Notes under the pieces: model-generated
Told to the model about the DNA's origin: nothing
The model's input: only the letters and a program-made list of their open reading frames with translations
The model's database searches: none
Shown: positions 1-64,000 of the stretch, piece by piece
How positions within the stretch are numbered: position 1 is the first letter of the stretch
Layout of the letters: each line of letters opens with the position of its first letter
Translations under genes and position numbers: made by a program
From: Candidatus Omnitrophota bacterium
GTDB lineage: Bacteria > Omnitrophota > Gorgyraeia > JAFGHF01
Length of the DNA stretch: 64,000 nucleotides
Direction: 5' to 3'
NCBI GenBank assembly: GCA_042571705.1
Contig: JBHPFV010000003.1
Span: 28,298-92,297 of the forward strand

Positions 1-60
1 CCATGCGTTAATTGTGCGTCTAGGCAAAGATTTTTGCCGGACAAAACCGCGTTGCGGTGA
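1..60 (+). CDS. 3' end of an ORF truncated by the window edge, product unknown
   Basis: Frame 1 is open from base 1 to TGA at 58-60 (..PCVNCASRQRFLPDKTALR*), abutting the ATG at 61. Too short to assign a family. Confidence 0.25.
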   Translation, partial: PCVNCASRQRFLPDKTALR

Positions 61-831
61 ATGCCCTTTAAAAAAATGGAAATAGTAATTTTAGGTTCAG
101 GAACCGGCGTGCCTTCGTTAAGGCGGGGCGCACCCGGTTTGTTGGTCAAAGCAGGGCATGATTACTTGCTGTTTGATACCGGGCCCGGAACAATCAAAAA
201 GCTACTAGAAATAGGCCTGACTTATCATGATATCACCAGGATATTTTACACCCATTTTCACACCGATCATACCTTGGATTTGGCGGCTATTTTATTCGCG
301 GCAAAATATGGCCTTTCCCTGCGCAAGCAAGAACTGCAGGTAATTGGGCCTCAGGGGTTAGGGCATTTTTATAAAGGATTGTTAGGGCTTTATGGTCAGG
401 TGATTATCCCTGAGGCCTATCAACTCAAGCTTCAGGAAATCGGCCCGGGCGATGAGCTTAACTTTGATGCTTATAATATCCTCACCCGCAAGATGCAGCA
501 TTGCCCGGAAAGCCTGGCCTATCGTCTGGAAGCAAATGGCAAAAGCATGGTTTATTCCGGCGATACCGCTGATTGTGAAGAGATCGTCGAGTTGGGGCAA
601 AATGCCGATATTTTAATCTTAGAGTGTTCTTTTCCAAATCGAATCAAGGTAGCCGGGCATTTAATCCCGGAACAAGCCGCAACTATCGCTCGAAAATGTA
701 ACTGTAAAAAACTGGTGTTGACGCATCTTTATCCGGTTTGTGAACAGGCTCAGATACTTGAGCAGGCAAAAAAAGAATTTAGCGGTGAAATTGTAGTAGC
801 AAGCGACTTGATGTCGATTAAGCTGATTTGA
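61..831 (+). CDS. MBL-fold metallo-hydrolase (short RNase Z/ElaC-like)
   Basis: 256 aa with the metallo-beta-lactamase signature HFHTDH (HxHxDH) and later His/Asp ligands (SGDT.., LTHLYP). Confidence 0.8.
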   Translation: MPFKKMEIVILGSGTGVPSLRRGAPGLLVKAGHDYLLFDTGPGTIKKLLEIGLTYHDITRIFYTHFHTDHTLDLAAILFAAKYGLSLRKQELQVIGPQGLGHFYKGLLGLYGQVIIPEAYQLKLQEIGPGDELNFDAYNILTRKMQHCPESLAYRLEANGKSMVYSGDTADCEEIVELGQNADILILECSFPNRIKVAGHLIPEQAATIARKCNCKKLVLTHLYPVCEQAQILEQAKKEFSGEIVVASDLMSIKLI

Positions 832-888
832 GAAGATTTAGCTTGCAGATTTTGGGTTTATTTTGTAGTATAGTACCTGGAGGCAAAG

Positions 889-1275
889 ATGAGAACCTCA
901 TTATTGTGCGCGGCATTATTATTATTTTCGCTGGCAGCTTTTGCGGATGCGGATTCTGAAATTAGGGAAGAAGTTCAACAGCTGCAAGAACATAAATTAG
1001 CAATAGAGCAGACAAGAATTAGTCAGCCGGAGATAAAAAACCTTAAGCCTACGATTACTTATTCTTTACGCGAACCAAAAACTGACTATTCGTTTTCTCA
1101 GGCCACATTTGCAGTCCGTCAGCCCAAGACTAAAACCTTTGAGGACTTAAAGACCAGCTATACTCTGCGCAGGATTAAAAACAAAGGCATTAGTCAGTTG
1201 GAGTATCGCTATCTTATGCCCCGGAGCCCTTTTGTTTACGGAGATCGAAACGCAGCATCTTTGATCAGCGAATAA
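889..1275 (+). CDS. secreted hypothetical protein
   Basis: 128 aa. N-terminal signal peptide MRTSLLCAALLLFSLAAFADA. RBS ctGGAGGcaaagATG. No domain recognised. Confidence 0.5.
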   Translation: MRTSLLCAALLLFSLAAFADADSEIREEVQQLQEHKLAIEQTRISQPEIKNLKPTITYSLREPKTDYSFSQATFAVRQPKTKTFEDLKTSYTLRRIKNKGISQLEYRYLMPRSPFVYGDRNAASLISE

Positions 1276-1460
1276 GGAGTAGTGGTGAAATGTACTCCAC
1301 TTCGTAAGCTGTTGGGAAATTTTATCCTAAAATTTCCCAACACTTCGTGGAGTTAATTCGCACAGTCACTTATGTTCGCTTACTGGACCCCTGCATTAAG
1401 GATTACAGGGTTTGCCCTTGTGGGCTTAGTTTGCTCCATAAGTGACGTGCTCATTAAGGA
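1276..1460 (+). promoter_or_regulatory. highly structured intergenic region (nested inverted repeats), function unknown
   Basis: Perfect 14-bp stem 1310-1323/1329-1342 (TGTTGGGAAATTTT / AAAATTTCCCAACA) enclosed by CTCCAC/GTGGAG. A second inverted repeat GTCACTTATG 1365-1374 / CATAAGTGAC 1437-1446 encloses CCCTG/CAGGG and GCCC/GGGC hairpins. Confidence 0.4.
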
Positions 1461-1826
1461 GTGGTGATGAAGGAAAGAAGAAAATTTGTCCGCTTAAATA
1501 TTCCTTTGGAAGTCAGCTATACGATACAGGGGACAGATCAGGATCCGCAGAGAAGTGTCACCAAAAACATCAGCCCTAATGGCGCCAGCTTCACTGTAGA
1601 AGAAGATTCGCCCAAAGGGACGATGTTCGACATCAACATTAGAATCCCTGAGCAGGCTGAGCCCATTCCGATTAAGGCCAAAATAGTCTGGTCCCAGAAA
1701 GAAGCCGAGCAAGAGCAGGCCAGTTATAATGCCGGCTTTGAATTCATTCAGATCCCCGAGAATAGCAAGCAAATGTTCTTTCAATATTTGTGTAATTTTA
1801 TGTATGACCAATTCAAAAAGCTTTAA
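1461..1826 (+). CDS. PilZ domain protein (c-di-GMP receptor)
   Basis: RRKFVR (RxxxR) and NISPNG (D/NxSxxG) motifs. The track ORF starts at GTG 1461; ATG at 1467 sits 5 nt after AAGGAG and is the likelier start. Confidence 0.8.
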   Translation: MVMKERRKFVRLNIPLEVSYTIQGTDQDPQRSVTKNISPNGASFTVEEDSPKGTMFDINIRIPEQAEPIPIKAKIVWSQKEAEQEQASYNAGFEFIQIPENSKQMFFQYLCNFMYDQFKKL

Positions 1827-1835
1827 GAGGAAGAA

Positions 1836-2288
1836 ATGGAACTAAAACAAAAAATTGAGGATGATTTTAAGCAGGCCTTAAAAAGTAAAAATCAGCTGAC
1901 TGTTTCAACTTTGCGGATGTTGAAGGCGGCCTTACACAATAAAGAGATCGAGCAAAAGGGCAAGGACCTTTCCACTGAGCAGATTTATAAAATTATCAGC
2001 AAACAAGTTAAACAGCGCCAAGAGTCTATTGAGCAGTTCAAAAAAGGAAAAAGAGACGAACTAGCCGAGCAGGAGACTAAAGAACTGAAGATTTTGGAGC
2101 AATATCTGCCGCAGCTGCTCTCAGAGGATGAGGTCACCGCAGTAGTGAAAAAAATAATTACAGAAAACGCTGGCGTCGGGCCGGCTGAGTTGGGCAAGGT
2201 AATGAAGCTGGCGATGGCCGAATTTAAGGGCCAGGCCGACGGAAAACTAGTTAACCAGATTGCCCTCAAACTTTTAAAGCCAACTTAA
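1836..2288 (+). CDS. GatB/YqeY domain protein
   Basis: 150 aa. The N-terminus MELKQKIEDDFKQALKSKNQLTVSTLRMLKAALHNKEIE matches the YqeY family pattern, as do length and charge. Confidence 0.85.
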   Translation: MELKQKIEDDFKQALKSKNQLTVSTLRMLKAALHNKEIEQKGKDLSTEQIYKIISKQVKQRQESIEQFKKGKRDELAEQETKELKILEQYLPQLLSEDEVTAVVKKIITENAGVGPAELGKVMKLAMAEFKGQADGKLVNQIALKLLKPT

Positions 2289-2318
2289 AAAGCTAAAAAC
2301 AGATAAAAGGGAAAAGCT

Positions 2319-2828
2319 GTGGCAGGGATTCAAATAGGTTTAGTGATATTCTTTATTTTTGTTTTAGGGATTATTTGCCATGATGAGGTCAAAAAAGTAA
2401 GACAGCAGCGCAAGACATCTAAATTAAATAGATTTTGGCATCACGGCCGGGAAAGAAGAAAGACTGTCCGCTTAGACACTGAGATCGCGGTTTCATATGA
2501 GGTAGTTGCCCATAATAAGGCCCAGAAGCATCTTTCCCGAACCACCAATATTAGTATCGGCGGGATTAATCTTGCGCTGGAAGAGAAACTGCCGCCGAAT
2601 ACAGTGTTGAGTCTGCATTTTAATATTCCACAATCTGCGCAGACGCTTAATGTAAAAGGAAAAGTTATTTGGGCCAAAGAAATATTGGCTAAGTTCGTTA
2701 CTTCCGGACACCAGCGATTCTTTGCTACCGGAATAAAATTTGTTTATTTATCTAAAAAAGACGAAGTTGTTTTGGACAATTTTATCAGGCAAAGCGCAAA
2801 ACAGCCTAGGTTGCAAACTGTCAGTTAA
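2319..2828 (+). CDS. membrane-anchored PilZ domain protein
   Basis: N-terminal TM helix (IQIGLVIFFIFVLGIIC), then RRKTVR and NISIGG PilZ motifs. GTG start. Confidence 0.8.
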   Translation: MAGIQIGLVIFFIFVLGIICHDEVKKVRQQRKTSKLNRFWHHGRERRKTVRLDTEIAVSYEVVAHNKAQKHLSRTTNISIGGINLALEEKLPPNTVLSLHFNIPQSAQTLNVKGKVIWAKEILAKFVTSGHQRFFATGIKFVYLSKKDEVVLDNFIRQSAKQPRLQTVS

Positions 2829-2839
2829 AAGGGGGAGGA

Positions 2840-3172
2840 ATGAGAAATTTAAAATATTTGTTACTGGCTGTTTTTTTAATAGGGTGTGCGGAGATTCAGC
2901 CTCCCGGCCCCAAAGAGATTATGCACCAGCCTTTAGGCGGCAGCGCCTTACGCATGGGAATGGCTAAGGAACAAGTCAAATCAATCTGGGGTGAGCCGGA
3001 CCTGGTCCGCGGGCTCGATTCAAACACCCCGGGCACAGTAAAGGAAGAGTGGGTTTACCGCGGTCGTTACCCCAATTTACCGATAAATGTGGATTATCTT
3101 GCGGAGAGTCAATACCTAGTATTTGATGGCAACAATCTTGTAGAGATGAATTTACGCAAACACAGTAAGTAA
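2840..3172 (+). CDS. BamE/SmpA-OmlA-like outer-membrane lipoprotein
   Basis: Lipobox LIGC after a signal peptide. GMAKEQVKSIWGEPD resembles the SmpA/OmlA core motif. 110 aa. Confidence 0.55.
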   Translation: MRNLKYLLLAVFLIGCAEIQPPGPKEIMHQPLGGSALRMGMAKEQVKSIWGEPDLVRGLDSNTPGTVKEEWVYRGRYPNLPINVDYLAESQYLVFDGNNLVEMNLRKHSK

Positions 3173-3185
3173 AAAGGAAACAGCA

Positions 3186-3551
3186 ATGGCTGATAACAAA
3201 AGAATTTTTGACCGGCTCGAAGGCGTGGTTAATGTGCGTTACGGGGTCAAGGGTCGGGATAAAGAAAAGATCGAAAGTCTACCCCGAAACATTGGGGGCG
3301 GGGGACTGGGGGTCTATTTAACAGAGAAGTTAGAGCCAGGTACAGTCATCGAGCTGGAAATTACCGTTCCCGACAATCCACAGAAGGCTATCCGCGGCGT
3401 TGGGGAAGTGCTTTGGACTAAACATTACGGTACTATCAGCCCCGAACAGGGTGTAAATTTGCACGAGACCGGGATCAGGTTTGTCGATATTAACCCGCTG
3501 GCAGTTGGTAGAGTCTATACCTACCATAGCCGGCAAGCTGACCTTTCCTAG
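3186..3551 (+). CDS. PilZ domain protein (variant binding motif)
   Basis: KRIFDR supplies RxxxR. The second motif is NIGGGG (Ser replaced by Gly). Confidence 0.7.
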   Translation: MADNKRIFDRLEGVVNVRYGVKGRDKEKIESLPRNIGGGGLGVYLTEKLEPGTVIELEITVPDNPQKAIRGVGEVLWTKHYGTISPEQGVNLHETGIRFVDINPLAVGRVYTYHSRQADLS

Positions 3552-3594
3552 AAGCCCAGCCTTCATAAATCTTACCTTTTTTATGCCAGTCGTC

Positions 3595-3623
3595 TTGACA
3601 AAGCCATTTTTTTGGTATATACT
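3595..3623 (+). promoter_or_regulatory. sigma70-type promoter upstream of the HD-GYP gene
   Basis: TTGACA (3595-3600), 17-nt spacer, TATACT (3618-3623), about 75 nt before the ATG at 3702. Confidence 0.5.
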
Positions 3624-3701
3624 TTTTATAGTATAGCCTAATTTGTAAGACTTTACCAGACTTTTCAAGATACGAGCCACGGGCGTTGCGAAGGAAAATT
3701 A

Positions 3702-5213
3702 ATGCCTGTCGCTCATTTTTTTTCTCAAGAGCCTAAATTTCTCTCCTTAGTCAGCTGTCTAAACAATCTTGGTGTCGGCTTAAGCGTAATCAATAAAGAA
3801 ATGCGGATTGTTTGGACCAATCAGGTCTTAAGCAATACTTTCGGCCCTCCCGAGAGCATTTGCCAGCGGCCATGCTACCAAGTGTTCTTTCGCAGAAAGG
3901 ACATCTGTTTAGATTGTCCGGTGGTTGAGACTTTTCGTACCGGTGAGCCCAGCCAAAAAAACAGCCAACTGCATTTTGGCCAAAATGGCCAAAAACGGTA
4001 TTACCACCTCAGCACCACACCGATAAGCTATAATGGTAAGGTAGCGGAAGTGCTGGAATTGAGTTATGACGTTACCAAAGATAAGGCCCTGGAAGAGAGG
4101 ATCCGCCATAAAAGCTCCGAATTGAATACCGCCCTCAGGGAATTATTTACAGTTTATTCGCTCAGCCGTGAGATTATTTCCACTTTGGACTTACAAAAAG
4201 TACTGACCTCAGTAGCCCAGACTGTCTGTTCAATCATTCATACTAAGGCCTGTGTCTTAAGGTTGGTTGATGAAGACAGTAAGCAGCTAAACGTTGCTTC
4301 CAGTTCCGGGATTAGCGCAGCCTATCTACAGAATACACCGTTAAAAGTAGGGCAGGGCCTTTCCGGGCTGATGGCCAACAGCGCCCGGCCGGTCATTTGT
4401 CCTGACCTGAGTAAAGAAAAAAACGCTAAATACTGCAATTACATCAATCAGGAGGGGTTTCAATCAGCCTTAGGCGTGCCGATTATCTTTAAGGATCAGG
4501 TCCTAGGGACCATTTTGACTTACGACAAATTAGTCAGAAATTACAGCAGGGTAGAAGTAATGCTTTTGTCTACTTTTGCCTCGCAGGTGGCGATTGCCAT
4601 TAAAAACGCCAAACTATATGAAAAGGTACATTTAAATTATTTCAATACCTTAAGTACCCTGGCCCTGGCCATGGAGGCCCGCGATCCTTATACTCACGGC
4701 CATTCTTTAAGGGTCACGGCCTACGCCACAGAGATCGCCCGGGCCTTAGGGTTGGCCCCACGTGAAATCAAGATTATTCTGCGGGCTGGCAAGTTACACG
4801 ATGTAGGTAAAATCGCGGTGCCCGATGCCATTTTAATGAAACCCGGGCCGTTAACCCGGAAAGAGAAAGAGGTAATTCAGCTCCATCCGCTTAAGGGGGT
4901 GGAGATGCTGGCGCCGCTTAAGTTCCTTGAGTCAGGTTTTCCTCTAATAAAACATCATCATGAAAGGTTTGATGGCAAAGGTTACCCCGCTGGACTAAAA
5001 AAGGGCAGGATCCCCGTTATCGCCCGGTTGTTTTCCTGTGCCGATGCCTTTGATGCGATGACTTCCGACCGTCCTTACCGCTGCAAAATGACCTACCAGA
5101 CCGCGATAGGGGAGCTGAAAAAAAATGCCGGCAGCCAATTCGACCCCGATATTGTCAAGAAATTCGTTTCCGTGCTCAAGCGTAAACCAGCATTCTTTTC
5201 TACCCTGGCCTAA
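3702..5213 (+). CDS. PAS-like/GAF/HD-GYP c-di-GMP phosphodiesterase
   Basis: The C-terminal domain has the intact HD-GYP set: HGHSLRV, LHDVGK, LHPLKG, HHHERFDGKGYP, DAFDAMTSDRPY. A central GAF-like region follows a coiled coil. The N-terminal sensor region carries C-x3-C-x10-C-x2-C. Confidence 0.9.
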   Translation: MPVAHFFSQEPKFLSLVSCLNNLGVGLSVINKEMRIVWTNQVLSNTFGPPESICQRPCYQVFFRRKDICLDCPVVETFRTGEPSQKNSQLHFGQNGQKRYYHLSTTPISYNGKVAEVLELSYDVTKDKALEERIRHKSSELNTALRELFTVYSLSREIISTLDLQKVLTSVAQTVCSIIHTKACVLRLVDEDSKQLNVASSSGISAAYLQNTPLKVGQGLSGLMANSARPVICPDLSKEKNAKYCNYINQEGFQSALGVPIIFKDQVLGTILTYDKLVRNYSRVEVMLLSTFASQVAIAIKNAKLYEKVHLNYFNTLSTLALAMEARDPYTHGHSLRVTAYATEIARALGLAPREIKIILRAGKLHDVGKIAVPDAILMKPGPLTRKEKEVIQLHPLKGVEMLAPLKFLESGFPLIKHHHERFDGKGYPAGLKKGRIPVIARLFSCADAFDAMTSDRPYRCKMTYQTAIGELKKNAGSQFDPDIVKKFVSVLKRKPAFFSTLA

Positions 5214-5278
5214 AGTTCCCAAATAGGGCAGAGGCTTAAAGGCGTTTAGCTTTCCCCTATTTTCTGTTAACAGGGGAG

Positions 5279-6057
5279 AGGTAAGTCCGAGTAACTCAAG
5301 GGGCATCGAGTAAGTTCTAGTAAAATTGAGGGCCTCGAGTAAGAAGTGGTAAAATTGGACCATGCGAGTAAGTTGAGGTAAAATAAAGCCTATCGAGTAA
5401 GTTCTAGTAAAATCAAACCCAACGAGTAACTTCCAGTAAAACCGAACCACACGATTAACTCTAAGTAAAATCAAGGCCATTGAGTAAGAACCGGTAAGCT
5501 CAAGACATCGAGTAACTATGAGTAAAATTGGACCCAATGATTAACTGTAAGTAAGTTCGGGACCCTTGAGTAATTCCCGGTAAAATCGAAGGGTACGGTT
5601 AACTGTAAGTAAGTTGGCCCGAAAAAGTAAGACCGGGTAAATTAGCCAGTGGCGAGTAATAGTAAGTAACTTGGGCCCAAAAAGTAAGCGCAGGTAAGGG
5701 CTCAGAATTTGGTAAATCTAAGTAAGTTGGCGCAAAAAAGTAAACCCAGGTAACTTCTCTTCAAAAAGTAAGCCCAAGTAAATGCGCCCGATTTAGTAAA
5801 TCTGAGTAAGTTAGTTCAAAAAAGTAAGCGCAGGTAAGAGCCCCGAATTTAGTAAATCTGAGTAAGTTGGCCCGAAAAAGTAACTCCAAGTAACAGCCAT
5901 GAAAAAAGTAATTCTGAGTAACTTCTCCCAAAAAAGTAAACCTAAGTAAGAGCTCTGAAAACGGTAAGACTGAGTAAGAGGTCTGAAAAAAGTAAGACCA
6001 GGTAAGAGGCTTTAAAAAAGTAAACCCCGGTAAATTGGCCCCAAAAAGTAAGCGCAT
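5279..6057 (+). repeat. phased GTAA tandem array, about 27 units of 29 bp then 28 bp, non-coding
   Basis: GTAA begins at 5281, 5291, 5310, 5320, 5339, 5349 ... (alternating +10/+19), switching near 5600 to +10/+18 through 6048. About 55 in-phase GTAA plus 3 TTAA variants by hand count. TAA therefore closes all three + frames. Confidence 0.95.
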
Positions 6058-6295
6058 AAAAGGCCAGTTAAATGGGCTTTTTTTAGTAAATAAAATTAAC
6101 TACATCAAAGTCAGGTTTTTAAAGTAATCAGAGTTAATTTGGATTAAGTGGCGGTTGCGGAGTAAGCAAAAATGAACAAAAGTAAGTGACAATTTCCGAG
6201 TAAGTTTAGGTAAGTTCAAAGAAGTGAGAATTTCGCAGTAAGATGGAGTAATATCAGTTAAGCCTGAGCGCAGTAATAGTTGGGTTCAGGTAGAC
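6058..6295 (+). repeat. degenerate tail of the GTAA array
   Basis: Further aGTAAg/aGTAAt copies at irregular spacing (about 6086, 6123, 6161, 6181, 6200, 6210, 6238, 6248, 6272). A weak hairpin plus T7 at 6058-6084 separates this tail from the regular array. Confidence 0.7.
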
Positions 6296-6344
6296 ATTAG
6301 TTATGGCTCATCCGGTATTAACTCGATAATTTCAATGCGAAATT

Positions 6345-6368
6345 AGGCCTTTAGCGGGCCTTTTTTTT
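6345..6368 (+). terminator. putative intrinsic terminator closing the array region
   Basis: AGGCC (6345-6349), 7-nt loop, GGCCT (6457 is not meant: 6357-6361), followed by 7 further T. The stem is short (5 bp, 4 of them GC). Confidence 0.5.
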
Positions 6369-6636
6369 GAATGTTGCTAACTATGACTTTTATGCTTGAG
6401 TTAACCTTGATTATTAAACTTGGCCCCACTTCCTACTTTATCCACACCCTTTTCCACATTTGTTGTATCTTATTGACTTACAATATGTTATATTTATAAT
6501 CGCCAATTGATGTAGTTAACATAAGATATATTATGCCACCAAGTGTCCGATATGGGGAAAAGCGCACAAAACAGCCTTGTATTGCGATTTTTGGGGTTAT
6601 TAAGGGTTATGGTTGGGTTGAGTTGGCCAACAGTTT

Positions 6637-6849
6637 TTAGCTGCTTATTTGTTTTTGATTAAGCCACTCTTGGATTAGTTTTTGCTTTTGGGGCTGCGGA
6701 AGGCTTTTGCGATTTAGCCAGCGGTAAACCGTGTCTCTGGAGACCCGGACATATTTGGCTAAATCGGCTATATTGGCATCAAATTGGCGGTGGGTTTGCC
6801 AGTAAGCGATCAACTCGGAGATGGTTTGGTTCGTTTGAATTTTGGGCAT
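6637..6849 (-). CDS. small helix-turn-helix DNA-binding protein (AlpA/excisionase-like HTH)
   Basis: 70 aa. IADLAKYVRVSRDTVYRWLNRK is a typical HTH_17/MerR-like recognition segment. Confidence 0.55.
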   Translation of the reverse strand: MPKIQTNQTISELIAYWQTHRQFDANIADLAKYVRVSRDTVYRWLNRKSLPQPQKQKLIQEWLNQKQISS

Positions 6850-6899
6850 TTCTGGCTGAAATTCGGCCTATTTTTTGGGCTCGTTTAATGACATTCAGG

Positions 6900-7085
6900 C
6901 TAGTCGCGGTCTAAGTCTTTGATCACCATAGTATGCTCAGTAAGGTTCTGTAAAAAATGCCTGAAGTCATAATAAAGCTTGCCCATGTCCTCTTTGCTAT
7001 CCCCTTTTGATTCCTTGAGGGTGGCACAGCCCAGACAAAATAACGAAAAGTAAATCACGATTATTATTGGCAGCAAGCGCTTCAT
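6900..7085 (-). CDS. small secreted or lipoprotein, hypothetical
   Basis: 61 aa. Signal peptide MKRLLPIIIVIYFSLFCLGCATL with Cys residues at the likely cleavage site. Sits upstream of the HTH gene on the same strand. Confidence 0.45.
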   Translation of the reverse strand: MKRLLPIIIVIYFSLFCLGCATLKESKGDSKEDMGKLYYDFRHFLQNLTEHTMVIKDLDRD

Positions 7086-7145
7086 TTCGTACCCTCTATC
7101 TCATATTGAAAATTTTCGATATGTCAGCGTTATTCCACTGCACAT

Positions 7146-7174
7146 ATTATAACCGACAAATTGCTATATGCCAA
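7146..7174 (-). promoter_or_regulatory. sigma70-type promoter for the lipoprotein/HTH pair
   Basis: On the - strand: TTGGCA (7174-7169), 17-nt spacer, TATAAT (7151-7146), about 60 nt upstream of the ATG at 7085. Confidence 0.45.
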
Positions 7175-7240
7175 CTTTTTTTTGATCTAGAGCCAGCAGT
7201 AAAATATGCCTAAAATTATACTGATTAAAGGCTAGTAATC

Positions 7241-7249
7241 TGGTATAAT
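7241..7249 (+). promoter_or_regulatory. extended -10 promoter element for the alpha/beta hydrolase gene
   Basis: TGgTATAAT at 7241-7249. The downstream RBS is ctGGAGGtactagATG. Confidence 0.4.
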
Positions 7250-7300
7250 GAAAAGTACTATTGAAGGAGTTCTAAGATCTAACTAAACTGGAGGTACTAG

Positions 7301-8281
7301 ATGAAGTTCCCTTTCAGGTGCGTTTTTGTTCTTATTTGTGCATTAATTTTATTTGCGAGCCAGGGAAAGCTGCTGCTTGCTGATAATATTGGAGATTTGG
7401 AGTATACGATTGAGCTAGAAGGATCTGCAGGTAAAGAAACGATCGCTATTCTGCCCTGCAGCGAGGGTGAGCATACATTCATTGCAATACACGGAGCAAC
7501 CACTACTAATCATCTCATGAGATGGGAAAATTTATGGTCTAAAGGCGAGGTTATATTAGCCGGACTTCCAGGGCACGGAGAAGTTCCTCAGTATGGGCGT
7601 TCACACTATTTACAGTGGACTCCCCAACATTTCATTGATGTTGGCGTGGCAACGGTGAAAAAATATAGTCAGGGGCGAGCAGTCACGTTGATTGGCCATT
7701 CTTTTGGAGGTGGCGTAGCTTTGGGGGTTGCCCTTGAAGCCCCTGAGCTTGTTGAGAGATTGATTGTGGTTGATCCAGTTGTCTGGCCTAAGTTAGGCGG
7801 GCTGGATGCTGTAGTAATGTTTATGTGTTCAGCTCCACCGGTGGGTCGTCTTTTGATTAATTCTATTGTATGGTATACAAAAAGATCGTTATCTGAATAC
7901 AGCAAGGGATTTGAAGCTTTTGTTAGTAAAAGTAACGTAAAAACATTTTGCGCAAGCCCTAAAGTCAAGAAAGTCTTAGCACGAAGTTACACCCCTTATG
8001 TTAAGACTCCAGGGTATACATTTTCCGAAATTTATATGGTAATGAAGAAGTTTGATTTACGTTCTCAGCTTAAGGACAATCCTTTCCGGATCCCCACCTT
8101 GATTATACATGGAGATCAGGACCCGAGCGTACCGTTGATGCAAGCAGAGTGGCTAGCTAAGGCGCTTCCCGATGCAGATCTTGTCGTTCTTCCTGATACG
8201 GGGCATTTGGGTTTCCTGGAAAACGAAGAGTTTTTTAATGAACAGGTGGAAAATTGGCTTGATGCCCATCCGGTTAATTAG
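7301..8281 (+). CDS. alpha/beta-fold hydrolase with signal peptide
   Basis: Nucleophile elbow GHSFGG (GxSxG), late Asp (HGDQD) and His (DTGHLGF), and a hydrophobic N-terminal signal sequence. Confidence 0.8.
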   Translation: MKFPFRCVFVLICALILFASQGKLLLADNIGDLEYTIELEGSAGKETIAILPCSEGEHTFIAIHGATTTNHLMRWENLWSKGEVILAGLPGHGEVPQYGRSHYLQWTPQHFIDVGVATVKKYSQGRAVTLIGHSFGGGVALGVALEAPELVERLIVVDPVVWPKLGGLDAVVMFMCSAPPVGRLLINSIVWYTKRSLSEYSKGFEAFVSKSNVKTFCASPKVKKVLARSYTPYVKTPGYTFSEIYMVMKKFDLRSQLKDNPFRIPTLIIHGDQDPSVPLMQAEWLAKALPDADLVVLPDTGHLGFLENEEFFNEQVENWLDAHPVN

Positions 8282-9357
8282 AAATATGACCTCAGCTCAC
8301 CACGCCTTCGGATATCACAGGTAGCACAATGAAAACTGCCGCCAAAAGAGTAGTTACTGCGGAAAGGTAGCGGTATTGGCTGAAAACCCCAGTTTTTTAG
8401 TGCTTGAATCAACGGCCCTTCTTCTTTTTCTACAATCAGTCGCTTTTCATCAAGATTCAACATATTCATATGCAACCATTGGTTCCAAAGGTATCCAGTC
8501 CGTTGGCTTTTAGGATAAGTAGTCTCGGGGCATTCCAGTATTTCCCATTTTGCTTTTTTAAATATCTTTGGTAACTTTTTGATCGGACGCGCCGGATTAA
8601 CTAAAAGCTTGCCGGGTGCTAGTGGTAAAAACGTAGCATCAATATGCAGGGCCCGCGGATCATCAAACTCAAGTTTATGTACGGTGTATTCACTGCCTAA
8701 AGTTCTTCGCAGCCATTCGATGCCAAAATCATTCGTCACCTGGCTGCGTTGTACAAAAATATCCCTGCCGCATCGTACAGCATCAGCAACATCAATGATC
8801 GGTTCAAATTCGTTGGTGATGTAGCGCTGGTTTCCCATCTTCCACTTAGGGTCATAAAGCTGCTCAATAAGCATCGGCTTAGGACCAACACTCCAACGCG
8901 CCCCCTTTTTAAAATATTCTTTAACCAGAGAACGATAGGCAAAGTTCTCAAAATATCGGCACTTCCATGACATTGTTGATTCTATAATGTGGTCACCGAC
9001 AACCATTAATACATCCCGGGGGTCTTTCTGGTTGTACCCCGACTTTGCTGCCCAATACGGAGTGGCGTAAGGTTTGCTGTTATCGATAGCATCTGGACGA
9101 CGTACGATTACCCCTTCTGATTCCAACACATGAATAAAATTATCAAGATCTTTTTGGGCCTGCTCCACTGCCTGTTTTTGAACCGCTGTCCCACCGAATA
9201 TATTTCTGTAGCCCTGAGTTACTTTTAGAATTTCTGGAGGGGTCAAGGCCTCAAAGGGCTTTTCCCACGACATTACACACGCTCCGTCTATGTTACCGAC
9301 GATAATTTCTTCAAGCGGATCCCACTCATTATGAGAATTTGCTACCTTAGCTTTCAT
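8278..9357 (-). CDS. L-arginine:glycine amidinotransferase (AGAT)-type amidinotransferase
   Basis: Near-colinear with AGAT by eye: SHNEWDPLEEIIVG, EGVIVRRPD, TNEFEPIIDVADAVRCGRDIFVQRSQVTN, HIDATF, and C-terminal GGSFHCATCDIRRRG, which contains the catalytic Cys. Confidence 0.88.
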   Translation of the reverse strand: MKAKVANSHNEWDPLEEIIVGNIDGACVMSWEKPFEALTPPEILKVTQGYRNIFGGTAVQKQAVEQAQKDLDNFIHVLESEGVIVRRPDAIDNSKPYATPYWAAKSGYNQKDPRDVLMVVGDHIIESTMSWKCRYFENFAYRSLVKEYFKKGARWSVGPKPMLIEQLYDPKWKMGNQRYITNEFEPIIDVADAVRCGRDIFVQRSQVTNDFGIEWLRRTLGSEYTVHKLEFDDPRALHIDATFLPLAPGKLLVNPARPIKKLPKIFKKAKWEILECPETTYPKSQRTGYLWNQWLHMNMLNLDEKRLIVEKEEGPLIQALKNWGFQPIPLPFRSNYSFGGSFHCATCDIRRRGELRSYF

Positions 9358-9369
9358 AATTTACCTCGA

Positions 9370-10452
9370 TTAGTATTTAAAAAAATTCTCGAAGTCGCTC
9401 TCAATATATTGTTGTAAAAATTTACTCATCTTTTCCCTTCCCTGAGCATTAAGGTGGTCATAATCTATATAATCATTATCCTTGTCGAATGAAGGAAGCT
9501 CATCTAGGGAAACATAGACAAGATCAAGTTGGTTTGCTTGCTCAAGAAGAAAATCATTATATAAAGTATTGAGCTTATTGTCATATAAGCTATTAATCTC
9601 TTGATTCATTGGAGAATCGACAACAATCACTTTTATATTGTTTCTCTGAAAATATAAAACAAGCTCAACAAACAACTCTTTGCATAAAGGAGTAAGTTTG
9701 CTTTGCTCGAAACTTCTTTTATTTTCACTGCGGAAACGTTTTTCCGTTTTTTCATAAAAATCCGGGGAGCAGCCTGTTGTGAAATAGTACTCTTGAAAAT
9801 CTGGCTTTTTTCCAGTCAAGGCAGCATTTACCATCTTTTCTAAAATGCCTGTCAAAACAAATCTGTGTCTTCGGGGAAAAACGACTTTGTTAACAATGCC
9901 ATCTAAGAATACAGCCCTTTCCCGGAAGACTTCTTTGACGCCAAGGTGCTTTATTAAATATGGCACTATATCCGGATCAAATATAAGATCCCAAGTTACC
10001 GTATAGGGAAAAAAGCGTCCTAGAGAAAAAAGACCATGTTCAGAAATGTAGAATCCCCCCACGTCGGGCATCAAAATTACAACATCAGGTTTTTCTTTTA
10101 CAATTCTATCCTTAAGGAGGAAAAGCTGCACGGGGTTGCCGAACGGGATATCAATTGTATAAAACCTCACCCCCTTAGCAAGGAATTCGGTATTCAAATA
10201 CTTGGTATCATACCCTTGAGCAACAGTGCTACCGCCTAGAATGATCACTCGCTTATCTGCACTCTTTTTATCCGGCATAAAATACAATTTTGCCTCAAGG
10301 CGAAACATTCGTCCCATTATTGGCTCCGAATATTTATAAAAGGTTTGCCAAAAAGCCGGCAGTTTTGCTAAAGTGCCTTGAGTGAGAAAGAAAATCATTA
10401 TCGCGGCAACAAATGACCAAGGAAAATGTTTTTTATAATTAAAATTCGCCAT
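9370..10452 (-). CDS. membrane-anchored SGNH/DltD-like protein (probable MBOAT partner)
   Basis: N-terminal TM helix. GGST block (ILGGSTVAQG) and C-terminal DYDHLN (DxxH) resemble SGNH blocks I and V. Overlaps the MBOAT gene by 14 bp. Confidence 0.5.
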   Translation of the reverse strand: MANFNYKKHFPWSFVAAIMIFFLTQGTLAKLPAFWQTFYKYSEPIMGRMFRLEAKLYFMPDKKSADKRVIILGGSTVAQGYDTKYLNTEFLAKGVRFYTIDIPFGNPVQLFLLKDRIVKEKPDVVILMPDVGGFYISEHGLFSLGRFFPYTVTWDLIFDPDIVPYLIKHLGVKEVFRERAVFLDGIVNKVVFPRRHRFVLTGILEKMVNAALTGKKPDFQEYYFTTGCSPDFYEKTEKRFRSENKRSFEQSKLTPLCKELFVELVLYFQRNNIKVIVVDSPMNQEINSLYDNKLNTLYNDFLLEQANQLDLVYVSLDELPSFDKDNDYIDYDHLNAQGREKMSKFLQQYIESDFENFFKY

Positions 10453-11899
10453 AAATAAAGGCTCCTGGCCCGGAGAACCCCCAATAAAGGACTATCAGCC
10501 AGATCAAAAGCACATAAAAGACTGTTTTAATCCAAAAGTTCCATTTAAGCACCACAAAGTGATCATTCTTAATGAACTGGAAAAACTCAATCACAATAAG
10601 TATCCATGTATGGAATATGAATATAACCAAAAAAGTAGCTGATCCCGATGTTAAGGTAAAGTTAAAAAATAGGTTCCGAATAACATTTACAGCTTGGCCT
10701 ACTGATTTGTACGTTGATGTAGACATATATAAAAGCTCTCCAAATACAAAAGAATGAAACGTAATAAACATACCCAAAGCTCCTAGCCATTTATTTTTCT
10801 TCTTAAGCCGGTCAGGTAAAAAATTACCTGATAATTTCCCCAAGGCATTAGCTACAGTAAGTAATATGCCATGATATAACCCCCAAATGAGAAATGCCCA
10901 AGATGCTTCATGCCATACTCCCATTGTTATCATAGTAATGATAATAGCCAGTGAAGTCCCGCCTATTCCTATTAGCCCTAGTCTCAAACGGGCTCGATTT
11001 AGATAGTAAAAAATATAATCGCGGCACCAGCTGGACAAACTTATATGCCACCGGCGCCAAATATCAAATGGGTTTTTAGCAAAAAATGGAAGATTGAAGT
11101 TTAACATCGTCCTAAATCCTAAGCAGCCAGCAATCCCAATTGCCATGTCCGTATATCCGGAAAAGTCGGCATAGAGTCGAAAGGTACCCGCGTATGCGCC
11201 GATAAGGACATCAAAACCAGAAACCACGCCTTGCTCTTTAAAAATATTGTTTACTATCTGGGCCAGGCCATCAGCAACAAATACCTTCTTGAACAGCCCC
11301 CAAAAAAACAAATAACAACTTTCAGAAAAGAATTTTACATTAAATTCTCTTGGGGCCGCTACCTGTGGTAAAAAATTGGCCGCACGTTCAATAGGGCCGG
11401 ACAATATTTGGGGAAAAAAAGAAATATAAAGAGCATAATCCAGAAAGCTAGTTGCCGGTTGTTTAATTACCTTTCTGTAAATATCAATATTGTAACTCAG
11501 TGATTTGAAAATGTAATATGAAATGCCTAAAGGAAGAATTATATCTAGCCAAAATGATGAAATATCCCCCACTCTCATAATATCTGATATAAGTCGATTG
11601 AAATTATCAATAAAGAAATTATAGTATTTGAAAAAAAAGAGCACCACAGCATGGATTGCTATGCTACTCCAGAGAATACTGTTCTTATGCTTCTGCTCAG
11701 CCCGATAGATACCTATTGCGCAAATATAACCTATGCCTGTCACAAAGAGCATCAAAAAGAGAAAACGCCAATCCCAGCAGGCATAAAAAAAATAGCTACC
11801 CAGAAGTAAAAGTAAATTTTGTTTTTTACGATCTAGGCGCCAGTAAATGATAAATAAAAGCAGAAAAAAGAAAAGAAAATCGTATGACAAAAAGTCCAT
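10439..11899 (-). CDS. MBOAT-family membrane O-acyltransferase (DltB/AlgI-like)
   Basis: 486 aa, polytopic. Contains the conserved WRRWHISLSSWCRDYIFY segment with the catalytic His. Confidence 0.9.
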   Translation of the reverse strand: MDFLSYDFLFFFLLLFIIYWRLDRKKQNLLLLLGSYFFYACWDWRFLFLMLFVTGIGYICAIGIYRAEQKHKNSILWSSIAIHAVVLFFFKYYNFFIDNFNRLISDIMRVGDISSFWLDIILPLGISYYIFKSLSYNIDIYRKVIKQPATSFLDYALYISFFPQILSGPIERAANFLPQVAAPREFNVKFFSESCYLFFWGLFKKVFVADGLAQIVNNIFKEQGVVSGFDVLIGAYAGTFRLYADFSGYTDMAIGIAGCLGFRTMLNFNLPFFAKNPFDIWRRWHISLSSWCRDYIFYYLNRARLRLGLIGIGGTSLAIIITMITMGVWHEASWAFLIWGLYHGILLTVANALGKLSGNFLPDRLKKKNKWLGALGMFITFHSFVFGELLYMSTSTYKSVGQAVNVIRNLFFNFTLTSGSATFLVIFIFHTWILIVIEFFQFIKNDHFVVLKWNFWIKTVFYVLLIWLIVLYWGFSGPGAFIYGEF

Positions 11900-11920
11900 T
11901 CCAGCGCCCTGTTTTCCTCG

Positions 11921-12196
11921 TTAATTTGATTCCTGTTCTTCGCTGTCTTTAATTTCTTTGACGATCGCCGCCATCCCTTGAATCGAACGGGACCGGCTAT
12001 CAAAAAAATGCTCTTCTTCCAGCTTTACCTCAAACGACTGCTCAAGAAAAGTTGCCAAATCGAATACACCCATCGAGTCAATAATCCCTGCTTCAAATAG
12101 ATTAATGTTATTATTTAGCTCGTTTTCACCAACCCGGTAGTGCTCACTTACATATTTTTTGATTAGCTGTATAATTTCCGCTTCGCTTAAAGACAT
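11921..12196 (-). CDS. acyl/peptidyl carrier protein (DltC-like)
   Basis: 91 aa, acidic. Phosphopantetheine attachment motif GIIDSMG. Confidence 0.8.
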   Translation of the reverse strand: MSLSEAEIIQLIKKYVSEHYRVGENELNNNINLFEAGIIDSMGVFDLATFLEQSFEVKLEEEHFFDSRSRSIQGMAAIVKEIKDSEEQESN

Positions 12197-12214
12197 TCAT
12201 CGCCTCCGGATATA

Positions 12215-13486
12215 TCAGTAAAACATTTCTGGTTTAAATGACCTTCGCGCTATCTTAACCTCCCCGCCATCAATAAGTAACTCAGCTGGTAAATCGTGAG
12301 AGAGAAATAAAAGCGGACTCCCTGTATAAACATATGCACCCGAATTCAAAATGGCAATGTAATCGCCGATTTGGGGTTCTACTAATTCCACTGCCAGGCC
12401 CAAAAGATCAAAGGCCGCGCATAATGGGCCGACCACTGCAACTTCCATCTTTTTGCTCTCATCTGTATTAGAAAGATTCACCATTTTAAAATTCTCACGC
12501 ATAAGTTGACCAAACTTACCGCTGGCCGCAAGGTGATGGTTCATGCCGCCATCTAACACACAGAAGTGTTTTCCTCTGGATTCCTTTATATCCACCACCC
12601 GGGCAATATAAATGCCCGCTTGAGCAACTATAAATCGTCCTAATTCGATTATCCCGGTACAATCAAAAAGGCCTGTCTCTTGCCTAAATTGATTAAATTG
12701 CTCTACTAAAGATGCGCAGACATATTTAACATCAATCTCCTTCTGACTTCTAAAATAAGGAATCCCAAATCCACCCCCCAAGTTAACTTTTTTTAAAGGA
12801 ATGCCTGTAGCTTTAAAAACCAACCGGGCCAACTGCAAAATATTTTGCGCATTTTCAATAATTATTTCTTCGCTTAAACATTGCGTACCCGAGAACACAT
12901 GGATTCCTATGAAATTACAGCGTTGCGTTGACTGAAGCAGCCCAAAAAAATCCTGGCATTTCTCCTGATCAATACCTAATTGAGAAGCCTTTCCCCCCAT
13001 TTTAATCGGGAACTTCCTGTTGACCTTCGCAGGGTTGATGCGCATAGAGACATCGGCCGTTTTTCCCAATTCCTTTGCGATTCTCTCTATCCGCTTAAGT
13101 TCATTCAATGACTCTACGCTGATTGAGCCAACGTTTTTGGAAATAGCAAGGGAAAGCTCTTCATCCGTTTTGCCCGGGCCGGCAAAGCTTATCTGGCTAG
13201 GATTCGATCCAGTTCTTAAGACCTCCCTAAGTTCGCCACCTGAAGAAATATCCATCCCATCAACCAATGGCATTATGCCTTTAAGAAGTTCGAGATTGGG
13301 ATTTGCTTTTACACAATAGTAAAGATCAATCGCATCTTTCAGGCTACCCTTGACAATGCTGATTTGGTCTTGAACATGCCTCAGGTCATACAAGAAAGCA
13401 GGCGACCCATATTCAGCCCCAATCGAATGTAAATCAATATCTCTCAGAAACAAATGGTTATTGACGGGACGGAGATTTAGATCCAT
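12215..13486 (-). CDS. fold-type III PLP-dependent decarboxylase (DAP/Orn/Arg decarboxylase family)
   Basis: YCVKANPN with the PLP lysine, the GGGFGIPY motif, and about 420 aa, typical of LysA/SpeC-like enzymes. Confidence 0.85.
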   Translation of the reverse strand: MDLNLRPVNNHLFLRDIDLHSIGAEYGSPAFLYDLRHVQDQISIVKGSLKDAIDLYYCVKANPNLELLKGIMPLVDGMDISSGGELREVLRTGSNPSQISFAGPGKTDEELSLAISKNVGSISVESLNELKRIERIAKELGKTADVSMRINPAKVNRKFPIKMGGKASQLGIDQEKCQDFFGLLQSTQRCNFIGIHVFSGTQCLSEEIIIENAQNILQLARLVFKATGIPLKKVNLGGGFGIPYFRSQKEIDVKYVCASLVEQFNQFRQETGLFDCTGIIELGRFIVAQAGIYIARVVDIKESRGKHFCVLDGGMNHHLAASGKFGQLMRENFKMVNLSNTDESKKMEVAVVGPLCAAFDLLGLAVELVEPQIGDYIAILNSGAYVYTGSPLLFLSHDLPAELLIDGGEVKIARRSFKPEMFY

Positions 13487-13517
13487 GATTATATTTCCCT
13501 TCTTAGAAAATACTAGT

Positions 13518-15050
13518 CTAAGATCTCAAGGAGATTTTGTCTATCTTACCTGATGGCGCCTTGGGAAGAGAACTCCTGAGTTCAATTAGCTCAGGAACCA
13601 TAAAACTCGGCATATTTAATCTACAAAACTTATTTATCTCGCCTGCAGTAATATCTGAAGAGCTGGGGACAACAACAACCTTAAGCTTGGACCCAAACAA
13701 ATCATCCTTAACACTAATAGCAGCCGCTTCTTTAACCAGCGAAGAATTTAGCAGTATCTCCTCAACCTCTTGAGGAGATACTCTTTCTCCCCTGCATTTT
13801 ATCATTTCTGTTTTTCTCCCGGTAATATAGATAAAGCCGTCTTGATCTTTCCTTCCTAAATCTCCTGAGTGGAAGCCGGGGTCGCTGAGCGAACTGTCTG
13901 TCTGCCCCCAGTATCCCGGCATTACATTATCTCCGCTTAAGACCAGCTCCCCCTGAGAACCATTTAGAATCTCATCTCCGGTTTCTCCGATGATGCGAAT
14001 ATTGACAATGCTCATGCCTTTGCCACAAGAATCGACCTTCTCCAGAAGACTCTCTGGACTAAACAGGTGAAGGCAGGCTGCTCCGGCGTTTTCAGTTAAT
14101 CCATACCGTATTGCAATAGAGGCGCCAGGAAATTCACTCCTCAATTCATAAATGAGATTTCTAGGAACATGTGAAAGGCCAATCTCTAAATGTCTCAACT
14201 GATTTTGCAGCTTATCGCGAACAGAAGAGATTCTATTCGCCTTAAGCAGAAAATTATAAATAAACGGAGGGCCGATAATACTCGTTACCTCATTGTTGAT
14301 TATGGACTCGAGGAAATCCGCTGGCGAAAGATTCCCTGGTGAGAGGACAACCGTATTTCTATTATAGACGCAATCTATCAAAGTTGATTTTCCACAGGAA
14401 TGGGCAAGGGAAACTGCCAAGAAATATATCTCGCTGGTATCGATATTAAGATATTGAGTGCGGGACTTTGTTGCGGTAATGAAATTCTTATGAGTGAGCA
14501 TTGCGCCTTTAGGAGTACCGGTAGATCCAGAGGTATATTGAATCATGCAAATGTCTTCTTCCTTCAAGCGGAAGGACTGCAAATTCTCAAGATTTGTTGC
14601 GAGTATTTGAGAATAAAGAGATATCTTTATTCTTTTGCTTGTGGAACAATCCAGGAGAGATTCATCGAATAATATAACGTGGTCGAGAGAGTTTACGTTT
14701 CTTAAGATTTCTTCCAGCACCTCTTTTTCCACACCCTGCACGAACAAAATTTTTACAGAACAATTGGTTAAAGAATAAATAATAAACTTAGTCGACATCC
14801 GCGGGCTTAACCCAACTTCAATACAGCCAGCCTTGAGAGTGGCAAAAAATAATACTACATTTTCAATGTAATTATCCATCAGAATCGCAACTCTATCCCC
14901 TTTTTCCATATCCGATTTTACCAAGAACTTCGCTACAATGTCAGAAATTTCATCAAGGGCTTTGTACGTAATGCACTGAGAACCATAGATAACAGCTTTC
15001 TTGTCGGGGGAACGAACCACAGACCCAGTTAATGCTTCTTGGATCAACAT
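13518..15050 (-). CDS. AMP-dependent synthetase/ligase (DltA-like adenylating enzyme)
   Basis: ANL motifs YTSGSTGTPKG, GDLGRKDQDGFIYITGR and C-terminal PKAPSGKIDK. Confidence 0.9.
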   Translation of the reverse strand: MLIQEALTGSVVRSPDKKAVIYGSQCITYKALDEISDIVAKFLVKSDMEKGDRVAILMDNYIENVVLFFATLKAGCIEVGLSPRMSTKFIIYSLTNCSVKILFVQGVEKEVLEEILRNVNSLDHVILFDESLLDCSTSKRIKISLYSQILATNLENLQSFRLKEEDICMIQYTSGSTGTPKGAMLTHKNFITATKSRTQYLNIDTSEIYFLAVSLAHSCGKSTLIDCVYNRNTVVLSPGNLSPADFLESIINNEVTSIIGPPFIYNFLLKANRISSVRDKLQNQLRHLEIGLSHVPRNLIYELRSEFPGASIAIRYGLTENAGAACLHLFSPESLLEKVDSCGKGMSIVNIRIIGETGDEILNGSQGELVLSGDNVMPGYWGQTDSSLSDPGFHSGDLGRKDQDGFIYITGRKTEMIKCRGERVSPQEVEEILLNSSLVKEAAAISVKDDLFGSKLKVVVVPSSSDITAGEINKFCRLNMPSFMVPELIELRSSLPKAPSGKIDKISLRS

Positions 15051-15093
15051 ATCTTAAACTCCTGATAACAGAAGGAACAGGACACCGCGGTCG

Positions 15094-16362
15094 TTATTCC
15101 TTAATCGCGGGTAAGGTAATAATGAAGGCAGTACCTTGCCCGGGTTTGCTTTTGACCTCAATTTCGCCATTGTGGGCCTGGATAATCTGGTAGCTTACCG
15201 AGAGGCCCAATCCGGTCCCTTTAAACTGAGCCTTGGTGGTATAGAACGGCTCAAAGACCTTATCCAGGTCTTTCTGGCTAATCCCACAACCGGTATCGCT
15301 GAACTCAATGCTTATTTTATCAGGCTGTTTGGCCTGCTTGGCCTTGAGGTTCTTGGCCGTGATCTTGAGCTTGCCCCCTTTAGGCATGGCTTGTTGGGCG
15401 TTTAAGATGATGTTGGTGAACACCTGCTGGAGCTGATTAGCATGGCCCTTTACCTTTTTTAAGCCCGGAGCGAACTTGCAATCTACCTTGACATTGTGTA
15501 TCTTCAGCTGGTTGCCGATTAAGGAGAATATATCTTCAGTAATATGAGTAAGATCTATAGTCCCTAATGGCGTTTGGGACTTTCTGGAAAAATTGAGCAA
15601 ATTCTCTACTATACACTTACAGCGCTCTGACTCCTTTTCGATGTATTTTAGGTATTTCTTACAGGCCTTGAATTCCTTGGCGCCAAAGTCGGCTTTCTTG
15701 ACTTTCTGGAGCATGAATTGGACATAGCCTGAAATTCCCCCCATAGGATTGTTCAATTCGTGGGCTACGCCGGCCCCTAACTGGCCTACAGCCGACATCT
15801 TGGCCGACTGAATCAATTTAGCCTGCGCATCCTTTAATTGCTGGTTAGAGCGCTCTAATTCTTTAGTCCGCTCACGCACCTTTTGCTCTAATTTCTTGCT
15901 ATACTCCTGGATTTGTTTTTGCTTGTCCTTAAGTTCCTGATTCATCTGCTCAATGATCTTGATGTGCTTGAGCCGGCCTTGCTCTAATCGATAGACCTCA
16001 ATATTTCGCTGTACGCTATGCAAGAATACCTCCATCTCAAAAGGCTTATAGATGTAATCATCGACCCCGACCTTAATCGCCCGGACCGGGACATCCGGAT
16101 CGGCGTAACCGGTCATGATAATCACCATGCTTTTTGTCTCGGGGTAGATTTTCTTGATCCGTTTTACCGTTTCAATGCCATCCATCTTTCCGGGCAAACG
16201 CACATCAGCCAGGGTCAGCTCGAAAAAGTTGTTTTTCGCCGCCTCAATGGCGCCGGCTCCATCTTCTACGCCTGTGGCCCGAAACCCCTCTTCCTGCAAC
16301 AGCTCAATTAGGGCCCGGCGAAAATGCTGGTCATCCTCAATCACTAAAATATGTTCTTTCAT
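15094..16362 (-). CDS. hybrid receiver-histidine kinase (REC, coiled coil, HisKA, HATPase)
   Basis: Receiver domain with LADVRLPGKMDG, a long coiled coil, H-box AHELNNP, and ATPase boxes DTGCGI and GTGLGLS. No TM segments. Confidence 0.9.
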   Translation of the reverse strand: MKEHILVIEDDQHFRRALIELLQEEGFRATGVEDGAGAIEAAKNNFFELTLADVRLPGKMDGIETVKRIKKIYPETKSMVIIMTGYADPDVPVRAIKVGVDDYIYKPFEMEVFLHSVQRNIEVYRLEQGRLKHIKIIEQMNQELKDKQKQIQEYSKKLEQKVRERTKELERSNQQLKDAQAKLIQSAKMSAVGQLGAGVAHELNNPMGGISGYVQFMLQKVKKADFGAKEFKACKKYLKYIEKESERCKCIVENLLNFSRKSQTPLGTIDLTHITEDIFSLIGNQLKIHNVKVDCKFAPGLKKVKGHANQLQQVFTNIILNAQQAMPKGGKLKITAKNLKAKQAKQPDKISIEFSDTGCGISQKDLDKVFEPFYTTKAQFKGTGLGLSVSYQIIQAHNGEIEVKSKPGQGTAFIITLPAIKE

Positions 16363-16415
16363 TTAGTATTTACCTCCTTATCCAAGTTCACTTTTTAACC
16401 GGTATCTTAAGATAT

Positions 16416-18755
16416 TTACTTTTTCACCGGTATCTTAATAGTCACGGTAGTCCCTTGTTGTGGCTTAGAGGAGACTTCAATGCTTCCCTTGTGGTTTTCA
16501 ATAATCCTATATACGATAGAAAGCCCCAGGCCGGTGCCTTGACCGATATCTTTGGTAGTAAAGAATGGGTCAAATATCTTATCAAGTTGATTTTTTGATA
16601 TCCCGACACCATCGTCCTTGACTTGCACGACCACAAAGTTTCCTTCTTGATAACTTTCGATGGTAATCGCGCCAGCTTCTCTAACTGATTTGATGGCTTC
16701 TTTGGCATTGACGATTAAATTGGTAAACACTTGCATTAATTCGTTAAAATTGCCCTCAATGGCCGCGATTGTTCCTTGCTGTTTGATCAGATAAAACTCA
16801 ATTTTTTCTTTAGTCAACTGATGCTCCAAAAAAGAGCAACAGCGGTCGATGACCTGATTTATTTGGATCGGTTCAAACTTGCTGCTGGTTTTCCTTGAGT
16901 ATTGCAACAGCATTTCTACAATTTCTTTGCAGCGCTGGGTACCTTCTTCGATTTGCTTGAGCATTCTTTTGTATGGTTTGGCCTGCAATTTTCTGAGCAA
17001 CATTTCTGTATTAAGTAATATCGCGCCCAGCGGTGTGTTGATTTCATGAGCCACGCCGCCGGCCAAGATACCTACCGTGGCCATTTTTTCGGACTGTATC
17101 AGCTGGGCTTCGGTAGTTTTTAATTTTTTCTGCACCCCGGAATGCATGCGGGCGTTGACTAAAGCTATGGAGGCATATTCAGCCAATGCTTCCACTAAGC
17201 TCAAGTCATCAGCGGTAAAGGCATTAACCAGAGATTGCCTGTCGATATAGATTAAGCCGACAATCCCTTTATTTTCTCTTTTTAAAGGCACGCAAATTAC
17301 TGAGCGAATATCCAGGTCTAAAACGCTTTTTGCAGTTGAAAATTGGCTGTCACCCTGAACATCAGTAAGCAAAATTGCTTCTTGGGTCTCCATGACCTTC
17401 TTGGTGATCGTCCGGCTAAAATTCTTGAAGAAAGTATGCTGTTTTTTGGTAATTTTTTCCTTAGTTCTAATTACCTGGGAATAAAGCTTTCCGGCCTCAT
17501 CCAGCAAAATCAAAAATCCACGATCAGCTTCAGTTACTTTCATGATGTATTCAATGACGTTATTTAAGACAGCCTCTAAGTCCAAATTACTGACCACCAG
17601 TTTCATGAATTCTTCCAGCGTTCCTTGCTGCTGTGTTTGTACAGAAGATGGTTGTTGAGCAGACCCTGGTGGCGCTGGCGCTTCTTTTTGCCTGTCTTTT
17701 AAGTCTTGGCGGGCTTGATTGGCAAGAGAGAGCTGAAATTGATTATCAATGATAATAAATTTAGCCGAGGCCTCTTCTAGGGCCTTGGTGCTTTGAGAAT
17801 AGTCTTTTAGCTCTGCGTATAATTCACCTAGCTTCAGTTGAGTTATCCCCTCTTCTAAAGGATTCTCCGTGGACTGGGCTATTTTAATAGCTTGCTTAAA
17901 ATATTCTTCTGCTTGTTTGAATTGTTTTTCTTTTTGAGTGATTTGACCCCAAAGCCTGAACAAATAAATATGATAATAAGAATCCGATACTTCTAACTCT
18001 GTTTCTAGCTTTTGCTGGGCCTGTTCCAAATATTCCCTGGCTTCAGCTATTTTTCCTTGCTTTAAAAGCACCTCAGCCGTATGATAAAGGGCAGGAATTA
18101 ACTGCTCTGCTTGCTTGTCTTGTCCCAAAGAAACAGCCTGCTTAAGATTGGTCAAGGCTTCCCCTTCCCTATTCAATTCCAAAGCGATCTTTCCCATCAG
18201 CACCTGGGCTTGGATTTGGAGGTTAAACTTTCCTAATTTCTTGGCCAGATCCAACAGCTTATTTGCCGTTTCCTGGGCGGAGTTAAAATCTCCCCGGTTT
18301 AAGGCCTCCCAGGCCAAAACCGGCAGCACATAGATTTCATAGGTTGATGGTTCTGGTAACCTCTGCAGACAACTAAACACCGAGTTACGCAGTCCTTGGA
18401 CCTGGTGTTTGCGGCCGCAAAACCCTAAGTAATCGAGTTTACATTTATTGACCCAGAAGGTTATATCTGCAAGATTATTTTGCTGAGCTATTTTATCAGC
18501 TTTTTCTAAATATTGGTCTAGGCCTTTTCTGCCGAAGCGAGAGAAGGTCTGCTCGCAGAGACAGCAAGCCATGGCGTAAACCCACCAGTATTGCTGATCT
18601 TGTCCTGTTTTTCTCTGTTCACAACGCCCAATCAGCTCTTTCATTTGGCTAGCGCAGGTAACAGCTAACCCGTGGTCTAATAAATCAGAGGCTTTGCTTA
18701 TTGAATCTTTGCTGTAGGCGAAAAACTTCCTATTTGAACTCCAAAATAACCGCAT
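16416..18755 (-). CDS. cytoplasmic TPR-GAF histidine kinase
   Basis: The N-terminal ~350 aa are TPR-like helical repeats, followed by a Q/P-rich linker, a GAF-like region, H-box AHEINTPL, and DDGVGI and GTGLGLS boxes. Confidence 0.85.
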   Translation of the reverse strand: MRLFWSSNRKFFAYSKDSISKASDLLDHGLAVTCASQMKELIGRCEQRKTGQDQQYWWVYAMACCLCEQTFSRFGRKGLDQYLEKADKIAQQNNLADITFWVNKCKLDYLGFCGRKHQVQGLRNSVFSCLQRLPEPSTYEIYVLPVLAWEALNRGDFNSAQETANKLLDLAKKLGKFNLQIQAQVLMGKIALELNREGEALTNLKQAVSLGQDKQAEQLIPALYHTAEVLLKQGKIAEAREYLEQAQQKLETELEVSDSYYHIYLFRLWGQITQKEKQFKQAEEYFKQAIKIAQSTENPLEEGITQLKLGELYAELKDYSQSTKALEEASAKFIIIDNQFQLSLANQARQDLKDRQKEAPAPPGSAQQPSSVQTQQQGTLEEFMKLVVSNLDLEAVLNNVIEYIMKVTEADRGFLILLDEAGKLYSQVIRTKEKITKKQHTFFKNFSRTITKKVMETQEAILLTDVQGDSQFSTAKSVLDLDIRSVICVPLKRENKGIVGLIYIDRQSLVNAFTADDLSLVEALAEYASIALVNARMHSGVQKKLKTTEAQLIQSEKMATVGILAGGVAHEINTPLGAILLNTEMLLRKLQAKPYKRMLKQIEEGTQRCKEIVEMLLQYSRKTSSKFEPIQINQVIDRCCSFLEHQLTKEKIEFYLIKQQGTIAAIEGNFNELMQVFTNLIVNAKEAIKSVREAGAITIESYQEGNFVVVQVKDDGVGISKNQLDKIFDPFFTTKDIGQGTGLGLSIVYRIIENHKGSIEVSSKPQQGTTVTIKIPVKK

Positions 18756-18773
18756 TTTTGTAATGCCCTCCTT

Positions 18774-19160
18774 CTATTTATATCCAGCCAGTAACTTTTG
18801 TAATAATCTTGCGTCTTTTTTGCGCAGGTCTATAAAGCAGGCTCCGGTACTAAGAATGTCTTGATGTCCTTTTGCAACCGGCCGGCTATAAACTATTTTT
18901 ACCTTGGCGTTAATAGTTTTAGGCTTAGTTGGTTTGCCGCGTTTACTTTTTCTGGGTAACTCAAGCTGAAGATCTATTACCAAGGGGTCCGGTTTATGGC
19001 TGCCGACAAATCCCAACCCTTCAGCGCTAATATCTTTAGTTTGGGCCCTGATCTTTAGCTGTTCTTTAACTGGAGGTATGGTAGTGTGATAAGTTACCGG
19101 GAGTGAAACAGCGAATCTGCGCGTACCCCTGTTTTCAGTATATTTTTTCTTCCTTTTCAT
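18774..19160 (-). CDS. PilZ domain protein
   Basis: RGTRR (RxxxR) and DISAEG (DxSxxG). Confidence 0.7.
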   Translation of the reverse strand: MKRKKKYTENRGTRRFAVSLPVTYHTTIPPVKEQLKIRAQTKDISAEGLGFVGSHKPDPLVIDLQLELPRKSKRGKPTKPKTINAKVKIVYSRPVAKGHQDILSTGACFIDLRKKDARLLQKLLAGYK

Positions 19161-19185
19161 TAAACTACTCCCTTTTCCTTGGGCG

Positions 19186-19563
19186 TTACATCCAATGGTT
19201 CCAATCTAGCCTAGCAATACTTTCCTTCACGAATTTTCTGATCGTCAACCGATCTTTTTGCTTCAACTTGACAAAGGCCACGCCGCATCGATAAGTGGGA
19301 TATCCGCCCCAGTAATTATTCAGCACGAACGTGATCCGACCTTGAACATTAATGCTAACATAAGGAGAGGGCAATACTATTGTTAGCTGCAAAATACTTC
19401 CGGGAGGCAGTTTCTTTGAGGTCTTGAGCATTATTCCGCCTTCGCAGATATTTACGCTGACCGCTTTTGTTGGTGAAGAAGCAGAGCCTTTAACCCTATA
19501 TTTGACACCAAAATCCGTTCTGACTCTAGAGAATTTTCTCTGTTCTTGAGCCATTTGAACCAC
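19186..19563 (-). CDS. PilZ domain protein (Cys variant of the binding motif)
   Basis: RKFSR, and NICEGG (Ser replaced by Cys). Its 5' end overlaps the larC stop by 29-38 bp, depending on the start codon chosen. Confidence 0.75.
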   Translation of the reverse strand: MVQMAQEQRKFSRVRTDFGVKYRVKGSASSPTKAVSVNICEGGIMLKTSKKLPPGSILQLTIVLPSPYVSINVQGRITFVLNNYWGGYPTYRCGVAFVKLKQKDRLTIRKFVKESIARLDWNHWM

Positions 19564-20737
19564 TCTCCTTCAATTTTTTTGAGCAGAGCATTTTTGCCTG
19601 ATCATACACAGCCTGCAAAGGCACCTTCTTTTTTTTAGCAATTCTTTTACAGGATTCATATTCCGGGGCAATAGTTTTTATCCGCTGGCCAATTTTGCCT
19701 ATTTTTACCTCAACCTTCCCGAAATCAGTCCCTATTGATACAACCTTGCGCAAAAGTTTTCTTCTTGTAAGATACTGTATCCTGACCCCAAATGTTGAAG
19801 TCTCGTCAAATATAACAGAGAGCAGTTCATCAAGTTTTTGTGGTTCGCTCAGGACGCTGAGCATGCTGGCAGCCCGGCCCTTTTTCATAATTATAGGGGT
19901 CATAAAGACATCAAGCGCGCCCTGGGAAAACAACTTTTCGCATGTATATTCCAGCACTTCGGGACTGAGGTCATCTATGTTTGTTTCCACCAGCGCTATT
20001 TCGTCTCGATCAGGCTGGTGTTCAATTAATTTCCCGAGGGAAATCCGTAAGAAATTAGGAATATTAAGTTCTTTCTCTCCTGCCCCGTAGCCTATTTTAG
20101 CTATTTTCATCTGCGGCAGGGAGCCAAAGCCCTGAGCAACAGCTTTAACTATAGAGGCGCCTGTGGGCGTAACCAGCTCTGTTTCTATGCCTTGGGAATA
20201 GACAGGTATTCCTTTCAATAACTCAAGTGTTGCCGGTGCCGGAACAGGTAATGTCCCGTGCCCGCATTTAAGAAAACCGCTTCCCATATGGATTTTTGAT
20301 GAATAGACGCGTTCAATGCCTAATTTCTTTATGGCTATAAAAGCCCCGATAATCTCTACTATTGAATCCAGCGCTCCCAGCTCATGAAAATGTATCTGAT
20401 TGATATCTTTACGATGTATTTGCGACTCTATCCTGGCAAGTTCTGTAAATGTATTTTTGCCCAGCTTCTTGATCTCACTATCCAATCCGCTTTTTTCTAT
20501 TAACTGCAGAATATCTCTTAAGTTTCGCTTGCGCGTTTGCTTGACAGTAGTAATATTAAACTTTGTTCCTGAGATCCCTCCCCTGAGCACCTGCTCTGTT
20601 TCTATTCTGTAACCGGGAAGCTTAAGTTTTTTTAGTTCTGCTTTAAGTTGCTTGAGATCCAGTCCGGCATCAATCAATGCGCCCAGGACCATATCCCCAC
20701 TGATACCGGAGAAGCAATCAAAATAGGCTATCTGCAC
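19526..20737 (-). CDS. larC: LarC, nickel-inserting cyclometallase of nickel-pincer nucleotide (NPN) cofactor synthesis
   Basis: N-terminus MQIAYFDCFSGISGDMVLGALIDAG. About 400 aa, with the typical two-domain length. Confidence 0.88.
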   Translation of the reverse strand: MQIAYFDCFSGISGDMVLGALIDAGLDLKQLKAELKKLKLPGYRIETEQVLRGGISGTKFNITTVKQTRKRNLRDILQLIEKSGLDSEIKKLGKNTFTELARIESQIHRKDINQIHFHELGALDSIVEIIGAFIAIKKLGIERVYSSKIHMGSGFLKCGHGTLPVPAPATLELLKGIPVYSQGIETELVTPTGASIVKAVAQGFGSLPQMKIAKIGYGAGEKELNIPNFLRISLGKLIEHQPDRDEIALVETNIDDLSPEVLEYTCEKLFSQGALDVFMTPIIMKKGRAASMLSVLSEPQKLDELLSVIFDETSTFGVRIQYLTRRKLLRKVVSIGTDFGKVEVKIGKIGQRIKTIAPEYESCKRIAKKKKVPLQAVYDQAKMLCSKKLKESGSNGSRTEKIL

Positions 20738-21492
20738 GTTTGTTTACCCATTCTATTGATCATGCTTGCAAAATACCCCGCACCAAACCCATTATCTATA
20801 TTTACTACTGTAACTCCGGGAGCGCAGCAGTTAAGCATAGACAATAGCGCCGCCAAACCATCAAAACTTGCTCCATAGCCAATACTAGTGGGAACAGCAA
20901 TTACCGGCTTATCTACCAGACCCCCGACTATACTAGCTAGGGCTCCTTCCATGCCGGCAACAACTATAATTACATTGGCCTTAACCAGGTTGGGCAAATA
21001 TTTAAATAATCTATGTATGCCGGCGACGCCGATATCATATGTTCGCTCCACAGAGTTTCCCAGAAGTTCGGCCGTTACCGCCGCTTCTTCGGCAACCGGA
21101 ATATCGGCAGTTCCGGCGCTGATGATCAATATACGTTTTTTGGAATTTTTTTGTTTACTCCGGCCGACAGCTACTATCTTGGCAGTTTCGTAATAAACCG
21201 CGTTCTTTTTTATTTTTTTGATAGCCTGGTAAATTTGTTTACTGGCCTTGGTGGCTATGGCCCAGCCAGTAGTCGCTAAAAGCCTCTTTGCTATCTTTGT
21301 GATTTGGTCGATCGTCTTACCCTTACAGAATATAACCTCCGGAACACCACAGCGTAACTCGCGATGCGTATCCAGTTTAGCAAATCCCAGGTCTTCAAAC
21401 GGCAGAGTTCGCAAAACATTCATCGCTTTGGAAACATCCAGCTTGCCGTTGCGTACACCATTAAGAAGTGCGTTTATCTTTTTGCTATTCAA
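20728..21492 (-). CDS. larB: LarB, NaAD carboxylase/hydrolase (AIR-carboxylase-like)
   Basis: ISAGTADIPVAEEAAVTAELLG and the PurE-like C-terminal half. 254 aa. Confidence 0.88.
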   Translation of the reverse strand: MNSKKINALLNGVRNGKLDVSKAMNVLRTLPFEDLGFAKLDTHRELRCGVPEVIFCKGKTIDQITKIAKRLLATTGWAIATKASKQIYQAIKKIKKNAVYYETAKIVAVGRSKQKNSKKRILIISAGTADIPVAEEAAVTAELLGNSVERTYDIGVAGIHRLFKYLPNLVKANVIIVVAGMEGALASIVGGLVDKPVIAVPTSIGYGASFDGLAALLSMLNCCAPGVTVVNIDNGFGAGYFASMINRMGKQTCR

Positions 21493-21501
21493 ATTCCATT
21501 C

Positions 21502-22329
21502 CTACCTTGAGCTTTTTAGCGTTTCGTTCATACTGCCCATCCTGTAACCTTCCAGGTCTACGGTTATGTACGCATAACCTAGTTTTTTAAGTTCGGCTAC
21601 AGCCTTCTCAGATATGCCTGAGCCGAAAAACAGGGGTATTTCTTCTTTGGGGACCTCTATTCTGGCAATAGCACCGTGTACCCTTACGCGCAGTTGACTA
21701 AAACCCAAAGTTGAGAGCAGCTCCTCGGCCTGATCCACTCGGATGAGCTCTGGAGAGGTGATTCTGTTGCCATATGGAAATCTGGATGATAAACACGGAA
21801 AAGCAGGTTTGTCCCAGGAAGGAAGATTAAGCTCTTTTGACAATATCCGGATCTCCTGTTTCGTAAATCCGGCTTCCTTTAAAGGGCTTCTCACGCTCAG
21901 TTCAGCCGCGGCTTTTGCGCCCGGGCGAAAATCTTTTGTATCATCGTAGTTTGAACCATCGGCAACATACTTTATTCCGTACTTCTTGGCCAGTTCGTTA
22001 AGCTTGGCAAACAACTCGCTTTTGCAGTAATAGCACCTTTGTGGAGAGTTCGCGGCAAAATCTTCGTTATTCAATTCACTTGTATTAATGATAATGTGTT
22101 TGACGCCTATAATTCCGGCATATTCTTTAGCTGCTTTGACTTCACGAGCGGGATATGTCTCTGACTGCGCGGTAACTGCCAGCACATTGTCCAGTAAAAC
22201 ATCCTTGGCCACTTTAACTAATAAAGTGCTGTCTACGCCTCCTGAATAAGCAACTAAAACACTTTCCATGCTCAATAAAATATTTTTTAAAACTGCTAAC
22301 TTTTCCAAGAGCTTATCCCTGCTTAACAA
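21502..22329 (-). CDS. larE: LarE, ATP-dependent sacrificial sulfur transferase
   Basis: PP-loop YSGGVDS and the LarE cysteine motif PCLSSRFPYG. 275 aa. Confidence 0.88.
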   Translation of the reverse strand: MLSRDKLLEKLAVLKNILLSMESVLVAYSGGVDSTLLVKVAKDVLLDNVLAVTAQSETYPAREVKAAKEYAGIIGVKHIIINTSELNNEDFAANSPQRCYYCKSELFAKLNELAKKYGIKYVADGSNYDDTKDFRPGAKAAAELSVRSPLKEAGFTKQEIRILSKELNLPSWDKPAFPCLSSRFPYGNRITSPELIRVDQAEELLSTLGFSQLRVRVHGAIARIEVPKEEIPLFFGSGISEKAVAELKKLGYAYITVDLEGYRMGSMNETLKSSR

Positions 22330-23056
22330 TAATTGTGCTGTTTAAATATACGTCTTTCATGCCCTCAATGAATTTTGTTAATATTTGCGAAGGTTGGCTG
22401 GGGTCAAAATGCATGAACGTACAAATATCATTAAACTCATAGAATGGTTCCAGTGGTGTCTTTTCATCTACATCATGAACTTTAGTAAACCCCATCTTTT
22501 CATAAATCCGGCCGGTTTTATATTTATTTCCCTGAATGATCAGCACCTCGTTTACTCCTTCTTGAAAGAAATAAGAATAGGTTACCGTAAATAGACCGGC
22601 GCCGACTTTACTTTTTACATTACGAAATCTGCGGTATTCTTCAGCAACCACCAGTCTGGATATCTCGATAACCTTGCGCTTCCTCTTGGTGAAATCGTCT
22701 AACATTACATCTAAGGCCCGGAGATGCTTTTTTAAATTTAATTTTTTAAAAATATACTCTGTTTCGCCGTCAAAATAAATCCCGTTTTCCGATAGTATGC
22801 TGACCCTTAAGCCCCCGATAACCCGGCCGTTATCTACAGCTATTGTATGCATCGAAACCGGATCCCACTTTTCTTCAAATCTGCCTTCCTTCGAGAGAAT
22901 TTCTTTCGAATAAAGGCCTTCGTCTACATAAACCTTGCCGCGCAATTTGCATAGTTGGTCTAAATATTTATTCCACAAGCCTGGGTCAACAACGACGTTC
23001 ATCTTGCCTGGAGCATACTTTGGGGGAGATTGTTCTAAAATTATAAATTTAACCAT
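22313..23056 (-). CDS. GNAT-fold N-acyltransferase of the LuxI/FeeM/OlsB-like group (N-acyl amino acid or autoinducer synthase-like)
   Basis: LRGKVYVDEGLY..GRFEEKWD..HTIAVDNGRVIGGLRV and IEISRLVVAEEYRR follow the pattern of that family. 247 aa. Confidence 0.55.
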   Translation of the reverse strand: MVKFIILEQSPPKYAPGKMNVVVDPGLWNKYLDQLCKLRGKVYVDEGLYSKEILSKEGRFEEKWDPVSMHTIAVDNGRVIGGLRVSILSENGIYFDGETEYIFKKLNLKKHLRALDVMLDDFTKRKRKVIEISRLVVAEEYRRFRNVKSKVGAGLFTVTYSYFFQEGVNEVLIIQGNKYKTGRIYEKMGFTKVHDVDEKTPLEPFYEFNDICTFMHFDPSQPSQILTKFIEGMKDVYLNSTIIVKQG

Positions 23057-23059
23057 TTA

Positions 23060-25351
23060 TTATGTTTCCTCTTTGAGAATTTTAATAAATATCTCTACGA
23101 TCTGAGGGTCAAATTGCTTACCCGCGTTTTTAATTAGTTCATTTTGAGCTTGCTCTACTGAGAGCGCCTTGAGATAAGGCTTATCGCTAATCATGGCTTG
23201 ATAGGCATCAACAATAGCGATGATCCTGGATTCCAAAGGTATGGCCTCGCCTTTGAGGCCTTCCAGATAACCCTTGCCATCCCAGCGCTCATGATGATAG
23301 CACACTATCCTGGCAATGTCTTCAAAATCTTCTAATTTTTCAGCCACGTTTTTGCTGTAAATAACGTGTTTTTTAATGGTTTCAAACTCTGCCTTGGTTA
23401 ATGAGCCTGGCTTGGTTAGGATATTAACAGGAATGCGCATTTTCCCGACATCATAAATTAAGGTAGCGGTTTCCAGTTGCTCCAATTGCCGCTTCGATAA
23501 ATTGAACCGCTCCCCTATTTTTCTGGCTAGTTGTGCGTTCTTCACATAGTGCAGGCGGGCATACCCCACAATCTCTGTAAGTTTGGTTACCAATTTTGTT
23601 ATATGAGTTAGTCTGTCTTCGAGCTCTTGCAACAGGCAAAGGTTATAATAGATACCCTTCTTCTTCATTAGTTGGCTGTGTGTTCCCATCTCCCGCATTT
23701 TCCCCATGTGCAGCACGAGGATCCTGTCGGCGTTACGAACAGTAGAGAGATGGTGAGCAATCACAATAACAGTCCTTTGTCCTTTTAAAATTTTTAAAAT
23801 ATTTTTAATCTCATTTGTGGTTTCGGCATCAACATTTGCCGTAGCTTCGTCAAGGACTATAATCTGGGGATTAAATAAACAAGCACGAGCAAAAGAGATT
23901 AGCTGTTTTTGACCGGTAGATAGCCTCGAGCCTAATTCTTGGACCTTTTCTTTGTATCCATGAGGAAGCTGAGATATAAATTTATCAGCGCCCACATAAA
24001 CAGCTGCTTGTTGGACTTGCTGGCTATCTATTTCTGAATTTCGTAATTTAATATTATCCTCTATACTTCCCGAGAACAGAAAAGGATCCTGCGGCACTAT
24101 TCCAATCAGCGAACGAAGCTTACCCTTGTTAATATTTTGAATATTAACGCCGTCAATTAGAATTTGCCCCTTATTCATTTCGTAAAATCGAGCCAATAGG
24201 TTGACTATTGAGGTTTTACCTGCCCCAGTATGGCCGACAATACCGATTTGCTCGCCTTTTTTAATTTTAAGATTAAAATTGTTGAGCACAAAGTTATTAT
24301 TATCGTAGGCAAACCAGACATCATTGAATTCGATTTTATCCTTAAAGTCCGGCAATTTGACCTTACCTTGAGGCGACTCCAGCTCACTCTTGGTATCCAA
24401 AAATCCCAAAATTCTTTCTAAAGAAACCCAGGCAGTCTGCAAGACCTTGTTCGCCTTGACTGTCCTTTCGATCAAAGCGAAAAAAAGCCCCATCGACCCG
24501 ATAAAGACAAGCAAAGACCCCAAACTTAGAGTTCCCTGCAGTACCTTTCTTCCTCCGTAGCCTAGTATCAAGCTCATTACCGCGGCCCTAAATATTGCTG
24601 TTACTGAAGGGGTCAGGTTTAAATAAGAAAGAGAACGAATGCTCGTATCGGCGTAACTTTTATTAAAATAATACAATTTCTCATTCTGCTTTTTTTCTTG
24701 TCGAAAAAGCTTGATCAGGGAAATGCCGGTTATGTTTTCTTGAAGAAAGGCATTGATCTTTCCAAACCAAGACCGGCTTTCCCTGGTTGCTTTTGCGGCT
24801 TTGCGGTTGATCCACACCAGAAAAATTCCGAATCCCAAAATCAATACATAGAATATCAAAGCAAGTTGATAATTTTGATAAAACAAGTAACCGACGATTC
24901 CCAGGAAAAGAAATACGTTGCCTAATATACTAGTGAATTGTTCAGTTGCCACAGGTTGTAAATGCTGAACATCATTAGTAGCCACTGTCAATAATTTTCC
25001 AATAGGCGTCCGATCAAAAAATGCAAGAGGCATCGTTTGTAAATGGGCAAAGATTTTCATTCTCAGGTCCAACATTACGTTTTGTCCGATATAGCTAGTT
25101 AAATAAATCCGCAAGAAACTAAACAACAGCAGCAAACCGAGCACAAAAAGATATATTAAGAGCACATTCTTGAGTAACCCCAGGAAGTCTGCTCTGAGGA
25201 CATAAACATCTATAGCTGTTTGCAATAGGTGTAATTGGAAGATTTGTAAAAACGCAATACCCAGCTGGAAAAAGACGCACAAGATAATCAGATTCTGGTA
25301 CGGCTTGGTATGTCTGATTAACATTTTTAGATTAAGTTTTCTCTTTGCCAT
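23060..25351 (-). CDS. ABC exporter half-transporter (TMD-NBD) fused to a C-terminal, partly degenerate HD-GYP domain
   Basis: Six N-terminal TM helices. Walker A GHTGAGKTS, signature LSTGQKQ, Walker B IIVLDEAT, H-loop IAHHLS. A ~180-aa tail then carries IYDVGK (HD changed to YD) and HHERWDGKGYLEG (GYP changed to GYL). Confidence 0.9.
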   Translation of the reverse strand: MAKRKLNLKMLIRHTKPYQNLIILCVFFQLGIAFLQIFQLHLLQTAIDVYVLRADFLGLLKNVLLIYLFVLGLLLLFSFLRIYLTSYIGQNVMLDLRMKIFAHLQTMPLAFFDRTPIGKLLTVATNDVQHLQPVATEQFTSILGNVFLFLGIVGYLFYQNYQLALIFYVLILGFGIFLVWINRKAAKATRESRSWFGKINAFLQENITGISLIKLFRQEKKQNEKLYYFNKSYADTSIRSLSYLNLTPSVTAIFRAAVMSLILGYGGRKVLQGTLSLGSLLVFIGSMGLFFALIERTVKANKVLQTAWVSLERILGFLDTKSELESPQGKVKLPDFKDKIEFNDVWFAYDNNNFVLNNFNLKIKKGEQIGIVGHTGAGKTSIVNLLARFYEMNKGQILIDGVNIQNINKGKLRSLIGIVPQDPFLFSGSIEDNIKLRNSEIDSQQVQQAAVYVGADKFISQLPHGYKEKVQELGSRLSTGQKQLISFARACLFNPQIIVLDEATANVDAETTNEIKNILKILKGQRTVIVIAHHLSTVRNADRILVLHMGKMREMGTHSQLMKKKGIYYNLCLLQELEDRLTHITKLVTKLTEIVGYARLHYVKNAQLARKIGERFNLSKRQLEQLETATLIYDVGKMRIPVNILTKPGSLTKAEFETIKKHVIYSKNVAEKLEDFEDIARIVCYHHERWDGKGYLEGLKGEAIPLESRIIAIVDAYQAMISDKPYLKALSVEQAQNELIKNAGKQFDPQIVEIFIKILKEET

Positions 25352-25355
25352 ATAA

Positions 25356-27161
25356 CTATATAGTTTCCAGCATTTCTTCTATAGTCTCTCTTTCAAAAAA
25401 TGCAGCATAAATCTCCCCCATTTGCAGTAATTGATTATGCGTGCCGCTCTCTACAGCCTGCCCGTTTATCAGAACCATAATCAGGTCGGCATTTTTAGCC
25501 GAGGCTATCCTATTAGCGATAAAAATGATGGTGCAGCCTTGCATTTCTCTGGTTAAGTTTTTTAATATCTTTTTTTCCGTACCGGCATCTACCTGCGAGA
25601 GGGCATTATCAAAAAGTAAAATTTTGGGCCGGATAATAACTGAGCGAGCGATAGCAATCCTTTGCTTTTGTCCACCCGAAAGGGTAACTCCTCTTTCTCC
25701 GATTAAGGTTTCATACCCGTAAGGAAATTCGTCTATATCTTTTTCAATATCAGCAATATTAACAGCCCTGCGCAAAGTCTCTTTGGTTGCCCCAGGGACC
25801 CCAAAACAAATATTGTCTCTTATACTTCCCGAAAATAAGAAGGGTTCCTGGGAAACGTAACCAATATTTCTTCTTAAGACATTTAAAGGAATCTCTTCAA
25901 TGGGATGGTTATCGACAAAAATCGTCTTTTGAGGTGCGCTATATGAACGGGCGATTAAATTAACTAATGTCGATTTGCCTGCACCAATATTGCCGATAAT
26001 CGCTATATTCTTTCCTTTTTCGAATTTTATATTTATATTACGGAGAATAGCTCTATCCTTTTCAAAAGAGAAGTTTAAATTGTTCAATCTTATTTCCCCT
26101 GCTATAGCGCTGATGCCATGATTGATTTTTTCAGAATCTTCAATATCGGGCTTTTGTAGGAGGATCTCGTTAATTCTTTCCAGGCGAGCCCGGGCCTGTT
26201 GAAAACGGCTGATTGAGACGCCAAGCAATAGCACAGGCCAAGTCAGATGGCTTAATTGATAAAAGAAAGCGGCAAATTTGCCCGGGGTTATCCTTCCGGA
26301 AATAATCAGACTGCAGCCAAATCCTAAAAATATTAACTGACTTAAACCGATAAGAAATCCGCACAAAGACATTCCCAGGCCGTAGATTTTATGAAAAGAC
26401 ATATTTTTCCTGAAGTGTTCTCTGTTCACCTTTCGGTAATTGATGATTTGATTGTCTTCGTTAACGTATGACTTAACTATTCTGATGCCGGAGAGATTCT
26501 CCTGGATCTCGGAGCTGAGCAGGCCAAAATGTTTTTGAATTATCCGCCTGTGCCTAAGACCGTATTTACTAAAAATATATGCGGCAATTGATACGCCCAC
26601 CAAGGGAACCAGTGCGTAAATAACCAACTCTTTCCCGATAATAAATAGATAAATAACGGAAATCGGAGCTAAAATGAAATAATTTCCCAGAGCAATACCT
26701 GCGCTGGCGAACTCATCGATACACCTGATATCGTCACTGAACCTAGCCATAATATCGCCGGTGTTCTGTTGGTGGTAATATGACTGCGAGAGTCTTTGCA
26801 GATGAGAAAAGAGCCGACTTCTTAAATCGCATTCAATTCTTTTGGCAGTGGACATAATTAGAAATTGGAAAAAGTATATAAAAGGCAAGCGAGTAATATT
26901 TACTAAAAGATACAAAGAGGCAAAAAAGACTAAAATACCACCTTTTGAATCTATATGCAGATACACAAAGACCTTTTGCAATAAACCAGGCTGGAGGTAG
27001 TCTTCTTTAAGAACATTAAAACCCTGATTGATAATTATCGGTTCACAGATTTGAATCAGATTACTGAAAACCAAGAGCAGGAATCCAAAGAGTAAAATTC
27101 TTTTATGCTTTAGGACGTGTTCCTTTAATGGCATCAGATTTGCTAACGTCTTACTCTTCAT
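25356..27161 (-). CDS. ABC exporter half-transporter with a degenerate catalytic site (partner subunit)
   Basis: TMD-NBD layout. Walker A GNIGAGKST and signature LSGGQKQR. Walker B reads ILLFDNALS (catalytic Glu replaced by Asn) and the H-loop reads IANRIAS (His replaced by Asn). Confidence 0.9.
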   Translation of the reverse strand: MKSKTLANLMPLKEHVLKHKRILLFGFLLLVFSNLIQICEPIIINQGFNVLKEDYLQPGLLQKVFVYLHIDSKGGILVFFASLYLLVNITRLPFIYFFQFLIMSTAKRIECDLRSRLFSHLQRLSQSYYHQQNTGDIMARFSDDIRCIDEFASAGIALGNYFILAPISVIYLFIIGKELVIYALVPLVGVSIAAYIFSKYGLRHRRIIQKHFGLLSSEIQENLSGIRIVKSYVNEDNQIINYRKVNREHFRKNMSFHKIYGLGMSLCGFLIGLSQLIFLGFGCSLIISGRITPGKFAAFFYQLSHLTWPVLLLGVSISRFQQARARLERINEILLQKPDIEDSEKINHGISAIAGEIRLNNLNFSFEKDRAILRNINIKFEKGKNIAIIGNIGAGKSTLVNLIARSYSAPQKTIFVDNHPIEEIPLNVLRRNIGYVSQEPFLFSGSIRDNICFGVPGATKETLRRAVNIADIEKDIDEFPYGYETLIGERGVTLSGGQKQRIAIARSVIIRPKILLFDNALSQVDAGTEKKILKNLTREMQGCTIIFIANRIASAKNADLIMVLINGQAVESGTHNQLLQMGEIYAAFFERETIEEMLETI

Positions 27162-27230
27162 TATCTGAGCTCCAACAGGCTTTTAAGATAAACAGAGACG
27201 ACTATTTTCAATTTTATGCAGATTGATTTC

Positions 27231-27246
27231 TGCCAGATACCTGCCA
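27231..27246 (-). promoter_or_regulatory. possible sigma54-type -24/-12 element upstream of the ABC operon
   Basis: - strand TGGCAGgtatcTGGCA has GG and GC at the canonical 12-nt register, about 70 nt upstream of the ATG at 27161. The -12 box is imperfect, and no enhancer-binding protein lies in the window. Confidence 0.25.
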
Positions 27247-27340
27247 ATTCTTCAATTTGGACTATATCAATGAGGTTAGAAAAAGGTGCGTCAGCCAGTA
27301 TTCTTTTTACCGAGAACTTTGTTTTATGCATATGCATGGA

Positions 27341-28174
27341 CTATTTAAGACTTTTTTTTAAAAATTTCAAAATTGCTCTATTTACTATTGCTGGATGTGT
27401 TTCATGCGTTGCGTGTCCGGCATAGGGAACTACAAGTAACTTTGAATTTCTTATCTTTGCCTTAAGCCAACGAGCTGATTTCAATGGAAAATAGGGATCG
27501 TTCTCACCCCAAATAAGAAGGACCTTTTTGTCTATCTTACAATTTTTGTCAAGTATATCAGCAAATTTACATTGAGCGCCGACTGCCACTAGGGCATCTC
27601 TTGCCTCTTGAGTTTTCCACATTTTAAATTGTTCACTTACTACTTTTTTAGTAACTGCCTCTCGATTACAATAACCTTCTTTTAACAAACACTCTAAAAC
27701 TTTCCTTGCCCAAGACAGGCTTTTTTTACCTTGGCTGAGATAGGTTAATGCCTTAAATCGCCTTGCTCGTGCCTTGCTGATTTTAGCTGTACCAAAGCGA
27801 GCTATGGAATTTATCACAATCAGCCGATCAACTTTTTCGGGGTGCTCTATAGTGAAGGATGTGGCCAAAGCTCCTCCCCAAGAGGCTCCAATAAGCGTGG
27901 CTTTATCAATTTTTAGAGTTTTTAAGAATCGGTAGATCAGCTTTGTGAAGAAAAAGCGGGAATAATTAATCTTAGGCTTATCTGAACGGCCAAAGCCAAT
28001 TAAGTCTAGTGCGTAAACTCTAAAATATTTAGATAGTTCAGGCAGATTTTTGCGCCAACTAAAAATATCTGTTCCAAACCCGTGGATCAGAAGTACAGGT
28101 AAGCCTTTTCCGCACACTACGTAGCGCATTTTATATCCTAAAACATCTATGTAGCTATCTTTTTTTTCCATCAT
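27341..28174 (-). CDS. alpha/beta-fold hydrolase
   Basis: HGFG oxyanion region, nucleophile elbow GASWGG, and C-terminal AGHATHE. Confidence 0.8.
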   Translation of the reverse strand: MMEKKDSYIDVLGYKMRYVVCGKGLPVLLIHGFGTDIFSWRKNLPELSKYFRVYALDLIGFGRSDKPKINYSRFFFTKLIYRFLKTLKIDKATLIGASWGGALATSFTIEHPEKVDRLIVINSIARFGTAKISKARARRFKALTYLSQGKKSLSWARKVLECLLKEGYCNREAVTKKVVSEQFKMWKTQEARDALVAVGAQCKFADILDKNCKIDKKVLLIWGENDPYFPLKSARWLKAKIRNSKLLVVPYAGHATHETHPAIVNRAILKFLKKSLK

Positions 28175-29115
28175 TTATAATATATACAGCGTTTTTTATC
28201 GACTCGAAATTTAAGACTTCTGGCAATACCCAAACTCCACCAGCACACATAGTTAAAAAATAGGCATATAGCTACAAATAACCGCGGTCTGGTATAGGCT
28301 TCAGCTATATAGTTGCTGCCTTTAATCAGCTGAAAAATCTTGACGAATATTTCAAGAAACATTACAAAAAAAGCGCGCCAATCACCGTAACGAATATATT
28401 TCATGTAGACTGCTAATCGCGATAACTCGTATTGCTTTAGTTTATCCATGGCTTCCTTGCCCCATTTCCTTACCTCAAGATGGATAACTTTAACTGAAGA
28501 TGAATCAAAAATTTTAAATCCATTCATTAGCGTCCGATAGCTATAATCGTAATCTACATTTCCTGGCAATGCTGCGCCGGTGCCCAACATTTCGTCAAAA
28601 CTACCAACCTTTTCAATTACTTCTTTTTTCACAGCCATATTGGCTCCAATACCCCGGGCATAAACCTTTGAAAAAACCCCCTTCAATAATGAATCTTTGG
28701 CCAAAAATACAGGTACAAAACCGTCGCTTGTCTTATACCCCGGAGGAGGCAGAACACTTCCGAAGACTATGCCCGCCTCCGGATTCTGCCTGAAGCTTAA
28801 GACCATATTTTCTATCCAGTCACTGTGTACCGCGCAATCGTCATCGGTAAAGGCTACAATTGTTCCCTGATATTTCTTTATACCAAAATTTTTTGCCGTA
28901 CCCAATCCCCGAGAAGAAGTTCGAAAATATCTTATTTTCGAATTAGTTTGCGCAAACCTATCTACTAAAACCTGCGTCCTGCCATTATCGCTTTGATCGA
29001 CAATAATAACTTCAAAGTCCGCATAGCTATTAGCTAATATACTATTGATTGTATGCTCTAAGTACTTTGGCCTATTGCGCGTAGAGATTATAACAGACAC
29101 CTTTTCTTTGCTCAT
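28171..29115 (-). CDS. family 2 glycosyltransferase
   Basis: VSVIISTRNR..FEVIIVDQSDNG and the DxD-type FTDDDC. Paralogous to 29857-30798 along its whole length. Confidence 0.85.
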   Translation of the reverse strand: MSKEKVSVIISTRNRPKYLEHTINSILANSYADFEVIIVDQSDNGRTQVLVDRFAQTNSKIRYFRTSSRGLGTAKNFGIKKYQGTIVAFTDDDCAVHSDWIENMVLSFRQNPEAGIVFGSVLPPPGYKTSDGFVPVFLAKDSLLKGVFSKVYARGIGANMAVKKEVIEKVGSFDEMLGTGAALPGNVDYDYSYRTLMNGFKIFDSSSVKVIHLEVRKWGKEAMDKLKQYELSRLAVYMKYIRYGDWRAFFVMFLEIFVKIFQLIKGSNYIAEAYTRPRLFVAICLFFNYVCWWSLGIARSLKFRVDKKRCIYYK

Positions 29116-29120
29116 TTGAT

Positions 29121-29678
29121 CTAGTTTGCCCTGTTTAAGATTTGTTTAATTTTTTTGGCGGCCTTGATGCTGCCGTTAATCATATGTTTGGTTTGCTTTT
29201 GCTTTAACTTTTCCAGGTGTAAATTCCTATGAATAGCTTCCAGAAGAGATTTTTTTCCAGTCCTGCGAGGATCGATCATTTCAATCAAATTCATCTTCTT
29301 TAATGCGCTGGCATGAATAAACTGTTCTTCTTCGATACGGGGATGGTGGGGCATTATAATAGAACGAACCCTGGTAGTTAAAATTTCCGCCAAGGTGTTA
29401 TATCCACTCATTCCGATAAATAAATCAGCTGTGTTCATCCAATCAGCCAAACTGTAATTTGTTCCTCCAGTAAATCTTTCTATATAAATATTTTTATTTT
29501 TCCGGATAGCCATTTGAAGATGTTTAACTTTTTCTTCAGGCATATGCGGACCCGGAAACAAGATTGTTTTTACTGTTTTGGCCATAGCAAAATGAACCTT
29601 TAGGTACAAATTCAAAATTTCAAAACCATCTATTCCGCCACCACAAGCTACGACAATCATTTTTTCTTTTCTTTTCAA
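29121..29678 (-). CDS. glycosyltransferase C-terminal (GT28/MurG-like) domain protein, probably a truncated gene
   Basis: IVVACGGGIDG.. and ..GMSGYNTLAEIL resemble the nucleotide-sugar-binding half of GT-B enzymes. The acceptor half is missing. Confidence 0.55.
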   Translation of the reverse strand: MKRKEKMIVVACGGGIDGFEILNLYLKVHFAMAKTVKTILFPGPHMPEEKVKHLQMAIRKNKNIYIERFTGGTNYSLADWMNTADLFIGMSGYNTLAEILTTRVRSIIMPHHPRIEEEQFIHASALKKMNLIEMIDPRRTGKKSLLEAIHRNLHLEKLKQKQTKHMINGSIKAAKKIKQILNRAN

Positions 29679-29692
29679 TCCTATTCGTTTCT

Positions 29693-29881
29693 TTATTTGT
29701 GAGCCTTTCGAGAGATTACGATCAAATTGGACTGAGGCATTACCTTTTTAATGCCTCTTGCCAAGGCGCATATTCTTGATAAATGACCCATACCGAAGAT
29801 ACTATGTCCATACAGCAAGATTTTCGGGCAATTAGTCTTCATTTGTCTTATCCTTTTTATCTTTTGGAGATAAATAAACAA
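29693..29881 (-). pseudogene. remnant of the N-terminal half of the same GT-B glycosyltransferase
   Basis: KILLYGHSIFGMGHLSRICALARGI is the G-x-G-H-x-x-R start of GT-B/COG4671-like transferases. It stops after 62 aa, lies in a different frame 14 nt from the 185-aa ORF, and overlaps the 3' end of the upstream GT2. Confidence 0.35.
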
Positions 29882-30798
29882 TTCTTTTGGTCAACAGAAT
29901 ATTTTAAGCTCTTTATCATTCCCAGAACAGTCCAGTACGTGATAGCCGTCCACAAAAAAAGCAATGATATCAACCGGGGCTTGTTGCCGAATGTTTGCTT
30001 GCTCGAGAGTATAAAACGCATTGCTTGGTTCATTCTCCTCACCCATCTTATAAACAGTATACGAACCGAGATAAAATCTAAACAACGTAGCTGTTTCAAA
30101 TAAACGGCTCCTATGCCTATTTCAAAACCACGCAAGACGGCCAAATAACTTTCCATATCCCGAACTCTATACATGCGGTGAGTTACGATAATCTCTCTTA
30201 CTGTAATAATCTTGAACCCAGCCTTCAAGGTCCGATATGCAAAATCTTGATCTTCACTTCCCGTCAAGGGATTTCCTGTTCCCAAAAGTTCATCGTGTCC
30301 CTTTACTTTTTGATATACTATTTTTTTAACAGATCGATTAGCAGCGTCTCCGACAAACGATAGCTTGGAGAGACGACCAGCAAATTTTCCGTTTTCAATC
30401 AGACCTCTGGCCTTTTGTGCCCCGAATAATGCCTGAGAATCTAGAACACTGCCAAATACCACGACTGCGTCCGGATTTCTTTGGAAAGCCCCTACTATCT
30501 TCTCAAGCCAGTCTTGAGCAACTATACAGTCATCATCAGTTTGGGCGATAATCACTCCCCGACTTTCTTTGATGCCCAAATTGAGCGCCTTAGTTTTACC
30601 CTTAGCTTTCATATGTAAATATGTTATGCGTTTATCCGTAGACATAAGTTTTTCTACTATTTGCGCGGTCTTTTTATCGGTACTTTGATCTACAATCAAA
30701 AACTCAAAGTCACGGTAGGTGTTATGCAAAATACTTAAAATGCAAGATTCAATAATTTCGGACCGATTACGTGTACATACAAGAACCGTAACTTTCAT
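29857..30798 (-). CDS. family 2 glycosyltransferase
   Basis: VTVLVCTRNR..FEFLIVDQSTD and QTDDDC. Confidence 0.85.
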   Translation of the reverse strand: MKVTVLVCTRNRSEIIESCILSILHNTYRDFEFLIVDQSTDKKTAQIVEKLMSTDKRITYLHMKAKGKTKALNLGIKESRGVIIAQTDDDCIVAQDWLEKIVGAFQRNPDAVVVFGSVLDSQALFGAQKARGLIENGKFAGRLSKLSFVGDAANRSVKKIVYQKVKGHDELLGTGNPLTGSEDQDFAYRTLKAGFKIITVREIIVTHRMYRVRDMESYLAVLRGFEIGIGAVYLKQLRCLDFISVRILFIRWVRRMNQAMRFILSSKQTFGNKPRLISLLFLWTAITYWTVLGMIKSLKYSVDQKNCLFISKR

Positions 30799-31799
30799 TA
30801 TCCCCTTACTTTAGTTTTTAAGAGACCTGACAAAAAACCTATTGCATACGCTATTTGTTGCACTAAGAATAAAAACGGTATACACAAAGCCATAGCCAGA
30901 CTTTTCTGCTCAACTATACAGGATATCGAAATTAAAGCAAGATAGATTAAGCCAATGAAAATATAGATTTTTAGCACAATAAAATTATTGAAGAATAACG
31001 AAAGCAATATAATTGCCAAGGGAATTATCATTAACGCAAGCGGTGGAATAAAATTAAGAAATTTCACTACTCCTTTCTCGCTTTTAGATGCAATGGCTGT
31101 TCCCTTTGCCATTCCATGCACTTGCTTTAAAAAAGACATTATTCTATCTCTTCTGAAATGATAAACAAAAGCTTCATGGCAATATAAAGATCGATATCCA
31201 GCTTTTTTAGTTTTCTCTGATAATAATGTGTCTTCTGCATATTTTTGATACAAAAATTTGCCAGTTTTGTCAAACACCTCTTTTTTTACAGCCATATTAA
31301 AACTGCGGGGAGAAAATTCTGTCAATCTTAATTTGCCTCCCCGGATTCCGCCTGTGGTAAAAAAAGATGTCATTAGGTAATTAATGCATCTGATTAAAAA
31401 TGGCGCATCCTTAGATACTGTATCGGGTCCCCCTGTTATTCCGACATCATGATTGTTCCAAAGGGGCTCTGTAATTTTCTCTATCCACTCCGGAGGTGCA
31501 ACACAATCGGTATCGGTAAATAATAATAATTTTCCCCTCGACATCTGAATTCCTTTATTTCGAGCAGCTGCCGGACCGGCATTTTCTTGTCTATGATATA
31601 GAATTGCGCAGTCTTTATGGTCTGCAATATACCTAGCTACAGCATCTTTTGTCCCATCTGTAGAGCCGTCATCGATTATAATAATTTCAAATTCCTCCCT
31701 TGGATAAGTCTGTCCTTCGAGCGAAATTAATAATTCCTTAAGCTCCTCTTGGCGATTATAAGTAGGGATAATAATGGATGCTTTAATCTCTTTTTGCAT
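30798..31799 (-). CDS. family 2 glycosyltransferase with C-terminal membrane helices
   Basis: ASIIIPTYNR..IIIIDDGSTDGT, FTDTDC, and two or three TM helices at the C-terminus. Confidence 0.85.
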   Translation of the reverse strand: MQKEIKASIIIPTYNRQEELKELLISLEGQTYPREEFEIIIIDDGSTDGTKDAVARYIADHKDCAILYHRQENAGPAAARNKGIQMSRGKLLLFTDTDCVAPPEWIEKITEPLWNNHDVGITGGPDTVSKDAPFLIRCINYLMTSFFTTGGIRGGKLRLTEFSPRSFNMAVKKEVFDKTGKFLYQKYAEDTLLSEKTKKAGYRSLYCHEAFVYHFRRDRIMSFLKQVHGMAKGTAIASKSEKGVVKFLNFIPPLALMIIPLAIILLSLFFNNFIVLKIYIFIGLIYLALISISCIVEQKSLAMALCIPFLFLVQQIAYAIGFLSGLLKTKVRG

Positions 31800-31801
31800 T
31801 A

Positions 31802-32404
31802 TTAAAAATTTAATAACACTACGTGCATAGTAGCGTCTCCACCGATTATCTTGTAGGAAGTATCTTTAATCAAGCTAAGCTCATCAGGAGTTAGCAGAAC
31901 TACTACTTTGCCATTATTTATTAAATAATTTTTTACTTGACTTAAAAAACGTTTAAGCAAAAGCACTCTTTGGCCTTTGAACAGACTATAATAGAGCCGC
32001 AGAATGAATTGATTCTTTACCGGTAAGATCGATTTTATTACATTTAAACACCGGTTAAAAGATCCGAATCTACAATGCGATATTGGCGGATTAAATATTA
32101 TCAGGTCATATTCTTTATTTACATTTTCAAAAAGGTCGGAAATATAGAAGGTAATCTTAACGCTATTTATTTTTGCGTTTTGCCTGGCACATTCTACCGC
32201 TGTCCTATTTATATCAGCGCCTTCGCAGTCAAAGCCGAGCTTTCTTAGGTAGATTGATATGAATCCGGTTCCGCAACCGACGTCTAAAGCGGATTTAAAT
32301 TTTAATTCTGGCAGAGGTCTGGCTGTAATTTCTGTTGACTCACGTACCGGATATACGCCTATGCAATTTTTTATATTGATATTATTAAAATCTTCATATA
32401 CCAT
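31802..32404 (-). CDS. class I SAM-dependent methyltransferase (small MTS/HemK-like domain)
   Basis: SAM motif LDVGCGTGFISI and the NPP-type motif IIFNPPI. Confidence 0.75.
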   Translation of the reverse strand: MVYEDFNNINIKNCIGVYPVRESTEITARPLPELKFKSALDVGCGTGFISIYLRKLGFDCEGADINRTAVECARQNAKINSVKITFYISDLFENVNKEYDLIIFNPPISHCRFGSFNRCLNVIKSILPVKNQFILRLYYSLFKGQRVLLLKRFLSQVKNYLINNGKVVVLLTPDELSLIKDTSYKIIGGDATMHVVLLNF

Positions 32405-32516
32405 GGGATCTTTATTAGATTAGCCAAAGGAATACATGCTAATGATTGTGTCTGTTATTTTATTCCATCTGGACATTTTTTTAACTAATTCATCTTCTTT
32501 ATATAAGATTAGAAAA

Positions 32517-33461
32517 TTAGTCCAATATTTCCCTAATATTTACCTTATCTCTGGTGAAGTTTTTAGTATTGATTATCATCTCACAAATTAGACCAACAGA
32601 AATGAATTGGATGCCCAGGATAAATAAAAGAACTCCAAAAGTAAGAAGGGGCCTTGTTCCTATCCCCCCCCCGCTTAAAACTATGGATAGAAGGTACAAC
32701 AGTGTCGAGCCTCCAATAAACGAGCAAAACAATCCTACAGCTCCATATAAATGCAAGGGAGACCTGGCAAATTTTGTAAGAAATAGTACCGTTAAAAGAT
32801 CTAAAAATCCATTGATAAACCTATTTGCCCCGTACTTTGATTTACCGTGGATTCGGGCAAAATTGCTTATCTTAATTTCTGTAATCACAAATCCTCTTTT
32901 TATAGCTAGTATAGGAATGAACCTATAGAGATCACCGTAAATATTGAGGTTTTTTACTACCTCGTGTCTATATGCCTTAAAAGGGCAGTTGAAATCATGA
33001 AGCTCAACTCCGGATAATAAAGAAGTAACTTTATTAAAAATTTTAGACGGTATGCGCTTAAGAAACGGACCCTTACCTGTATGTTTCCAGCCATTGGCTA
33101 GGTCGTAACCTTCGTTAATTTTATCAATGAATTTTGGAATATCTTTAGGGTCATCTTGTAGATCACCGTCCATAGTTATGACTATATCGCCATGAGCATA
33201 TGTAAACCCAGAAGAATAAGCCGCAGCTTTACCAAAATTTCTTCTATGTTTTATTATCTTAACTCTCCTATCCTTTAAGCGAACTTGCTCAAGGCGTTTA
33301 TAGGTTTCATCCATGCTACCATCATCCACAAAAATAACTTCAAAATCGTATTCTATAGAATTCATAGCTTGTCTAATTCCTTCATATACTATTTCCACGT
33401 TCTCTTCTTCATCGACAACAGGTATAACAACTGAAACTTTTTTCAAATTTTTTTGATTCAT
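32517..33461 (-). CDS. polyprenyl-phosphate glycosyltransferase (GT2; ArnC/GtrB/DPM1-like)
   Basis: VSVVIPVVDEEEN..VIFVDDGSMDET, TMDGDLQDDPKDIP, and two C-terminal TM helices, the layout of ArnC/GtrB. Confidence 0.82.
   Translation of the reverse strand: MNQKNLKKVSVVIPVVDEEENVEIVYEGIRQAMNSIEYDFEVIFVDDGSMDETYKRLEQVRLKDRRVKIIKHRRNFGKAAAYSSGFTYAHGDIVITMDGDLQDDPKDIPKFIDKINEGYDLANGWKHTGKGPFLKRIPSKIFNKVTSLLSGVELHDFNCPFKAYRHEVVKNLNIYGDLYRFIPILAIKRGFVITEIKISNFARIHGKSKYGANRFINGFLDLLTVLFLTKFARSPLHLYGAVGLFCSFIGGSTLLYLLSIVLSGGGIGTRPLLTFGVLLFILGIQFISVGLICEMIINTKNFTRDKVNIREILD
32664..32672 (-). repeat. G9 homopolymer (C9 on the + strand) inside the ArnC-like GT2 coding sequence
   Basis: Read directly. 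Encodes Gly264-266 (LSGGGIG) between the two C-terminal TM helices. Confidence 0.9.
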
Positions 33462-33476
33462 TTTTGCTCCTTTGCT

Positions 33477-34493
33477 TTACTCAACATTTAAGCTTGCAAA
33501 ACTACCGTGACACAAACGACACATTTCAATGCTTCTCTTGGATTTTAATATTCTTTCCCTGAAAGTAATATAATTTTCATTATTCCAGATATTCTCAAAT
33601 GTTTGTCCTTTCGGATAATCTAATTTACCAAAGGTATATTTTCCATGAAAATCGTAACAGCAAGGCATGACTGTTCCATCCCAATTTATCATAGAGGAAA
33701 ACCATAACCGCGAGCAGAACCTGTTCTTATTGACCTGCCTTTTAAAGCGATCGTCCTCTGTAATGAAATCTTCCTTTGTATTGCGGCCAACTGTTTTAAT
33801 GGTCAATTTATTCACACCAATTTCTTTGCTCATTCTTCTCACAAGTGGTATTTCGTGTTCGTTATACTTCATTGCGATGAATTGCAACTCAACAAAAGGC
33901 AATTTTACCCGCTTTTCCTTTTTGATTTCACTGATAGATTTAACAGATTTAACGATTTCTTTAAAATTTGCCCCTATCCTGTATTTACTTAGCGTTTCTT
34001 GACTTGCCCCATCCAAGGCAACGATTAAATTATCTAAGCCACTGTCTATTAATTTATTGATGTCTTCACGGTTTGAGAAAAAGTGTCCATTGGTACTCGT
34101 TCTAACAAATATATGCTTAGCTTTGGCATATTTGATCATATCGTAGATTCCTTTGGCCATAAAAGGTTCGCCATAACCCCAAAGGGTGAGATGCATTACT
34201 TTATCTCCAAACTCATCAATGATATTTTTAAACAAACTTAACTGCATTATCCCTTTCTCTCTTTGTAAACTACCATTGCCAGTCGGGCATAAAGGGCATT
34301 TAAGGTTGCAGTAGGTTGTAGGTTCAATCATCAAGGCTGGAGGGTAACCCCAGATTCTTTTTAGCCTCAAAAGATAAGAAACAGATACGCATAAAAAGTT
34401 GATTATTCTCTTTACGGTTAGCACTCTTTTCTTTAAGAATAAAATAGCTAGTTGGATTTTACTAGTAATATCAACTCTTCTAAAAAATCTCAT
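33477..34493 (-). CDS. radical SAM enzyme with a SPASM-like C-terminal Cys cluster
   Basis: CNLKCPLCP (CxxxCxxC), plus C-terminal CSRLW..MPCCYD..MCRLCHG cysteines. Confidence 0.82.
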   Translation of the reverse strand: MRFFRRVDITSKIQLAILFLKKRVLTVKRIINFLCVSVSYLLRLKRIWGYPPALMIEPTTYCNLKCPLCPTGNGSLQREKGIMQLSLFKNIIDEFGDKVMHLTLWGYGEPFMAKGIYDMIKYAKAKHIFVRTSTNGHFFSNREDINKLIDSGLDNLIVALDGASQETLSKYRIGANFKEIVKSVKSISEIKKEKRVKLPFVELQFIAMKYNEHEIPLVRRMSKEIGVNKLTIKTVGRNTKEDFITEDDRFKRQVNKNRFCSRLWFSSMINWDGTVMPCCYDFHGKYTFGKLDYPKGQTFENIWNNENYITFRERILKSKRSIEMCRLCHGSFASLNVE

Positions 34494-35283
34494 AGTTTGT
34501 TAATATAATTTTTTCAGACTTTATGATATCCCAGACCGATTGTTCCGTAAGCTCCTTCAATTCAACTTCCCTTTTTAATGCTAACCTTGAACTTTTTTTT
34601 AGTTGATCATCCACATAGCCAGGATGGCAAAAAATTTCATTAACACCATTCTTAAGCTGTTCAAGCCGTTTTTTTAGTTTGATATTCTCAATGTCAAAGA
34701 TATAATCAGGTGAATGCTGTTTAGTATATGTAGCCCTATTCCCAAATAGGTAAGTCATCAGCTTTTTAACAAAATTTTGCCTATCGGAAAAGTAGCATTT
34801 GCCGGATCGATAAAATCGCAGCTTGGAAATGTTGTATTTATCCATTAGGCCTGAGATGATATAGTGAATTTTCGGAAACAGAACAATGTGGTGATGTGTG
34901 TCGATATGCGTCAGCTTCAGGCCGAAATCCAAAAATTTTCTAATTTGGGCATCAAGCTCAACTCTAATTTGTTCTGAATTAGCTCCCTTAAAGTAGAATT
35001 TCAAAAAGATTCTCTTTTTGTTTTTCACAAAATTTCCCTCAGAATCTACTAGCCGATAAACTTGTTTGATCGGAGAAACCGGCTTACCCCAGGTTAGGTT
35101 AAGGTGGATTCCTGTTCCTAACCGGGGGTTTTTCTTGGCCCGAAAAACCGCATCTTCAAATGCCGGCGTATTTGTGATTAGGGTAGCGCTGGTAAGTATG
35201 CCGTTTTGAAAGGCCTCGATAACTCCCTGATTGGTCCCCACCGACAATCCGAAATCATCACCATTAACAATGAGCTTTTTCAT
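34480..35283 (-). CDS. YdjC/ChbG/HpnK-family carbohydrate deacetylase
   Basis: MKKLIVNGDDFGLSVGTNQGVIEAFQNGILTSATL is the family's N-terminal signature, and HIDTHHH occurs later. Confidence 0.88.
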   Translation of the reverse strand: MKKLIVNGDDFGLSVGTNQGVIEAFQNGILTSATLITNTPAFEDAVFRAKKNPRLGTGIHLNLTWGKPVSPIKQVYRLVDSEGNFVKNKKRIFLKFYFKGANSEQIRVELDAQIRKFLDFGLKLTHIDTHHHIVLFPKIHYIISGLMDKYNISKLRFYRSGKCYFSDRQNFVKKLMTYLFGNRATYTKQHSPDYIFDIENIKLKKRLEQLKNGVNEIFCHPGYVDDQLKKSSRLALKREVELKELTEQSVWDIIKSEKIILTNYEIF

Positions 35284-36953
35284 CTCCCCTCTTTAAGTTT
35301 ATATATCAAGAAACCATCATATTCTTCTACAAATTTATAATCTTTAGCAACATAATCCTTTAGAACCAATACTTCAGTGACTGACGGGATTCCCTTCCAC
35401 CTACCGCCACCCCACAAAAAGGGGCCGTATGTGTCTTTCGGTTCTTTATTTTTTTGCGATGGGTCAATAATAAGTTTTGGTTTTTTTTCATTGAATCTTT
35501 TCTCAAACATTTCCCAAATAATCTTTGTAGGCTCATAAAACCTAACAGGGACATCAATGATTAGACCGAACCACTCTGCATTAAAAACGAAAGGAGATGC
35601 CGGAATTCTGTCTGATAAAACATACACAGGATAAAGAGCTCCCCACAAGAAAATTCTATCGTCTTTTTCAGTGTTCTTTCTGATATACTCCAAAATTGGA
35701 TATTTTGAAAATCCATAAGCTTTCTTAACCAGAGGAAAACCTCTGATATGAGTAGAGTAAATCGGCACCAAAATTCCTAGGATAAGGAACGAATATAGAA
35801 AAATTTTACTTGCCCAAAAGAGTTTGTTGTTATCCCGTGCTAATACTTGCGTTTTTAAAACATATAACCCATAAGCAGCGATAATCATCACAACAGGAAA
35901 ACAAAGTGTCCAGTATTGACGGAACATTCGAGCTCCATGCAAGAAAAGAGTAAGCAATGAAAATATTAACCATAGCGAAAAAAACAAATTACTGTAGGCA
36001 AAATCGCATTCACGATTTTGTGCAGAGATATCCCTTTTCTTGCAATATTTCAAAAAAGATAAAAGGCTATAAATGCTCGAAAAAAAGGCAAGAAACCATA
36101 ATAAGAAGTTATGTTTAACCATCATTTCGCTGAATAAAATAAAGAATCTTTTAAATGCCTGTGGCGTTAAATATTGAGCCCCGCCAACATAAACTTGCAG
36201 TTGATGGCTATAGTGTTTCGTTATAGCAGGCCAACTCCCGATCATTGAGAAATATAAAAGCCCAACCCCTACCCCCAAAATCACGCCCAAAGTGATAAAA
36301 AGGGTAAACTTGAAAGGTTTGGCAAAGATCGGCCGGGATTTTTCCTTAACTGCTGAGATTAGGACTAAATATATTGGCAGAAATAAAAGATAAAGTAGTA
36401 CTTTAAAGTGAAGCATTGCAGAAATTCCGCAAAAAAGACCCGTCAAAACGAAGTAAGAACATTTCTTTTCTTTGATTCCTTTCAAAAACATATAAAAACT
36501 AACGCTTAGGGGAAGTAGCAGCATAAATTCTGCATTCAAAGTCATGCAGTTAGGAGAGGAAGGAACGGTGTTTTGTCCATCATAATTAATTGTTGTATGA
36601 AAAATTGCAAAAAAGAACGTAGCCCAATAAGCTACGCTTTTATTAAATGCGTATCTACTCATTTTAAATACAGTTATGGCAATGAACACTGCCCATACTA
36701 AAGCGGCGATATGAATAGCAAATAAATTGTTCCTTCCAAAAATTGAGAATATAATATGGTAGGGCAGATATACAAGTGGTGGCCGTTGAGAGAAGGTACC
36801 TTCATACAACTTTGCGCCATCCATCACTGAGCTGGTAACAAAACTGAATAGGGCTTCGAAATGATCTATAATCGGCATAAAAATGTATTGAATTCTACAT
36901 AGGACAATTGCGGTTATGATTGCTATCCAAAAGAATAAATCTTTTTTATTCAT
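35280..36953 (-). CDS. GT-C fold membrane glycosyltransferase (ArnT/PMT-like)
   Basis: 557 aa with at least 10 predicted TM helices, an acidic first-loop motif (IIDHFE), and a soluble C-terminal domain. Overlaps the neighbouring genes by 4 and 8 bp. Confidence 0.62.
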   Translation of the reverse strand: MNKKDLFFWIAIITAIVLCRIQYIFMPIIDHFEALFSFVTSSVMDGAKLYEGTFSQRPPLVYLPYHIIFSIFGRNNLFAIHIAALVWAVFIAITVFKMSRYAFNKSVAYWATFFFAIFHTTINYDGQNTVPSSPNCMTLNAEFMLLLPLSVSFYMFLKGIKEKKCSYFVLTGLFCGISAMLHFKVLLYLLFLPIYLVLISAVKEKSRPIFAKPFKFTLFITLGVILGVGVGLLYFSMIGSWPAITKHYSHQLQVYVGGAQYLTPQAFKRFFILFSEMMVKHNFLLWFLAFFSSIYSLLSFLKYCKKRDISAQNRECDFAYSNLFFSLWLIFSLLTLFLHGARMFRQYWTLCFPVVMIIAAYGLYVLKTQVLARDNNKLFWASKIFLYSFLILGILVPIYSTHIRGFPLVKKAYGFSKYPILEYIRKNTEKDDRIFLWGALYPVYVLSDRIPASPFVFNAEWFGLIIDVPVRFYEPTKIIWEMFEKRFNEKKPKLIIDPSQKNKEPKDTYGPFLWGGGRWKGIPSVTEVLVLKDYVAKDYKFVEEYDGFLIYKLKEGR

Positions 36954-38904
36954 ATCGTAAAGCCTCCACTGGTTTAAGGTTTGCTGCCTTGTAGGCCGGA
37001 TATAGCCCAGAGAGAATACCGATTACAAAAGCGAAAGAAATAGCCAGAATAAGGGAATCCAGGGTCACCAACGTTATCCAATCCGTCTTTAATCCAATAA
37101 AATGTGAGGCTACTATTCCTACGGCAATTCCAACCATTCCTCCAGCTATGCTCAGCACAACCGTTTCAGTTATAAACTGGGTTATAATATCTCGATTCAT
37201 AGCGCCTATTGCCTTACGCAGGCCTATTTCTCTCGTTCTTTCTGCCACTGATACGAGCATAATGTTCATAATGCCAATGCCGCCAACTAACAGGTTAATA
37301 GCCGCCACTAAAGACAAAAGTAAAGTAAATGTTCCTCCGGCTTGCTTTGCAAAACTAATATACACACTTGAATCAAAGAGACGGAAATCATCCTTTTGCC
37401 CCGGCCTTAAATTGTGTCGTTTACGCAGTACTTCTTTAATTTTCTTTTTTGCTATCGGCACAGCTTTGTCAGTAGCTATTTTGACGGTTATCTTCTTAAT
37501 ATACCTGTCTCCAAAAACGCGCCTTTGCCCGGTAGTCAAAGGAATAAACACGTTTCCGTCTCGTTCCAGAAAATCGTCTGCACCCTTCTCTTCCATGACC
37601 CCAACCACATTGAATTTAATATTCTTAATCTTAATGTCTTTGCCTATCGGATCCTCGTCACCAAATAGTTCTTTGACCACGTTATTTCCCAGTACAGCAA
37701 CTTTTCGACTATACTTAAGATCATCCTCTGTAATGAATCGGCCTCTTGCAGCGAAAAAATTTATAACTTCCTGAGATTCCGGGACAGTTGCATTTATATA
37801 AGCATTACAATGTTTATTACCGTATTTAACATCGATCGAGTTCTCATCGTATTTAGGCGCTATCTTTACTATCTCAGGGATATTTTGTAATAATTCGATA
37901 TCGCTATTTGAAAGTCTATACTTGCTATCCGACTTTAATAGGATCATGCATGCATTTGTTCCTAAGCTTCTAATTCTTCTCAAGAAATTGTGCTTTGCGC
38001 CCTGGCCAATAGCTATAACTGAAATAATTGAGGCCACACCGATAGCAATACCCAGCATAGTTAAACAAGAACGCGCCTTGCCTGCTAAAATACCAATTAT
38101 CCCCATTCCGATATTTTCTCGTACCTTAGCAAGGCTAAATGCTGTGCTTTTGAATCTCGGCTTTGCTAAAAAACCTATGGCACCCTTTTCTTCTTCCGGT
38201 TTCATAACTATTTTGTTTAATACGTCATTAACAATCCGACCGTCCTCTAAATTAATAATTCTTTTTGTATACTTAGCTACATTTGAATCATGGGTTACAA
38301 GTATGATTGTTATCCCTTTTCGATTTAAATTCTCTAAAATTTGCATAATTTCTTTTCCGGTGCTACTGTCCAGATTTCCCGTTGGCTCATCAGCTACAAT
38401 AATGCCTGGATTATTTACCAGAGCCCGGGCTATAGCGACTCGTTGTTGTTGACCTCCTGAGAGCTCGGTCGGTTTGTTACAGAGTCGTTCCTTTAAGCCA
38501 AGAATAGAGAGGGCCTGAGTAGCTCGCTTTGTTCGCTCTTTAATATCTCCATAGATCATTGGCAGCTCAACGTTTTTTAAGGCACTTAGCCGCGGTAACA
38601 GGTTATAATTTTGGAAAACAAAGCCAATTTTCCTATTGCGAATTTGAGATGTTTCTTTGCCCTTTAATGTATTGACCGAGACCCCATCTAACCTATACAC
38701 TCCATCGCTTGGTTTATCAAGGCAGCCGATAATATTTAACAGAGTAGTCTTTCCTGAACCGGAAGGTCCCATGATGGCTACAAATTCTCCCTCTGAAATT
38801 TCCAAAGAAATTCCCTTCAATACGGCTGATTCAATCTTTCCTATTCTATAGGTCTTTTTTAGATCTTTTAGCTCAATAATTTTTCTAATCTTTTGCCCAG
38901 CCAT
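36946..38904 (-). CDS. macB: MacB-type ABC transporter (N-terminal ATPase fused to FtsX permease)
   Basis: GPSGSGKTT, LSGGQQQR and IIVADEPT, then four TM helices with a large periplasmic loop. 652 aa, like MacB. Confidence 0.88.
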   Translation of the reverse strand: MAGQKIRKIIELKDLKKTYRIGKIESAVLKGISLEISEGEFVAIMGPSGSGKTTLLNIIGCLDKPSDGVYRLDGVSVNTLKGKETSQIRNRKIGFVFQNYNLLPRLSALKNVELPMIYGDIKERTKRATQALSILGLKERLCNKPTELSGGQQQRVAIARALVNNPGIIVADEPTGNLDSSTGKEIMQILENLNRKGITIILVTHDSNVAKYTKRIINLEDGRIVNDVLNKIVMKPEEEKGAIGFLAKPRFKSTAFSLAKVRENIGMGIIGILAGKARSCLTMLGIAIGVASIISVIAIGQGAKHNFLRRIRSLGTNACMILLKSDSKYRLSNSDIELLQNIPEIVKIAPKYDENSIDVKYGNKHCNAYINATVPESQEVINFFAARGRFITEDDLKYSRKVAVLGNNVVKELFGDEDPIGKDIKIKNIKFNVVGVMEEKGADDFLERDGNVFIPLTTGQRRVFGDRYIKKITVKIATDKAVPIAKKKIKEVLRKRHNLRPGQKDDFRLFDSSVYISFAKQAGGTFTLLLSLVAAINLLVGGIGIMNIMLVSVAERTREIGLRKAIGAMNRDIITQFITETVVLSIAGGMVGIAVGIVASHFIGLKTDWITLVTLDSLILAISFAFVIGILSGLYPAYKAANLKPVEALRYE

Positions 38905-38914
38905 CTTTTTAGTA

Positions 38915-39991
38915 TTACTTCATTTTTTTTATTTTTTGATCAGATGATTTAAACCAAGAGGGAGCATTTTTCCTGAAATAATCTCTTATATGAGATACAC
39001 CGAACTTATATTGCTTCTCGCTGGCGTCTTCTGTCAACTCATCTTGTTTAATTACAATTTTTTCGCCTGCGCTCAATCCGGAAAGCACCTCAACGTTTTT
39101 TCCGTCTGTAAAACCAATTTTGATGAAACGTTGCTTATAGTCATCCGGGCCTTTCTTAATCCAGACGTAACTTTGGTTCTTCCCCTCTTTGATTAGATAA
39201 GCAGGGATAAGCATTGCTTCCTCTTTTTGAAAAGTAATTATTTCTACATTAGCGCCCATCCCCGACTTTAGTTCTCCGGTAGCAAGTACCAGATCGGTAG
39301 TAATCTCATAATATGTTATATTGTCGACTATTTTTGACTCAAAGGCAATCTTTGTCACTTTACCCTGAAAAGTTTTGTCAGGAAATGCATCAACTATAAC
39401 ATTTACCGGTTGTTCTTTTTTAACTTTTCCAATATCCACTTCATCAACTCGAGCTACCACCACCAGCACATCAGCTAATATAAAAATAGAGTCATCTAAT
39501 GAAACTGTTTGGCCGGGTTCAGCTCCGCGCAGAATAACAATACCATTAATCGGTGCAACAATGGGTATTTGGGCATAAGTATTTTGTGCTATTTCCAATT
39601 CCCGCTCTGCTTGTTTTATTCTTTTTTCATCTTGACTTTTTTTGGTTTCTTCCAACCCCGCTAAGGCGGTATCAACTAAAGCGATGCGTTCTTCGCTACT
39701 CATCCAGGCTAAAATCTGACCTTTTTTGACCCGGTCTCCTTCTTCAGTTAAAATTTCGTTAATCCTGCCTCGCTTAAGCGGAATTATATTAACCTTGGTT
39801 TTGGGTCGCACCAGACCCGTAGCAGAAATTTTAGTGGTTAAATCCCCTTTTTCTACTGAGACAAGTTCCTCTTTATTTCTTTCTATATTTTTAGGGGAGG
39901 ACTTAACAAACCCAGAAAGCTTACCTATGACAAAAAATAATACGACAGCTGAAATAAAAAATTTTATTAAAAAGGTGATCACCTTTTTCAT
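38915..39991 (-). CDS. macA: periplasmic adaptor (membrane fusion protein, MacA/HlyD family)
   Basis: N-terminal anchor, a coiled-coil hairpin region flanked by lipoyl and beta-barrel-like segments, and its position next to macB and an OMF gene. Confidence 0.82.
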   Translation of the reverse strand: MKKVITFLIKFFISAVVLFFVIGKLSGFVKSSPKNIERNKEELVSVEKGDLTTKISATGLVRPKTKVNIIPLKRGRINEILTEEGDRVKKGQILAWMSSEERIALVDTALAGLEETKKSQDEKRIKQAERELEIAQNTYAQIPIVAPINGIVILRGAEPGQTVSLDDSIFILADVLVVVARVDEVDIGKVKKEQPVNVIVDAFPDKTFQGKVTKIAFESKIVDNITYYEITTDLVLATGELKSGMGANVEIITFQKEEAMLIPAYLIKEGKNQSYVWIKKGPDDYKQRFIKIGFTDGKNVEVLSGLSAGEKIVIKQDELTEDASEKQYKFGVSHIRDYFRKNAPSWFKSSDQKIKKMK

Positions 39992-40009
39992 AATTATTGC
40001 CTCCCCATC

Positions 40010-41305
40010 TTATCGTCCTATTGTATTATCCAACTCCGCTTTTTTTAAATTCAATTCATAAAGAGCGTCAACAACGTCCAATTCCGCATCAGCTAAATCC
40101 AGCTCATCGTCTTCTAGTATAGAATAAGATAAAGTCCCCTGTTTATATTCAAGCCGCGTTAAATCCGCTCTCACTTGCGTTGCTCTTAAGGCCTGCTCGG
40201 ATACGCTCAATTGCTTTTGGGCATTCGATATATTTACGTATGCTTCGTTTACTTCTACAATTATTTCGTTTTCTAAATCGCCAAATTCTATTTGCAAATT
40301 GTTGACTTCAATTTCCGCCTCTTTTACTTCAGACCTGGCCAGAAAACCGTCAAAAATAGGCATGGTCAATTTTAGTTGCGTATCCCAGTAATCTTCATAG
40401 GCAGCGAAACGCGCATCCTTGATGCCTAAATTCGTCTCCAGGCCCAATGTTGGCAATAATCCACTGCGGGCCTCCTTCAACTCAGCGCGGGCCGCCATTA
40501 TTTTTGCAAGTTGTTGTTTTAGCTCCGGCCGCTTCTCATTGGTCTCATCTATAAGCTCGGCAAGCGAGCTTTGAAATTCAATACTTTGCAATCTGCCTTC
40601 AGTTGTTAAAGCATCGGAAATCTGCCGGCCCATGGCTCTGTTTAATTTTAATTTATAAATCAGCAGGCTGTTTTCCTCCTTAGAGAGATCAAATTCAGCT
40701 TTAGCTATTTCCGATTCGGCGCGCAGTAAATTTGCCTTCTTTTCTCTCCCCGCGTTATAAAGCAGCTGAATTAAATCGGCGTTACTCTTTCTGCGTTCGA
40801 CAATTTCCTTCCGGACTTCAATCAGGCGCTTTTCTTTTTGGATTTGATAATAAGCATCCTTAACGTCTAAAATTTCGTCCGACTCAATTTCTTTGTATGC
40901 GTACTCTTTCTCAGCTAAGTCTGCTTTTGCTTGCTCAACCAAAGATGAGTTTTCGCCTCCTGTAAATATATCCTGCTCTATTTTGACGTTGTGTGCGTAA
41001 CTGTCGATGTATAGCTCATGAGCTTCTTTGGTTTCTTTAATATAGCTAGAAAGATTGACTTGGGGGAAATAGTTTGCGTATTGTTGTCTTACTTTTAATT
41101 CGTGTTGTTTAAGCACGTTTTTGGCCTGAATTATGGAGGCATTATTCATTTTAGCTATTTCAATACACTCCTCAAGAGAAAGAACTTCTTTTTTTATAGG
41201 GGGTTCCTGCTCTTGCGCTACAGCAGAGGCTAATAGGCCTAAGCAAAAATAAATAGCCACTACATTTAAAAACATATAAAGATTATGTTTTACGTTATTG
41301 CTCAT
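40010..41305 (-). CDS. TolC-family outer membrane efflux protein
   Basis: Signal peptide, two long repeated coiled-coil/beta halves, 431 aa. Adjacent to macA. Confidence 0.85.
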   Translation of the reverse strand: MSNNVKHNLYMFLNVVAIYFCLGLLASAVAQEQEPPIKKEVLSLEECIEIAKMNNASIIQAKNVLKQHELKVRQQYANYFPQVNLSSYIKETKEAHELYIDSYAHNVKIEQDIFTGGENSSLVEQAKADLAEKEYAYKEIESDEILDVKDAYYQIQKEKRLIEVRKEIVERRKSNADLIQLLYNAGREKKANLLRAESEIAKAEFDLSKEENSLLIYKLKLNRAMGRQISDALTTEGRLQSIEFQSSLAELIDETNEKRPELKQQLAKIMAARAELKEARSGLLPTLGLETNLGIKDARFAAYEDYWDTQLKLTMPIFDGFLARSEVKEAEIEVNNLQIEFGDLENEIIVEVNEAYVNISNAQKQLSVSEQALRATQVRADLTRLEYKQGTLSYSILEDDELDLADAELDVVDALYELNLKKAELDNTIGR

Positions 41306-42431
41306 AAATCCTGCCTCTCCATGAGAGACCTTTTCTTGCGGTTACTGCAAATAGCGCTTTTAAAGTGATAAAAGAGGTTATCAATACCCCCAAGGGGAGT
41401 CCTAATACATAATGAGGGCGGAAATTATCCCGCTTATAAAAAATCATGGCGGCGAATAGCAAAATCAAGACTTCCACAACTGAGCTTGTGGTTAGTATCG
41501 CATTTCTATACAGTGATTCGGCAAACAGCAGCCAAATTAGCACGGCCATGGGAATAAGAGAAGAAATCAGAATAAATGCATTTACTAATCCGCGCAGCCG
41601 GTTTTCTACAGGCGTAAAAGCGCGATAGAGCAATTTAAAATAGCTGTTTATTATTTCCCTTAAATTATGAAATTTTCTTACCCTGATTAAATCGGCCCCG
41701 TTGACCAGCCTGACCTTATGCCCTGTCCTTTTGAACAGGCTCATCAGCGCAGCTGATTCAATGATCTCGCTCTTAATTGCCTGATGTCCGCCTAGCTCTG
41801 TGTATACCTTCCTTTTGACAAAGATAAAATCACCCTTGGCCATTACAGCTTCAGGCCGTTTCATATTGTTGACTTGTTTGGGAGAGACAACAAACCAGTT
41901 TTCTAAAAAAAGTAAACATGGCAGAACCACTTTCTCCCAGAAAGTTTCTACTAAAAGTGTGTACTTTAAGGTCAAGAAGTCGACATTTTCTTTGATGGCG
42001 TAGCGATAGGCCGAGGTTAATGTCTGAGGTAGATGAATAACATCGGCATCGCTAAATAAGAGCCATTCTCCTTGGGCGATTTGAGTTGCCTGTTGAATTG
42101 CCCAGCATTTGCCGAGCCATCCTTGAGGTAGAGGTTGACCCGGGATTAATCTAACCTTGGTGTTGGCGTCTTGTTTAATAAATTTCCTGGCAATTTCAGC
42201 CGTATGATCACTAGATTGGTCATCAACAACAATAATTTCAAAGTTTGGATAGGTCTGCTCAAGCAGCGAGCCCAAGCACTTCTCGATCGACCTCTCTTCA
42301 TTCCTGGCGGGTATTATTACAGAGATAAATGGGCCGTTTTGATGAATTTCTTGAATTGCGGGCAAACGTTCCCATGAATTTATTAGATGTAACGCCTTGA
42401 GACAGCGCGCACTTATCACCAAAGTTATCAA
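41295..42431 (-). CDS. membrane-bound family 2 glycosyltransferase (ceramide-glucosyltransferase/HpnI-like layout)
   Basis: SVIIPARNEE..IIVVDDQSSD, FSDADV, and C-terminal TM helices. Paralogue of 49892-51052. The start (TTG in the track) is uncertain. Confidence 0.75.
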   Translation of the reverse strand: MITLVISARCLKALHLINSWERLPAIQEIHQNGPFISVIIPARNEERSIEKCLGSLLEQTYPNFEIIVVDDQSSDHTAEIARKFIKQDANTKVRLIPGQPLPQGWLGKCWAIQQATQIAQGEWLLFSDADVIHLPQTLTSAYRYAIKENVDFLTLKYTLLVETFWEKVVLPCLLFLENWFVVSPKQVNNMKRPEAVMAKGDFIFVKRKVYTELGGHQAIKSEIIESAALMSLFKRTGHKVRLVNGADLIRVRKFHNLREIINSYFKLLYRAFTPVENRLRGLVNAFILISSLIPMAVLIWLLFAESLYRNAILTTSSVVEVLILLFAAMIFYKRDNFRPHYVLGLPLGVLITSFITLKALFAVTARKGLSWRGRIYEQ

Positions 42432-42451
42432 AATTATAATAAATTCAGATA

Positions 42452-44221
42452 TCAGAACTCACCTCTACTTTTACCTTGACTATTTGCCGGCAAGATTGAA
42501 TATTTAATTCCCAAAGGAGTGTCGCCGTCTTCTTCAGATACGTACATACTGAAACCATATCCTGTATCAAGTCCCCGGTCAGCTGTGGTGTTTTTTATCT
42601 TCACCAATAGCCTGTTTTCGCCTTTAACTAGATTAATCGGGATGTCTTCTTCTTGCCAGGCAAAATCTCCGGTGTCATCATTGGTATAAATATTTTTTCC
42701 GTTGAGCCATATTTTAATCCCATCAACACTGCCAAAGCGCAGATGTGTATTTTTTATGGGGCGCTGGGCGACTATCCGGGTAAATGCATAGGTAAAGCAA
42801 AATGCCGGGTCTTTATAATATTGCAGCAGATCCATGTAATCCGTGTAATCTTGAAATATAGTCCAGGTTTTACCTGCTGTAATAGCGCCGGCTACCGGTG
42901 AGATATCCGGTTCTGCTTCCAGATAGTCATGTTTAATATCATCACCGTAATGCGGTCCGTTAAGTAGCCATGTTCTGTTTCCCCGCCCAGGGATCCGATA
43001 CCTTTTGTTGCTAAATGGTTTAACAAACTCATGCCTGATTTCATCGACTCCGGGTCCATTTATGGCAATCTGCTTTACATCCAAGGTTTTTCCGAAACCC
43101 TTATTTCGGCTTAAATGGAGGTATTCGATATCCCAGGGATTGAATCCCATTGCATAAGCACCTACCGCATCTACAGCTACCGGGTCCTTTCCGGCTATGA
43201 TTAGATTTTTTTTGATGGATGGCCCCCAAATTGGCCCGGCACCTTCCATTCCCCAGATGCATTCAATAATCCCAAAATCAAAAGGATGGTAGGAAGCCAA
43301 ATCAATTAGCGAGCGGTCAACGGTGTGGTCCCATCTAAACTTGTGTGGCTTATATTCTCCATGAGGAATTAAAAAGTGATCAAAATCGTATTTTTTGTAT
43401 ACTTCAGCAGGTGAGATTCCCATATATAATTTGTGTAGCAAGGTGACTTTGGTCAGGATATGTGTCTTCATCACCGCTACTCCGATCAGACGGTCGCAGT
43501 CTAAAATAGCATTAGGGATGGTGTAGGAATCCTGAGAAAGGCCGCCGCCGGGCACCGGCAGGTCCTTTGTGTAGGGTGAGGTAGCGTAATAGTCGAGATC
43601 AATGTAGTCAATTTTTATAGCAGTCGAGGCATTGAGGTCTTTAATCATTTGGTCATAAGATAGCCCGCCATAGTAGCTCCAGCTGCTGTTCCAGCCATCT
43701 GGTTCTCCTTTTCCCATTTGACTGGTATTCGGCCAGCATTTTCCCTCAGCTACAGTTATTCGGCTGGCATCGCCCTCTTCGATCAATTGCTCGATTAGGC
43801 TTTTGATTACTCTCAAATCGGTGGCTGTCCCTTTCTTGAATTCATCAGAGCCAAAAAATTGATTCGCAATCTCTGCCGCTACTACTATATTTGGTTTGAT
43901 CACCACCCAATCGCCCGGTTGGATTACCTCGGCCAGTCCCTTGGCACGCTGAACAGCTAAACGGGTCAAATCATCAACCTGTTCGGTAGTCAGCTCAGCA
44001 TTTAACTTTGCTGGAGCTGGTAGGCCAGGATCACTGGACTGAGAGATTCCGACTACGGGTTTTTCTTGAAGAGGCCCCGACGATAACGGATCAAAACATA
44101 TTGCATATTTATTTTTGCCTATATCTTGAGATTGAGCGCTAGAGCTATTTAATAAGGGCAAAACCATAATTGCCATCAGGCCAACAACCGCTATTACCGT
44201 TTTCCTTTTCCCAGTGTTCAT
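42452..44221 (-). CDS. secreted DUF362-domain protein with a C-terminal beta-sandwich-like domain
   Basis: Signal peptide. WVVIKPNIV and later segments look like DUF362. The C-terminal ~150 aa (IKIWLNGKNIY..LLVKIKN) look lectin/LamG-like. Confidence 0.55.
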   Translation of the reverse strand: MNTGKRKTVIAVVGLMAIMVLPLLNSSSAQSQDIGKNKYAICFDPLSSGPLQEKPVVGISQSSDPGLPAPAKLNAELTTEQVDDLTRLAVQRAKGLAEVIQPGDWVVIKPNIVVAAEIANQFFGSDEFKKGTATDLRVIKSLIEQLIEEGDASRITVAEGKCWPNTSQMGKGEPDGWNSSWSYYGGLSYDQMIKDLNASTAIKIDYIDLDYYATSPYTKDLPVPGGGLSQDSYTIPNAILDCDRLIGVAVMKTHILTKVTLLHKLYMGISPAEVYKKYDFDHFLIPHGEYKPHKFRWDHTVDRSLIDLASYHPFDFGIIECIWGMEGAGPIWGPSIKKNLIIAGKDPVAVDAVGAYAMGFNPWDIEYLHLSRNKGFGKTLDVKQIAINGPGVDEIRHEFVKPFSNKRYRIPGRGNRTWLLNGPHYGDDIKHDYLEAEPDISPVAGAITAGKTWTIFQDYTDYMDLLQYYKDPAFCFTYAFTRIVAQRPIKNTHLRFGSVDGIKIWLNGKNIYTNDDTGDFAWQEEDIPINLVKGENRLLVKIKNTTADRGLDTGYGFSMYVSEEDGDTPLGIKYSILPANSQGKSRGEF

Positions 44222-44222
44222 T

Positions 44223-44238
44223 CCCCCCCCTTTTTTTT
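44223..44238 (-). repeat. A8-G8 double homopolymer forming the RBS region of the DUF362 gene
   Basis: The + strand reads C8 (44223-44230) then T8 (44231-44238). On the - strand: TAAAAAAAAGGGGGGGGAATG, linking the permease stop to the DUF362 ATG. Confidence 0.9.
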
Positions 44239-45151
44239 ACCAAATGCTGTAAATAAAGCCAAATAACAGTGCCCCTGTAAAGACGGTAGCAAGATACAGG
44301 ATAAATGTTTTCCTGGTCATCGCCGCTTTAAGCGCCACTAAAGTCGAGACTTTTGTGGCTGGCCCAGAGATGAAGAAGGCCAGAATTGCCCCTTTATTCA
44401 TACCTAAGTCCCCTAACGTCTGCATCACTGGAATGACTGCTCCTCCGCAAGCGTAGAAAGGGACGCCTCCCGCTACCGCGACAGGGATAGAAACACTACG
44501 TCGATCTCCTAATAGATTAGCCACCCAGCTTGCCGGAATCAGGACTTTTACTAACGCCGCGATCGTAATCCCAAAGACAAGGTATTTACCCGCGAATTTG
44601 GACAAACGGTAAAATTGATTCAAAAAGGAAGTACTATCAGAGAACCCCGAGGCCTTGCTTTCACTACGGATAAACCCGGTTAATTGGTTGCGGGAAATCA
44701 AAAATTGCATAGCATAACCAGCCGCAATCCCCAGCACAATAGCAACCAGTAATCTGCCCACAGCCATTTGATATCCAAAGGCCCCTAAAGTTAAAGAAAA
44801 AAGCGCAGGATTCATTAAAGGAGAAGATACCAGAAAGGTGAATAAAACCGGTGCCGGGGCCCCAACCTTAAAAAGGGCAGCGAGCAATGGTATCGTCGCG
44901 TAAGTAGGTATGGGCGAGATTACGCCTCCCAGTGCGGCAAGGCAAATCGAAATTCCACTGGAGGTGCGTAACTTTTGACAGAATGCAGCCAATTTACGCT
45001 CTGGCCAAATGACAACTATTAAAGCACTGATGATAATTCCGGCCAAGAAAAAATACCACAATTGCCCAAACAAATTTAACATAGCACCAACTATTTTATT
45101 TGCATATAAATAAATTGAGCTGTAATCTTGCGTGAAATTATTCATATTCAA
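44237..45151 (-). CDS. polytopic permease (DUF318/ArsP-like)
   Basis: 304 aa, about 8 TM helices, internal FYACGG motif. Family assignment is by general resemblance only. Confidence 0.5.
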   Translation of the reverse strand: MNMNNFTQDYSSIYLYANKIVGAMLNLFGQLWYFFLAGIIISALIVVIWPERKLAAFCQKLRTSSGISICLAALGGVISPIPTYATIPLLAALFKVGAPAPVLFTFLVSSPLMNPALFSLTLGAFGYQMAVGRLLVAIVLGIAAGYAMQFLISRNQLTGFIRSESKASGFSDSTSFLNQFYRLSKFAGKYLVFGITIAALVKVLIPASWVANLLGDRRSVSIPVAVAGGVPFYACGGAVIPVMQTLGDLGMNKGAILAFFISGPATKVSTLVALKAAMTRKTFILYLATVFTGALLFGFIYSIW

Positions 45152-46337
45152 ATTTTAAATACCTTAGAATAGATCCCGCTACTATTGCAACGCCAATGGG
45201 AAGGGCTGCTTCATCAAGGTCGAAAAAGGGGCTATGGGTAAGATGAGCTATCCCCTTTTTTCGATTACGGATTCCTATCGAAAAAATCGCCCCCGGAATT
45301 TTTTTGAAAAAGTAACTGATGTCTTCGCCTTCAAAGAAAGGATGTTTACAGTAGCAAATATTTTTGGGACCAAGAAGTTTTTCCCCGGCCCCAATTATTA
45401 TATCGTTTAGCTGGGCGTTGTTTGCCAGAGATGGATAAGAAGGGATAAATTGAAGCTGATGCTGCGCTCTGTGTGCGCGACAAATATCATCAACCACCTG
45501 CTTGATCTTCCTGAGTATATTCTTTCGTGTAGCAAGATCAAGTGTTCTCGCTGTGCCTTTTAGTCTGATAGAATGCGGGATAATATTGCTGGCGGTTCCG
45601 CCATGAATTTCTCCAATTGAAATAACAGCCGGCAGTCGAAAATTCTGTTGTCGCGAGACAGAAGAATGAAGTGCCTCAACAATCTTCGCTGCTACCAAAA
45701 TTGGGTTTACCGTCTTCCATGGTTGGGCGGCATGGCCTCCTTTACCAATCACAGTTATCTCAAAGTCATCTATGTTGGCAGTCACTATTCCCTTGCGCAC
45801 ATACATTTTTCCGGAATCCAGGGAGGGGCTTAGATCAAAACCAAAGATAGAATCAACCCGGGGGTTTCTTAAGGCTCCAGCGGCAATCATTGCCTGGGCC
45901 CCACCAGAACCTTCTTCATTGGGCTGAAAGACAAATTTGACCTGACCTTTGATCTTATCGGCAGCAATTTTGCTTAATAAATGAGCAACCCCCAAGGCAA
46001 TAGCAATCTTTCCATCATGGCCACAGGCATGCATAACGCCAGGAATTTTAGATGCATATTTTTTTCCAGTACGCTCTTGGATAGGCAGGGCATCCATATC
46101 TGTCCGGACAGCAACTGTTTTTCCGGTTTTTCCTCCTTTAAGAATACCGATCACACCTGTCTGGGCTACTTTTTCTTGCACTGTTAGTCCTAAACTTTTT
46201 AATTTTCTGGCGATTAGCCTTGCCGTTTTTAGTTCCCCAAAGCCCAGTTCCGGATAGGCGTGGATTTGCCGCCTGATTTTAATAATCTCAGACTTAATTT
46301 TAAACGATTCCTTTAATAAGTCACTTTCTTTCATCAA
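45138..46337 (-). CDS. M20D-family amidohydrolase (N-acyl-L-amino acid amidohydrolase/hippuricase-like)
   Basis: IHAYPELGF, MDALPI and MHACGHDG motifs. 399 aa. Confidence 0.85.
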   Translation of the reverse strand: MMKESDLLKESFKIKSEIIKIRRQIHAYPELGFGELKTARLIARKLKSLGLTVQEKVAQTGVIGILKGGKTGKTVAVRTDMDALPIQERTGKKYASKIPGVMHACGHDGKIAIALGVAHLLSKIAADKIKGQVKFVFQPNEEGSGGAQAMIAAGALRNPRVDSIFGFDLSPSLDSGKMYVRKGIVTANIDDFEITVIGKGGHAAQPWKTVNPILVAAKIVEALHSSVSRQQNFRLPAVISIGEIHGGTASNIIPHSIRLKGTARTLDLATRKNILRKIKQVVDDICRAHRAQHQLQFIPSYPSLANNAQLNDIIIGAGEKLLGPKNICYCKHPFFEGEDISYFFKKIPGAIFSIGIRNRKKGIAHLTHSPFFDLDEAALPIGVAIVAGSILRYLKFEYE

Positions 46338-47706
46338 CCAATCCCGTTTTAGAAATAACCATTTTGTGCTGTTTGAACAAAGTCTTTTCCGTACCCGGTT
46401 CCGACAAGATTTCCGGAACCCGCTCTACCTTGATCTTCACAATGCCTAAAAGACCTTTTTTGTCCAGAATTTTACTGATTGCTTTTTCCACCAGATTGCT
46501 TACTTCTTTTTCCCTTGCGGCTGCTATTATCTTAATTCGTAAAAAATCGTTATCTTCCTGGACCACCTGTAATTTCTCTAAGCCCGGGATCTTTAGATTG
46601 AAAAGAATAGGCTCAATTATTTCGTAGTTATTATCTGGTTTTTTCACCCAAAGCATATCTCCCGTTCTTCCCCAGATTTTGCTAATAATTGGCAGGGAGC
46701 ATCCGCAGCGGCATTTCAATGGAGACATTTGAATAACGTCATCTAAACTATATCGGATTATCGGTTGCGTGAAATTCATTAAATTCGTAAATATTGCTTT
46801 TCCTGGTTGCCCTACCGGAACCGGTCGGCCATCTAAGTCAAGGATTTCAAGAATCAGTGCCTGAAGATAAACGTGAAGCGAGTGGTATTCACACTCTAGG
46901 GCAATAGGGCCTGTTGCCTCAGTAGCGTAATAACCATTAAAAGGGGTACAACTAAACGCCTTGATTACAGACTGTCTAACATCCTCTGAAAACAGAGCCC
47001 CCCCGGAAAAAACTTTCTGCGGAGAGATGCGCAGGGCGCCTTTGATTTTTTGTTCAGCTAGTTCCTTGATCATGGACGGGTATCCGCCTAATATATCTGG
47101 TTTAAAGTCATTGAGTCCTTCTACTATTTCAGCTATAGGTCTACTTACTGAGAAATAGCGCATATTTAAAAGGAAATCCGGTATGTTTTTTCTAAACACA
47201 CTAGAGCCAACATGTGGATTTTCGGTTGAAACAGAAGCGATGCGCGGTTTTTTCTTTTTGAAAAGATATTTCATCGGGTCATAGATTCTATTTTCTATAA
47301 TGGTCGCTATTTCGTAATCAAAACAACGGTCGTCGATTAGGGAAAGCCATAGTAATCCAGACGACCCTCCGCTATGCAGCACGGTATACTTGTTATTTAT
47401 CTTAAATCTGTCCTTTTCTGATGCGCAAAAGTCGATCAATTGCTTTTTGGTAATCCCTTTGACTGTAAGTGAGTCGTCGTAATTGTCCATCAGCAATTTT
47501 TTATTTACTGTGGGTAGGTCTTCAGTGCCTAAATCCTTATCTACATCTATATCGCGGTAAAGCTTGGCATAAAAAGGAGAGCGTTGTTTTGCAAATTGCA
47601 CAAGCCGCAAAAATCTATGTTGTTGGAGGCGTTGAATTGAGGATAAATCCATCCGCATTATTTTCTTCAGCTCAAGCACATTTTTAAAAACACTGATTAG
47701 CCTCAT
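46321..47706 (-). CDS. adenylate-forming enzyme of the PaaK/CapK (F390-synthetase-like) family
   Basis: 461 aa. P-loop-like HSGGSSG. Overall ANL-like layout without the long-chain acyl-CoA synthetase motifs. Confidence 0.6.
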   Translation of the reverse strand: MRLISVFKNVLELKKIMRMDLSSIQRLQQHRFLRLVQFAKQRSPFYAKLYRDIDVDKDLGTEDLPTVNKKLLMDNYDDSLTVKGITKKQLIDFCASEKDRFKINNKYTVLHSGGSSGLLWLSLIDDRCFDYEIATIIENRIYDPMKYLFKKKKPRIASVSTENPHVGSSVFRKNIPDFLLNMRYFSVSRPIAEIVEGLNDFKPDILGGYPSMIKELAEQKIKGALRISPQKVFSGGALFSEDVRQSVIKAFSCTPFNGYYATEATGPIALECEYHSLHVYLQALILEILDLDGRPVPVGQPGKAIFTNLMNFTQPIIRYSLDDVIQMSPLKCRCGCSLPIISKIWGRTGDMLWVKKPDNNYEIIEPILFNLKIPGLEKLQVVQEDNDFLRIKIIAAAREKEVSNLVEKAISKILDKKGLLGIVKIKVERVPEILSEPGTEKTLFKQHKMVISKTGLVDERK

Positions 47707-47726
47707 CTTGGCCCCTGTTAATTAAT

Positions 47727-49871
47727 CTAGGTTTTTGCCTGCCGTTTTTTTTCTTGATAAATAACTTTATCCAAAAAGACGACCTTTTGAGGATCAATGG
47801 CAAAATAAGAACGGGTTTTTCTGTTTTTGGTTTCCAGCCACAGTGTTTTTCCCAAAAAATCTATTTTCTTTTGAGCATCACTGAATCTTGCGCGCCGGGG
47901 CTGGTGAATAAAATAATCAGTCTGTTCAGGCATCTTGATTGCTACGCCTAGCGTACCGTTTTCCGGATCAATCCTCTGGGAAAGCAGGGGATCTATGCGA
48001 ATTTTAGGGGGCTTTCCGCGGAAAGGAAAAAGCAATGTATAGAAGAAGGTTGTATTGCGGCCGATTTTTATATATTTTAGAAAAGGAGAACTAAAAGGTC
48101 GCTGGCCATAAATAACCTTCCCCTTTGTCATAACTAGCTGGTCAATTCCGTCTTTATCTAAAGGAACGACTTGCAGACCGACATTTCCCTTCACCACCGT
48201 GACCGTTTTCTCTATTCTGTCTACCTTCACCCTTCCGGGAAAAAAGTGGAGCAGGAACTCATAATTGCTGGCGAATGACGCTCGTTCGGGAAGCATTCTT
48301 AATTCATCGATAATCAACCAGTATTTCCCCTTGATGTATAATATCTTGCGTTTATGAGTTAGCGGATTAAGTAAACTGCGATATCCCTCATGTTCTGCCT
48401 CGATAAAATCAAAAGCCGCATTGGTGGTCCAGCGTTTTATTGAGACTTTGGGGAGTTTGCTGGCCTTTATAAAGGCTTTGAAATTGGGATGTAGCATAGC
48501 TTCTTTGAATTTATAGTCAATGTCCCATTGCCAGGTATCTTTTAATGCAACTTGATCGCGGCTGTTGACTTGAATCGTATTATGCGCTAAAGTGCGCCGA
48601 TACCAGCGTCCGTATTCACAATGGTCATAGGAACAGTTTCCTGCGTCAATAACCATTGCTTTTCCATGAGCATAAAGATCGAAACTTAGCTTTCCGGCAT
48701 GAGTATGCGGAAACCAGCCAGGATTGGCGTCGAAAAATAGATGCTGGGTATTCTTTCTGTCGCGCATCACCGCAAACCCGCCGTCCGGGAAAAGCGTTGA
48801 TTTTTTCTCTGAACAAGCAGAAGCTGCCTTGTCCGTTCTTGGAGGGATATTCCGGAGTTGTCCGTTATAGCGCAAGATTAAGTCCTTGCTATGCGCGTTA
48901 GTTAATCTGGGCCAATTATTATCGGGAAACATCTGATTAGCGTATAAGATGAAAGTTTTTAAGTCAATTATGTGAGAGTCATTAACCAGAGGCAGTGTGT
49001 TGTCGGGTCGCAGCGCGGCCATTGCAAAATTAACCATTTTTTGGGTAAGTTTCTTTAAGTCTTTAGGTACTCTTTGATGATTAATTTGGGCAATACGCAG
49101 GGCATCCAGATATAGCTGGGCCACAACCAGATGATAGCTCAATGATCCCTCTCCATGCACGCCGTCCGGAAAAAATTGTAATTTTGCTTGTTCTCCCAGT
49201 TTTCTATAAGCTAACCTTTTCCATTTTTCGGCCTCTTTAAATTCAGGGAATAGTATACCCAGATGGGCTAAGGCAACTAACTCATGAATCTGCCAATTGA
49301 CCGCACAATAATTAGAGGCAGAATTAATGCCATATAAATATTTTCCGTGATCAAAGATAACCTCAATGATCAACGATTTTTCTTCTTGGGTAATTTGTTT
49401 TGAATCTTTAATAAAATAAAACATCCATAATAAATTCATCACGCGAATTGCCGCGTTCAAACTGCGCCAGATCAGCCCAACGAGACGATCTCTTTTGGCT
49501 CTATCAGAAGAAGCAGGATTTTTCTTCCACCAGTCGCGGAGCAAAGATAGACTTTTCCTCAGGTATTGTGGTCTTTGGTAGAGGAAATACATCAGCCCTA
49601 AAGATGTTAAGAAGCTCAGCCTATTTACCTTAGCAGTCTTCTCGGTATTTTTGAATTTTTTCCAATCGATATCATCTCCAAAATCAGCCCAGCCCTTAGT
49701 TACGTTATGGAACATATATATTGCGGTATCTTCGCCGACCAAAAATGTGTTGCCTAAGGCAGCGTCGGCAATTTTCTTATCAAAGGAAACTTCTTTTAAA
49801 GCACGAAGTTTTTTCCTGAGTAATGGCGCCTGTTCAGATTGGAAATAAAACTTGGGCTTTTGTAATTTCAT
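47727..49871 (-). CDS. heparinase II/III-like (alginate-lyase superfamily) protein
   Basis: HAGKLSFDLYAHGKAMVIDAGNCSY..RWYRRTLAHNTIQVN matches the heparinase II/III C-terminal domain pattern. I moved the start to ATG 49871 (MKLQKPK..) because the track start at 50042 overlaps the upstream gene by 151 bp. Confidence 0.72.
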   Translation of the reverse strand: MKLQKPKFYFQSEQAPLLRKKLRALKEVSFDKKIADAALGNTFLVGEDTAIYMFHNVTKGWADFGDDIDWKKFKNTEKTAKVNRLSFLTSLGLMYFLYQRPQYLRKSLSLLRDWWKKNPASSDRAKRDRLVGLIWRSLNAAIRVMNLLWMFYFIKDSKQITQEEKSLIIEVIFDHGKYLYGINSASNYCAVNWQIHELVALAHLGILFPEFKEAEKWKRLAYRKLGEQAKLQFFPDGVHGEGSLSYHLVVAQLYLDALRIAQINHQRVPKDLKKLTQKMVNFAMAALRPDNTLPLVNDSHIIDLKTFILYANQMFPDNNWPRLTNAHSKDLILRYNGQLRNIPPRTDKAASACSEKKSTLFPDGGFAVMRDRKNTQHLFFDANPGWFPHTHAGKLSFDLYAHGKAMVIDAGNCSYDHCEYGRWYRRTLAHNTIQVNSRDQVALKDTWQWDIDYKFKEAMLHPNFKAFIKASKLPKVSIKRWTTNAAFDFIEAEHEGYRSLLNPLTHKRKILYIKGKYWLIIDELRMLPERASFASNYEFLLHFFPGRVKVDRIEKTVTVVKGNVGLQVVPLDKDGIDQLVMTKGKVIYGQRPFSSPFLKYIKIGRNTTFFYTLLFPFRGKPPKIRIDPLLSQRIDPENGTLGVAIKMPEQTDYFIHQPRRARFSDAQKKIDFLGKTLWLETKNRKTRSYFAIDPQKVVFLDKVIYQEKKRQAKT

Positions 49872-49891
49872 TTTCCCAGTAACCCCATTAT

Positions 49892-51052
49892 TTACTTGCC
49901 GCTGCGCAATGTTTTTAGAGAATAAAATCTGCCTCGCCAGCGGATGCCCCGCTGTCGGATTGTAATATATGCCGATCTCCACAAGGCCGATAAATATAAG
50001 ATAATGCAAAATGGACTCACCAGCAGGACTCTCCATCCGCATTGTAATTTTTGGCCCACATAACCATGAAGAATATGTATCATCAAGACTGAAAACACAT
50101 ATCCGTAACTCCTGGCATCGTGCAAACTCAAAAGAACTATGTATGGTAAAATTGCTACAGCCAGGTAAAAACCAGTGAGGCTGGATAATTCTTTGAGTGA
50201 AAAATTCAAGGTGGCGTAAGCGTTCTTTTCGGTAATCTTCATAAAGCCATTGACCCCTCTAAACCACTTTAATCTGATCAAGTCACTCCCCAAGAGTACA
50301 TCTTGCCTGGCTCCTGAACATTTCAGCAGCCGGCCTAGATTCATATCCTGAGGGATTTTTAAACGAATTGCTTCATCTCCGCCGGCCTGCTGATATGCAG
50401 TTTTTTTCACCAAATTGAATTGGCCAAGTCCTATAGAATATTTCTTTGAACAGGTCGAAACAGCTTTGGGGTTTCTGTGCATCATAAACAGCATGATAAA
50501 AAAAGTCCACAACGCATTTTCCCAGTATTTCCCCGGTATGTGCGAAGTAAGTAAAACAAGGTGGTCCAGTTTTTTGCCCAGCGCGTATTTAATTGCTAAT
50601 CGCAGAGTTTTTTTATTGAATAAGACATCGGCATCGGTTAATAGAATAAAATCACCTTTAGCAGTTTGCGCAGCCTGATGAATAGCGTATTGTTTGCCGA
50701 GCCAATTTTCAGGGAGTTCTCTATTATGAACAACCTTTAAACGCTGCTCTTGTTCTGCTAAGCGGCGCAAAATCGCGCCGGTTTGGTCTTGGGAGCGGTC
50801 ATCTACAGCAATTACCTCAAAATCGGGGTAGTCCATTTTCAAGAGTGAACGCAAGGTTCCTTCAATGCCCTGCTCTTCATTTCGCGCTGGGACTATCACA
50901 GAAACAGAAGGCCAATTTGCAGGAGTTGGCGATTGGGCAGCTTTCTTAGTTAATCGCTGGGTGCCGAAAAACCAAAAAGTAGTAGCTGCCCTACGAATCC
51001 ATTCGTAAAAAATCACCCATCCTAAAAAGCAGGTAATCCACCAGACGGTCAT
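49892..51052 (-). CDS. membrane-bound family 2 glycosyltransferase
   Basis: N-terminal TM helix, SVIVPARNEE..VIAVDDRSQD, LTDADV, and C-terminal TM helices. Confidence 0.8.
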   Translation of the reverse strand: MTVWWITCFLGWVIFYEWIRRAATTFWFFGTQRLTKKAAQSPTPANWPSVSVIVPARNEEQGIEGTLRSLLKMDYPDFEVIAVDDRSQDQTGAILRRLAEQEQRLKVVHNRELPENWLGKQYAIHQAAQTAKGDFILLTDADVLFNKKTLRLAIKYALGKKLDHLVLLTSHIPGKYWENALWTFFIMLFMMHRNPKAVSTCSKKYSIGLGQFNLVKKTAYQQAGGDEAIRLKIPQDMNLGRLLKCSGARQDVLLGSDLIRLKWFRGVNGFMKITEKNAYATLNFSLKELSSLTGFYLAVAILPYIVLLSLHDARSYGYVFSVLMIHILHGYVGQKLQCGWRVLLVSPFCIILYLSALWRSAYITIRQRGIRWRGRFYSLKTLRSGK

Positions 51053-51104
51053 TATTCAGCAATATCTCCTGGAACCTAACTTCTATTAGTATCCGCATTG
51101 GATA

Positions 51105-52334
51105 CTAAGTTAGTGCGACTTCTCTCGTAAAATAAGTCCACAGATCATATCCGTCCCAAGACACTTGAAAAGACAGTGCCTCACCGATTGGGACTATCCG
51201 GTCTATACCGCGACCGCTTAGTTGCCAGGCAAATTTTTCTAGCTCATGCTTAGGAAACCCGTAGACAGCAAGGGTTTGGTCTTTGAGCGTTATTAACTTC
51301 AGAATATCAAGTAGACTCGATTTCTCGGTCTCCAAAAATAGCCCGCCTCCGGGGTGTATTTCGCGCAGACCTGCTTTATGATTTTTCAGATGAACTTTAT
51401 ACGGAAGCTCAGTTGCGGCGGACAAAAGTTTATCTGCTATGCCACAAGCGGCATACCTGTATCCCGCAAGCATTCGAATTATAGTGCCGCCCTGGTCGTT
51501 CCAATTAATATTTTTTTGGCGCGCTACTTTTTTAAAAGCTGCCCAAAATCGGTTCTTAGCCCTATTTAGCTCCTTCTTTTTTCCTATCCAAAAAATCAAC
51601 CTAGGCGAAGCGCAAGCGTTTTGATTCAGTCTAAAAGTATCATTGTAAAAGTTTTTCGCAAGTCTATCGATATTAACCTTAGACCCATTTAAAACAACCT
51701 CGGCTTTAATGGCAGCCATAGAGAATCTATCTGCGAACAAAAGCTCAGTAGCTCTGGGAGGTAAAGGCACAGCTCTGATATTCAGAATAGTTTCATCGCC
51801 GCCCCAGATTACACGCAGATGGCAAAATCGGGACAGTTGTTCAGTAATTTTCCGCTGGTGAGCGTAGCTCACCACCAGAGTCCTTTCCCTGATGGCCTTA
51901 AAACGTTTTAGACCTAAAATGGAGTTAAGCAGATCAAGGATAAGTTGCGTCTGCGCGCTTCTATTTTGAGGAAGGCGAACTACATTTATGTTACCCGCAA
52001 GTAACGACAAAAACCATGAAGCGATAAATATAGAGTCGATATTTGCCGGGGTGAAGTGCAAAGTTACACCTCGAGGCAACCAAATCCTATTTTGACGTTT
52101 CGATTCATAATCCTGATGGAGCTGTTGAAGATGTGTTTTCGAGAACCAGTTGGCGATAGCCTTTAACTCCGGATATTGCGCCAACCGTTTATTATGCAGT
52201 AATCTCTTTGAGAATTCTTGTAAAAATAACAAGGTTGCGCCTGCAAATGGTTTCATTGGTTTAATCGAAGTAGTGCGCTTAAGCAGTCCTTGCCAATGCG
52301 TATTTGTTTTGTTAGGTATTAAGATTTCCATCAA
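51105..52334 (-). CDS. LuxC-like acyl-CoA/acyl-protein reductase
   Basis: 409 aa. Active-site-like NQNACASPR (compare the LuxC family QQACSSP). Adjacent to, and overlapping, a LuxE-like gene. Confidence 0.62.
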   Translation of the reverse strand: MMEILIPNKTNTHWQGLLKRTTSIKPMKPFAGATLLFLQEFSKRLLHNKRLAQYPELKAIANWFSKTHLQQLHQDYESKRQNRIWLPRGVTLHFTPANIDSIFIASWFLSLLAGNINVVRLPQNRSAQTQLILDLLNSILGLKRFKAIRERTLVVSYAHQRKITEQLSRFCHLRVIWGGDETILNIRAVPLPPRATELLFADRFSMAAIKAEVVLNGSKVNIDRLAKNFYNDTFRLNQNACASPRLIFWIGKKKELNRAKNRFWAAFKKVARQKNINWNDQGGTIIRMLAGYRYAACGIADKLLSAATELPYKVHLKNHKAGLREIHPGGGLFLETEKSSLLDILKLITLKDQTLAVYGFPKHELEKFAWQLSGRGIDRIVPIGEALSFQVSWDGYDLWTYFTREVALT

Positions 52335-53446
52335 ACCTCTCCTGGTCTAGTATATTCAGCGGCGTATATGTCACTACACCCTCGCAATTCGGCTAAGGGC
52401 ATTCGGCCTTCAACCCGGAAGTGTTTTCCTTTTCGGCCACAGCGACAATCATCTTCACCCAAAACCGTTCCCAAGTCTTCTGTTAACAAACTGTGCCCTG
52501 GGTAACTTCGGGCTATAGTGTTTAGCACTTGGATCAGCCCCCTTCGGCCTGGCGCCAGAGGCTTAAGAGAAGTTTGATCGCGAATAATAATATCTGCGAA
52601 ATCCGGAACATGCAGGTGACCTCTCTCGCATTCCAGAAAAATCACTCCGAACAGTTCGGCCATCGAATACAGATTATAGATTTTTTTGATCCCTAATTGA
52701 TATTTTAATCTCGACTTGAAAACTCGATTATTTACGGCCAACTCATCCATCTTTTTCCAACCCCCAGCATGAATAAGTATGCTCTCGCCAAGATCTAAAC
52801 GGCATCTTTTCTTCATCAAAGGTCGATATAAATGCTGCCAGATGATAAAGGTGAAACCAAAAAGGATTATCCTCTCTTGCCCATGTTTCTTCAGGAAAGA
52901 TTTCAGCTTGTTCCATTGCGGGTTCATGGAGTCATCTAACAAAAATAAATGGTCGCTGCTAATATTCATTGCTCCTCGCAGAGAACTACCGCGTACCCTT
53001 GAGGTAACCTCATCCTGAATTTTACCTGAGGCATCAACCGAAATTATCGGATATTTTTTCTTTCCAATAAAAGAAAACACTGTGGCTCTCCAGGCCTGAG
53101 CTCCTAAGGCCAAAGTCTCTTGGTCCAAAAAGACTCGCGAGGAAATTTGCGATGTTGTACCGCTAGACAAGATTGTTTTCTTTATCAATTTACCGGGGAC
53201 ACTCCTTAATTCACAAGTTTTGAACAGGCCAACCGGCAGCATAGGTATATCTTCCAAACTATCTACTGAGGATAACGAAAACGGCAAGGCCTCCAGAATA
53301 CGTTTGTAAGCTTGACAGTTTCTTCTGTGTTTCAAGGTAAGCTTGCGTAATTGTTCGAGCAGAAGCCTCTTCTTATCTCGTCTCTTGAGGCAATAAGGAT
53401 TAGAGGTTACAAGACATTCTACGCTCTTTTGGGAAATTTTATTCAT
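52331..53446 (-). CDS. LuxE-like acyl-protein synthetase (adenylate-forming)
   Basis: 371 aa. LSSGTTSQ P-loop. Length and order (luxE-like then luxC-like) fit the family. Confidence 0.62.
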   Translation of the reverse strand: MNKISQKSVECLVTSNPYCLKRRDKKRLLLEQLRKLTLKHRRNCQAYKRILEALPFSLSSVDSLEDIPMLPVGLFKTCELRSVPGKLIKKTILSSGTTSQISSRVFLDQETLALGAQAWRATVFSFIGKKKYPIISVDASGKIQDEVTSRVRGSSLRGAMNISSDHLFLLDDSMNPQWNKLKSFLKKHGQERIILFGFTFIIWQHLYRPLMKKRCRLDLGESILIHAGGWKKMDELAVNNRVFKSRLKYQLGIKKIYNLYSMAELFGVIFLECERGHLHVPDFADIIIRDQTSLKPLAPGRRGLIQVLNTIARSYPGHSLLTEDLGTVLGEDDCRCGRKGKHFRVEGRMPLAELRGCSDIYAAEYTRPGEV

Positions 53447-53475
53447 TCCACATTCCTATAGAATCATAAATTTGC

Positions 53476-54534
53476 CTAAAAATACATCTGCACTTGCCGT
53501 TTAATTTGAGCTAATTCATCTGCGGTAATGTCTCGTGGAAAATTGTAAATAAGATTTGGAGTGTCAGCAACGAAAGGTCTATTGCAGGCCCCCTTTAATC
53601 CACCGCACCCTGTGCAGATCGATAAAAAAGGAGTTCCCGCTTCGATTAGTTTGATCAACTCTTGTTTAGGCACCCCAAAATCAACTAAAATCCCTTTCTT
53701 ATTGAATTTCATGTCTTCAACTCTGACCTTTTTCTGGTAAATTAAGTATCGTGCTAACTGGATTTTTCTATAGCTCTCAATCGGTGGTTGCTTGTAATTT
53801 TCTAATCCCGTTCCTACAACAGGCAGTAAGGGTCCGATTGCGCTAGCTATCCCGATATCAAACAGTTGCTGAATAAACGAAAGTGCCTCGGCTTCAGTCT
53901 CGCCTAATCCGATCATCAGATGAGTGCCTACTTTAAATTTACCAAATACTTCGACCGCGTCCTTCAAACCCTGAATATGGCTTTCCCATCTGAATGGCCC
54001 TTTTGCCTTTTCTCCTTTTATCTTTGAAAAAACCTCTGGTGTGGCGCAATCCATTGATATAGTGAATCTGGCTAAATTTAAAGGCTTCAGTTTTAGAAGA
54101 CTTTTTTTTGGCGCGGGTGTAGTGCAGACAGTGATTGCCACAGAGCTTCTTTTTCGTATTTCTTCCGCCGCGTACCTGATCATTTCGAAATGATTCGGCA
54201 TACATATGGTTTGGGAGCAGACGTTTTTAATAATTCCTTCGCTATAGGCCTCGGCAATCCTCTCGGCTACAATTTCTATAGGAAATGCCGGATATTGGAT
54301 ATCCGTGATAGAAAAGTCTGTAAGCTTGCTTGAAGTCTGGGTACAAAAGGCGCATCGGGCGCTACATCTCTTTTTTGAATAGAGCAGCAAGTATATAGTA
54401 GTAGCAACAGTCAAAGATCTCTCCAATAACCGTTTTCTTGTTTCCTTATAGTCTAGTGTGACCAGGCCCAAGGTGAATGCCGACCCCCTGCTCATGCGAA
54501 TCTTGCCTTCTTCCAATATTTCGCTTCGTCCCAT
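53476..54534 (-). CDS. radical SAM enzyme (BioB/HydE-like core) with an extra C-terminal Cys cluster
   Basis: CSARCAFC (CxxxCxxC), GLGETEAE, and C-terminal CTGCGGLKGAC. Confidence 0.75.
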   Translation of the reverse strand: MGRSEILEEGKIRMSRGSAFTLGLVTLDYKETRKRLLERSLTVATTIYLLLYSKKRCSARCAFCTQTSSKLTDFSITDIQYPAFPIEIVAERIAEAYSEGIIKNVCSQTICMPNHFEMIRYAAEEIRKRSSVAITVCTTPAPKKSLLKLKPLNLARFTISMDCATPEVFSKIKGEKAKGPFRWESHIQGLKDAVEVFGKFKVGTHLMIGLGETEAEALSFIQQLFDIGIASAIGPLLPVVGTGLENYKQPPIESYRKIQLARYLIYQKKVRVEDMKFNKKGILVDFGVPKQELIKLIEAGTPFLSICTGCGGLKGACNRPFVADTPNLIYNFPRDITADELAQIKRQVQMYF

Positions 54535-54547
54535 CTTTTCTTCCTTT

Positions 54548-57500
54548 CTATTCTTTGATGGTTTTTAGTAGCTCTTCAATTTCTTTCACTCTTTTCTCCG
54601 CGCCTAACTGCTCATAAGTTAACTTAGCTTCATCCAAGCTATCTTTGGCACTGCTCCGCTTAGATAAATCAATGAAGATTTTTGCCTTTTGTTCAGCAGC
54701 TTCCGCTTCCAAAAAGGGATTGCTGGTTTCCTCTGATACAGCTATGACCTTCTCTAAGGTTTTTTGTGCGTCCTCAAATTTCCTCTTTCTTCTAGCGACT
54801 TCGCAACTCAAAAGATGAAGGCGCGCTTTGGCAAATGAGTGCGGTTCTTCGAAATTTTCCATGAACTGCTCCGCTTGAGAAATGGCCAACTCCGCTTGTG
54901 CAATATCATCTAACTCAAGATACATTTCAGCTAAGTACCCCGTGAACTCGGTATGAGTTACAAAATTTGCCTCAGCGGCTTGAGCGATGACCTCTTTGAT
55001 TTGGGCCAGCCCGCTTTCCTTTTCACCCCGCTTAAAGGTAAATAAAGCCCTGTAGCCCTTGGCGATAGTTAACAAATAGCTATAACCAATTTTAGAGGTG
55101 GTATTGTATAATTTATCTACATCCTCAACTGCCTTTTCATGACAATGCATTAAAATTTCTAATTTAGCCGAAAACATATAGAGCCATGCTTCTTGAGCTG
55201 GCGGCCTTCCCATCTTTTTCAACAGTGCCCTTGGTTGGGCTATTTCTTCTTTGAAATTTTTGTACATACCCCTGTCGCATAACCATACTTGTCGAGTAAT
55301 ATAACACCATATTACTTGGTCGAAAAATTTCTCTTTTTCAGAATAATTCAGTCCGCGACTGATCAGCTCCCGATTATAGTTTTTTCCCATCAGCGCGTCG
55401 TTAACGCTCCCTTCAAAAAGCAAAGCTCCGTAACAGTATTTTTCTACCGTTTCGCTAAATCCAGTATAATGCTTTATTTCTTCGAAGATTTTTAAAGAAT
55501 GCTCTAGCTTCTTGCGAAAAGTTACAGTTTTACCTATATACTGGTACAAAGCCACAGATCCTGCTGTTAACATTGCAAAGCCGGGCCCGTCAAAATCAGG
55601 GACATATTTATCAAACAATTCCGCCGCTTCCAATGACTTCTCAGTCTTTCCTGAAAAAATCGCGCCCAGACACCACCAAACAAGAGACAAAATAGTAAAT
55701 CTTAATATTGTGCCTAAATCTCCCTCTATCTTCTTTTTGGGAGTTTGTCTGGCGAGTTTCATCTTGACCTTTATCGATAATCTCTTCGGAAGCCTATCTA
55801 CTACTTTAAATATACAGCGGAAGAGTTTAATCAGCATGGAAAAAAACGGCACCAGGCTATTTAATTCGTAAAATTGGCGTTGAGCCATTTCTAAGGCAAA
55901 GGCGGGATCAGTAATATAAGTCCATTCCAATAATCTATCTCGAGCATGCAATGCCACTGTCTTTTTATTCGGATAATCGATTTTGTCAAGTATTTCCAAA
56001 GCGCGGATAAATGATTTACTTGCCCCGACAACATCGGAAGATTCCCTTAGGGAATATCCGGCCTGAATTAAATAATCAACAGCTTTGGTTTTATCCAAAC
56101 CACGGTTAAAATGGTATGCTAATTCATTTATTACCAGCGCCTTATTATGAGCAAATTTAACTTCTAGGAGATTGCCCACTTGCTCGTGAAGCTTTTGCCT
56201 ATCCTCTTCTGTTAATTGGGCATAGAGGGTTTCTCTAACGCGGTCGTGAGTAAAGGCATAACGTTTTTCTTCAATTTTTACAAATTGCCGCTCGGTTAAT
56301 TCATCTAAAATATCAAACAGTTGAGTATCGCCAAGCTTACCAAGCTGTTTAAGAAACGATAAATCTAAATTTCGACCTACTACTGCTGAAAATCGGGCAA
56401 AACTAAGCGCATCCGGACTAAGGAGATTTAAACGTCGTGTTATTGTCGCCTCTATAGAGGTAGGAAGTTCTAAGGCGCTTATATCGGCAGGTAAAATCCA
56501 GCGGCCACGGTCCAGCTTCAATTGTTCTTCCTCAATGAGCGTCCGCATTGCTTCAGTTACAAAGAAAGGATTACCTCCTGTAGCATTATAGATTTGTTCA
56601 CTGAAATCCTCAGTTAATTCAATCCTGCCTAACATCCTTTTGATTAAAGTTTCGACATTTTTACTATTCAAAGGAGATAATTTCATTATTTTGGTCAATT
56701 CTTCTTCTGCTGTCTGAAAAATACGGTTTGTAGAATCAACTTCATCGTCACGAAAAGAAGATAAAATCATAACCGGAGACATTCTCAGTGTTCGGATACA
56801 GGCGTTTAGTAAATCTATGGAGGCCATATCCGACCAATGTAAATCTTCTATGTAAATAACCACAGGCGTAATTTTTGAAATCTCTTTCAGCCAGCCAGTT
56901 ACTGATTCGAACAAACGAGCCCGCTCAGCAAACTCTTCCAATGGTGGGGCGGGATGGTAGCCTTTATTTTTTAGTTCGGGTATAACCTTAACAAGAATTG
57001 AACCGTGTCTATCCAATATATCTTGTTTAGTTAGCGGAAGCAAAGGTTTAAAGGCATCAGCTAAAGGTTGATATGGGGTCATCGCTTGTTCGAAGCACTG
57101 ACCTTGCATAAAAGGAATTTCTGCTAATTGGATCGTTAATTTAGCTTCTTGTATTAATCGGGATTTGCCCACACCTGCCGGAGCAGCAACAAAAACACTT
57201 TGCCCTTTGCTTTCTTTTGTAAATTTTAAATGTTCTTTTAATTCCCGCATTTCTTTTTCACGACCAATCAGCTCACTGCAATTAAGATAACTCTTTCTTT
57301 GCTCTAACGTCTCTGTGGATACATCCTGACCGGTGAATTTGGCTAAATCATTAATTAGCTCCATTGTGGTTTGGTAACGGTTATCCGGCTCTTTAGCAAT
57401 AAGTTTCAATATGATCTTTTCGAGTTCCGCTGGGATATCTTTTCTAATTTTGCAAGGAGGCGCAGGAGGCTGCTCAATGTGTTTTTTGATAATCTCCAAA

Positions 57501-58306
57501 ATAGTCTTTCCTGAAAATGGAAGCTTTCCAGTAGCTAATTCATAGGCCATGATGCCCAATGAATATAAATCAGAGCGGGCATCAATTACACCACCTTTGG
57601 TAACTTCCGGGGGCAAGTAAAGGGGGGTGCCGGTGATCTCGCCGGTGCTTGAGTTGCCCATTTGTTCCATCAGGCCAAAGTCCATCATCTTGACATTGCC
57701 TTCGGGCGTAATCCGGATATTATCTGGTTTTATATCTCGATGAACCAAGAGTCTGGAATGAATGAAGTTGAGCACCTGGGCAGTTTGCATAAAGATACGA
57801 TAAACCTCAGGGATAGTCAGTCGCCTTTCTTTTAAGATGTCCCGCAACTCTCTTCCCAAAACAATTTCCATGGTAATATAAGGGTTGCTATCTTCTAACA
57901 CCCCAAAATCGTAGACATGGACAGTATTAGGATGCTTTAATTTAACCATGGTGCGAAATTCCTGTTTAAACTGTAGGTCTACTTCAGTTGCCGAAGCAGC
58001 GCCAGCAGCTATCTTCGCTCTTTTTGTCTGGGCAGCTGTGGTAGCGAAAATATCATCTCCTACCAATGGTTCCCTGACTCCAGCTTCGGTTACATTTAGG
58101 CTTGTATCTACGTCTGCAGTAGCTTTGCTAGTTTGTTTTGTCTTTGCTAATTTCCCAGTACCGGGGGAAGCTAATTTTCTAAAAAATTGCTTTAAAGCGA
58201 CTACACGGTGTTCTACCGTATCATAGACTTTCCAGGCTACGCCCATTCCTCCTTCGCCGAGTTTTTCTACTATTCTATACCGGTTTACTAATAATTTTTC
58301 AGACAA
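54548..58306 (-). CDS. Ser/Thr protein kinase fused to an AAA/STAND-type NTPase and TPR repeats
   Basis: Kinase motifs VALKQF, HRDIKPDN, MDFG and TPLYLPPE. Walker A APAGVGKSR and Walker B-like VIYIEDLHW. The C-terminal ~500 aa are TPR-like. Confidence 0.9.
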   Translation of the reverse strand: MSEKLLVNRYRIVEKLGEGGMGVAWKVYDTVEHRVVALKQFFRKLASPGTGKLAKTKQTSKATADVDTSLNVTEAGVREPLVGDDIFATTAAQTKRAKIAAGAASATEVDLQFKQEFRTMVKLKHPNTVHVYDFGVLEDSNPYITMEIVLGRELRDILKERRLTIPEVYRIFMQTAQVLNFIHSRLLVHRDIKPDNIRITPEGNVKMMDFGLMEQMGNSSTGEITGTPLYLPPEVTKGGVIDARSDLYSLGIMAYELATGKLPFSGKTILEIIKKHIEQPPAPPCKIRKDIPAELEKIILKLIAKEPDNRYQTTMELINDLAKFTGQDVSTETLEQRKSYLNCSELIGREKEMRELKEHLKFTKESKGQSVFVAAPAGVGKSRLIQEAKLTIQLAEIPFMQGQCFEQAMTPYQPLADAFKPLLPLTKQDILDRHGSILVKVIPELKNKGYHPAPPLEEFAERARLFESVTGWLKEISKITPVVIYIEDLHWSDMASIDLLNACIRTLRMSPVMILSSFRDDEVDSTNRIFQTAEEELTKIMKLSPLNSKNVETLIKRMLGRIELTEDFSEQIYNATGGNPFFVTEAMRTLIEEEQLKLDRGRWILPADISALELPTSIEATITRRLNLLSPDALSFARFSAVVGRNLDLSFLKQLGKLGDTQLFDILDELTERQFVKIEEKRYAFTHDRVRETLYAQLTEEDRQKLHEQVGNLLEVKFAHNKALVINELAYHFNRGLDKTKAVDYLIQAGYSLRESSDVVGASKSFIRALEILDKIDYPNKKTVALHARDRLLEWTYITDPAFALEMAQRQFYELNSLVPFFSMLIKLFRCIFKVVDRLPKRLSIKVKMKLARQTPKKKIEGDLGTILRFTILSLVWWCLGAIFSGKTEKSLEAAELFDKYVPDFDGPGFAMLTAGSVALYQYIGKTVTFRKKLEHSLKIFEEIKHYTGFSETVEKYCYGALLFEGSVNDALMGKNYNRELISRGLNYSEKEKFFDQVIWCYITRQVWLCDRGMYKNFKEEIAQPRALLKKMGRPPAQEAWLYMFSAKLEILMHCHEKAVEDVDKLYNTTSKIGYSYLLTIAKGYRALFTFKRGEKESGLAQIKEVIAQAAEANFVTHTEFTGYLAEMYLELDDIAQAELAISQAEQFMENFEEPHSFAKARLHLLSCEVARRKRKFEDAQKTLEKVIAVSEETSNPFLEAEAAEQKAKIFIDLSKRSSAKDSLDEAKLTYEQLGAEKRVKEIEELLKTIKE

Positions 58307-58850
58307 AAGTCTTTACTCCCGTAGCATTGCTTAGCTCATTTTTGAACGCTTGGACAAATCTTTCTTCGCAATCTTTTTCAAATTTTACTCCCGAGGACTC
58401 ATATTTGATGACCATAGCTATTTTAATAAACACATTTAAGATAGAACTGCGCGAAGGCTTATTGCCACCGGAGAATCTTATCTCACCGGCTATTTTATCG
58501 ATAAAGTTAATTTGATTTTTATTCATTCTAATATTAGCTACAAGTAAATTGTTATTGCCTCCATTTTTTAGCGGGTTCATCTTTGGTCTGAGCTCTTCCG
58601 GTAAAGCTATTAATCTATTAAGGATCCTTTGCTGCAGTTCGGCCTCGGTTTTAATCTTTTTAAAATTGATATCCAGTTTGATGAAGGCATTGATTAGGCT
58701 GCGAATGATATACGACTTGGGTAGCTTATAACCGCCATTCAGCTTCATGGAGATGCTTAAGCTGTACAGCCAATCGCTGGCCTCTTTATCCAGAAAGATC
58801 GGGATCCGGAATAAATTTTTCTCTACATTGGCCCTAAATCTCTTATTCAC
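58299..58850 (-). CDS. hypothetical protein with two ribbon-helix-helix-like repeats
   Basis: 183 aa with an internal duplication (FRIPIFLDKEASDWL..KLPKSYIIRSLINAFIKL and VANIRMNKNQINFIDKI..NKPSRSSILNVFIKIAMVI), each with an RHH-like strand-helix-helix pattern. 8-bp overlap with the kinase start. GTG start. Confidence 0.4.
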   Translation of the reverse strand: MNKRFRANVEKNLFRIPIFLDKEASDWLYSLSISMKLNGGYKLPKSYIIRSLINAFIKLDINFKKIKTEAELQQRILNRLIALPEELRPKMNPLKNGGNNNLLVANIRMNKNQINFIDKIAGEIRFSGGNKPSRSSILNVFIKIAMVIKYESSGVKFEKDCEERFVQAFKNELSNATGVKTFV

Positions 58851-58871
58851 TTATAGGCCCCACCTGATAAT

Positions 58872-58910
58872 AAAAAAACCGAACTGCTTTTTTCCGTAAC
58901 GGCAGTCCGG
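58872..58910 (-). terminator. intrinsic terminator or attenuator hairpin in the leader of the RHH-kinase operon
   Basis: - strand ACCGGACTGC, 14-nt loop, GCAGTTCGGT (10 bp including one G:U), followed by T7. It lies 22 nt upstream of the GTG at 58850 and downstream of the promoter at 59020-59048. Confidence 0.6.
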
Positions 58911-59019
58911 TTAACGAGTTAACTAAACATTTAGCTAACATTTTCATGTTCAGTTGCTTTATCCTCCCATTTCTCAGATCCGACTATAATACTTTATAAT
59001 ATACTATAATATACTCCTT

Positions 59020-59048
59020 TTTATAACACAGAGCTTATCCTTTGTCAA
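59020..59048 (-). promoter_or_regulatory. sigma70-type promoter just downstream of dinB
   Basis: - strand TTGACA (59048-59043), 17-nt spacer, TATAAA (59025-59020). Confidence 0.55.
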
Positions 59049-59088
59049 GTGTATTTTTATGCTTTTCAATATTTTTATAACTGTTTAT

Positions 59089-60261
59089 TTAAGAAGCGGT
59101 AATAGTAAACTGGGCAGGGTAGATAGTTTGGTCGCCAAAGCGGGCGTTAATCTGATCTAAGGCCAAGAGCAGCTCTTGTCTTTTTATGTCTTGCTCAAAT
59201 AGATAGGCAGGATTGGTTGGAATCAGCTTGGATACCGTTACCCCCAAGGCCCTGACCAGCTTAAGCTGCTTAGGTAGGCTGTTCAGGATAATTAGACTGC
59301 GCTGATATATCTGCTTACCGTCAAAGGTGGCCTCAGAGAAGCTTTTCTGCTTGGACCACCACTGCAGATCAGGCCCGCGTAAATAAAGGTGGACCACAGA
59401 GCCTTCTAAAAGTAAGTTACGTAGCCTTTGGGCAACCATTTCGCAGAGCACCCTCAACCAAGCCTTAATCAGCTCAATTTTGCTAATGTTTCTTTCTAGA
59501 GTATAAGAGTGGCCTACAGACTTAGGGGGTAGTTTAGTTTGTGTGTATAGTTCTACTATATCTGAGTCTTCTCCCCTGGCTGCTTGATTTAACCAGAGGC
59601 CGTACTTCCCAAAACGCTTCTTTAAAACAACAGACGGAGTGTTAGCTAACTGGCCGCAGGTAAAGATAGACATCTCCTGCAGGTAGACGGTTATTTTAGG
59701 TCCGATACCACAGATTTTTTCAACAGGCATATCTTCGAGGATGTTTTCCAGATCCTCTCTTTTCCAAATAACTAACCCATCGGGCTTATCTGCTTTGGAA
59801 GCCAGTTTGGCCATCAGTCTATTGGGAGCCACACCGATTGAGCCGGTAATGTCAAGCTGCTGTACAATCTTTTGCTTAATTATTCGGGCCAGCTGTTCAG
59901 TCGAGCCAAATAACTTTTGACAGCCGGTAATATCCAGATAGAATTCATCTATAGAACTCATTTCCACTTGCGGGCTAAATTCTGAGAGCAGCTTAAAGAT
60001 CTTTTGGGCGGTATAGATATATTTAGTGCTATCGGCGGGCATAAATATGGCTTCCGGGCAAAGCCTGAAGGCTTCTTTAGCGCTCATCCCCGATGCGCAG
60101 CCTCGGGCCTTGGCTTCATAGGAGCAAGCGGCGACCACAGTGCGGTATTTATCAGCTCGCGAGCCGACAATTACAGGCTTGCCTTTTAGCTTAATATTGA
60201 CGGCCTGCTCTACAGAGGCGAAAAAGGCATCCATGTCTAGATGGAGAATAAGCTTATCCAA
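59089..60261 (-). CDS. dinB: DNA polymerase IV (Y-family)
   Basis: ILHLDMDAFFASVEQ, SIDEFYLD, and the little-finger C-terminal region. 390 aa. Confidence 0.92.
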   Translation of the reverse strand: MDKLILHLDMDAFFASVEQAVNIKLKGKPVIVGSRADKYRTVVAACSYEAKARGCASGMSAKEAFRLCPEAIFMPADSTKYIYTAQKIFKLLSEFSPQVEMSSIDEFYLDITGCQKLFGSTEQLARIIKQKIVQQLDITGSIGVAPNRLMAKLASKADKPDGLVIWKREDLENILEDMPVEKICGIGPKITVYLQEMSIFTCGQLANTPSVVLKKRFGKYGLWLNQAARGEDSDIVELYTQTKLPPKSVGHSYTLERNISKIELIKAWLRVLCEMVAQRLRNLLLEGSVVHLYLRGPDLQWWSKQKSFSEATFDGKQIYQRSLIILNSLPKQLKLVRALGVTVSKLIPTNPAYLFEQDIKRQELLLALDQINARFGDQTIYPAQFTITAS

Positions 60262-60282
60262 CTTAATTAATCTTTCTAGATC

Positions 60283-60564
60283 TTAGGAGGTGTTAGCTAA
60301 TTTCCAGGAGAGAGTCCGGTTGCTAAAATAGATTTGGAAGGTATTGGCGCCGTCGGTAACGCTAAAACAATATAATTTTTCCCGGCCCTGATAGTCTTTC
60401 CAAAAGAAATTCACCCGTTTGATATCGTATCTTTGATTGCCTAAAGTAAAGCAGATCGGCTTAATTTTTCCTGGTCCAAACCGGGCGATTACTTCGATAG
60501 TTTGATGGGCGGTATTTTGCGGTTGGAAGCTGGGTCGATCCCAGCGGCTATTCGGATTAAACAT
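60283..60564 (-). CDS. hypothetical protein inside the lexA-dinB operon
   Basis: 93-aa ORF overlapping the lexA stop by 8 bp and ending 21 bp before dinB. No motif recognised. Confidence 0.5.
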   Translation of the reverse strand: MFNPNSRWDRPSFQPQNTAHQTIEVIARFGPGKIKPICFTLGNQRYDIKRVNFFWKDYQGREKLYCFSVTDGANTFQIYFSNRTLSWKLANTS

Positions 60565-61153
60565 AGTTTCTAATTACTGAGATTACTTTCCCGATTATAT
60601 GGAAATTATCCTTGATTAAAATAGGCGTATAGTTCTTGTTGGCTGGCTGAAGATAGATTTTGTTTTTATGTTTCCTAAAATATTTGACCGTAGCTTCATT
60701 GTCCACCAGGGCAACTACAATATCCCCAGTTGCGCAAGTGTTTTGCTTGCGCACCAACAGTAAATCATCAGGCATAATGCCTGCTTCAATCATGCTCTCC
60801 CCCTTGGCCCTTAAAGCAAACTGATTTCCATCTTTTAAGATTAGGCGTTCTAAGTCAAGATAGCCTTCAATATCTTCATAGGTTAAGGTTGGGCTGCCGG
60901 CATAGACTTGGGCCACAATGGGCAGCTGCAGCAATTTTTGATTTATAATTTCAATGGCCCTTGCTTTTTTCTTAGTTAACTTGAGATATCCTTTATTTTG
61001 TAAAGTGCGCAGATAATCCCTGACTGTGCCGGTTGAGGAAAAATGGAAATTCTGGCCAATCTCCCTAATCGTTGGCGGCCTTCTCTCATGCCAGATCTTT
61101 TTGGCAATAAACCGCAGTACTTGGTTTTGCTTTGGAGTTAGCGGTATTTCCAT
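60557..61153 (-). CDS. lexA: LexA repressor
   Basis: Winged-HTH N-terminus (LTPKQNQVLRFI..PTIREIG), an S24 peptidase domain with GESM (Ser) and ATVKYF (Lys). The likely start is ATG 61153 (MEIPLTPKQ..), since the track's GTG at 61171 lies inside the promoter. Confidence 0.9.
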   Translation of the reverse strand: MEIPLTPKQNQVLRFIAKKIWHERRPPTIREIGQNFHFSSTGTVRDYLRTLQNKGYLKLTKKKARAIEIINQKLLQLPIVAQVYAGSPTLTYEDIEGYLDLERLILKDGNQFALRAKGESMIEAGIMPDDLLLVRKQNTCATGDIVVALVDNEATVKYFRKHKNKIYLQPANKNYTPILIKDNFHIIGKVISVIRNYV

Positions 61154-61159
61154 AGGGGT

Positions 61160-61188
61160 TTTATACCACACTTTTGTGTGGATGTCAA
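61160..61188 (-). promoter_or_regulatory. lexA promoter with an embedded perfect palindrome (candidate SOS operator)
   Basis: - strand TTGACA (61188-61183), then the 17-nt spacer TCCACACAAAAGTGTGG, then TATAAA (61165-61160). The spacer contains the 16-bp palindrome CCACACAAAAGTGTGG (61166-61181). Only 6 nt separate the -10 box from the ATG. Confidence 0.6.
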
Positions 61189-61192
61189 GTGG

Positions 61193-61222
61193 AAAAAAAG
61201 GCCCATTCTTTTCGAATGAGCC
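61193..61222 (-). terminator. intrinsic terminator of the 61251-61577 gene
   Basis: - strand GGCTCATTC, 5-nt loop, GAATGGGCC (one mismatch), followed by T7. Confidence 0.7.
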
Positions 61223-61250
61223 TTTTTAGTATCTATTTCTATTTATGGTG

Positions 61251-61577
61251 TTATTCCCATTCTTCGAATACAAATTCCGGACTGATCATTGGTTCATAAT
61301 CAGCAGGTGCCGGAATCGGGAAAGTTACGGTCTCATACACTCCAGCAGCAGTGCGCAGGAGTCCTACGGCCGCTCCCTTAATCCAACCCCAAGTTAATCC
61401 TAATAGAGGATTGTCATTTTTACTGATTAGGATAACTTTCTTGGGAATTTCTACCACACCAGTAACTGCGTTAGCTAAGCCTCTTCCTAATTTTCTGATT
61501 GGATCAGCAAAACACGGAGATATAATTAAATTAGAAATGAGGACGACAGCTATTAAAACCAGAAACCATTTACGCAT
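61251..61577 (-). CDS. small secreted protein, possibly of the exosortase-associated TIGR04073-like family
   Basis: Signal peptide, then DPIRKLGRGLANAVTGVVEIPK, which resembles my recollection of that family's core motif. Not verified by HMM. Confidence 0.45.
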   Translation of the reverse strand: MRKWFLVLIAVVLISNLIISPCFADPIRKLGRGLANAVTGVVEIPKKVILISKNDNPLLGLTWGWIKGAAVGLLRTAAGVYETVTFPIPAPADYEPMISPEFVFEEWE

Positions 61578-61681
61578 CTCTACACCTCCTTTCCTCCAGC
61601 TTTAAACTATAGCTGATTTTTTTCCTTCTTATGTTTGTAACATATTGTAATTACTTTGTCAAGGAAAAAATTACCCAAAAG

Positions 61682-62116
61682 TTATTTTACCAGCCAAACT
61701 CCGGCGATAATTAAAGAAGTGCCGATTAACCTGGCTAAGGTGACGTTTTCTTTAAGGATCAATACACTGAGCAGAGCGGTAACTAAGGGATAGCAGGCGG
61801 CAATCGGGACTACTTTCGAGGTCGCCCCGGACTTAAGTGCCGCAAAATAAGTCCACATTCCGAAAAGTCCGGCCATGATCCCGCTGATGATAAATATGAT
61901 TACGGTTTTGCTTTCAGTGTTAATCAGCTGTTTAATTCTTCCGGTTAAGGCTAAAGTGATTATTAAAGCTGAAGTAATCCCTAGACTTCTGATGGTTATC
62001 GCAATCAGCGGAGTAGTATTGCGCAAGCCGGTTTTTTCTAATATTGGCGCTGTGCCCCAGAGTAATGCCGTTAACAGTAAGAGCATCAAAACAGACATCT
62101 TCTTCTCCACTTTCAA
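61682..62116 (-). CDS. single-EamA-domain (DMT superfamily) small membrane transporter
   Basis: 144 aa, 4-5 TM helices, EamA-like sequence (LLWGTAPILEK.., ..LIIAGVWLV). Confidence 0.68.
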   Translation of the reverse strand: MKVEKKMSVLMLLLLTALLWGTAPILEKTGLRNTTPLIAITIRSLGITSALIITLALTGRIKQLINTESKTVIIFIISGIMAGLFGMWTYFAALKSGATSKVVPIAACYPLVTALLSVLILKENVTLARLIGTSLIIAGVWLVK

Positions 62117-62124
62117 TTCTTTGT

Positions 62125-62544
62125 CTATCGTGATTCTACGCGTTGTAAGTCCGGACCAGGCAAGGATGGCTGCGGTTGTTCGATTATTGAGATAATCGGT
62201 TCTTCGCTTTGGCCTTGTTCTAATTCAAAGCTTAGGCTATGTTGGTCGGTTAGTTGCCAGGGGATCAGCACTTCAGCTATAAACGAAAATGGAAGATACT
62301 CATAAAAAGGCCCCTTTAGCTTGACCTCAGTTCTCAAATTGGTGTGTTCCGGCTTGACTAATTCTAAGTGGTGGGTGCCGTAGTACAGAAATTCGTGGCT
62401 TAAGGGCGTATTTCCGATTAGTTTGCGGTCTAAGTAGACTTCGGCTCCGGGAGGCTTGGAGTCTATGGTGACGATTCTGCGCACGCAGCCGGAATTAAAC
62501 ACTACTAATAACAGCAAAATTGTAATCAGCAGACTTTTCTTCAT
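62125..62544 (-). CDS. PEGA-domain lipoprotein
   Basis: Lipobox NSGC after MKKSLLITILLLLVVF. PEGA motif IDSKPPGAEVYLDRKLIGNTPL. The start is set at ATG 62544 (AAGGGG RBS) rather than the track's 62598. Confidence 0.7.
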   Translation of the reverse strand: MKKSLLITILLLLVVFNSGCVRRIVTIDSKPPGAEVYLDRKLIGNTPLSHEFLYYGTHHLELVKPEHTNLRTEVKLKGPFYEYLPFSFIAEVLIPWQLTDQHSLSFELEQGQSEEPIISIIEQPQPSLPGPDLQRVESR

Positions 62545-62556
62545 TTTTTTTACCCC

Positions 62557-62585
62557 TTGCCAAAACTCTATTTTTGTGCTATACT
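62557..62585 (+). promoter_or_regulatory. sigma70-type promoter on the + strand (opposite to all neighbouring genes)
   Basis: TTGCCA (62557-62562), 17-nt spacer ending in TGc (extended -10), TATACT (62580-62585). Confidence 0.45.
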
Positions 62586-62591
62586 TACTTA

Positions 62592-62684
62592 GTGCCAACT
62601 TGAAAGTGCAGAAAACACCGCTGCTGCGTACACCCTCATGGGGCGATGATGAGGAGGTAGCGGGTCCTCCAAGTTGGCTTTTTT
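62592..62684 (+). ncRNA. candidate ~93-nt structured small RNA, antisense to the aminopeptidase-PEGA intergenic region
   Basis: Begins about 7 nt after the promoter above. A 9-bp closing stem GCCAACTTG (62594-62602) / CAAGTTGGC (62670-62678) encloses GCAG/CTGC, CCC/GGG and GAGGA/TCCTC hairpins, and is followed by T6 (62679-62684). Confidence 0.3.
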
Positions 62685-63600
62685 ATGTCATTCTCCTACC
62701 GTCGATAAAGACCCGCGGATTGAAAAATACAAAATCTAAATGACAAGGACAAGATATCTTGCCGCCAAAAGAGATATTGGCGCCAATAGCTAAATGCCCG
62801 GTCCTTTCTGCTTTTTCGTCTTCTAAGATATTTCCGGTTACCTTGGCCCGAGGATTAAAACCTAAGCCAATTTCGGCTATATTTAAGGCACACTTACCTA
62901 AGGGTTTAATCGCCTTAGCAATCCGCGGTATCGGCATGTTCTGAATTAGTCCGTGCTTAATGATTATTTCTTTCGGTCGTTTAAGCCTGCCTACCATAGG
63001 CGCGCTGGCGTCAACAACTAGTCGTCCATTAGTGGTCCCTTCGCAGGGTGCGATACAGGCCTCACCAGCAGGGAGATTGCCAAAAGCGCCCGGCCGTGTA
63101 TAAAGACCGCAGTCAGAGAACCCTTTTTGTCCCCGAATAGACATGGTAAGATTTGTGCCTCGATCGGTATATATCTCCATCCGCCTACCTTTGTTTAGTT
63201 GGCGGGCTGCTTTTTCTACCTTTTGCTTTAACTTTGTATAATTTAATTCAATAGACCTGTTGCAGATTTCCTCAGTGATTCCGGGGAGGCTGGCCATTCT
63301 AGTGCCATATTTTGTGCAGGCAAGTTTACGCGCTTTGGTGTGCGAAAGTGACATCGCAGTTAATAGGATGGCTATGTCGGTTACTTTTAGCGCCGCGGTC
63401 ACCTCTTTAGGCGGCTCTTGTCCATGCATTTTTAGTGGCGGTATCTTCAGCAGTAGACAATCAATCTTTTCTTTTTGCGCCGCCTGATAGAATGTTTGGG
63501 CCAATCGTTCAGTGGCATCGTCAGTAACAATCAGCAGATGCTCACCCTTTTTAAATCCGAAACATTTATGTATAACTGCACTGGCAATTTTTTTATTCAT
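62683..63600 (-). CDS. aminopeptidase-like protein (M29/aminopeptidase T-like, COG2309-type)
   Basis: 305 aa. The N-terminus (..CFGFKKGEHLLIVTDDATERLAQTFYQAA) and the later GHLAIG segment resemble that family. Assigned by eye only. Confidence 0.55.
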   Translation of the reverse strand: MNKKIASAVIHKCFGFKKGEHLLIVTDDATERLAQTFYQAAQKEKIDCLLLKIPPLKMHGQEPPKEVTAALKVTDIAILLTAMSLSHTKARKLACTKYGTRMASLPGITEEICNRSIELNYTKLKQKVEKAARQLNKGRRMEIYTDRGTNLTMSIRGQKGFSDCGLYTRPGAFGNLPAGEACIAPCEGTTNGRLVVDASAPMVGRLKRPKEIIIKHGLIQNMPIPRIAKAIKPLGKCALNIAEIGLGFNPRAKVTGNILEDEKAERTGHLAIGANISFGGKISCPCHLDFVFFNPRVFIDGRRMT

Positions 63601-63986
63601 CAGGCGTTGAAGTTAGGGTCGTTATACTGTTTTGTCTTTCTGAACACGTAATTAAGAATCCGGGTTCTTGAATTTTCATCAATTTTAGTGAATCTTAAGC
63701 CCACAAAGAAATATTCTTTTTTGGGATCAGGCTGGGCCTTGGTCTTCTTTTCACATTTTTCAAGCCAAACCGTTTCTCCTTTGGCTACAATCGGCCGAGA
63801 GTTACCCGGAAGATAAATCTCCACTTCCGCGGCAGTGCCAAGCTTTATTTCTTTGTCTACTGTAATCCGCAAGCCCGTTCCGCAAATATCAAATGCCGAT
63901 GATTTTCCTTCCAAAGACTCATCGGGCATTTTAAAATTGACCAGCACTAGGCCATTACAGCGGACGTATTCACGCCTTTCGCGCAT
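63600..63986 (-). CDS. PilZ domain protein (Cys variant)
   Basis: RREYVR (RxxxR) and DICGTG (Ser replaced by Cys). RBS AAAGGAGG. Confidence 0.75.
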   Translation of the reverse strand: MRERREYVRCNGLVLVNFKMPDESLEGKSSAFDICGTGLRITVDKEIKLGTAAEVEIYLPGNSRPIVAKGETVWLEKCEKKTKAQPDPKKEYFFVGLRFTKIDENSRTRILNYVFRKTKQYNDPNFNA

Positions 63987-64000
63987 TTCATTCCTCCTTT

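Follow-up and report, generated by a model that had tools for sequence, protein, structure and literature searches.

A polar, phased array of GTAA half-sites on the XerD side of dif in a clade of Omnitrophota: a putative protein-binding DNA element of the replication terminus

Introduction

Chromosomal dif sites are generally thought of as bare 28-bp sites controlled by FtsK arriving along KOPS. To our knowledge, elaborate accessory arms are encountered solely at plasmid sites and phage att sites, and we know of no dif that carries an array comparable to the one described here. At the plasmid sites cer and psi, the accessory sequences abut the core on the XerC side, and ArcA recognises direct repeats. 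Iterated direct repeats also make up the centromeres of R1 (parC), pBtoxis (tubC) and F (sopC), where they nucleate a cooperative filament or wrap. The Omnitrophota, in which the present array was found, are a phylum of very small cells, poorly known and for the most part uncultured.

The control of Xer recombination at cer and psi involves accessory sequences of ~180 bp and accessory proteins; ArcA is a response regulator (PMC9113270). The operators of recombination directionality factors consist of direct repeats about one helical turn apart, located beside tyrosine-recombinase sites and bound cooperatively; at excisionase-type operators, one monomer occupies each repeat and the DNA is bent (PMC7498355). 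The CpxR box is defined as GTAAA-N(4-8)-GTAAA (PMC5063474). As far as dif itself is concerned, the DNA flanking the XerD arm matters for FtsK activation (PMC2673442), and both the reference dif sequences and the rule of a conserved XerD arm and a variable XerC arm are available (PMC3025954).

The window analysed here is a 64,000-nucleotide stretch from a Candidatus Omnitrophota bacterium. An earlier note, made from its sequence alone, had described a motif-dense array and interpreted it as a 3' extension of the transcript of an HD-GYP phosphodiesterase gene.

Results and Discussion

Anatomy of the array

The features of the window on which the analysis is based are the following.

3595-3623, + strand: sigma-70-like promoter match TTGACA-N17-TATACT before the HD-GYP gene, agreeing at 11/12 consensus positions (a consensus match only)
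3702-5213, + strand: PAS-GAF-HD-GYP gene of the c-di-GMP phosphodiesterase type (Pfam HD_5 E = 8e-38, GAF, PAS)
5214-5280, + strand: gap, with a degenerate leader copy, a pyrimidine run and the conserved leader
5221-5235, + strand: degenerate leader copy AAATAGGGCAGAGGC, in the gap
5250-5258, + strand: pyrimidine run CUUUCCCCU, in the gap, pairing with the leader
5268-5280, + strand: conserved leader AACAGGGGAGAGG, directly before the first GTAA
5281-6047, + strand: array of 27 units, each made of two direct half-sites, (G/T)TAA-N6-(G/T)TAA
5281-5655, + strand: array, 5' portion: 13 units, most of them of the 29-bp type A
5656-6047, + strand: array, 3' portion: 14 type B units of 28 bp in a row
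6048-6262, + strand: tail of 215 bp with a fixed architecture
6345-6368, + strand: intrinsic-terminator-like AGGCC...GGCCT hairpin followed by T8, found in this genome and in one relative
6438-6458, strand unspecified: DnaA-box-like motifs TTATCCACA (6438-6446) and TTTTCCACA (6450-6458), near dif
6514-6541: XerCD dif, 28 bp in an 11-6-11 arrangement, + strand AGTTAACATAA (XerD arm)-GATATA-TTATGCCACCA (XerC arm)
6637-6849, - strand: gene of a 70-aa HTH protein, converging on dif (HTH_17 E = 1.3e-7)

The array is strictly polar: from 5200 to 6400, GTAA occurs 64 times and TTAC is absent. The half-sites of a unit are spaced by a constant 10 bp throughout, and the step from one unit to the next is exactly 29 or 28 bp in the window. 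The units of the 5' part follow the order AAAAAAABAAABA. Logos derived from 16 loci gave GAGTAA-cTTCCr-GTAAAAT-yrrrCCC as type A consensus (75 units) and AAAAAGTAA-nnyCAr-GTAAGTT-nnCCC as type B consensus (82 units), with informative positions over ~24 bp per unit. The three-pair pattern was matched 17 times, against 0.00 matches expected from shuffled sequence; the array is far above chance expectation and, among the features listed in the earlier note, it is the only one to be so.

The tail carries GTAA at positions 6048, 6086, 6124, 6162, 6182, 6200, 6210, 6238 and 6248 and TTAA half-sites at 6068, 6096, 6134, 6144 and 6258, which fall on the same 10-bp lattice. Its half-sites are arranged in groups of three that repeat every 38 bp. 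Units chain by 28/29-bp steps from the first GTAA into the tail, and the phase is unbroken in most loci, including the window and L074; occasional 27-bp or skipped steps between units are seen in other loci. The rigid 28/29/38-bp phasing extends up to 1 kb, and over ~980 bp in the window. The whole element measures 0.3-1 kb and comprises ~50-70 (G/T)TAA half-sites. The leader (A)TAGGGGAGAGG is found ahead of the first GTAA in most of the related loci. Two - strand ORFs, 4995-5537 and 5761-6057, were rejected as coding sequences upon inspection, the 28/29-bp period not being a multiple of 3; these frames are open because TTAC contains no stop codon.

The dif site and the replication terminus

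The 28-bp site at 6514-6541 displays the 11-6-11 organization of dif, with a conserved, TTATGTTAA-like XerD arm and a XerC arm that varies among loci. Its reverse complement reads TGGTGGCATAA-TATATC-TTATGTTAACT, and it is identical to E. coli dif at 21/28 positions, including 10/11 in the XerD arm. The site is single-copy in the 64-kb window. The GC skew switches from + to - at 6-8 kb of the window, with dif at the sign change, and gene orientation switches as well, from the + strand (up to 5213) to the - strand (6637 to at least 20.7 kb). The two switches, which mark the replication terminus, coincide with dif. In the complete 1.55-Mb chromosome that carries locus L101, the array locus is located at 0.89 Mb (57%).

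The linkage between array and dif is constant. The dif 20-mer is present in 11/11 of the array loci first compared, exactly in 9 and with one mismatch in 2, and further array loci display it with 0-1 mismatch. In all 18 loci, dif is found downstream of the array at a distance of 96-269 bp, sharing its strand and orientation; the array always lies on the XerD-arm side and points at dif. The motif TTWTCCACA is located exactly 77 nt ahead of the dif 20-mer in 14/18 loci, and the first DnaA-box-like motif opens an arm of ~77 bp beside dif whose length is conserved and which is the sole part at a fixed distance. Since the distance between tail and dif varies, the array itself is unlikely to form part of a rigid arm that assists recombination.

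This location also brings to mind a polar replication-fork barrier or trap, in which bound proteins would stop the forks arriving from one direction and termination would take place at dif, as in a Tus-Ter or RTP-Ter analogue built from many weak sites. The terminus position indicated by dif, the strict single orientation on one side only and the many tandem sites all suit such a device. In addition, a gene for a small DNA-binding protein adjoins the array, as rtp adjoins Ter in Bacillus subtilis. No homology to Tus or RTP came to light, the HTH protein in question is also found without an array, a size range of 3 to 27 units would be odd for an essential trap, and no mirror-image array was detected on the other side of dif in the window. 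We consider a barrier quite improbable.

A role of the repeats as KOPS was also considered. Beyond the array, the counts of GTAA are 293 on the + strand and 250 on the - strand, which does not amount to a skew of the KOPS type. The leader GGGGAGAGG was dropped as a KOPS candidate owing to its too few copies; leader-like GGGGAG is distributed 18:7 toward the leading strand, a ratio confounded by purine and codon bias.

Related loci and upstream genes

A total of 18 distinct array loci was gathered, all from Omnitrophota, in which leader, 29-bp units, 28-bp units and tail occur in conserved order. The tail alignment and the unit logos were derived from 16 of these loci and the stop-codon count given below from the first 15. 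At least three loci were added by a metagenome pattern scan, in which the matches listed were mostly simple satellites. Viral contigs yielded simple tandem repeats only, with neither array nor dif. About 60 loci with three 29-bp units, from Lachnospiraceae and other gut bacteria, were rejected as relatives: they are promoter/operator repeats (TTGACA-N17-TAAAAT) before a P-loop ATPase gene, and they share the geometry because the search pattern itself imposed it. No homologue of this ATPase was found in the window or in the array loci.

The tails of the 16 loci align essentially gap-free, and their GTAA columns are invariant. The unit spacers differ, only the half-sites being common to the units, which are not homogenised. 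These observations bear on the possibility of a neutral or selfish minisatellite, functionless and lodged in the recombination-prone terminus. Terminus regions are indeed plastic, and the number of units per locus varies from 3 to 27. The spacers nevertheless diverge while half-sites, spacing, unit order and the 215-bp tail are conserved, and this across genomes in which identity between the flanking HTH proteins is only 49-79%. As the motif and phase are kept between diverged spacers, selection acting on motif and phase is indicated instead of recent slippage, and a functionless satellite is hardly credible.

The genes around the array encode PilZ, HD-GYP, BamE-like, HTH, DinB, PEGA and EamA proteins. 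A yqeY-PilZ cluster is found upstream in 17/18 loci, a synteny whose conservation comes close to that of the dif linkage. The functions of the upstream genes are diverse, and the genes include those of a membrane PilZ-glycosidase-like protein and of a secreted 152-aa protein. The large PilZ upstream protein was rejected as a binder of the array: a transmembrane segment, a coiled coil and, at the C-terminus, a glycosidase-like domain were recognised in it, and the window lacks this protein.

The translation of the 3702-5213 gene contains the motif HHERFDGKGYP. The synteny of HD-GYP gene and array in relatives, put forward in the earlier note as a check, did not hold: an HD-GYP gene adjoins the array in only two loci, the window and L028. 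It stands 1-3 genes farther upstream in L059, L074, L243 and L248, and none was seen in the upstream sequence covered for L010, L018, L086/L168, L101, L238, L244, L246 and L262. In L236, rpoN stands upstream in divergent orientation, next to a transposase of the IS200 type; the array, its tail, dif and the HTH gene nevertheless remain together there. The case for separability of the array from its upstream genes rests on this single locus.

Transcription and RNA signals

The promoter reported before the HD-GYP gene is present, and a scan confirmed that no promoter-like site exists between the HD-GYP stop codon at 5213 and the first GTAA at 5281. No intrinsic terminator was found between the upstream gene and the array. 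Two promoter-like matches occur inside the array (5326-5355 and 5356-5384, 9/12 each) because GTAAAAT looks like a -10 element. In 11/15 loci, the stop codon of the upstream ORF either falls inside the leader or the first GTAA or lies no more than 10 nt away. Transcription of the upstream gene must consequently continue into the array, and an independent promoter is unlikely, with little room left between upstream stop and leader. The proposal of a 3' extension of the HD-GYP mRNA is thus sound with respect to co-orientation and to the absence of promoter and terminator in between, but the specific link to HD-GYP fails.

The secondary structures pointed out previously could all be located, but they do not rise above chance. 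Both alternative hairpins of the gap, AAATAGGG (5221-5228)/CCCTATTT (5255-5262) and CCCCT (5254-5258)/AGGGG (5272-5276), can be read from the sequence; the fold of the gap nevertheless has a z-score of -1.5, and only the second hairpin (5250-5258 / 5272-5280) is predicted in the minimum-energy and centroid structures. The bulged hairpin with T7 at 6058-6084 (-9.9 kcal/mol) has a z-score of -1.1, and its T-run (6078-6084) is not retained across the 16 aligned tails. The AGGCC hairpin and T-run at 6345-6368 exist as described, but terminator-like sites are no more frequent than by chance (6 in 3000-7500 versus 5.0 expected), and a terminator-like hairpin between tail and dif occurs in 2/16 loci only.

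The function suggested for a motif-dense RNA received no positive evidence. Rfam 15 returned 0 matches (cmscan, 3000-8000, both strands, E <= 1), the consensus RNA structure of the tails computed by RNAalifold was empty, and the folding z-score of the array was -0.04. Mean z-scores of the tails were -0.23 (+ strand) and -0.72 (- strand), neither of which differs from shuffles. Tail hairpins picked by eye, with apparently covarying stems around GUUAA loops, were rejected on the basis of the empty RNAalifold consensus and of these shuffle-like scores.

A sponge RNA has to be weighed in the light of these results. The array would then correspond to an extended 3' UTR devoid of structure, or to an RNA processed from it, belonging to whichever gene is upstream, whose ~55-70 single-stranded GUAA/UUAA motifs would titrate or scaffold a putative RNA-binding protein. 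Such an RNA could be tied to c-di-GMP signalling, PilZ and HD-GYP genes being usual neighbours: PilZ genes are located upstream in nearly all loci, and an HD-GYP gene is adjacent or within 1-3 genes in 6/18. Array and upstream gene are co-oriented in 17/18 loci, every motif is on the + strand, and the upstream stop codon falls in or beside the leader or first GTAA, no terminator intervening. Pairing of the leader GGGGAGAGG with a C/U run close by is frequent (5250-5280 in the window, for example), although the pairing partner is not the same from locus to locus. The lack of secondary structure is also what an RNA displaying its motifs would need. On the other hand, no Rfam family is matched, a conserved promoter and a conserved terminator are both lacking, L236 has no co-directional upstream gene, and the upstream genes have heterogeneous functions. 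The exact 10-bp and 28/29/38-bp phasing is typical of duplex-DNA arrays and is not seen in known sponge RNAs; closeness to dif and constant orientation toward it are left unexplained. A sponge RNA therefore appears unlikely, while keeping some plausibility.

The comparison with described RNAs is of the same tenor. CsrB and RsmZ resemble the array in that a short motif recurs many times within a single non-coding stretch. They possess their own promoter and terminator, a variable spacing and motifs exposed in hairpin loops, whereas the array shows none of these, conserved hairpin loops included. The repeats of ToxI-like type III toxin-antitoxin systems, which are near-identical and precede a co-directional endoribonuclease toxin gene, do not correspond either, the array units sharing only their half-sites and being followed by dif and convergent genes.

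The 70-aa HTH protein

The family of the HTH protein comprises 39 clusters, of which every named source is Omnitrophota/Omnitrophica, and its gene is, judging from sequence, a conserved partner of dif in the phylum. Three loci that have dif and lack the array carry the gene as well; the protein is not array-specific, because it is kept in such lineages. It matches TIGR01764 below the cutoff. The predicted structure consists of four helices in an XRE/Cro-like arrangement (pLDDT 85.7), with XRE-like Foldseek matches at E > 0.1. A role as Xis-like factor is weakened by this modelled fold, which is not that of a winged-helix excisionase, and by the occurrence of the protein without arrays.

Comparison with known DNA elements

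As in cer and psi, where PepA acts with ArgR or ArcA, the array is non-coding DNA that flanks a 28-bp XerCD core and is predicted to bind protein. The plasmid-borne accessory sequences measure ~180 bp and abut their core; the chromosomal array measures 0.3-1 kb, stands on the XerD side, 96-269 bp from the core, and is built of tens of phased half-sites. It does not abut dif, nor does it occupy the XerC side.

The operators of recombination directionality factors are closer in geometry, as the array also consists of direct repeats spaced by a helical turn (10 bp) beside a tyrosine-recombinase site, namely dif. The tail triplets at 10-bp spacing resemble the X1-X1.5-X2 sites of lambda Xis; phage 186 Apl was compared as well. 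These operators contain 3-7 sites, as do known accessory arms, whereas the dif array contains ~55-70, and the HTH neighbour, as modelled, would have an XRE/Cro-like four-helix domain, unlike the winged-helix excisionases.

The box of CpxR, of the OmpR/PhoB family, shares the GTAA core and the 10-bp head-to-tail geometry, a likeness in motif geometry only. CpxR-type boxes are single and lie in promoters, whereas the array is made of many tandem units; no gene for an OmpR/PhoB-family regulator was found near it. Plasmid and phage centromeres have in common with the array ~10 or more phased repeats in one copy per replicon. They sit in a par operon, whereas the array sits at the terminus beside dif, and no partition ATPase, actin-like or tubulin-like gene was found among its neighbours, in contrast to parC and tubC.

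Proposed function

The constant partner of the array is dif and not HD-GYP, and a protein-binding DNA platform is therefore likelier than a regulatory RNA. With moderate confidence, the array is regarded as a cis-acting DNA element of the terminus/dif region in one Omnitrophota clade and not as a device of the HD-GYP mRNA. We give about even credence to its more precise description as a polar DNA array, phased with the helix, to which protein would bind cooperatively on the XerD side of dif and which is only incidentally transcribed.

The proposed mechanism can be summarized as follows. The (G/T)TAA half-sites constitute a one-directional lattice with a period of 10 bp, about one helical turn, and form pairs in the array and triplets in the tail. 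We infer that, most likely, a protein recognising direct repeats binds this lattice cooperatively and head-to-tail. The outcome would be an extended nucleoprotein filament or wrap beside dif, which could organise or mark the terminus, or control the access to XerCD-dif. The polar fork barrier discussed above would represent a sub-variant of such a filament. Passive transcription of the array, as the terminal part of the message of whatever gene is located upstream, is probable as well.

Several of the observations given above weigh against the DNA platform, among them the fold and array-independent occurrence of the HTH protein, the variable distance from tail to dif, the lack of a comparable array at known dif sites and the conserved yqeY-PilZ synteny. 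Strict co-orientation and a start at upstream stop codons suit an RNA role equally well, and an unstructured RNA showing single-stranded motifs would likewise yield no folding signal.

A bolder proposal, tentative and in our view somewhat doubtful, is that this Omnitrophota clade has added to its chromosomal dif a long, polar and phased nucleoprotein arm, consisting of up to ~70 half-sites, the fixed 215-bp tail and the 77-bp proximal arm, and representing a new way of marking the terminus or of controlling dimer resolution or fork fusion. If true, this arm could replace or supplement a control of the FtsK/KOPS type, and c-di-GMP might feed into it via the neighbouring PilZ and HD-GYP genes.

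Significance

The annotation of the locus is corrected by the present analysis, the dif link being observed in 18/18 array loci examined and the HD-GYP adjacency being local (2/18). The array can be used as DNA or RNA bait in order to find the putative binding protein. A phased array of 0.3-1 kb that invariably occupies the XerD side of a chromosomal dif would add a new element to the architecture of bacterial termini, and it gives a testable handle on how the Omnitrophota finish the replication and segregation of their chromosome.

Anatomy and distribution of the array

The array of GTAA-rich tandem repeats (5281-6047, + strand) is the sole feature exceeding chance among those listed in an earlier note on this DNA. 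The interval 5200-6400 holds 64 GTAA and no TTAC, and a three-pair pattern was matched 17 times versus 0.00 expected. Distances from one GTAA to the next alternate between exactly 10 and 18/19 bp and, once TTAA is counted as a variant half-site, 27 units of the form (G/T)TAA-N6-(G/T)TAA are found in the window. From 5281 to 6048 the units form a continuous chain with steps of 29 or 28 bp and zero phase breaks, and fall into two types.

Repeat units of the array (logos from 16 loci)
Type A: 29 bp, mostly 5'; GAGTAA-cTTCCr-GTAAAAT-yrrrCCC
Type B: 28 bp, 14 consecutive units from 5656; AAAAAGTAA-nnyCAr-GTAAGTT-nnCCC

The following segment (6048-6262), previously described as a degenerate tail, is instead a conserved 215-bp domain. 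Its GTAA lie at fixed offsets (0, 38, 76, 114, 134, 152, 162, 190 and 200) and its TTAA half-sites share their 10-bp lattice, resulting in triplets of half-sites with a 38-bp period.

When one genome per species was scanned for the pattern, long arrays of this kind were retrieved only from Omnitrophota MAGs and three MAGs labelled Planctomycetia. Further loci were collected from metagenomes and from contigs encoding homologues of the neighbouring helix-turn-helix (HTH) protein, and 18 distinct array loci (designated by L numbers) are considered here. Most share the leader (A)TAGGGGAGAGG before the first GTAA, and in all complete loci type A units come first, then type B, then the tail, with 3 to 27 units per array. 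Half-sites, phase, unit order and tail are conserved while the spacers have diverged, which makes a functionless minisatellite very hard to credit.

Loci from Lachnospiraceae, Clostridia and other gut bacteria (L003, L007, L012, L016, L041 and about 55 more) were rejected as unrelated to the Omnitrophota array. They display three 29-bp units (ACAGTAAAGAACAGTAAAAT-N9; for example L007 3238-3308, - strand) preceded by TTGACA, directly upstream of a gene for a ~343-aa P-loop ATPase (MQNPFTLTFGK...GVRGSGKT), the first unit forming TTGACA-N17-TAAAAT. Judged from its sequence, this element resembles a promoter carrying three operators in tandem. Neither the window nor the array loci encode a homologue of the ATPase.

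Upstream neighbours

Genes for c-di-GMP-related proteins in the window
1461-1826, 18774-19160 and 19186-19563: PilZ-like genes, from translations only
2319-2828 and 3186-3551: PilZ genes, Pfam-confirmed
3702-5213, + strand: PAS-GAF-HD-GYP gene, from domain matches

The array had been proposed to be a 3' extension of the HD-GYP transcript. The synteny comparison suggested by the earlier note itself refutes an HD-GYP-specific link, as this gene adjoins the array only in the window and in L028. It is located one to three genes further upstream in L059, L074, L243 and L248, where a gene for a membrane PilZ-coiled-coil-glycosidase-like protein is intercalated. The gene order of L244 is that of the window without HD-GYP. 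A small PilZ gene adjoins the array in L010, L018, L086/L168, L244, L246 and L262, and a gene for a 152-aa protein with a signal-like segment at its N-terminus does so in L101 and L238. A looser association with c-di-GMP genes remains. Small single-domain PilZ or PilZ-like genes are unusually dense around the terminus, and most array-bearing genomes retain synteny of the yqeY-PilZ-BamE-like-PilZ cluster upstream of the array.

L236 departs from this pattern: the usual upstream cluster has given way to a divergent rpoN beside an IS200/IS605-type Y1 transposase gene (6439-7128 in locus coordinates); array, tail, dif and HTH gene are still together. Such an arrangement points to a rearrangement associated with a transposon, in which array, dif and HTH gene were spared.

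Probable transcription of the array

The TTGACA-N17-TATACT match reported upstream of the HD-GYP gene was confirmed at 3595-3623, as was the lack of any promoter-like match in the gap 5213-5281. Two promoter-like matches occur inside the array because GTAAAAT is similar to a -10 element. The two alternative hairpins sharing CCCCTATTT do exist but are not significant (small-hairpin z = -1.5); they are created by a duplication of the leader motif after the HD-GYP stop codon, as AAATAGGGCAGAGGC and AACAGGGGAGAGG (5221-5235 and 5268-5280).

Array and upstream gene share their orientation in 17 of 18 loci, and the upstream stop codon usually lies within, or at most 10 nt from, the leader or first GTAA, so that neither a terminator nor a promoter of the array's own could fit between them. 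Both observations favour co-transcription, and with it an RNA sponge titrating a binder, extended here from HD-GYP to any upstream gene. We nevertheless consider such a sponge rather unlikely. No Rfam match was obtained, shuffled sequences fold as well as the array does, mean folding z for the 16 tails is -0.23 (+ strand) and -0.72 (- strand), and RNAalifold yields zero consensus pairs. The two proposed ends are present in the window: the bulged hairpin with T7 (6058-6084) is weak (z = -1.1) and its T-run (6078-6084) is not conserved, while a post-tail terminator-like site, here a hairpin with T8 (6345-6368), occurs in only 2/16 loci. Terminator-like sites in the region are found at the shuffled rate (6 versus 5.0).

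dif and the replication terminus

The dif 20-mer GTTAACATAAGATATATTAT was matched in all 11 array loci initially scanned (nine exactly, two with one mismatch), and in the loci added later with 0-1 mismatch, always 96-269 nt downstream of the tail on the same strand. With its flanks, in reverse complement, it reads TGGTGGCATAA-TATATC-TTATGTTAACT. Identity to E. coli dif is 20-22/28, with 10/11 in the XerD arm and a variable XerC arm, in line with how conservation of the two arms has been described (PMC3025954). The site occurs once in the 64-kb window (6514-6541), where both GC skew and gene orientation switch from + to -; on a complete 1.55-Mb chromosome, it is found at 0.89 Mb. This places the array at the replication terminus, where it points toward dif from the side of the XerD arm. 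A polar fork barrier at this position is considered improbable. A literature search found no paper connecting Omnitrophota with dif.

Conserved sequences flank the site. In 14/18 array loci, a DnaA-box-like TTWTCCACA precedes the dif 20-mer by exactly 77 nt.

DnaA-box-like sequences at the replication terminus in the window
6438-6446: TTATCCACA
6450-6458: TTTTCCACA

Three more distant loci lack the array but retain the HTH gene together with a dif that has diverged; a TTATCCACA-like box is present in two of them (L239 and L241, 86-99 nt before dif). Between dif and the HTH gene stop codon, 6542-6553, just past the XerC arm, reads AGTGTCCGATAT (AGTGTCAGATAT in most loci) and is conserved in array-less loci as well; 6600-6625 (GCGATTTTTGGGGTT) is conserved among array loci. 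A strong promoter-like match, TTGACT-16-TATAAT (11/12; 6473-6500), is oriented through dif and into the HTH gene, antisense to it. It is followed by ~0.8 kb without + strand gene, the next long + strand ORF starting at 7301.

Candidate binders

The 70-aa HTH gene (6637-6849, - strand) faces dif from the opposite side and is convergent in every locus examined. Only 39 sequence clusters make up its family, all named sources being Omnitrophota or Omnitrophica; the protein is highly conserved, with an invariant VSRDTVYRWL helix, and its AlphaFold model is a four-helix XRE/Cro-like domain (pLDDT 85.7). Because of this model and of its presence without arrays, the protein more likely serves dif or the dif-proximal arm than the array, and is a possible dif-associated factor. 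The large PilZ protein, a membrane protein missing from the window, was rejected as array binder, and no OmpR-type regulator or partition gene adjoins the array.

A putative DNA element of the terminus

Several properties count for a role as duplex DNA: the half-site spacing of exactly 10 bp, about one helical turn; the rigid 28/29/38-bp phasing over up to 1 kb (~980 bp in the window); the constant orientation relative to dif; and the retention of array and dif together in the rearranged L236. Among known systems, operators of recombination directionality factors are typified by direct repeats one helical turn apart that are bound cooperatively beside a tyrosine-recombinase site (PMC7498355), and the CpxR box is GTAAA-N(4-8)-GTAAA (PMC5063474). 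Xer is controlled by accessory DNA and proteins at cer and psi (PMC9113270), and activation by FtsK is influenced by DNA adjoining the XerD arm (PMC2673442).

The best-supported reading, to which we give about an even chance, is a cis-acting, polar, helically phased, putative protein-binding DNA array of the dif/terminus region in one Omnitrophota clade, its transcription as the 3' end of the preceding gene being only incidental. A protein would then assemble on it as a cooperative, head-to-tail filament, which may organise the terminus, or modulate Xer or fork fusion.

Follow-up and report, generated by a model that had tools for sequence, protein, structure and literature searches.

The stretch of Omnitrophota DNA analysed here, a window of 64 kb, contains a non-coding stretch of approximately 1 kb in which about 64 copies of GTAA lie on a strict lattice of ~9.5 bp. 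Some 240 bp downstream of the last copy there is a 28-bp element that, judged from its sequence, is a canonical chromosomal dif site. The features at the locus are as follows:

5273 to 5281, plus strand: distal boundary motif GGGGAGAGG, family consensus (T)AGGGGAGAG(G)
5281 to 5600, plus strand: regular array of 29-bp units, GAGTAA(G/C)-N4-RGTAAAAT-N11, with 10/19 spacing (logo of 54 units from 13 genomes)
5601 to 6051, plus strand: regular array of 28-bp units, AAAAAGTAA-N3-YnRGTAAGT-N2-gCCC, with 10/18 spacing (logo of 59 units)
6048 to 6276, plus strand: conserved tail with GTAA spacings of 38, 38, 38, 20, 18, 10, 28, 10 and 25
6345 to 6369, plus strand: terminator-like hairpin (6345-6361) and T-run between the tail and the dif block
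6438 to 6458, plus strand: two words of DnaA-box consensus, TTATCCACA at 6438-6446 and TTTTCCACA at 6450-6458
6473 to 6500, plus strand: putative sigma-70-like promoter match directed toward dif, TTGACT-16-TATAAT, 11/12 positions
6514 to 6541, plus strand: dif, AGTTAACATAA-GATATA-TTATGCCACCA (on the minus strand TGGTGGCATAA-TATATC-TTATGTTAACT)
6542 to 6553, plus strand: dif-flanking motif AGTGTCCGATAT, family consensus RGTGTC(A/C)GAT
6637 to 6849, minus strand: gene for a 70-aa four-helix HTH protein, the last gene before dif in the right replichore

The GTAA words start at 5281, 5291, 5310, 5320 and so on to 6048 on the plus strand. A direct count gives 55 copies in 5279-6057 and 64 in 5281-6276, while TTAC, which is GTAA on the other strand, has no copy in 5279-6300. 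A first-pass annotation of the same DNA had reported about 55 in-phase copies and three in-phase TTAA variants, and this is confirmed, the variants being found near 5455, 5541 and 5599. The rest of the window, about 63 kb, has 293 copies of GTAA, which is the background density. The pair GTAA-N6-GTAA is found 30 times in the window, to be compared with 2.0 +/- 1.5 in dinucleotide shuffles (n=100, maximum 8), and 26 of the 30 pairs fall in 5281-6251. The phasing is exact and far above chance expectation.

In the regular part, each unit of 28-29 bp has two neighbouring lattice positions filled and one empty. The spacing starts as 10/19 and changes to 10/18 near 5600, as had been described, except that the earliest 18-bp step comes before the proposed switch, at 5494 to 5512. 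TRF gives periods of 29, 28, 56, 84 and 112 at the array, of which 56, 84 and 112 bp are super-periods of the 28-bp part. The element was first thought to end at about 6057, but a degenerate phased tail runs on to 6276 with GTAA at 6086, 6124, 6162, 6182, 6200, 6210, 6238, 6248 and 6273 and with (G/A)TTAA variants filling lattice positions in between. The fitted lattice is 9.63 bp in the 29-bp part (R = 0.89), 9.35 bp in the 28-bp part (R = 0.86) and 9.48 bp in the tail (R = 0.83), where R of about 0.15-0.25 is expected for random points. The units used for the two logos were picked for having GTAA, so the invariance of that core in the logos is to be read with this selection in mind.

The array is non-coding, as had been noted, with all six frames closed by 10 to 36 stops each. 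A coding repeat was rejected on these grounds, the six frames being closed in 13 of 13 arrays and the period of 28 or 29 bp not being a multiple of three. Two minus-strand ORFs, 4995-5537 and 5761-6057, are by-products of TTAC-rich sequence without stop codons. The statement that the array is not a CRISPR also stands. CRISPR repeats are nearly identical, 24-48 bp long and set apart by unique spacers of about that length, usually close to cas genes; here only four bp are conserved per site at a period of 28-29 bp, the remaining 20 unit positions are 38% identical, and no cas genes were seen among the window ORFs scanned. The lack of any link to a transposase was likewise borne out, and an origin in a mobile element or phage was rejected since the flanks are syntenic chromosomal genes. 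There is no tRNA or tmRNA in the region, and Rfam gave no match for the array at the gathering threshold or at E <= 1, in agreement with the earlier view that it belongs to no described family. An array with this motif and phasing is most likely an undescribed element.

Searches with the spacing pattern rendered hits in other organisms, none of which is homologous to the array. The viral-contig matches are exact simple tandem repeats unrelated to it, and no related array was found in viral contigs. About 60 loci in gut and rumen Firmicutes carry a different three-unit operator located 5' of a STAND-like ATPase gene, and the matches in cyanobacterial, Saprospiraceae and other contigs are simple 14-bp repeats of the form GTAAGTAA-N6.

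One of two earlier readings of the array was that of a non-coding RNA sponge, in which the transcribed array would titrate an RNA-binding protein such as Hfq by means of (A)AAAGUAAG motifs. The array is indeed rich in motifs and unstructured, with folding at the level of shuffles on both strands (z = -0.2 and +0.5), and terminator-like hairpins are present on the plus strand at 6345-6361 and, by eye, at 6062-6085. The former is not conserved in other loci and therefore probably just ends read-through from the left-hand genes. CrcZ and CsrB/RsmZ resemble the array in that a short motif is repeated many times in non-coding sequence, but such RNAs have promoters, terminators, stem-loops and irregular spacing, with A-R-N triplets in runs or GGA in loops as their motifs, and constitute Rfam families. 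Here Rfam is silent even at E <= 1, no conserved promoter was seen between the differing upstream genes and the array, and RNAalifold found no consensus pairs in 13 tails. The tail folds mildly better than shuffles (z = -1.8 and -2.4). Hairpins can be seen by eye in tail units with differing sequences; as they are not in one register between genomes they are not counted as covariation. The motif itself also argues against a sponge, because a T is kept at the free 'N' of A-R-N in all regular sites and likewise in the seven tail motifs that are the same in 13 genomes, and the second site, YnRGTAAGT, is not of the A-R-N kind. The base-exact spacing on a lattice resembling the DNA helix is foreign to known sponge RNAs, and the coupling to dif, a DNA site, would be left unexplained. 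A sponge is thus very improbable, and the second earlier reading, a platform on double-stranded DNA made of direct-repeat pairs separated by one helical turn, is better supported by the base-exact spacing in 14 genomes, the ~9.5-bp lattice and the coupling to dif.

The same layout is seen in 14 Omnitrophota assemblies obtained independently (NCBI, JGI, ENA and Logan), which makes an assembly artefact unlikely as its source. They represent an uncultured clade of PVC-group nanobacteria. The shared order is a distal AGGGGAGAGG motif, 3-27 GTAA pairs, the tail, a TTWTCCACA box and dif, and GTAA, orientation and spacing are all kept, which answers the earlier question of whether motif and phase are conserved in relatives. 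The distal motif lies 8-42 bp before the first GTAA pair in nine of 13 loci; inspection by eye adds L101, L240 and, with a degenerate form, L028. One lattice of 9.35-9.63 bp accommodates all the GTAA positions of 13 loci, R being 0.52-0.97 (at least 0.69 in 11 of the 13). The genes upstream of the array differ from locus to locus, and the upstream HD-GYP gene, for which a link had been suggested, is not a neighbour kept in related loci.

The tail is conserved. Its spacing series is identical in 14 of 14 loci. Aligned from 13 genomes, it shows no indels over roughly its first 200 columns other than a single gap in L028 and an offset of 4 columns in L244; seven GTAA are invariant, and mean column identity is 69%. 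Outside the motif, the 20 remaining positions of a regular unit show only about 38% identity both within and between genomes, hence it is the motif and its spacing that are kept and not the sequence of the unit. The array length ranges from about 290 to 1000 bp and the number of pairs varies 9-fold, although exact copy numbers may be mis-assembled and the array in L009 has an internal N-gap. The distance from array to dif varies from 97 to 283 bp. With both copy number and the distance between tail and dif block variable, the architecture appears to be tolerant rather than precise.

Variation in copy number between genomes might also be expected from a neutral minisatellite, generated by replication slippage at the terminus and devoid of function, and the 56-, 84- and 112-bp TRF repeats do indicate some local duplication. 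However, the spacers are near saturation at 38% identity while GTAA, orientation and spacing are kept in 14 genomes, the tail keeps its positions and its seven unvarying GTAA, and there are conserved motifs at either end of the array. Such an origin is scarcely credible.

The dif site consists of 28 bp with two 11-bp arms in partial inverted repeat around a 6-bp centre. It agrees with E. coli dif, GGTGCGCATAA-TGTATA-TTATGTTAAAT, at 21 of 28 positions and in 10 of 11 positions of the XerD arm (the E. coli and B. subtilis dif sequences used for comparison are from PMC3025954), and its core is invariant in the 14 loci. The cumulative GC skew has its maximum at 6-8 kb, the skew being positive over 1-8000 and negative over 8001-64000. 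Left of dif the genes are on the plus strand; over the 57 kb to the right all but one are on the minus strand, and the flanking genes converge in related loci also. Since GC skew and gene orientation both invert at dif, the locus is the replication terminus. The first-pass annotation had missed both dif and the terminus. A replication origin, for which DnaA boxes and repeats might be taken, was rejected by the sign of the GC skew and the converging genes.

In 12 of the 13 array loci a TTWT(C/G)CACA box precedes dif at a distance of exactly 76 bp, and by eye there are two to three tandem copies of the box in the array-less loci L236 and L241. The promoter match at 6473-6500 is weakly conserved in relatives. 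No xer or ftsK gene is found in the 64-kb window. When dif-type 28-mers were retrieved from 120 metagenome contigs by a dif core pattern, one of the 120 had an array, and it belonged to the same clade; the array is consequently not a general property of dif sites. Related lineages have dif, the HTH gene and the box without an array and manage without it, so the array is an accessory and not a core requirement.

In 14 of 14 loci the array is on the AGTTAACATAA (XerD-arm) side of dif, with GTAA reading 5' to 3' toward dif. This is the orientation of KOPS, which like SRS are polar, lie on the leading strand and point to dif. The array could accordingly be imagined as a pad for loading and orienting FtsK, a 'super-KOPS' that brings FtsK hexamers to the productive side of XerD and activates dimer resolution. 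The conserved G-rich polar word AGGGGAGAGG at the distal end would suit this role, as would the finding that efficient activation of recombination requires FtsK to be bound on the side of XerD (PMC9226527). To the right of dif, however, GTAA is found 218 times on the leading and 270 times on the lagging strand, and AGTAAG, AAGTAA and similar words are unskewed over these remaining 57 kb, unlike KOPS, which are genome-wide skewed 8-mers. A KOPS-like genome-wide polar word was thereby rejected. Known KOPS and SRS are, in addition, single words of 7-8 nucleotides and not phased pairs on a 9.5-bp lattice, and an FtsK pad is quite unlikely.

The position always adjoining dif, and on one side only, may also bring to mind accessory or arm-type sites, where the array would bind XerD or an accessory protein and give dif recombination directionality or topological selectivity. 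Integrase arm-type sites, which typically consist of direct-repeat pairs spaced by 10 bp, are one comparable case and the XerD-only XDS another; in-phase G(A/G)TTAAC variants in the array resemble the outer XerD arm AGTTAAC. The main sites GAGTAAG and AAAGTAA do not: GAGTAAG, the commonest, differs from AGTTAAC at four of seven positions, and the units lack the inner ATAA of a Xer half-site. The accessory DNA of cer and psi is similarly one-sided and adjoins a XerCD core site, but it is non-repetitive, measures ~180 bp, keeps a fixed distance from the core site and lies on the side of XerC, and it is bound by PepA, ArgR or ArcA. The repetitive array on the XerD-arm side, 290-1000 bp long and 97-283 bp from dif, was therefore not classed with it. 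We regard a role as Xer accessory sites as improbable.

A link of the 70-aa HTH protein to the array had been suggested, but the protein is linked to dif instead, also in array-less lineages. The homologues found fall into no more than 39 clusters, and all of those named by organism are from Omnitrophota. The AlphaFold model (pLDDT 86) has a generic fold of the Cro/C1 type without a significant relative in the PDB. The motif at 6542-6553 is conserved beside the XerC arm in lineages with and without arrays, changes with the recognition helix of the HTH protein and is absent where the HTH gene is absent. It occurs as RGTGTCAGAT and as a GTATGAAAT variant. From this covariation, and as its gene tracks dif rather than the array, the HTH protein probably reads the dif-flanking motif and not GTAA. 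The HTH gene and its probable target abutting dif in the wider clade point to an undescribed dif-associated factor.

We consider, with moderate confidence, that the array is a cis-acting platform of double-stranded DNA for a polar protein complex beside dif, acting as a barrier or organiser at the terminus. Some 30-64 (G/T)TAA sites in a single orientation on a single ~9.5-bp lattice is the layout expected for protein dimers. The putative binder would be a small sequence-specific protein that reads the 4-bp core as head-to-tail dimers; an invariant core of this size is a typical target of ribbon-helix-helix proteins. Since three 28-bp units (3 x 28 = 84 bp) make up 8 helical turns, each dimer would be turned by roughly a third of a turn relative to the one before. 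When occupied, the array would form a polar, helically ordered nucleoprotein complex of 0.4-1 kb extending from the distal motif AGGGGAGAGG to the conserved tail, which ends 100-280 bp from the XerD arm. The complex may mark and insulate the dimer-resolution site and stop or unload DNA-tracking machines heading to dif, possibly SMC condensin moving down the chromosome arms, a replisome arriving from the opposite replichore or RNA polymerase that reads through, and perhaps also FtsK, so as to keep dif accessible to XerCD/FtsK at division. A recognisable GTAA-binding protein was not found in the 64-kb window, where 34 ORFs, including all within 6 kb of the array, were scanned against Pfam; the binder is probably not the neighbouring HTH protein. 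The one-sidedness of the array counts against a barrier, in that a symmetric barrier or fork trap is expected on both sides.

A terminus anchor would be a further use for such a platform. The array would then resemble a centromere, tethering dif to the divisome or holding sister termini together up to division in the manner of MatP/matS and ZapT, though concentrated at one locus. Its position at the terminus beside dif is in accordance with this, and the dense, phased, many-copy layout and the variable copy number are as in the plasmid centromeres parC, parH and sopC. Yet there is no adjacent gene for an adaptor or partner, known anchors use dispersed palindromic sites, and a tether would explain neither the strict single orientation nor the one-sidedness. 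An anchor is unlikely.

To our knowledge, the end of replication, the unloading of condensin and the presentation of dif are largely unknown in bacteria beyond a few model groups; we know of fork traps solely in enterobacteria and relatives of Bacillus, and the known cases in which SMC is kept out of the terminus are E. coli, B. subtilis and a single archaeon. The array is a compact and unmistakable cis element beside dif in an uncultured phylum, and because its code is simple, a 4-bp core on a ~9.5-bp lattice, it can be used directly as bait for its reader protein and as a marker of the terminus in Omnitrophota MAGs. If it is a barrier or organiser, systems of the terminus have been invented repeatedly from different parts. 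If not, it would still be a clean natural example of a long and strictly phased lattice predicted to bind protein. A bolder proposal, which we find somewhat unlikely, is that bacteria have evolved a third terminus system independently of Tus/Ter and RTP/Ter, which arrest forks, and of MatP/matS and XerD/XDS, which exclude SMC, and that the GTAA lattice is its cis element, a sequence-programmed polar nucleoprotein filament fused to dif with a reader family not yet recognised. In that case the array would fix where replication and/or loop extrusion end in the Omnitrophota clade.

Among known systems, the array has a layout similar to that of plasmid centromeres and iterons (parC of R1, pB171 and pSK41; parH of TP228 with its ACTC boxes; sopC; the omega heptads). 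These are also tandem short direct repeats of variable copy number with exact helix-related phasing, and they form lattices for cooperative binding of small dimeric proteins; the tandem direct repeats and helix-related phasing are found in the array as well. They adjoin a par or rep operon on plasmids, whereas the array is chromosomal, beside dif at the terminus and syntenic across MAGs, and no par or rep genes were found; a plasmid centromere or iteron was rejected for these reasons. The motif and the 9.5-bp lattice with two positions filled and one empty differ too.

The polar protein-DNA barriers Tus/Ter and RTP/Ter are located at the terminus, as is proposed for the array. Ter sites are single sites of 23-30 bp in two opposed groups, while the array is one tandem block on one side of dif. 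The gene for the terminator protein adjoins one of its Ter sites in these systems; no tus or rtp homologue was recognised among the 34 ORFs scanned, and there is no opposed copy of the array within 57 kb to the right of dif, so that the array does not have the layout of either system. The E. coli Ter core GTTGTAAC happens to include GTAAC.

XerD/XDS and MatP/matS likewise employ terminus-specific protein sites near dif and serve to unload or exclude SMC complexes or to organise the Ter region. XDS and matS are single sites spread over hundreds of kilobases. The XDS are dif-like, resembling the XerD half of dif and occupied by XerD without recombination, and matS is a 13-bp palindrome, GTGACRNYGTCAC, dispersed over the Ter macrodomain. 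The array instead concentrates its 30-64 direct repeats, each with a 4-bp core, at a single locus of 1 kb or less, and MatP/matS was rejected on that account.

Another parallel is archaeal. In Thermococcus kodakarensis, a 1.9-kb intergenic region around dif between convergent genes forms a boundary to Smc by means of a protein filament, and the same study argues that XerD/XDS in B. subtilis and MatP/matS in E. coli likewise serve to keep SMC from crossing dif (PMC11840125). This TrmBL2 boundary and the Omnitrophota locus share a long non-coding region, convergent genes, a dif site inside or abutting it and a proposed filament acting as a roadblock against SMC at dif. The T. kodakarensis region is AT-rich and rigid, lacks a phased motif and extends on both sides of dif, whereas the bacterial array is built from a 4-bp motif on a strict lattice and lies on one side only.

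The GTAA array is present on the + strand of the window as the first-pass annotation had described it, with starts at 5281, 5291, 5310, 5320 and onwards to 6048. The 55 copies in 5279-6057 agree with the claimed number of about 55, and the spacing of 10/19 bp, changing to 10/18 bp from about 5600, was recovered together with the three in-phase TTAA variants. The end, which had been placed at about 6057, has to be moved: the element is longer, and nine more GTAA at 6086-6273 belong to a degenerate phased tail with spacings of 38, 38, 38, 20, 18, 10, 28, 10 and 25 bp. TTAC, the reverse complement, has no copy in 5279-6300, and outside the array GTAA falls to background density. Of the 30 GTAA-N6-GTAA pairs that the window contains, 26 lie inside the array; dinucleotide shuffles yield 2.0 +/- 1.5. 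Tandem Repeats Finder gave periods of 29, 28, 56, 84 and 112 in the array. In the unit logos, site 1 is (A)AAAR-AGTAA and site 2 is Y-n-R-GTAA-(G/A)-T, after which come GC-rich sequence and an A-tract.

When one genome per species was scanned for three GTAA pairs of this spacing, 115 loci were returned. Eight of these, from Candidatus Omnitrophota MAGs or MAGs labelled Planctomycetia, share a three-part architecture in which 10/19 pairs are followed by 10/18 pairs and then by a tail with the spacing series 38-38-(38)-20-18-10-28-10. Four further array loci (L238, L240, L243, L244) came from contigs encoding homologues of the 70-aa helix-turn-helix (HTH) protein near the array and one (L167) from a metagenome scan, so that motif and phase are conserved in 14 independent assemblies, the window included. 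The regular pairs number from 3 to 27 per locus (copy numbers from short-read MAGs are approximate and may be affected by assembly). In L009 a run of N lies inside the array and the flanking units are duplicated, showing that the repeat troubles assemblers. Over the first approximately 200 columns the tails align without indels, except that L244 is shifted by 4 columns and L028 has one gap, and seven GTAA are invariant across 13 tails with a mean column identity of only 69%. In the regular units, the 20 positions outside both GTAA are 38% identical, within and between genomes alike. The units are thus old and diverged, while motif, orientation and spacing have been kept; that the array is a neutral minisatellite is scarcely credible.

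The same 10/19 GTAA phasing is found in a different element of gut and rumen Firmicutes (L003, L007, L012, L016, L019, L033, L041, L068, L079 and about 50 more loci). It consists of three or four 29-bp units (aACAGTAAAgaACAGTAAAa-N9) that separate a TTGACA hexamer from the gene start of a STAND-like ATPase of about 345 aa (Pfam ATPase_2/AAA_14, N-terminus M..NP(F/Y)(T/S)L.FGK.P). By its sequence this element looks like a direct-repeat operator, possibly an autoregulatory one.

A coding repeat is ruled out since stops close all six frames in 13 of 13 arrays, in accordance with the non-coding character first proposed. Two readings had been offered for the array, an RNA sponge and a DNA platform. 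As a sponge, its transcript would titrate an RNA-binding protein such as Hfq through A-R-N motifs. Rfam gave no match at the gathering threshold or at E <= 1, on neither strand does the array RNA fold better than its shuffles (z = -0.2 and +0.5), and the tail RNA does so only mildly. RNAalifold found no consensus pair in 13 tails, and there is no conserved promoter between the varying upstream genes and the array. The A-R-N reading also leaves unexplained that the T of AGTAA, the free position of the triplet, is kept at every regular site, and that site 2 lacks A-R-N context. The sponge is therefore very unlikely. The geometry favours the DNA platform, because the GTAA of regular units and tail all fit one lattice of 9.35-9.63 bp (R ranges over 0.52-0.97 across 13 loci, 11 of which reach at least 0.69). 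A regular unit has two lattice positions filled and one empty, and in the tail (G/A)TTAA words fill positions without GTAA. With 28-bp units, eight helical turns (84 bp) span three units, and each pair is thus turned by about one third of a turn relative to the one before it; the 84-bp super-period was found independently by Tandem Repeats Finder. A short oriented core that recurs at base-exact, helix-related distances, as it does in iterons and plasmid centromeres, is the hallmark of proteins that bind duplex DNA cooperatively.

The array lies between two conserved ends. The features of the window are as follows.

5273-5281: G-rich distal word (T)AGGGGAGAG(G), before the first GTAA pair
6438-6446 and 6450-6458: DnaA-box-consensus words, here at the terminus and not the origin
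6473-6500 (+): strong predicted match to a sigma-70-like promoter, between these boxes and dif
6514-6541: dif (chromosome dimer-resolution site), AGTTAACATAA-GATATA-TTAT..., with which a block right of the tail that is common to all loci ends
6542-6553: dif-flanking motif RGTGTC(A/C)GAT, directly after dif
6637-6849 (-): gene for the 70-aa HTH protein, on the XerC-arm side of dif
6854-6868 (+): terminator-like site

The distal word is kept despite differing upstream genes (HD-GYP, PilZ protein, large PilZ-N-terminal protein and others). It was found by search in 9 of 13 loci, 8-42 bp ahead of the first pair, and by eye in L101 and L240, and is degenerate in L028; elsewhere in the window it has 2 versus 0 copies, too rare for a KOPS- or Chi-like skew test. 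The abundance of PilZ and HD-GYP proteins in the window (2319-5213) suggests heavy c-di-GMP signalling. An unusual 763-aa fusion at 23060-25351 (-) joins ABC-transporter membrane and ATPase domains to an HD-GYP-type HD_5.

The dif site, a canonical one that the first-pass annotation had overlooked, lies about 240 bp downstream of the last tail GTAA, 460 bp past the end first assigned to the array. On the minus strand it reads TGGTGGCATAA-TATATC-TTATGTTAACT and agrees with E. coli dif (GGTGCGCATAA-TGTATA-TTATGTTAAAT) in 21 of its 28 positions and in 10 of the 11 that make up the XerD arm, with a centre of B. subtilis type (reference sequences from PMC3025954). GC skew is positive in 1-8000 and negative throughout 8001-64000; this change of sign at about 6-8 kb puts the cumulative peak near dif, and a position at the skew shift point is an established property of dif sites (PMC3025954). 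All genes left of dif are on the + strand and all but one on the - strand over 57 kb to the right, and flanking genes are convergent in related loci too. Together, dif, skew and gene orientation place the array at the replication terminus, with the last gene of one replichore on one side of it and dif on the other. The window is a chromosomal terminus region of a Candidatus Omnitrophota MAG. In the only complete chromosome (L101, CP070837.1) the array is at about 894 kb of 1.55 Mb.

The word TTWTCCACA stands exactly 76 bp ahead of dif in 12 of 13 array loci, in two to three tandem copies in some genomes, and was also noted in the array-less L236 and L241. The sigma-70-like match points across dif, antisense to the HTH gene. 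On the XerD-arm side of its dif, L241 carries a different tandem repeat (6433-6625, 77 bp x 3) that contains inverted repeats. When the dif core was used as a search pattern, dif-type 28-mers were found on 120 metagenome contigs from many bacteria, most with a Bacillus-like other arm. Only one of these 120 loci has the GTAA array and it belongs to the same clade, so the array is clade-specific and not a general companion of dif.

The array is always on the side of the XerD arm, with GTAA reading 5'->3' toward dif. It might be a loading pad for FtsK, which activates XerD only from the XerD side (PMC9226527); the array has KOPS orientation but GTAA lacks genome-wide skew. Xer accessory or arm-type sites are another possibility, as in-phase GRTTAAC variants resemble the outer XerD arm, whereas the main GTAA sites do not.

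Homologues of the HTH protein form only 39 clusters among 5.8 billion proteins, and every cluster with an organism name is from Omnitrophota. One homologue, P0001 from a 98-kb NCBI contig, has the identical sequence. The model is a four-helix HTH of Cro/C1 type (pLDDT 86), and no significant PDB relative was found. In 12 of 14 array assemblies the gene lies immediately beside the XerC arm of dif, and it does so too at six loci of more distant lineages that have no array (L236, L241, L246, L247, L248, L249). The dif-flanking motif, which takes the form RGTGTCAGAT, GTATGAAAT or CTGTGAAAT, tracks the recognition helix of the adjacent protein.

Recognition helix, dif-flanking motif and loci
VSRDTVYRW; xGTGTC(A/C)GAT; 13 loci, also L247 (duplicate of L246)
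VSRNTVYRW; GTGTCATAT; L018, grouped with the VSRDTVYRW row
VSEKTI(Y/H)NW; AGTATGAAAT; L010, L243
VSRRTIYNW; CTGTGAAAT; L101
no HTH gene; no motif; L009, L167

L243 has two tandem paralogues, of which the EKTIHNW one adjoins dif. The motif is conserved although the intergenic DNA around it is not alignable; co-inheritance of neighbouring DNA could give part of the pattern. The GTAA lattice is the same with all three HTH types and persists without the gene, and the HTH types of L101 and L240 differ even though their arrays are almost the same. Because the motif tracks the helix and the lattice does not, we infer that the HTH protein reads the dif-flanking motif and that another protein reads GTAA. 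The HTH protein is a companion of dif and probably not the reader of the array, and with its motif it may constitute a dif-associated factor not described before. The Pfam scan of 34 window ORFs revealed no gene of Xer, FtsK, SMC, ParR-like or RHH type. In three relatives (L074 4383-6463, L059 5431-7538, L018 3686-5760, array-oriented coordinates) genes beside the HTH gene resemble, in their N-terminal sequences, a DinB-type Y-family polymerase, a conserved 94-106-aa protein and LexA. If this resemblance holds, the set would form an SOS-like cassette next to dif at the terminus.

All readings of function are drawn from the sequences of uncultured organisms. The array is probably a DNA element that binds protein and whose function is linked with dif and the terminus. 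As a duplex-DNA platform it would, once occupied, become a nucleoprotein complex that has polarity and helical order, lies on the XerD side of dif and serves the terminus. The best-supported role would be that of barrier or organiser, by which translocating machines (SMC condensin, the opposite replisome or read-through RNA polymerase) would be kept from running over dif. Thermococcus kodakarensis is a direct precedent for a barrier: there a TrmBL2 filament makes an Smc boundary of the 1.9 kb of intergenic DNA that surround dif and are flanked by convergent genes, and the authors argue that SMC is kept from crossing dif also in B. subtilis (XerD/XDS) and E. coli (MatP/matS) (PMC11840125). The single orientation of GTAA fits a polar barrier, the restriction to one side of dif and a copy number that varies 9-fold do so less well, and a barrier specifically is doubtful. 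An anchor of the terminus is also possible. A platform serving the terminus with a barrier or organiser role, taken as one statement, might equally well be right or wrong.

No paper naming both Omnitrophota and dif was found, and a full-text literature search on repeat arrays at dif gave no description of such an array. The array appears to work like the lattices of centromere or iteron type but belongs to neither family. It occupies the kind of position in which Ter, matS and XDS sites function, without being one of them. Phased protein-binding repeat arrays are a known kind of element; what seems to be new here is the place and the code.

Follow-up and report, generated by a model that had tools for sequence, protein, structure and literature searches.

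Carrier-dependent systems and the six-gene locus

Teichoic acid D-alanylation in Firmicutes relies on DltABCD, in which an adenylating ligase and a small carrier protein work with an MBOAT and an SGNH-type protein. The AlgI/AlgJ/AlgX and PatA/PatB-type O-acetylation pairs likewise have an SGNH protein directly after an MBOAT, but they lack the ligase, carrier protein and decarboxylase described below and use acetyl donors. In the AGAT family of amidinotransferases, CyrA lies beside carrier-protein machinery and acts on its free acceptor before loading. A further set of systems, BtrJ/I/K (butirosin), CtaD/E/F (closthioamide) and FlvN/L/O (fluvirucin), combines an adenylating or ATP-grasp loader and a stand-alone carrier protein with a type III PLP decarboxylase, and GABA or beta-alanine is made on the carrier (PMC11350588, PMC7183216, PMC7857480). 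The loader is ATP-grasp in BtrJ and CtaD and an ANL ligase in FlvN (PMC11350588), and free substrate is not processed by CtaF (PMC7183216).

Here we analysed a 64-kb stretch of DNA (the window) from an uncultured Omnitrophota bacterium, in which six minus-strand genes have counterparts in these systems:

13518..15050, minus strand: ANL-superfamily adenylating ligase, 510 aa (AMP-binding and AMP-binding_C), predicted to load the carrier protein
12215..13486, minus strand: BtrK-like fold-type III PLP decarboxylase, 423 aa (Orn_Arg_deC_N and Orn_DAP_Arg_deC), predicted to act on a carrier-tethered amino acid
11921..12196, minus strand: stand-alone acyl/peptidyl carrier protein (ACP), 91 aa (PP-binding)
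10439..11899, minus strand: MBOAT membrane acyltransferase, 486 aa (Pfam MBOAT), with a predicted DltB-like role
9370..10452, minus strand: SGNH-superfamily protein, 360 aa (homologue alignment), predicted extracytoplasmic final transferase (DltD/AlgJ/AlgX-like role)
8278..9357, minus strand: AGAT-family amidinotransferase, 359 aa (SxtG/HsvA/AGAT structure matches), cytoplasmic

Judged by layout and sequence similarity, the six genes are a tight operon whose identities are established. Spacings from the ligase to the amidinotransferase are 31, 18, 21, -14 (overlap) and 12 bp, and each gene starts with ATG behind a purine-rich, Shine-Dalgarno-like stretch. A preliminary description of this DNA had reported six co-directional genes with gaps of 12-31 bp and one 14-bp overlap; its coordinates and spacings match ours, and its six family names were borne out by profile searches, PDB matches and the SGNH homologue alignment. 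We tentatively favour, at somewhat under an even chance, the reading that the operon encodes a carrier-dependent, Dlt-like pathway that would put a cationic omega-amino or omega-guanidino acyl group on an extracytoplasmic acceptor. If true, this would be an undescribed relative of Gram-positive D-alanylation.

The conserved five-gene core

The best PDB matches of the decarboxylase are structures of BtrK, the L-glutamyl-[BtrI ACP] decarboxylase (7ru7, 2.2e-77, 264 bits; also 2j66), as compared with at most 181 bits for diaminopimelate decarboxylases; by these scores BtrK is its closest solved relative, in keeping with the BtrK analogy drawn in the preliminary description. The motifs K60 in VKAN, GGGFG at 237, ELGR at 281 and GPLC at 353 are present, and a GGMNHHLAAS segment aligned with GGMHHHAAST of BtrK. 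Among NCBIfam models it scored 425 bits with TIGR03099 (cutoff 478), after which PGAP names it, and 271 bits with lysA (cutoff 297.9). Decarboxylases from five other loci (L001, L004, L006, L007 and L009) were 51-59% identical to it.

The ligase matched AMP-binding at 1.7e-68 as well as AMP-binding_C in Pfam, and carries SGSTGTPKG at 174, YGLTE at 316, GRKTEMIKCRG at 411 and PSGK at 499. TIGR03098 was its top NCBIfam match (324 bits, cutoff 592), with a generic fatty-acid-CoA ligase model scoring about the same (320 bits). Ligases of other loci with a ligase-decarboxylase-ACP trio are 34-58% identical among themselves, whereas the window ligase is 25-31% identical to them; by this comparison it is not an orthologue of the ligase usually found in such trios, which leaves its substrate uncertain. 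This non-orthology and the equal fatty-acid-CoA ligase score count against the reading that we favour.

By their best family matches and their adjacency, the ligase and decarboxylase genes belong to the XrtA-associated TIGR03098/TIGR03099 pair, which is functionally uncharacterised. The preliminary description had pointed to these families, and the kinship holds, but both scores fall below the model cutoffs, and a search of the window for an exosortase (XrtA), PEP-CTERM and hydr1/hydr2 genes found none. The window also differs from XrtA-associated loci in having the MBOAT/SGNH pair and the amidinotransferase, and its ligase shares only 25-31% identity with theirs. Genome loci recovered with the decarboxylase are classical XrtA/PEP-CTERM EPS loci, which contain hydr1_PEP, hydr2_PEP, pepcterm export, chain-length determinant, tyrosine kinase and PEP-CTERM-box regulator genes. 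A ligase gene adjoins this type of decarboxylase in most of 80 genome loci, and ACP-like ORFs lie near it in 36 of the first 90 loci.

The carrier protein matched PP-binding in Pfam at 7.5e-6, and Ser41 in its DSMG motif is the predicted phosphopantetheine site. In the PDB its top matches were PigG and PltL, both type II carrier proteins, followed by DltC, and the DltC family match was weak (27.4 bits, cutoff 68). ACPs of loci L006 and L007 are 48-56% identical to it.

The MBOAT, which has several hydrophobic segments, matched Pfam MBOAT at 1.6e-19 and a single NCBIfam model, DltB TIGR04091 (182.6 bits, cutoff 375). Alignment with the DltB structures 6bug and 8jem (E about 4e-30) placed its WRRWHISLS motif, in which the histidine is residue 285, on the catalytic His motif WNRWHMSLS of DltB. 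On this similarity the protein is a DltB homologue, and it is nearer to generic SGNH-paired, carrier-less MBOATs (34-45% identity) than to DltB itself, a point against the reading that we favour. From synteny, we infer that it takes its acyl group from an ACP donor.

Searches of NCBIfam, the PDB and a Pfam copy that did not contain PF27429 gave no direct match to the SGNH protein; the source database assigns it to PF27429.1. In an alignment of 43 homologues, G73, S75 and G338 were invariant and D330 and H333 nearly so, which by position are SGNH blocks I and V. Of 44 alignment members, nine matched DUF1574, six Lipase_GDSL_2 and two ALGX, placing the protein in a DUF1574/AlgX-like family and not, as would be the case for Dlt, in the DltD families. 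This family comprises 116 representative clusters among 1.84 billion proteins, and the protein encoded after the MBOAT in locus L006 is among its matches. The N-terminal helix is probably a membrane anchor, as suggested by the sequence FPWSFVAAIMIFFLTQGTLA and by a helix at residues 10-25 in a low-confidence model; the segment falls below a strict hydropathy cutoff.

The core of ligase, ACP, decarboxylase, MBOAT and SGNH protein recurs in four other lineages, some in other phyla: L006 (Omnitrophota), L007/L011 (a 'Patescibacteria group' MAG), and L014 and L065 (both Chromatiaceae). Gene orders differ between lineages and protein identities span 31-57%, the window MBOAT being 51-55% identical to those of L006 and L007 and 31-33% identical to those of L014 and L065. 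The Dlt-like logic of the preliminary description held up, in that a DltB-homologous MBOAT adjoins a type II carrier protein and is followed by an SGNH protein. In contrast to DltABCD, the window has no component that passes a Dlt equivalog cutoff, it has a PLP decarboxylase and an amidinotransferase in addition, its predicted cargo is not D-alanine, and its host is a diderm, as indicated by an OEP gene in the window and LptF/G in L006.

Predicted route to a cationic acyl group

According to the reading that we favour, the ligase would adenylate the side-chain carboxyl of Glu or Asp and thioesterify it to holo-ACP. The decarboxylase would then act on the carrier-bound amino acid, removing its alpha-carboxyl to leave 4-aminobutyryl- or beta-alanyl-S-ACP, a step suggested by homology and conserved synteny and matching the chemistry of the Btr, Cta and Flv systems. 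In the least secure step, the amidinotransferase would transfer the amidino group of L-arginine to the freed primary amine to yield 4-guanidinobutyryl- or 3-guanidinopropionyl-S-ACP. At the cytoplasmic side of the membrane the acyl group would move from the carrier to the MBOAT, which would pass it to the other side in the way that DltB handles D-alanyl-DltC, and the SGNH protein would place it on hydroxyl groups of the acceptor. The product is thus predicted to enter MBOAT/SGNH export, whereas Btr, Cta and Flv products enter aminoglycoside, polythioamide or polyketide assembly lines.

GABA or beta-alanine, once formed on the carrier, would probably be amidinated before export. Guanidinoacetate, one of two cargos put forward in the preliminary description, is unlikely because the BtrK-type decarboxylase would then have no role. 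The other, 4-guanidinobutyrate, or else 3-guanidinopropionate, fits better, with amidination as a predicted step.

The amidinotransferase has the complete Cys-His-Asp set of AGAT, CyrA, SxtG, HsvA and StrB1, namely D115, D189, H238, D240 and C344 (AGAT D170, D254, H303, D305 and C407), with full-length similarity at E values of 1e-92 to 1e-107 (SxtG 6u1r, 8.6e-107; HsvA, 3.7e-94; AGAT, about 1e-92) and a match to StrB1 at 3e-59. Pfam gave no match at 1e-3, and no hydrophobic segment was found in the protein. The AGAT-like motifs pointed out previously are present: NEWDPLEE at residue 10, HIDATF at 238 and GGSFHCATCDIRRRG at 339. In the specificity loop, R235 and L237 replace AGAT N300 and M302, and R257, the equivalent of AGAT R322, is kept here and lost in SxtG and HsvA. 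R235 is conserved in 116 and R257 in 119 of 120 homologues. The enzyme's bacterial clade is uncharacterised and large, with 3146 proteins at E < 1e-30 and an R-A-[ILV]-H-I-D signature. We know of no amidinotransferase that acts on a carrier-bound amine, and the tethered acceptor proposed here would be without precedent in the AGAT family.

The preliminary description had set co-conservation of the amidinotransferase and the decarboxylase with the core as a check on its own reading; the decarboxylase accompanies the core in five of five lineages, but the amidinotransferase is missing from each of the four other core lineages and from every one of the 80 genome loci in which the ligase and decarboxylase genes are paired, which in part goes against that reading. 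By this distribution it is an add-on to a conserved core.

These observations bear on an alternative that we consider rather unlikely, in which the esters installed by the core are those of GABA or beta-alanine and the amidinotransferase separately makes a free guanidino compound (e.g., guanidinoacetate, homoarginine or a guanidino-amine), its place as the last gene of the operon being incidental. In addition to the absences above, the conservation of R235 and R257 points to a free acceptor with a carboxylate group, like that of AGAT. Relatives also occur in diverse contexts, including NRPS/PKS settings (L005, L173 and L174), a Streptomyces gene cluster (L176) and adjacency to an SMR/SugE exporter gene (L002, L003 and Bradyrhizobium L175, where it is annotated SugE) that would fit a small free product; so large a clade with such varied contexts counts against the reading that we favour.

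Against this separation, the gene lies on the same strand only 12 bp after the SGNH gene, and relatives recur near comparable machinery. In L171, some 1.8 kb separates a 61%-identical amidinotransferase from a ligase-decarboxylase-ACP trio; the trio belongs to an EPS locus that also has Poly_export, Bac_transf, UDP-glucose dehydrogenase and GT2 genes. In L172 a 59%-identical amidinotransferase is directly followed by an ORF that matches the HMM of the window's ACP family (2.6e-17). The closest relatives (75% identity) adjoin, or lie 6.6 kb from, 56-59%-identical BtrK-type decarboxylases, in two arrangements within L001-L004. These four loci share STK, M20 and 180-aa genes with the window (56-64% identity) and appear to come from close relatives of its organism, so this proximity is not independent evidence.

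Acceptor, substrate and neighbouring genes

The acceptor of the proposed acyl group is most likely a polysaccharide. The core locus of L014 also contains a Wzx-like flippase, a glycosyltransferase and Acyl_transf_3, and that of L065 a UDP-glucose dehydrogenase and a sulfotransferase; such polysaccharide-synthesis neighbours point to a glycan. Moreover, the MBOAT and SGNH pair matches AlgX/GDSL-type families, which are associated with glycan O-acylation. Both observations argue against the improbable case in which the MBOAT passes the carrier-bound amino- or guanidino-acyl group to a lipid or secreted metabolite and not to a polymer. That case would draw on the predicted status of the polymer acceptor, on the frequent occurrence of amidinotransferase relatives in NRPS/PKS clusters, and on a FeeM-like N-acyl amino acid synthase gene with two ABC exporters at 22313-27161 of the window, but two kinase genes and Lar genes separate the FeeM-like gene from the operon.

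A slightly less probable scheme changes the cargo: a LysA-like decarboxylation of free meso-DAP would give lysine, the amidinotransferase would convert it to homoarginine, and the ligase would charge the ACP with this or a different guanidino amino acid for MBOAT/SGNH export. Lysine can be amidinated by AGAT-family enzymes, the AGAT R322 equivalent is kept, the lysA score comes near its model cutoff, and a non-orthologous ligase would fit a changed substrate. However, the decarboxylase scores far higher with BtrK than with any diaminopimelate decarboxylase, enzymes of the CtaF type are inactive on free substrates, and dozens of genomes without the amidinotransferase tie this decarboxylase type to a ligase and an ACP, where a dedicated lysine supply would be redundant.

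Finally, chance juxtaposition of an acetyl-CoA-dependent MBOAT/SGNH O-acetylation pair with an unrelated ligase/decarboxylase/ACP trio is very unlikely: although the window's SGNH family lies directly 3' of the MBOAT in about 30 of 80 metagenomic MBOAT loci, none of which (0/80) has a ligase, ACP or decarboxylase, so that the pair clearly works carrier-free elsewhere, the recurrence of the core in four other lineages makes its arrangement more than chance, its genes overlap or are tightly spaced, and the trio-accompanying MBOATs of the window, L006 and L007 are 51-57% identical to one another, above their identity to the generic MBOATs.

Operon layout and relationships of its enzymes

The operon consists of six consecutive open reading frames, all on the minus strand and placed as the preliminary description had them:

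13518-15050, minus strand: ligase, an ANL adenylating ligase by Pfam and NCBIfam
12215-13486, minus strand: decarboxylase, a fold-type III (Orn/DAP/Arg) PLP decarboxylase by Pfam and NCBIfam
11921-12196, minus strand: ACP, a phosphopantetheine carrier protein of 91 aa by Pfam and NCBIfam
10439-11899, minus strand: MBOAT by Pfam and NCBIfam
9370-10452, minus strand: SGNH-type protein of 360 aa, from its family alignment
8278-9357, minus strand: amidinotransferase, from full-length matches to solved amidinotransferases

Going from ligase to amidinotransferase, there are gaps of 31, 18 and 21 bp, then an overlap of 14 bp between the MBOAT and SGNH-type genes, then a gap of 12 bp; each gene begins with an ATG preceded by a purine-rich, Shine-Dalgarno-like stretch. 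A scan for promoters and terminators was uninformative on the operon boundaries (36 against 31.1 ± 4.6 and 20 against 14.2 ± 4.0 in shuffled sequence). Directly upstream of the ligase lie genes for a receiver-histidine kinase hybrid (15094-16362, minus strand) and a TPR-GAF histidine kinase (16416-18755, minus strand), with gaps of 43 and 53 bp; these two kinases may regulate the operon or be co-transcribed with it. PilZ-type small proteins are also encoded nearby (19186-19563, 1461-1826 and 2319-2828).

The best solved relatives of the decarboxylase were the BtrK structures 7ru7 (2.2e-77, 264 bits) and 2j66, both annotated as L-glutamyl-[BtrI acyl-carrier protein] decarboxylase. The alignment with BtrK covered residues 5-416 and included a common GGM(N/H)HH(L)AAS segment, while every diaminopimelate (DAP) decarboxylase scored 181 bits or less, placing the window enzyme nearer to BtrK. 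In NCBIfam it matched TIGR03099 best, at 425.1 bits (cutoff 478.45), ahead of lysA at 271, and PGAP names it after TIGR03099 despite the below-cutoff score. On either side of the decarboxylase gene lie those for the ANL ligase and the ACP, which provide an ATP-dependent loader and a dedicated carrier in the same operon. In the characterized systems, BtrJ, CtaD or FlvN activates Glu or Asp, the side-chain carboxyl is tethered to the carrier BtrI, CtaE or FlvL, and the type III PLP decarboxylases BtrK, CtaF and FlvO remove the alpha-carboxyl on the carrier to give GABA or beta-alanine (PMC11350588). CtaF does not decarboxylate free substrates (PMC7183216), and BtrK groups with DAP decarboxylase in a clade without relation to polyamine synthesis (PMC7857480). 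The window decarboxylase is like those of the BtrK-type systems, but its loader is an ANL enzyme rather than an ATP-grasp enzyme.

The ligase was harder to place. It scored 324.4 bits against TIGR03098 (cutoff 592.35), about the same as against a generic fatty-acid-CoA ligase model (320 bits), and the best 25 of its 107 NCBIfam matches comprised TIGR03098 and acyl-CoA ligase models, with no DltA among them. Its identity to the ligase of every other locus that carries the trio of ligase, ACP and BtrK-like decarboxylase was 25-31%, whereas those ligases were 34-58% identical among themselves (58% between L006, another Omnitrophota locus, and L007, a Patescibacteria locus). Unlike the ligase, the window decarboxylase and MBOAT were as near to their L006 and L007 counterparts as these were to each other. 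The gene order also differed: ligase-decarboxylase-ACP in the window versus ligase-ACP-decarboxylase in L006 and L007. Given the low identity to trio ligases and the nearly equal scores against TIGR03098 and the fatty-acid-CoA model, the window ligase is probably a non-orthologous replacement. Its predicted substrate is the weakest point of the model for the core, by which we mean the trio plus the MBOAT and the SGNH-type protein.

The preliminary description had pointed to the exosortase-A-associated trio of TIGRFAMs (TIGR03098/TIGR03099). The family relationship and the adjacency of ligase and decarboxylase were borne out (31-bp gap), but both scores lay below the curated cutoffs and the exosortase A/PEP-CTERM context was missing in the window, so we rejected membership of this XrtA-associated pair while recognizing that the two window enzymes are related to it. 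No exosortase or XrtA-system family was found among the scanned proteins of the 64-kb window. NCBIfam classes both TIGR03098 and TIGR03099 as hypothetical equivalogs, and our literature search found no functional study of the pair.

The MBOAT was homologous to DltB (structures 6bug and 8jem, ~4e-30), its WRRWH(285)ISLS segment aligning with the DltB His motif, but it scored 182.6 bits against the DltB equivalog model TIGR04091 (cutoff 375); it is a relative of DltB and not a member of that family. It was nearer to generic MBOATs that pair with the same SGNH family (34-45% identity among the metagenome matches listed). Scanning metagenomes with the MBOAT alignment gave a negative control: all matches listed were generic MBOATs, no new instances emerged, and none of the 80 metagenomic MBOAT loci listed had the ligase, ACP, decarboxylase or amidinotransferase. 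The trio-accompanying MBOATs of the window, L006 and L007 formed a tighter group (51-57% identity). The use of an ACP donor by the window MBOAT is predicted from synteny.

The SGNH-type protein had no direct match in Pfam, NCBIfam or PDB, and a word-indexed search of 5.8 billion proteins returned only itself; the protein database, for its part, assigns Pfam PF27429.1 to it. Exact-sequence context look-ups for this protein and for the window amidinotransferase found nothing on record. An exhaustive HMMER search against 1.84 billion cluster representatives recovered 116 clusters, all at most 34% identical. In an alignment of 44 members, G73, S75, P281 and G338 were invariant and D330 and H333 nearly so, a pattern corresponding to the GxS block I and DxxH block V of SGNH hydrolases. 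Members of this set matched the Pfam families DUF1574 (9 of 44), Lipase_GDSL_2 (6) and ALGX (2); the DltD family was absent from the Pfam families matched. Against PDB sequences, the family profile gave marginal GDSL/acetyl-xylan-esterase matches (0.003-0.1) and one spurious match to a designed protein. The family HMM matched the ORF directly 3' of the MBOAT in about 30 of the 80 metagenomic MBOAT loci listed, as well as the post-MBOAT protein of L006; in the window, the two genes overlap and the S75, D330 and H333 set is conserved. Based on the block I and V pattern, the Pfam matches of its relatives and their position directly downstream of MBOAT genes, the 360-aa protein is a predicted SGNH-superfamily MBOAT partner, DltD/AlgJ/AlgX-like in position and putative role and outside the DltD families. 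An N-terminal helix (residues ~10-28) is probably a membrane anchor, judging from the sequence and a low-confidence model, although it did not pass a strict hydropathy cutoff. AlphaFold2 run on the single sequence gave a model unusable for fold search (pLDDT 38.9, pTM 0.28).

The ACP likewise fell below the DltC models (27.4, cutoff 68; 23.1, cutoff 52.35), and its best PDB matches were PigG and PltL, ahead of DltC. With DltB and DltC scores below cutoff and no DltD family, we rejected membership of the Dlt system: the window operon would work in a similar way, yet differs from Dlt in all three of these components.

Distribution of the core, the trio and the amidinotransferase

The five-gene core is present in five lineages and is a variant of a widespread, uncharacterized EPS-associated trio.

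Table. Loci outside the window that hold the core, with genes in order.
L006, another Omnitrophota MAG: ligase, ACP, decarboxylase, MBOAT, 496-aa protein
L007/L008/L011, 'Patescibacteria group' MAG: ligase, ACP, decarboxylase, MBOAT, 886-aa protein (GDS motif, TPR repeats)
L014, uncultured bacterium: ACP, ligase, decarboxylase, hexapeptide transferase, Wzx-like flippase, Acyl_transf_3, MBOAT, AlgX-like SGNH
L065, Chromatiaceae MAG: divergent ACP, then overlapping ligase, decarboxylase, GDSL/SGNH, MBOAT, then sulfotransferase

The L006 and L007 proteins were 48-56% (ACP), 55% (decarboxylase) and 51-55% (MBOAT) identical to those of the window; the MBOATs of L014 and L065 were more distant (31.5% and 33.4%). 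A genome scan with the decarboxylase alignment returned 80 loci, most of which had a ligase gene beside the decarboxylase. The proteobacterial loci were classical XrtA/PEP-CTERM EPS loci, carrying hydr1_PEP, hydr2_PEP, pepcterm export, chain-length determinant, tyrosine autokinase and PEP-CTERM-box regulator genes. Polysaccharide genes adjoin the core in L014 and in L065, where a UDP-glucose dehydrogenase gene lies upstream, and adjoin the trio in the EPS locus L171; these neighbors point to a glycan as the most likely acceptor. Within the window, glycosyltransferase genes are numerous at 27-53 kb, alongside a PMT_2 protein and transport genes, and an OEP/TolC-type gene indicates a diderm envelope.

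Two further loci had a glutamate-mutase-like gene (Met_asp_mut_E) between the ligase and the BtrK-like decarboxylase (L009, 7828-9765, with a weak B12-binding match; L010, 3250-5127). This resembles the vicenistatin 3-methylaspartate route (VinH/I, VinN, VinL, VinO) and hints that trio cargo varies between lineages.

The window amidinotransferase had no Pfam match at 1e-3, but full-length matches to SxtG (8.6e-107), HsvA (3.7e-94), AGAT (~1e-92) and StrB1 (3e-59), and every motif quoted for it in the preliminary description was found in the sequence. All catalytic residues of AGAT were retained: D115 (D170 in AGAT), D189 (D254), H238 (H303), D240 (D305) and C344 (C407). R257 is equivalent to AGAT R322, a residue that SxtG and HsvA are without. 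At the positions of AGAT N300 and M302, which together with their CyrA counterparts mark a glycine acceptor, the window enzyme has R235 and L237; it is thus a member of the AGAT family with a different specificity loop. R235 was conserved in 116 and R257 in 119 of 120 homologs. The enzyme belongs to a large, uncharacterized clade (3146 proteins at E < 1e-30) with an R-A-[ILV]-HID signature.

The amidinotransferase was absent from the core loci L006, L007/L011, L014 and L065 and from all 80 genome loci. In L001-L003, 75%-identical amidinotransferase genes lie one small gene away from a decarboxylase 59% identical to that of the window, and in L004 the distance between the copy and a 56%-identical decarboxylase is 6.6 kb. 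Because these four loci and the window have STK (45-56%), M20 (64%) and 180-aa protein (59%) genes in common, we count them as close relatives with rearranged gene order and not as independent observations. The decarboxylase of L004 is followed by a gene for a 499-aa protein (9919-11418) without a Pfam match; it has an SSGSSGRP motif resembling PaaK/F390-synthetase-type adenylating enzymes and may be an alternative loader in that relative.

More distant relatives were found in varied contexts. L171 holds a 61% relative among Poly_export, Bac_transf, UDP-glucose dehydrogenase, GT2 and hexapeptide transferase genes; at a distance of about 1.8 kb are an AMP-ligase, a PP-binding protein of 73 aa and a decarboxylase that has 35% identity to the window enzyme. 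In L172, the gene immediately after a 59% relative encodes an ACP of 83 aa that belongs to the same family as the window ACP (HMM E 2.6e-17; motif GIIDSQG versus GIIDSMG in the window). Others lie beside NRPS/PKS genes (L005, L173, L174) or in a Streptomyces gene cluster (L176). Judged by these contexts (trio, ACP, NRPS/PKS), the clade is usually tied to carrier-protein chemistry, and its link to the trio is recurrent, not universal.

SMR-family genes adjoin clade amidinotransferases in L002 (2136-2465) and L003 (1980-2309), where the small intervening gene encodes an SMR transporter, and in L175 (Bradyrhizobium pCB82_1; 9103-9417, annotated sugE). Their occurrence in two unrelated lineages suggests that the product of at least some clade members is a small guanidino compound that is exported or toxic.

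Proposed pathway and competing explanations

Taking homology and synteny together, we propose that the ligase would load Glu or Asp onto the carrier via the side-chain carboxyl, that the decarboxylase would act on the carrier to yield GABA- or beta-alanyl-S-ACP, and that the amidinotransferase would amidinate the freed amine with L-arginine as donor. The MBOAT would then pass the acyl group across the membrane, and the SGNH-type protein would transfer it to a glycan. We hold this complete six-gene model as credible but tentative; we give considerably higher odds to the core by itself, with an omega-aminoacyl ester as its end product. A PLP decarboxylase requires a free alpha-amino acid end, so amidination would have to follow decarboxylation and would therefore occur either on the carrier or after release and reloading. 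To our knowledge, amidination of a carrier-tethered amine is a step without precedent. Guanidinoacetate, the first candidate of the preliminary description, was rejected as the main cargo, as it would leave the BtrK-type decarboxylase without a role.

Several other, less likely explanations compete with this pathway. The amidinotransferase could make an unrelated free product: in favor of this, it is missing from the other core loci; against it, its relatives occur near decarboxylases in L001-L004 and near carrier proteins in L171 and L172. Alternatively, the genes could serve a free-substrate route from DAP to Lys to homoarginine; the lysA score of the decarboxylase speaks for this, its higher score against BtrK than against any DAP decarboxylase speaks against it. 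The product could also be a small molecule or lipid instead of a polymer decoration, to be weighed with NRPS/PKS neighbors of some amidinotransferases on one side and polysaccharide neighbors of the core on the other. Finally, the trio could be juxtaposed by chance with an O-acetylation pair, of the kind the generic MBOAT loci may represent, against which stands the recurrence of the core.

Cationic esterification of surface polymers, as in D-alanylation, lysylation and aminoarabinose addition, sets envelope charge and also affects adhesion and resistance to cationic peptides. If the proposed pathway is correct, it would give the XrtA-associated ligase/decarboxylase pair a concrete function and carry the Dlt principle over to diderms and candidate phyla, where the cargo would be another one and would be made on the carrier. 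It would also predict a surface polymer bearing guanidinium groups and a mode of action that is new for amidinotransferases. A broader reading is that the trio, with the XrtA-associated pair as part of it, would be a general device for making beta-alanyl- or GABA-carrier thioesters, which MBOAT/SGNH pairs or other transferases would esterify onto exopolysaccharides; in this Omnitrophota operon, on-carrier amidination would be added. We consider this possible but rather unlikely; were it true, the system would be the equivalent of D-alanylation in Gram-negative bacteria and candidate phyla, its amidinotransferase would be the first one to act on a carrier-tethered substrate, and the cell surface would be guanidinium-decorated. 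The literature search returned nothing relevant on the gene combination, the XrtA-associated decarboxylase or MBOAT plus ACP aminoacylation of EPS.

An alpha/beta-hydrolase gene (7301-8281, plus strand) converges on the amidinotransferase gene, the 3' ends overlapping by 4 bp. Its product has a hydrophobic N-terminus, a probable signal peptide, and could act as an esterase on the modification that the operon would make; it is neither hydr1_PEP nor hydr2_PEP, and a conserved link to the operon was not found.

Other features of the window

A degenerate, non-coding tandem array of about 950 bp (5275-6220) follows a PAS-GAF-HD gene. Its period is 28-29 nt (also 56, 84 and 112), with ...AGTAA... 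recurring every ~14 nt and units 58-88% identical; it had no Rfam match and no tRNA. A CRISPR array was rejected, as degeneracy extends over the entire unit and distinct spacers are missing.

Genes for the nickel-pincer cofactor proteins LarC, LarB and LarE, all above NCBIfam cutoffs, occupy 19526-22329 (minus strand), with no LarA-type enzyme among the neighbors examined. At 22313-27161 (minus strand), two MsbA/HlyB-like ABC exporter genes are followed directly by one for a FeeM-like N-acyl amino acid synthase (GNAT), and together they may form an N-acyl amino acid lipid export module. At 51105-58850 (minus strand), LuxC-like acyl-CoA reductase and LuxE-like acyl-protein synthetase genes are accompanied by a radical SAM gene and by genes for a 183-aa protein and a Ser/Thr kinase-AAA-TPR protein of 1252 aa. 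In L001 and L004, counterparts of this kinase, the 183-aa protein and an M20 peptidase (45138-46337), at 45-64% identity, are encoded next to the amidinotransferase and the decarboxylase.
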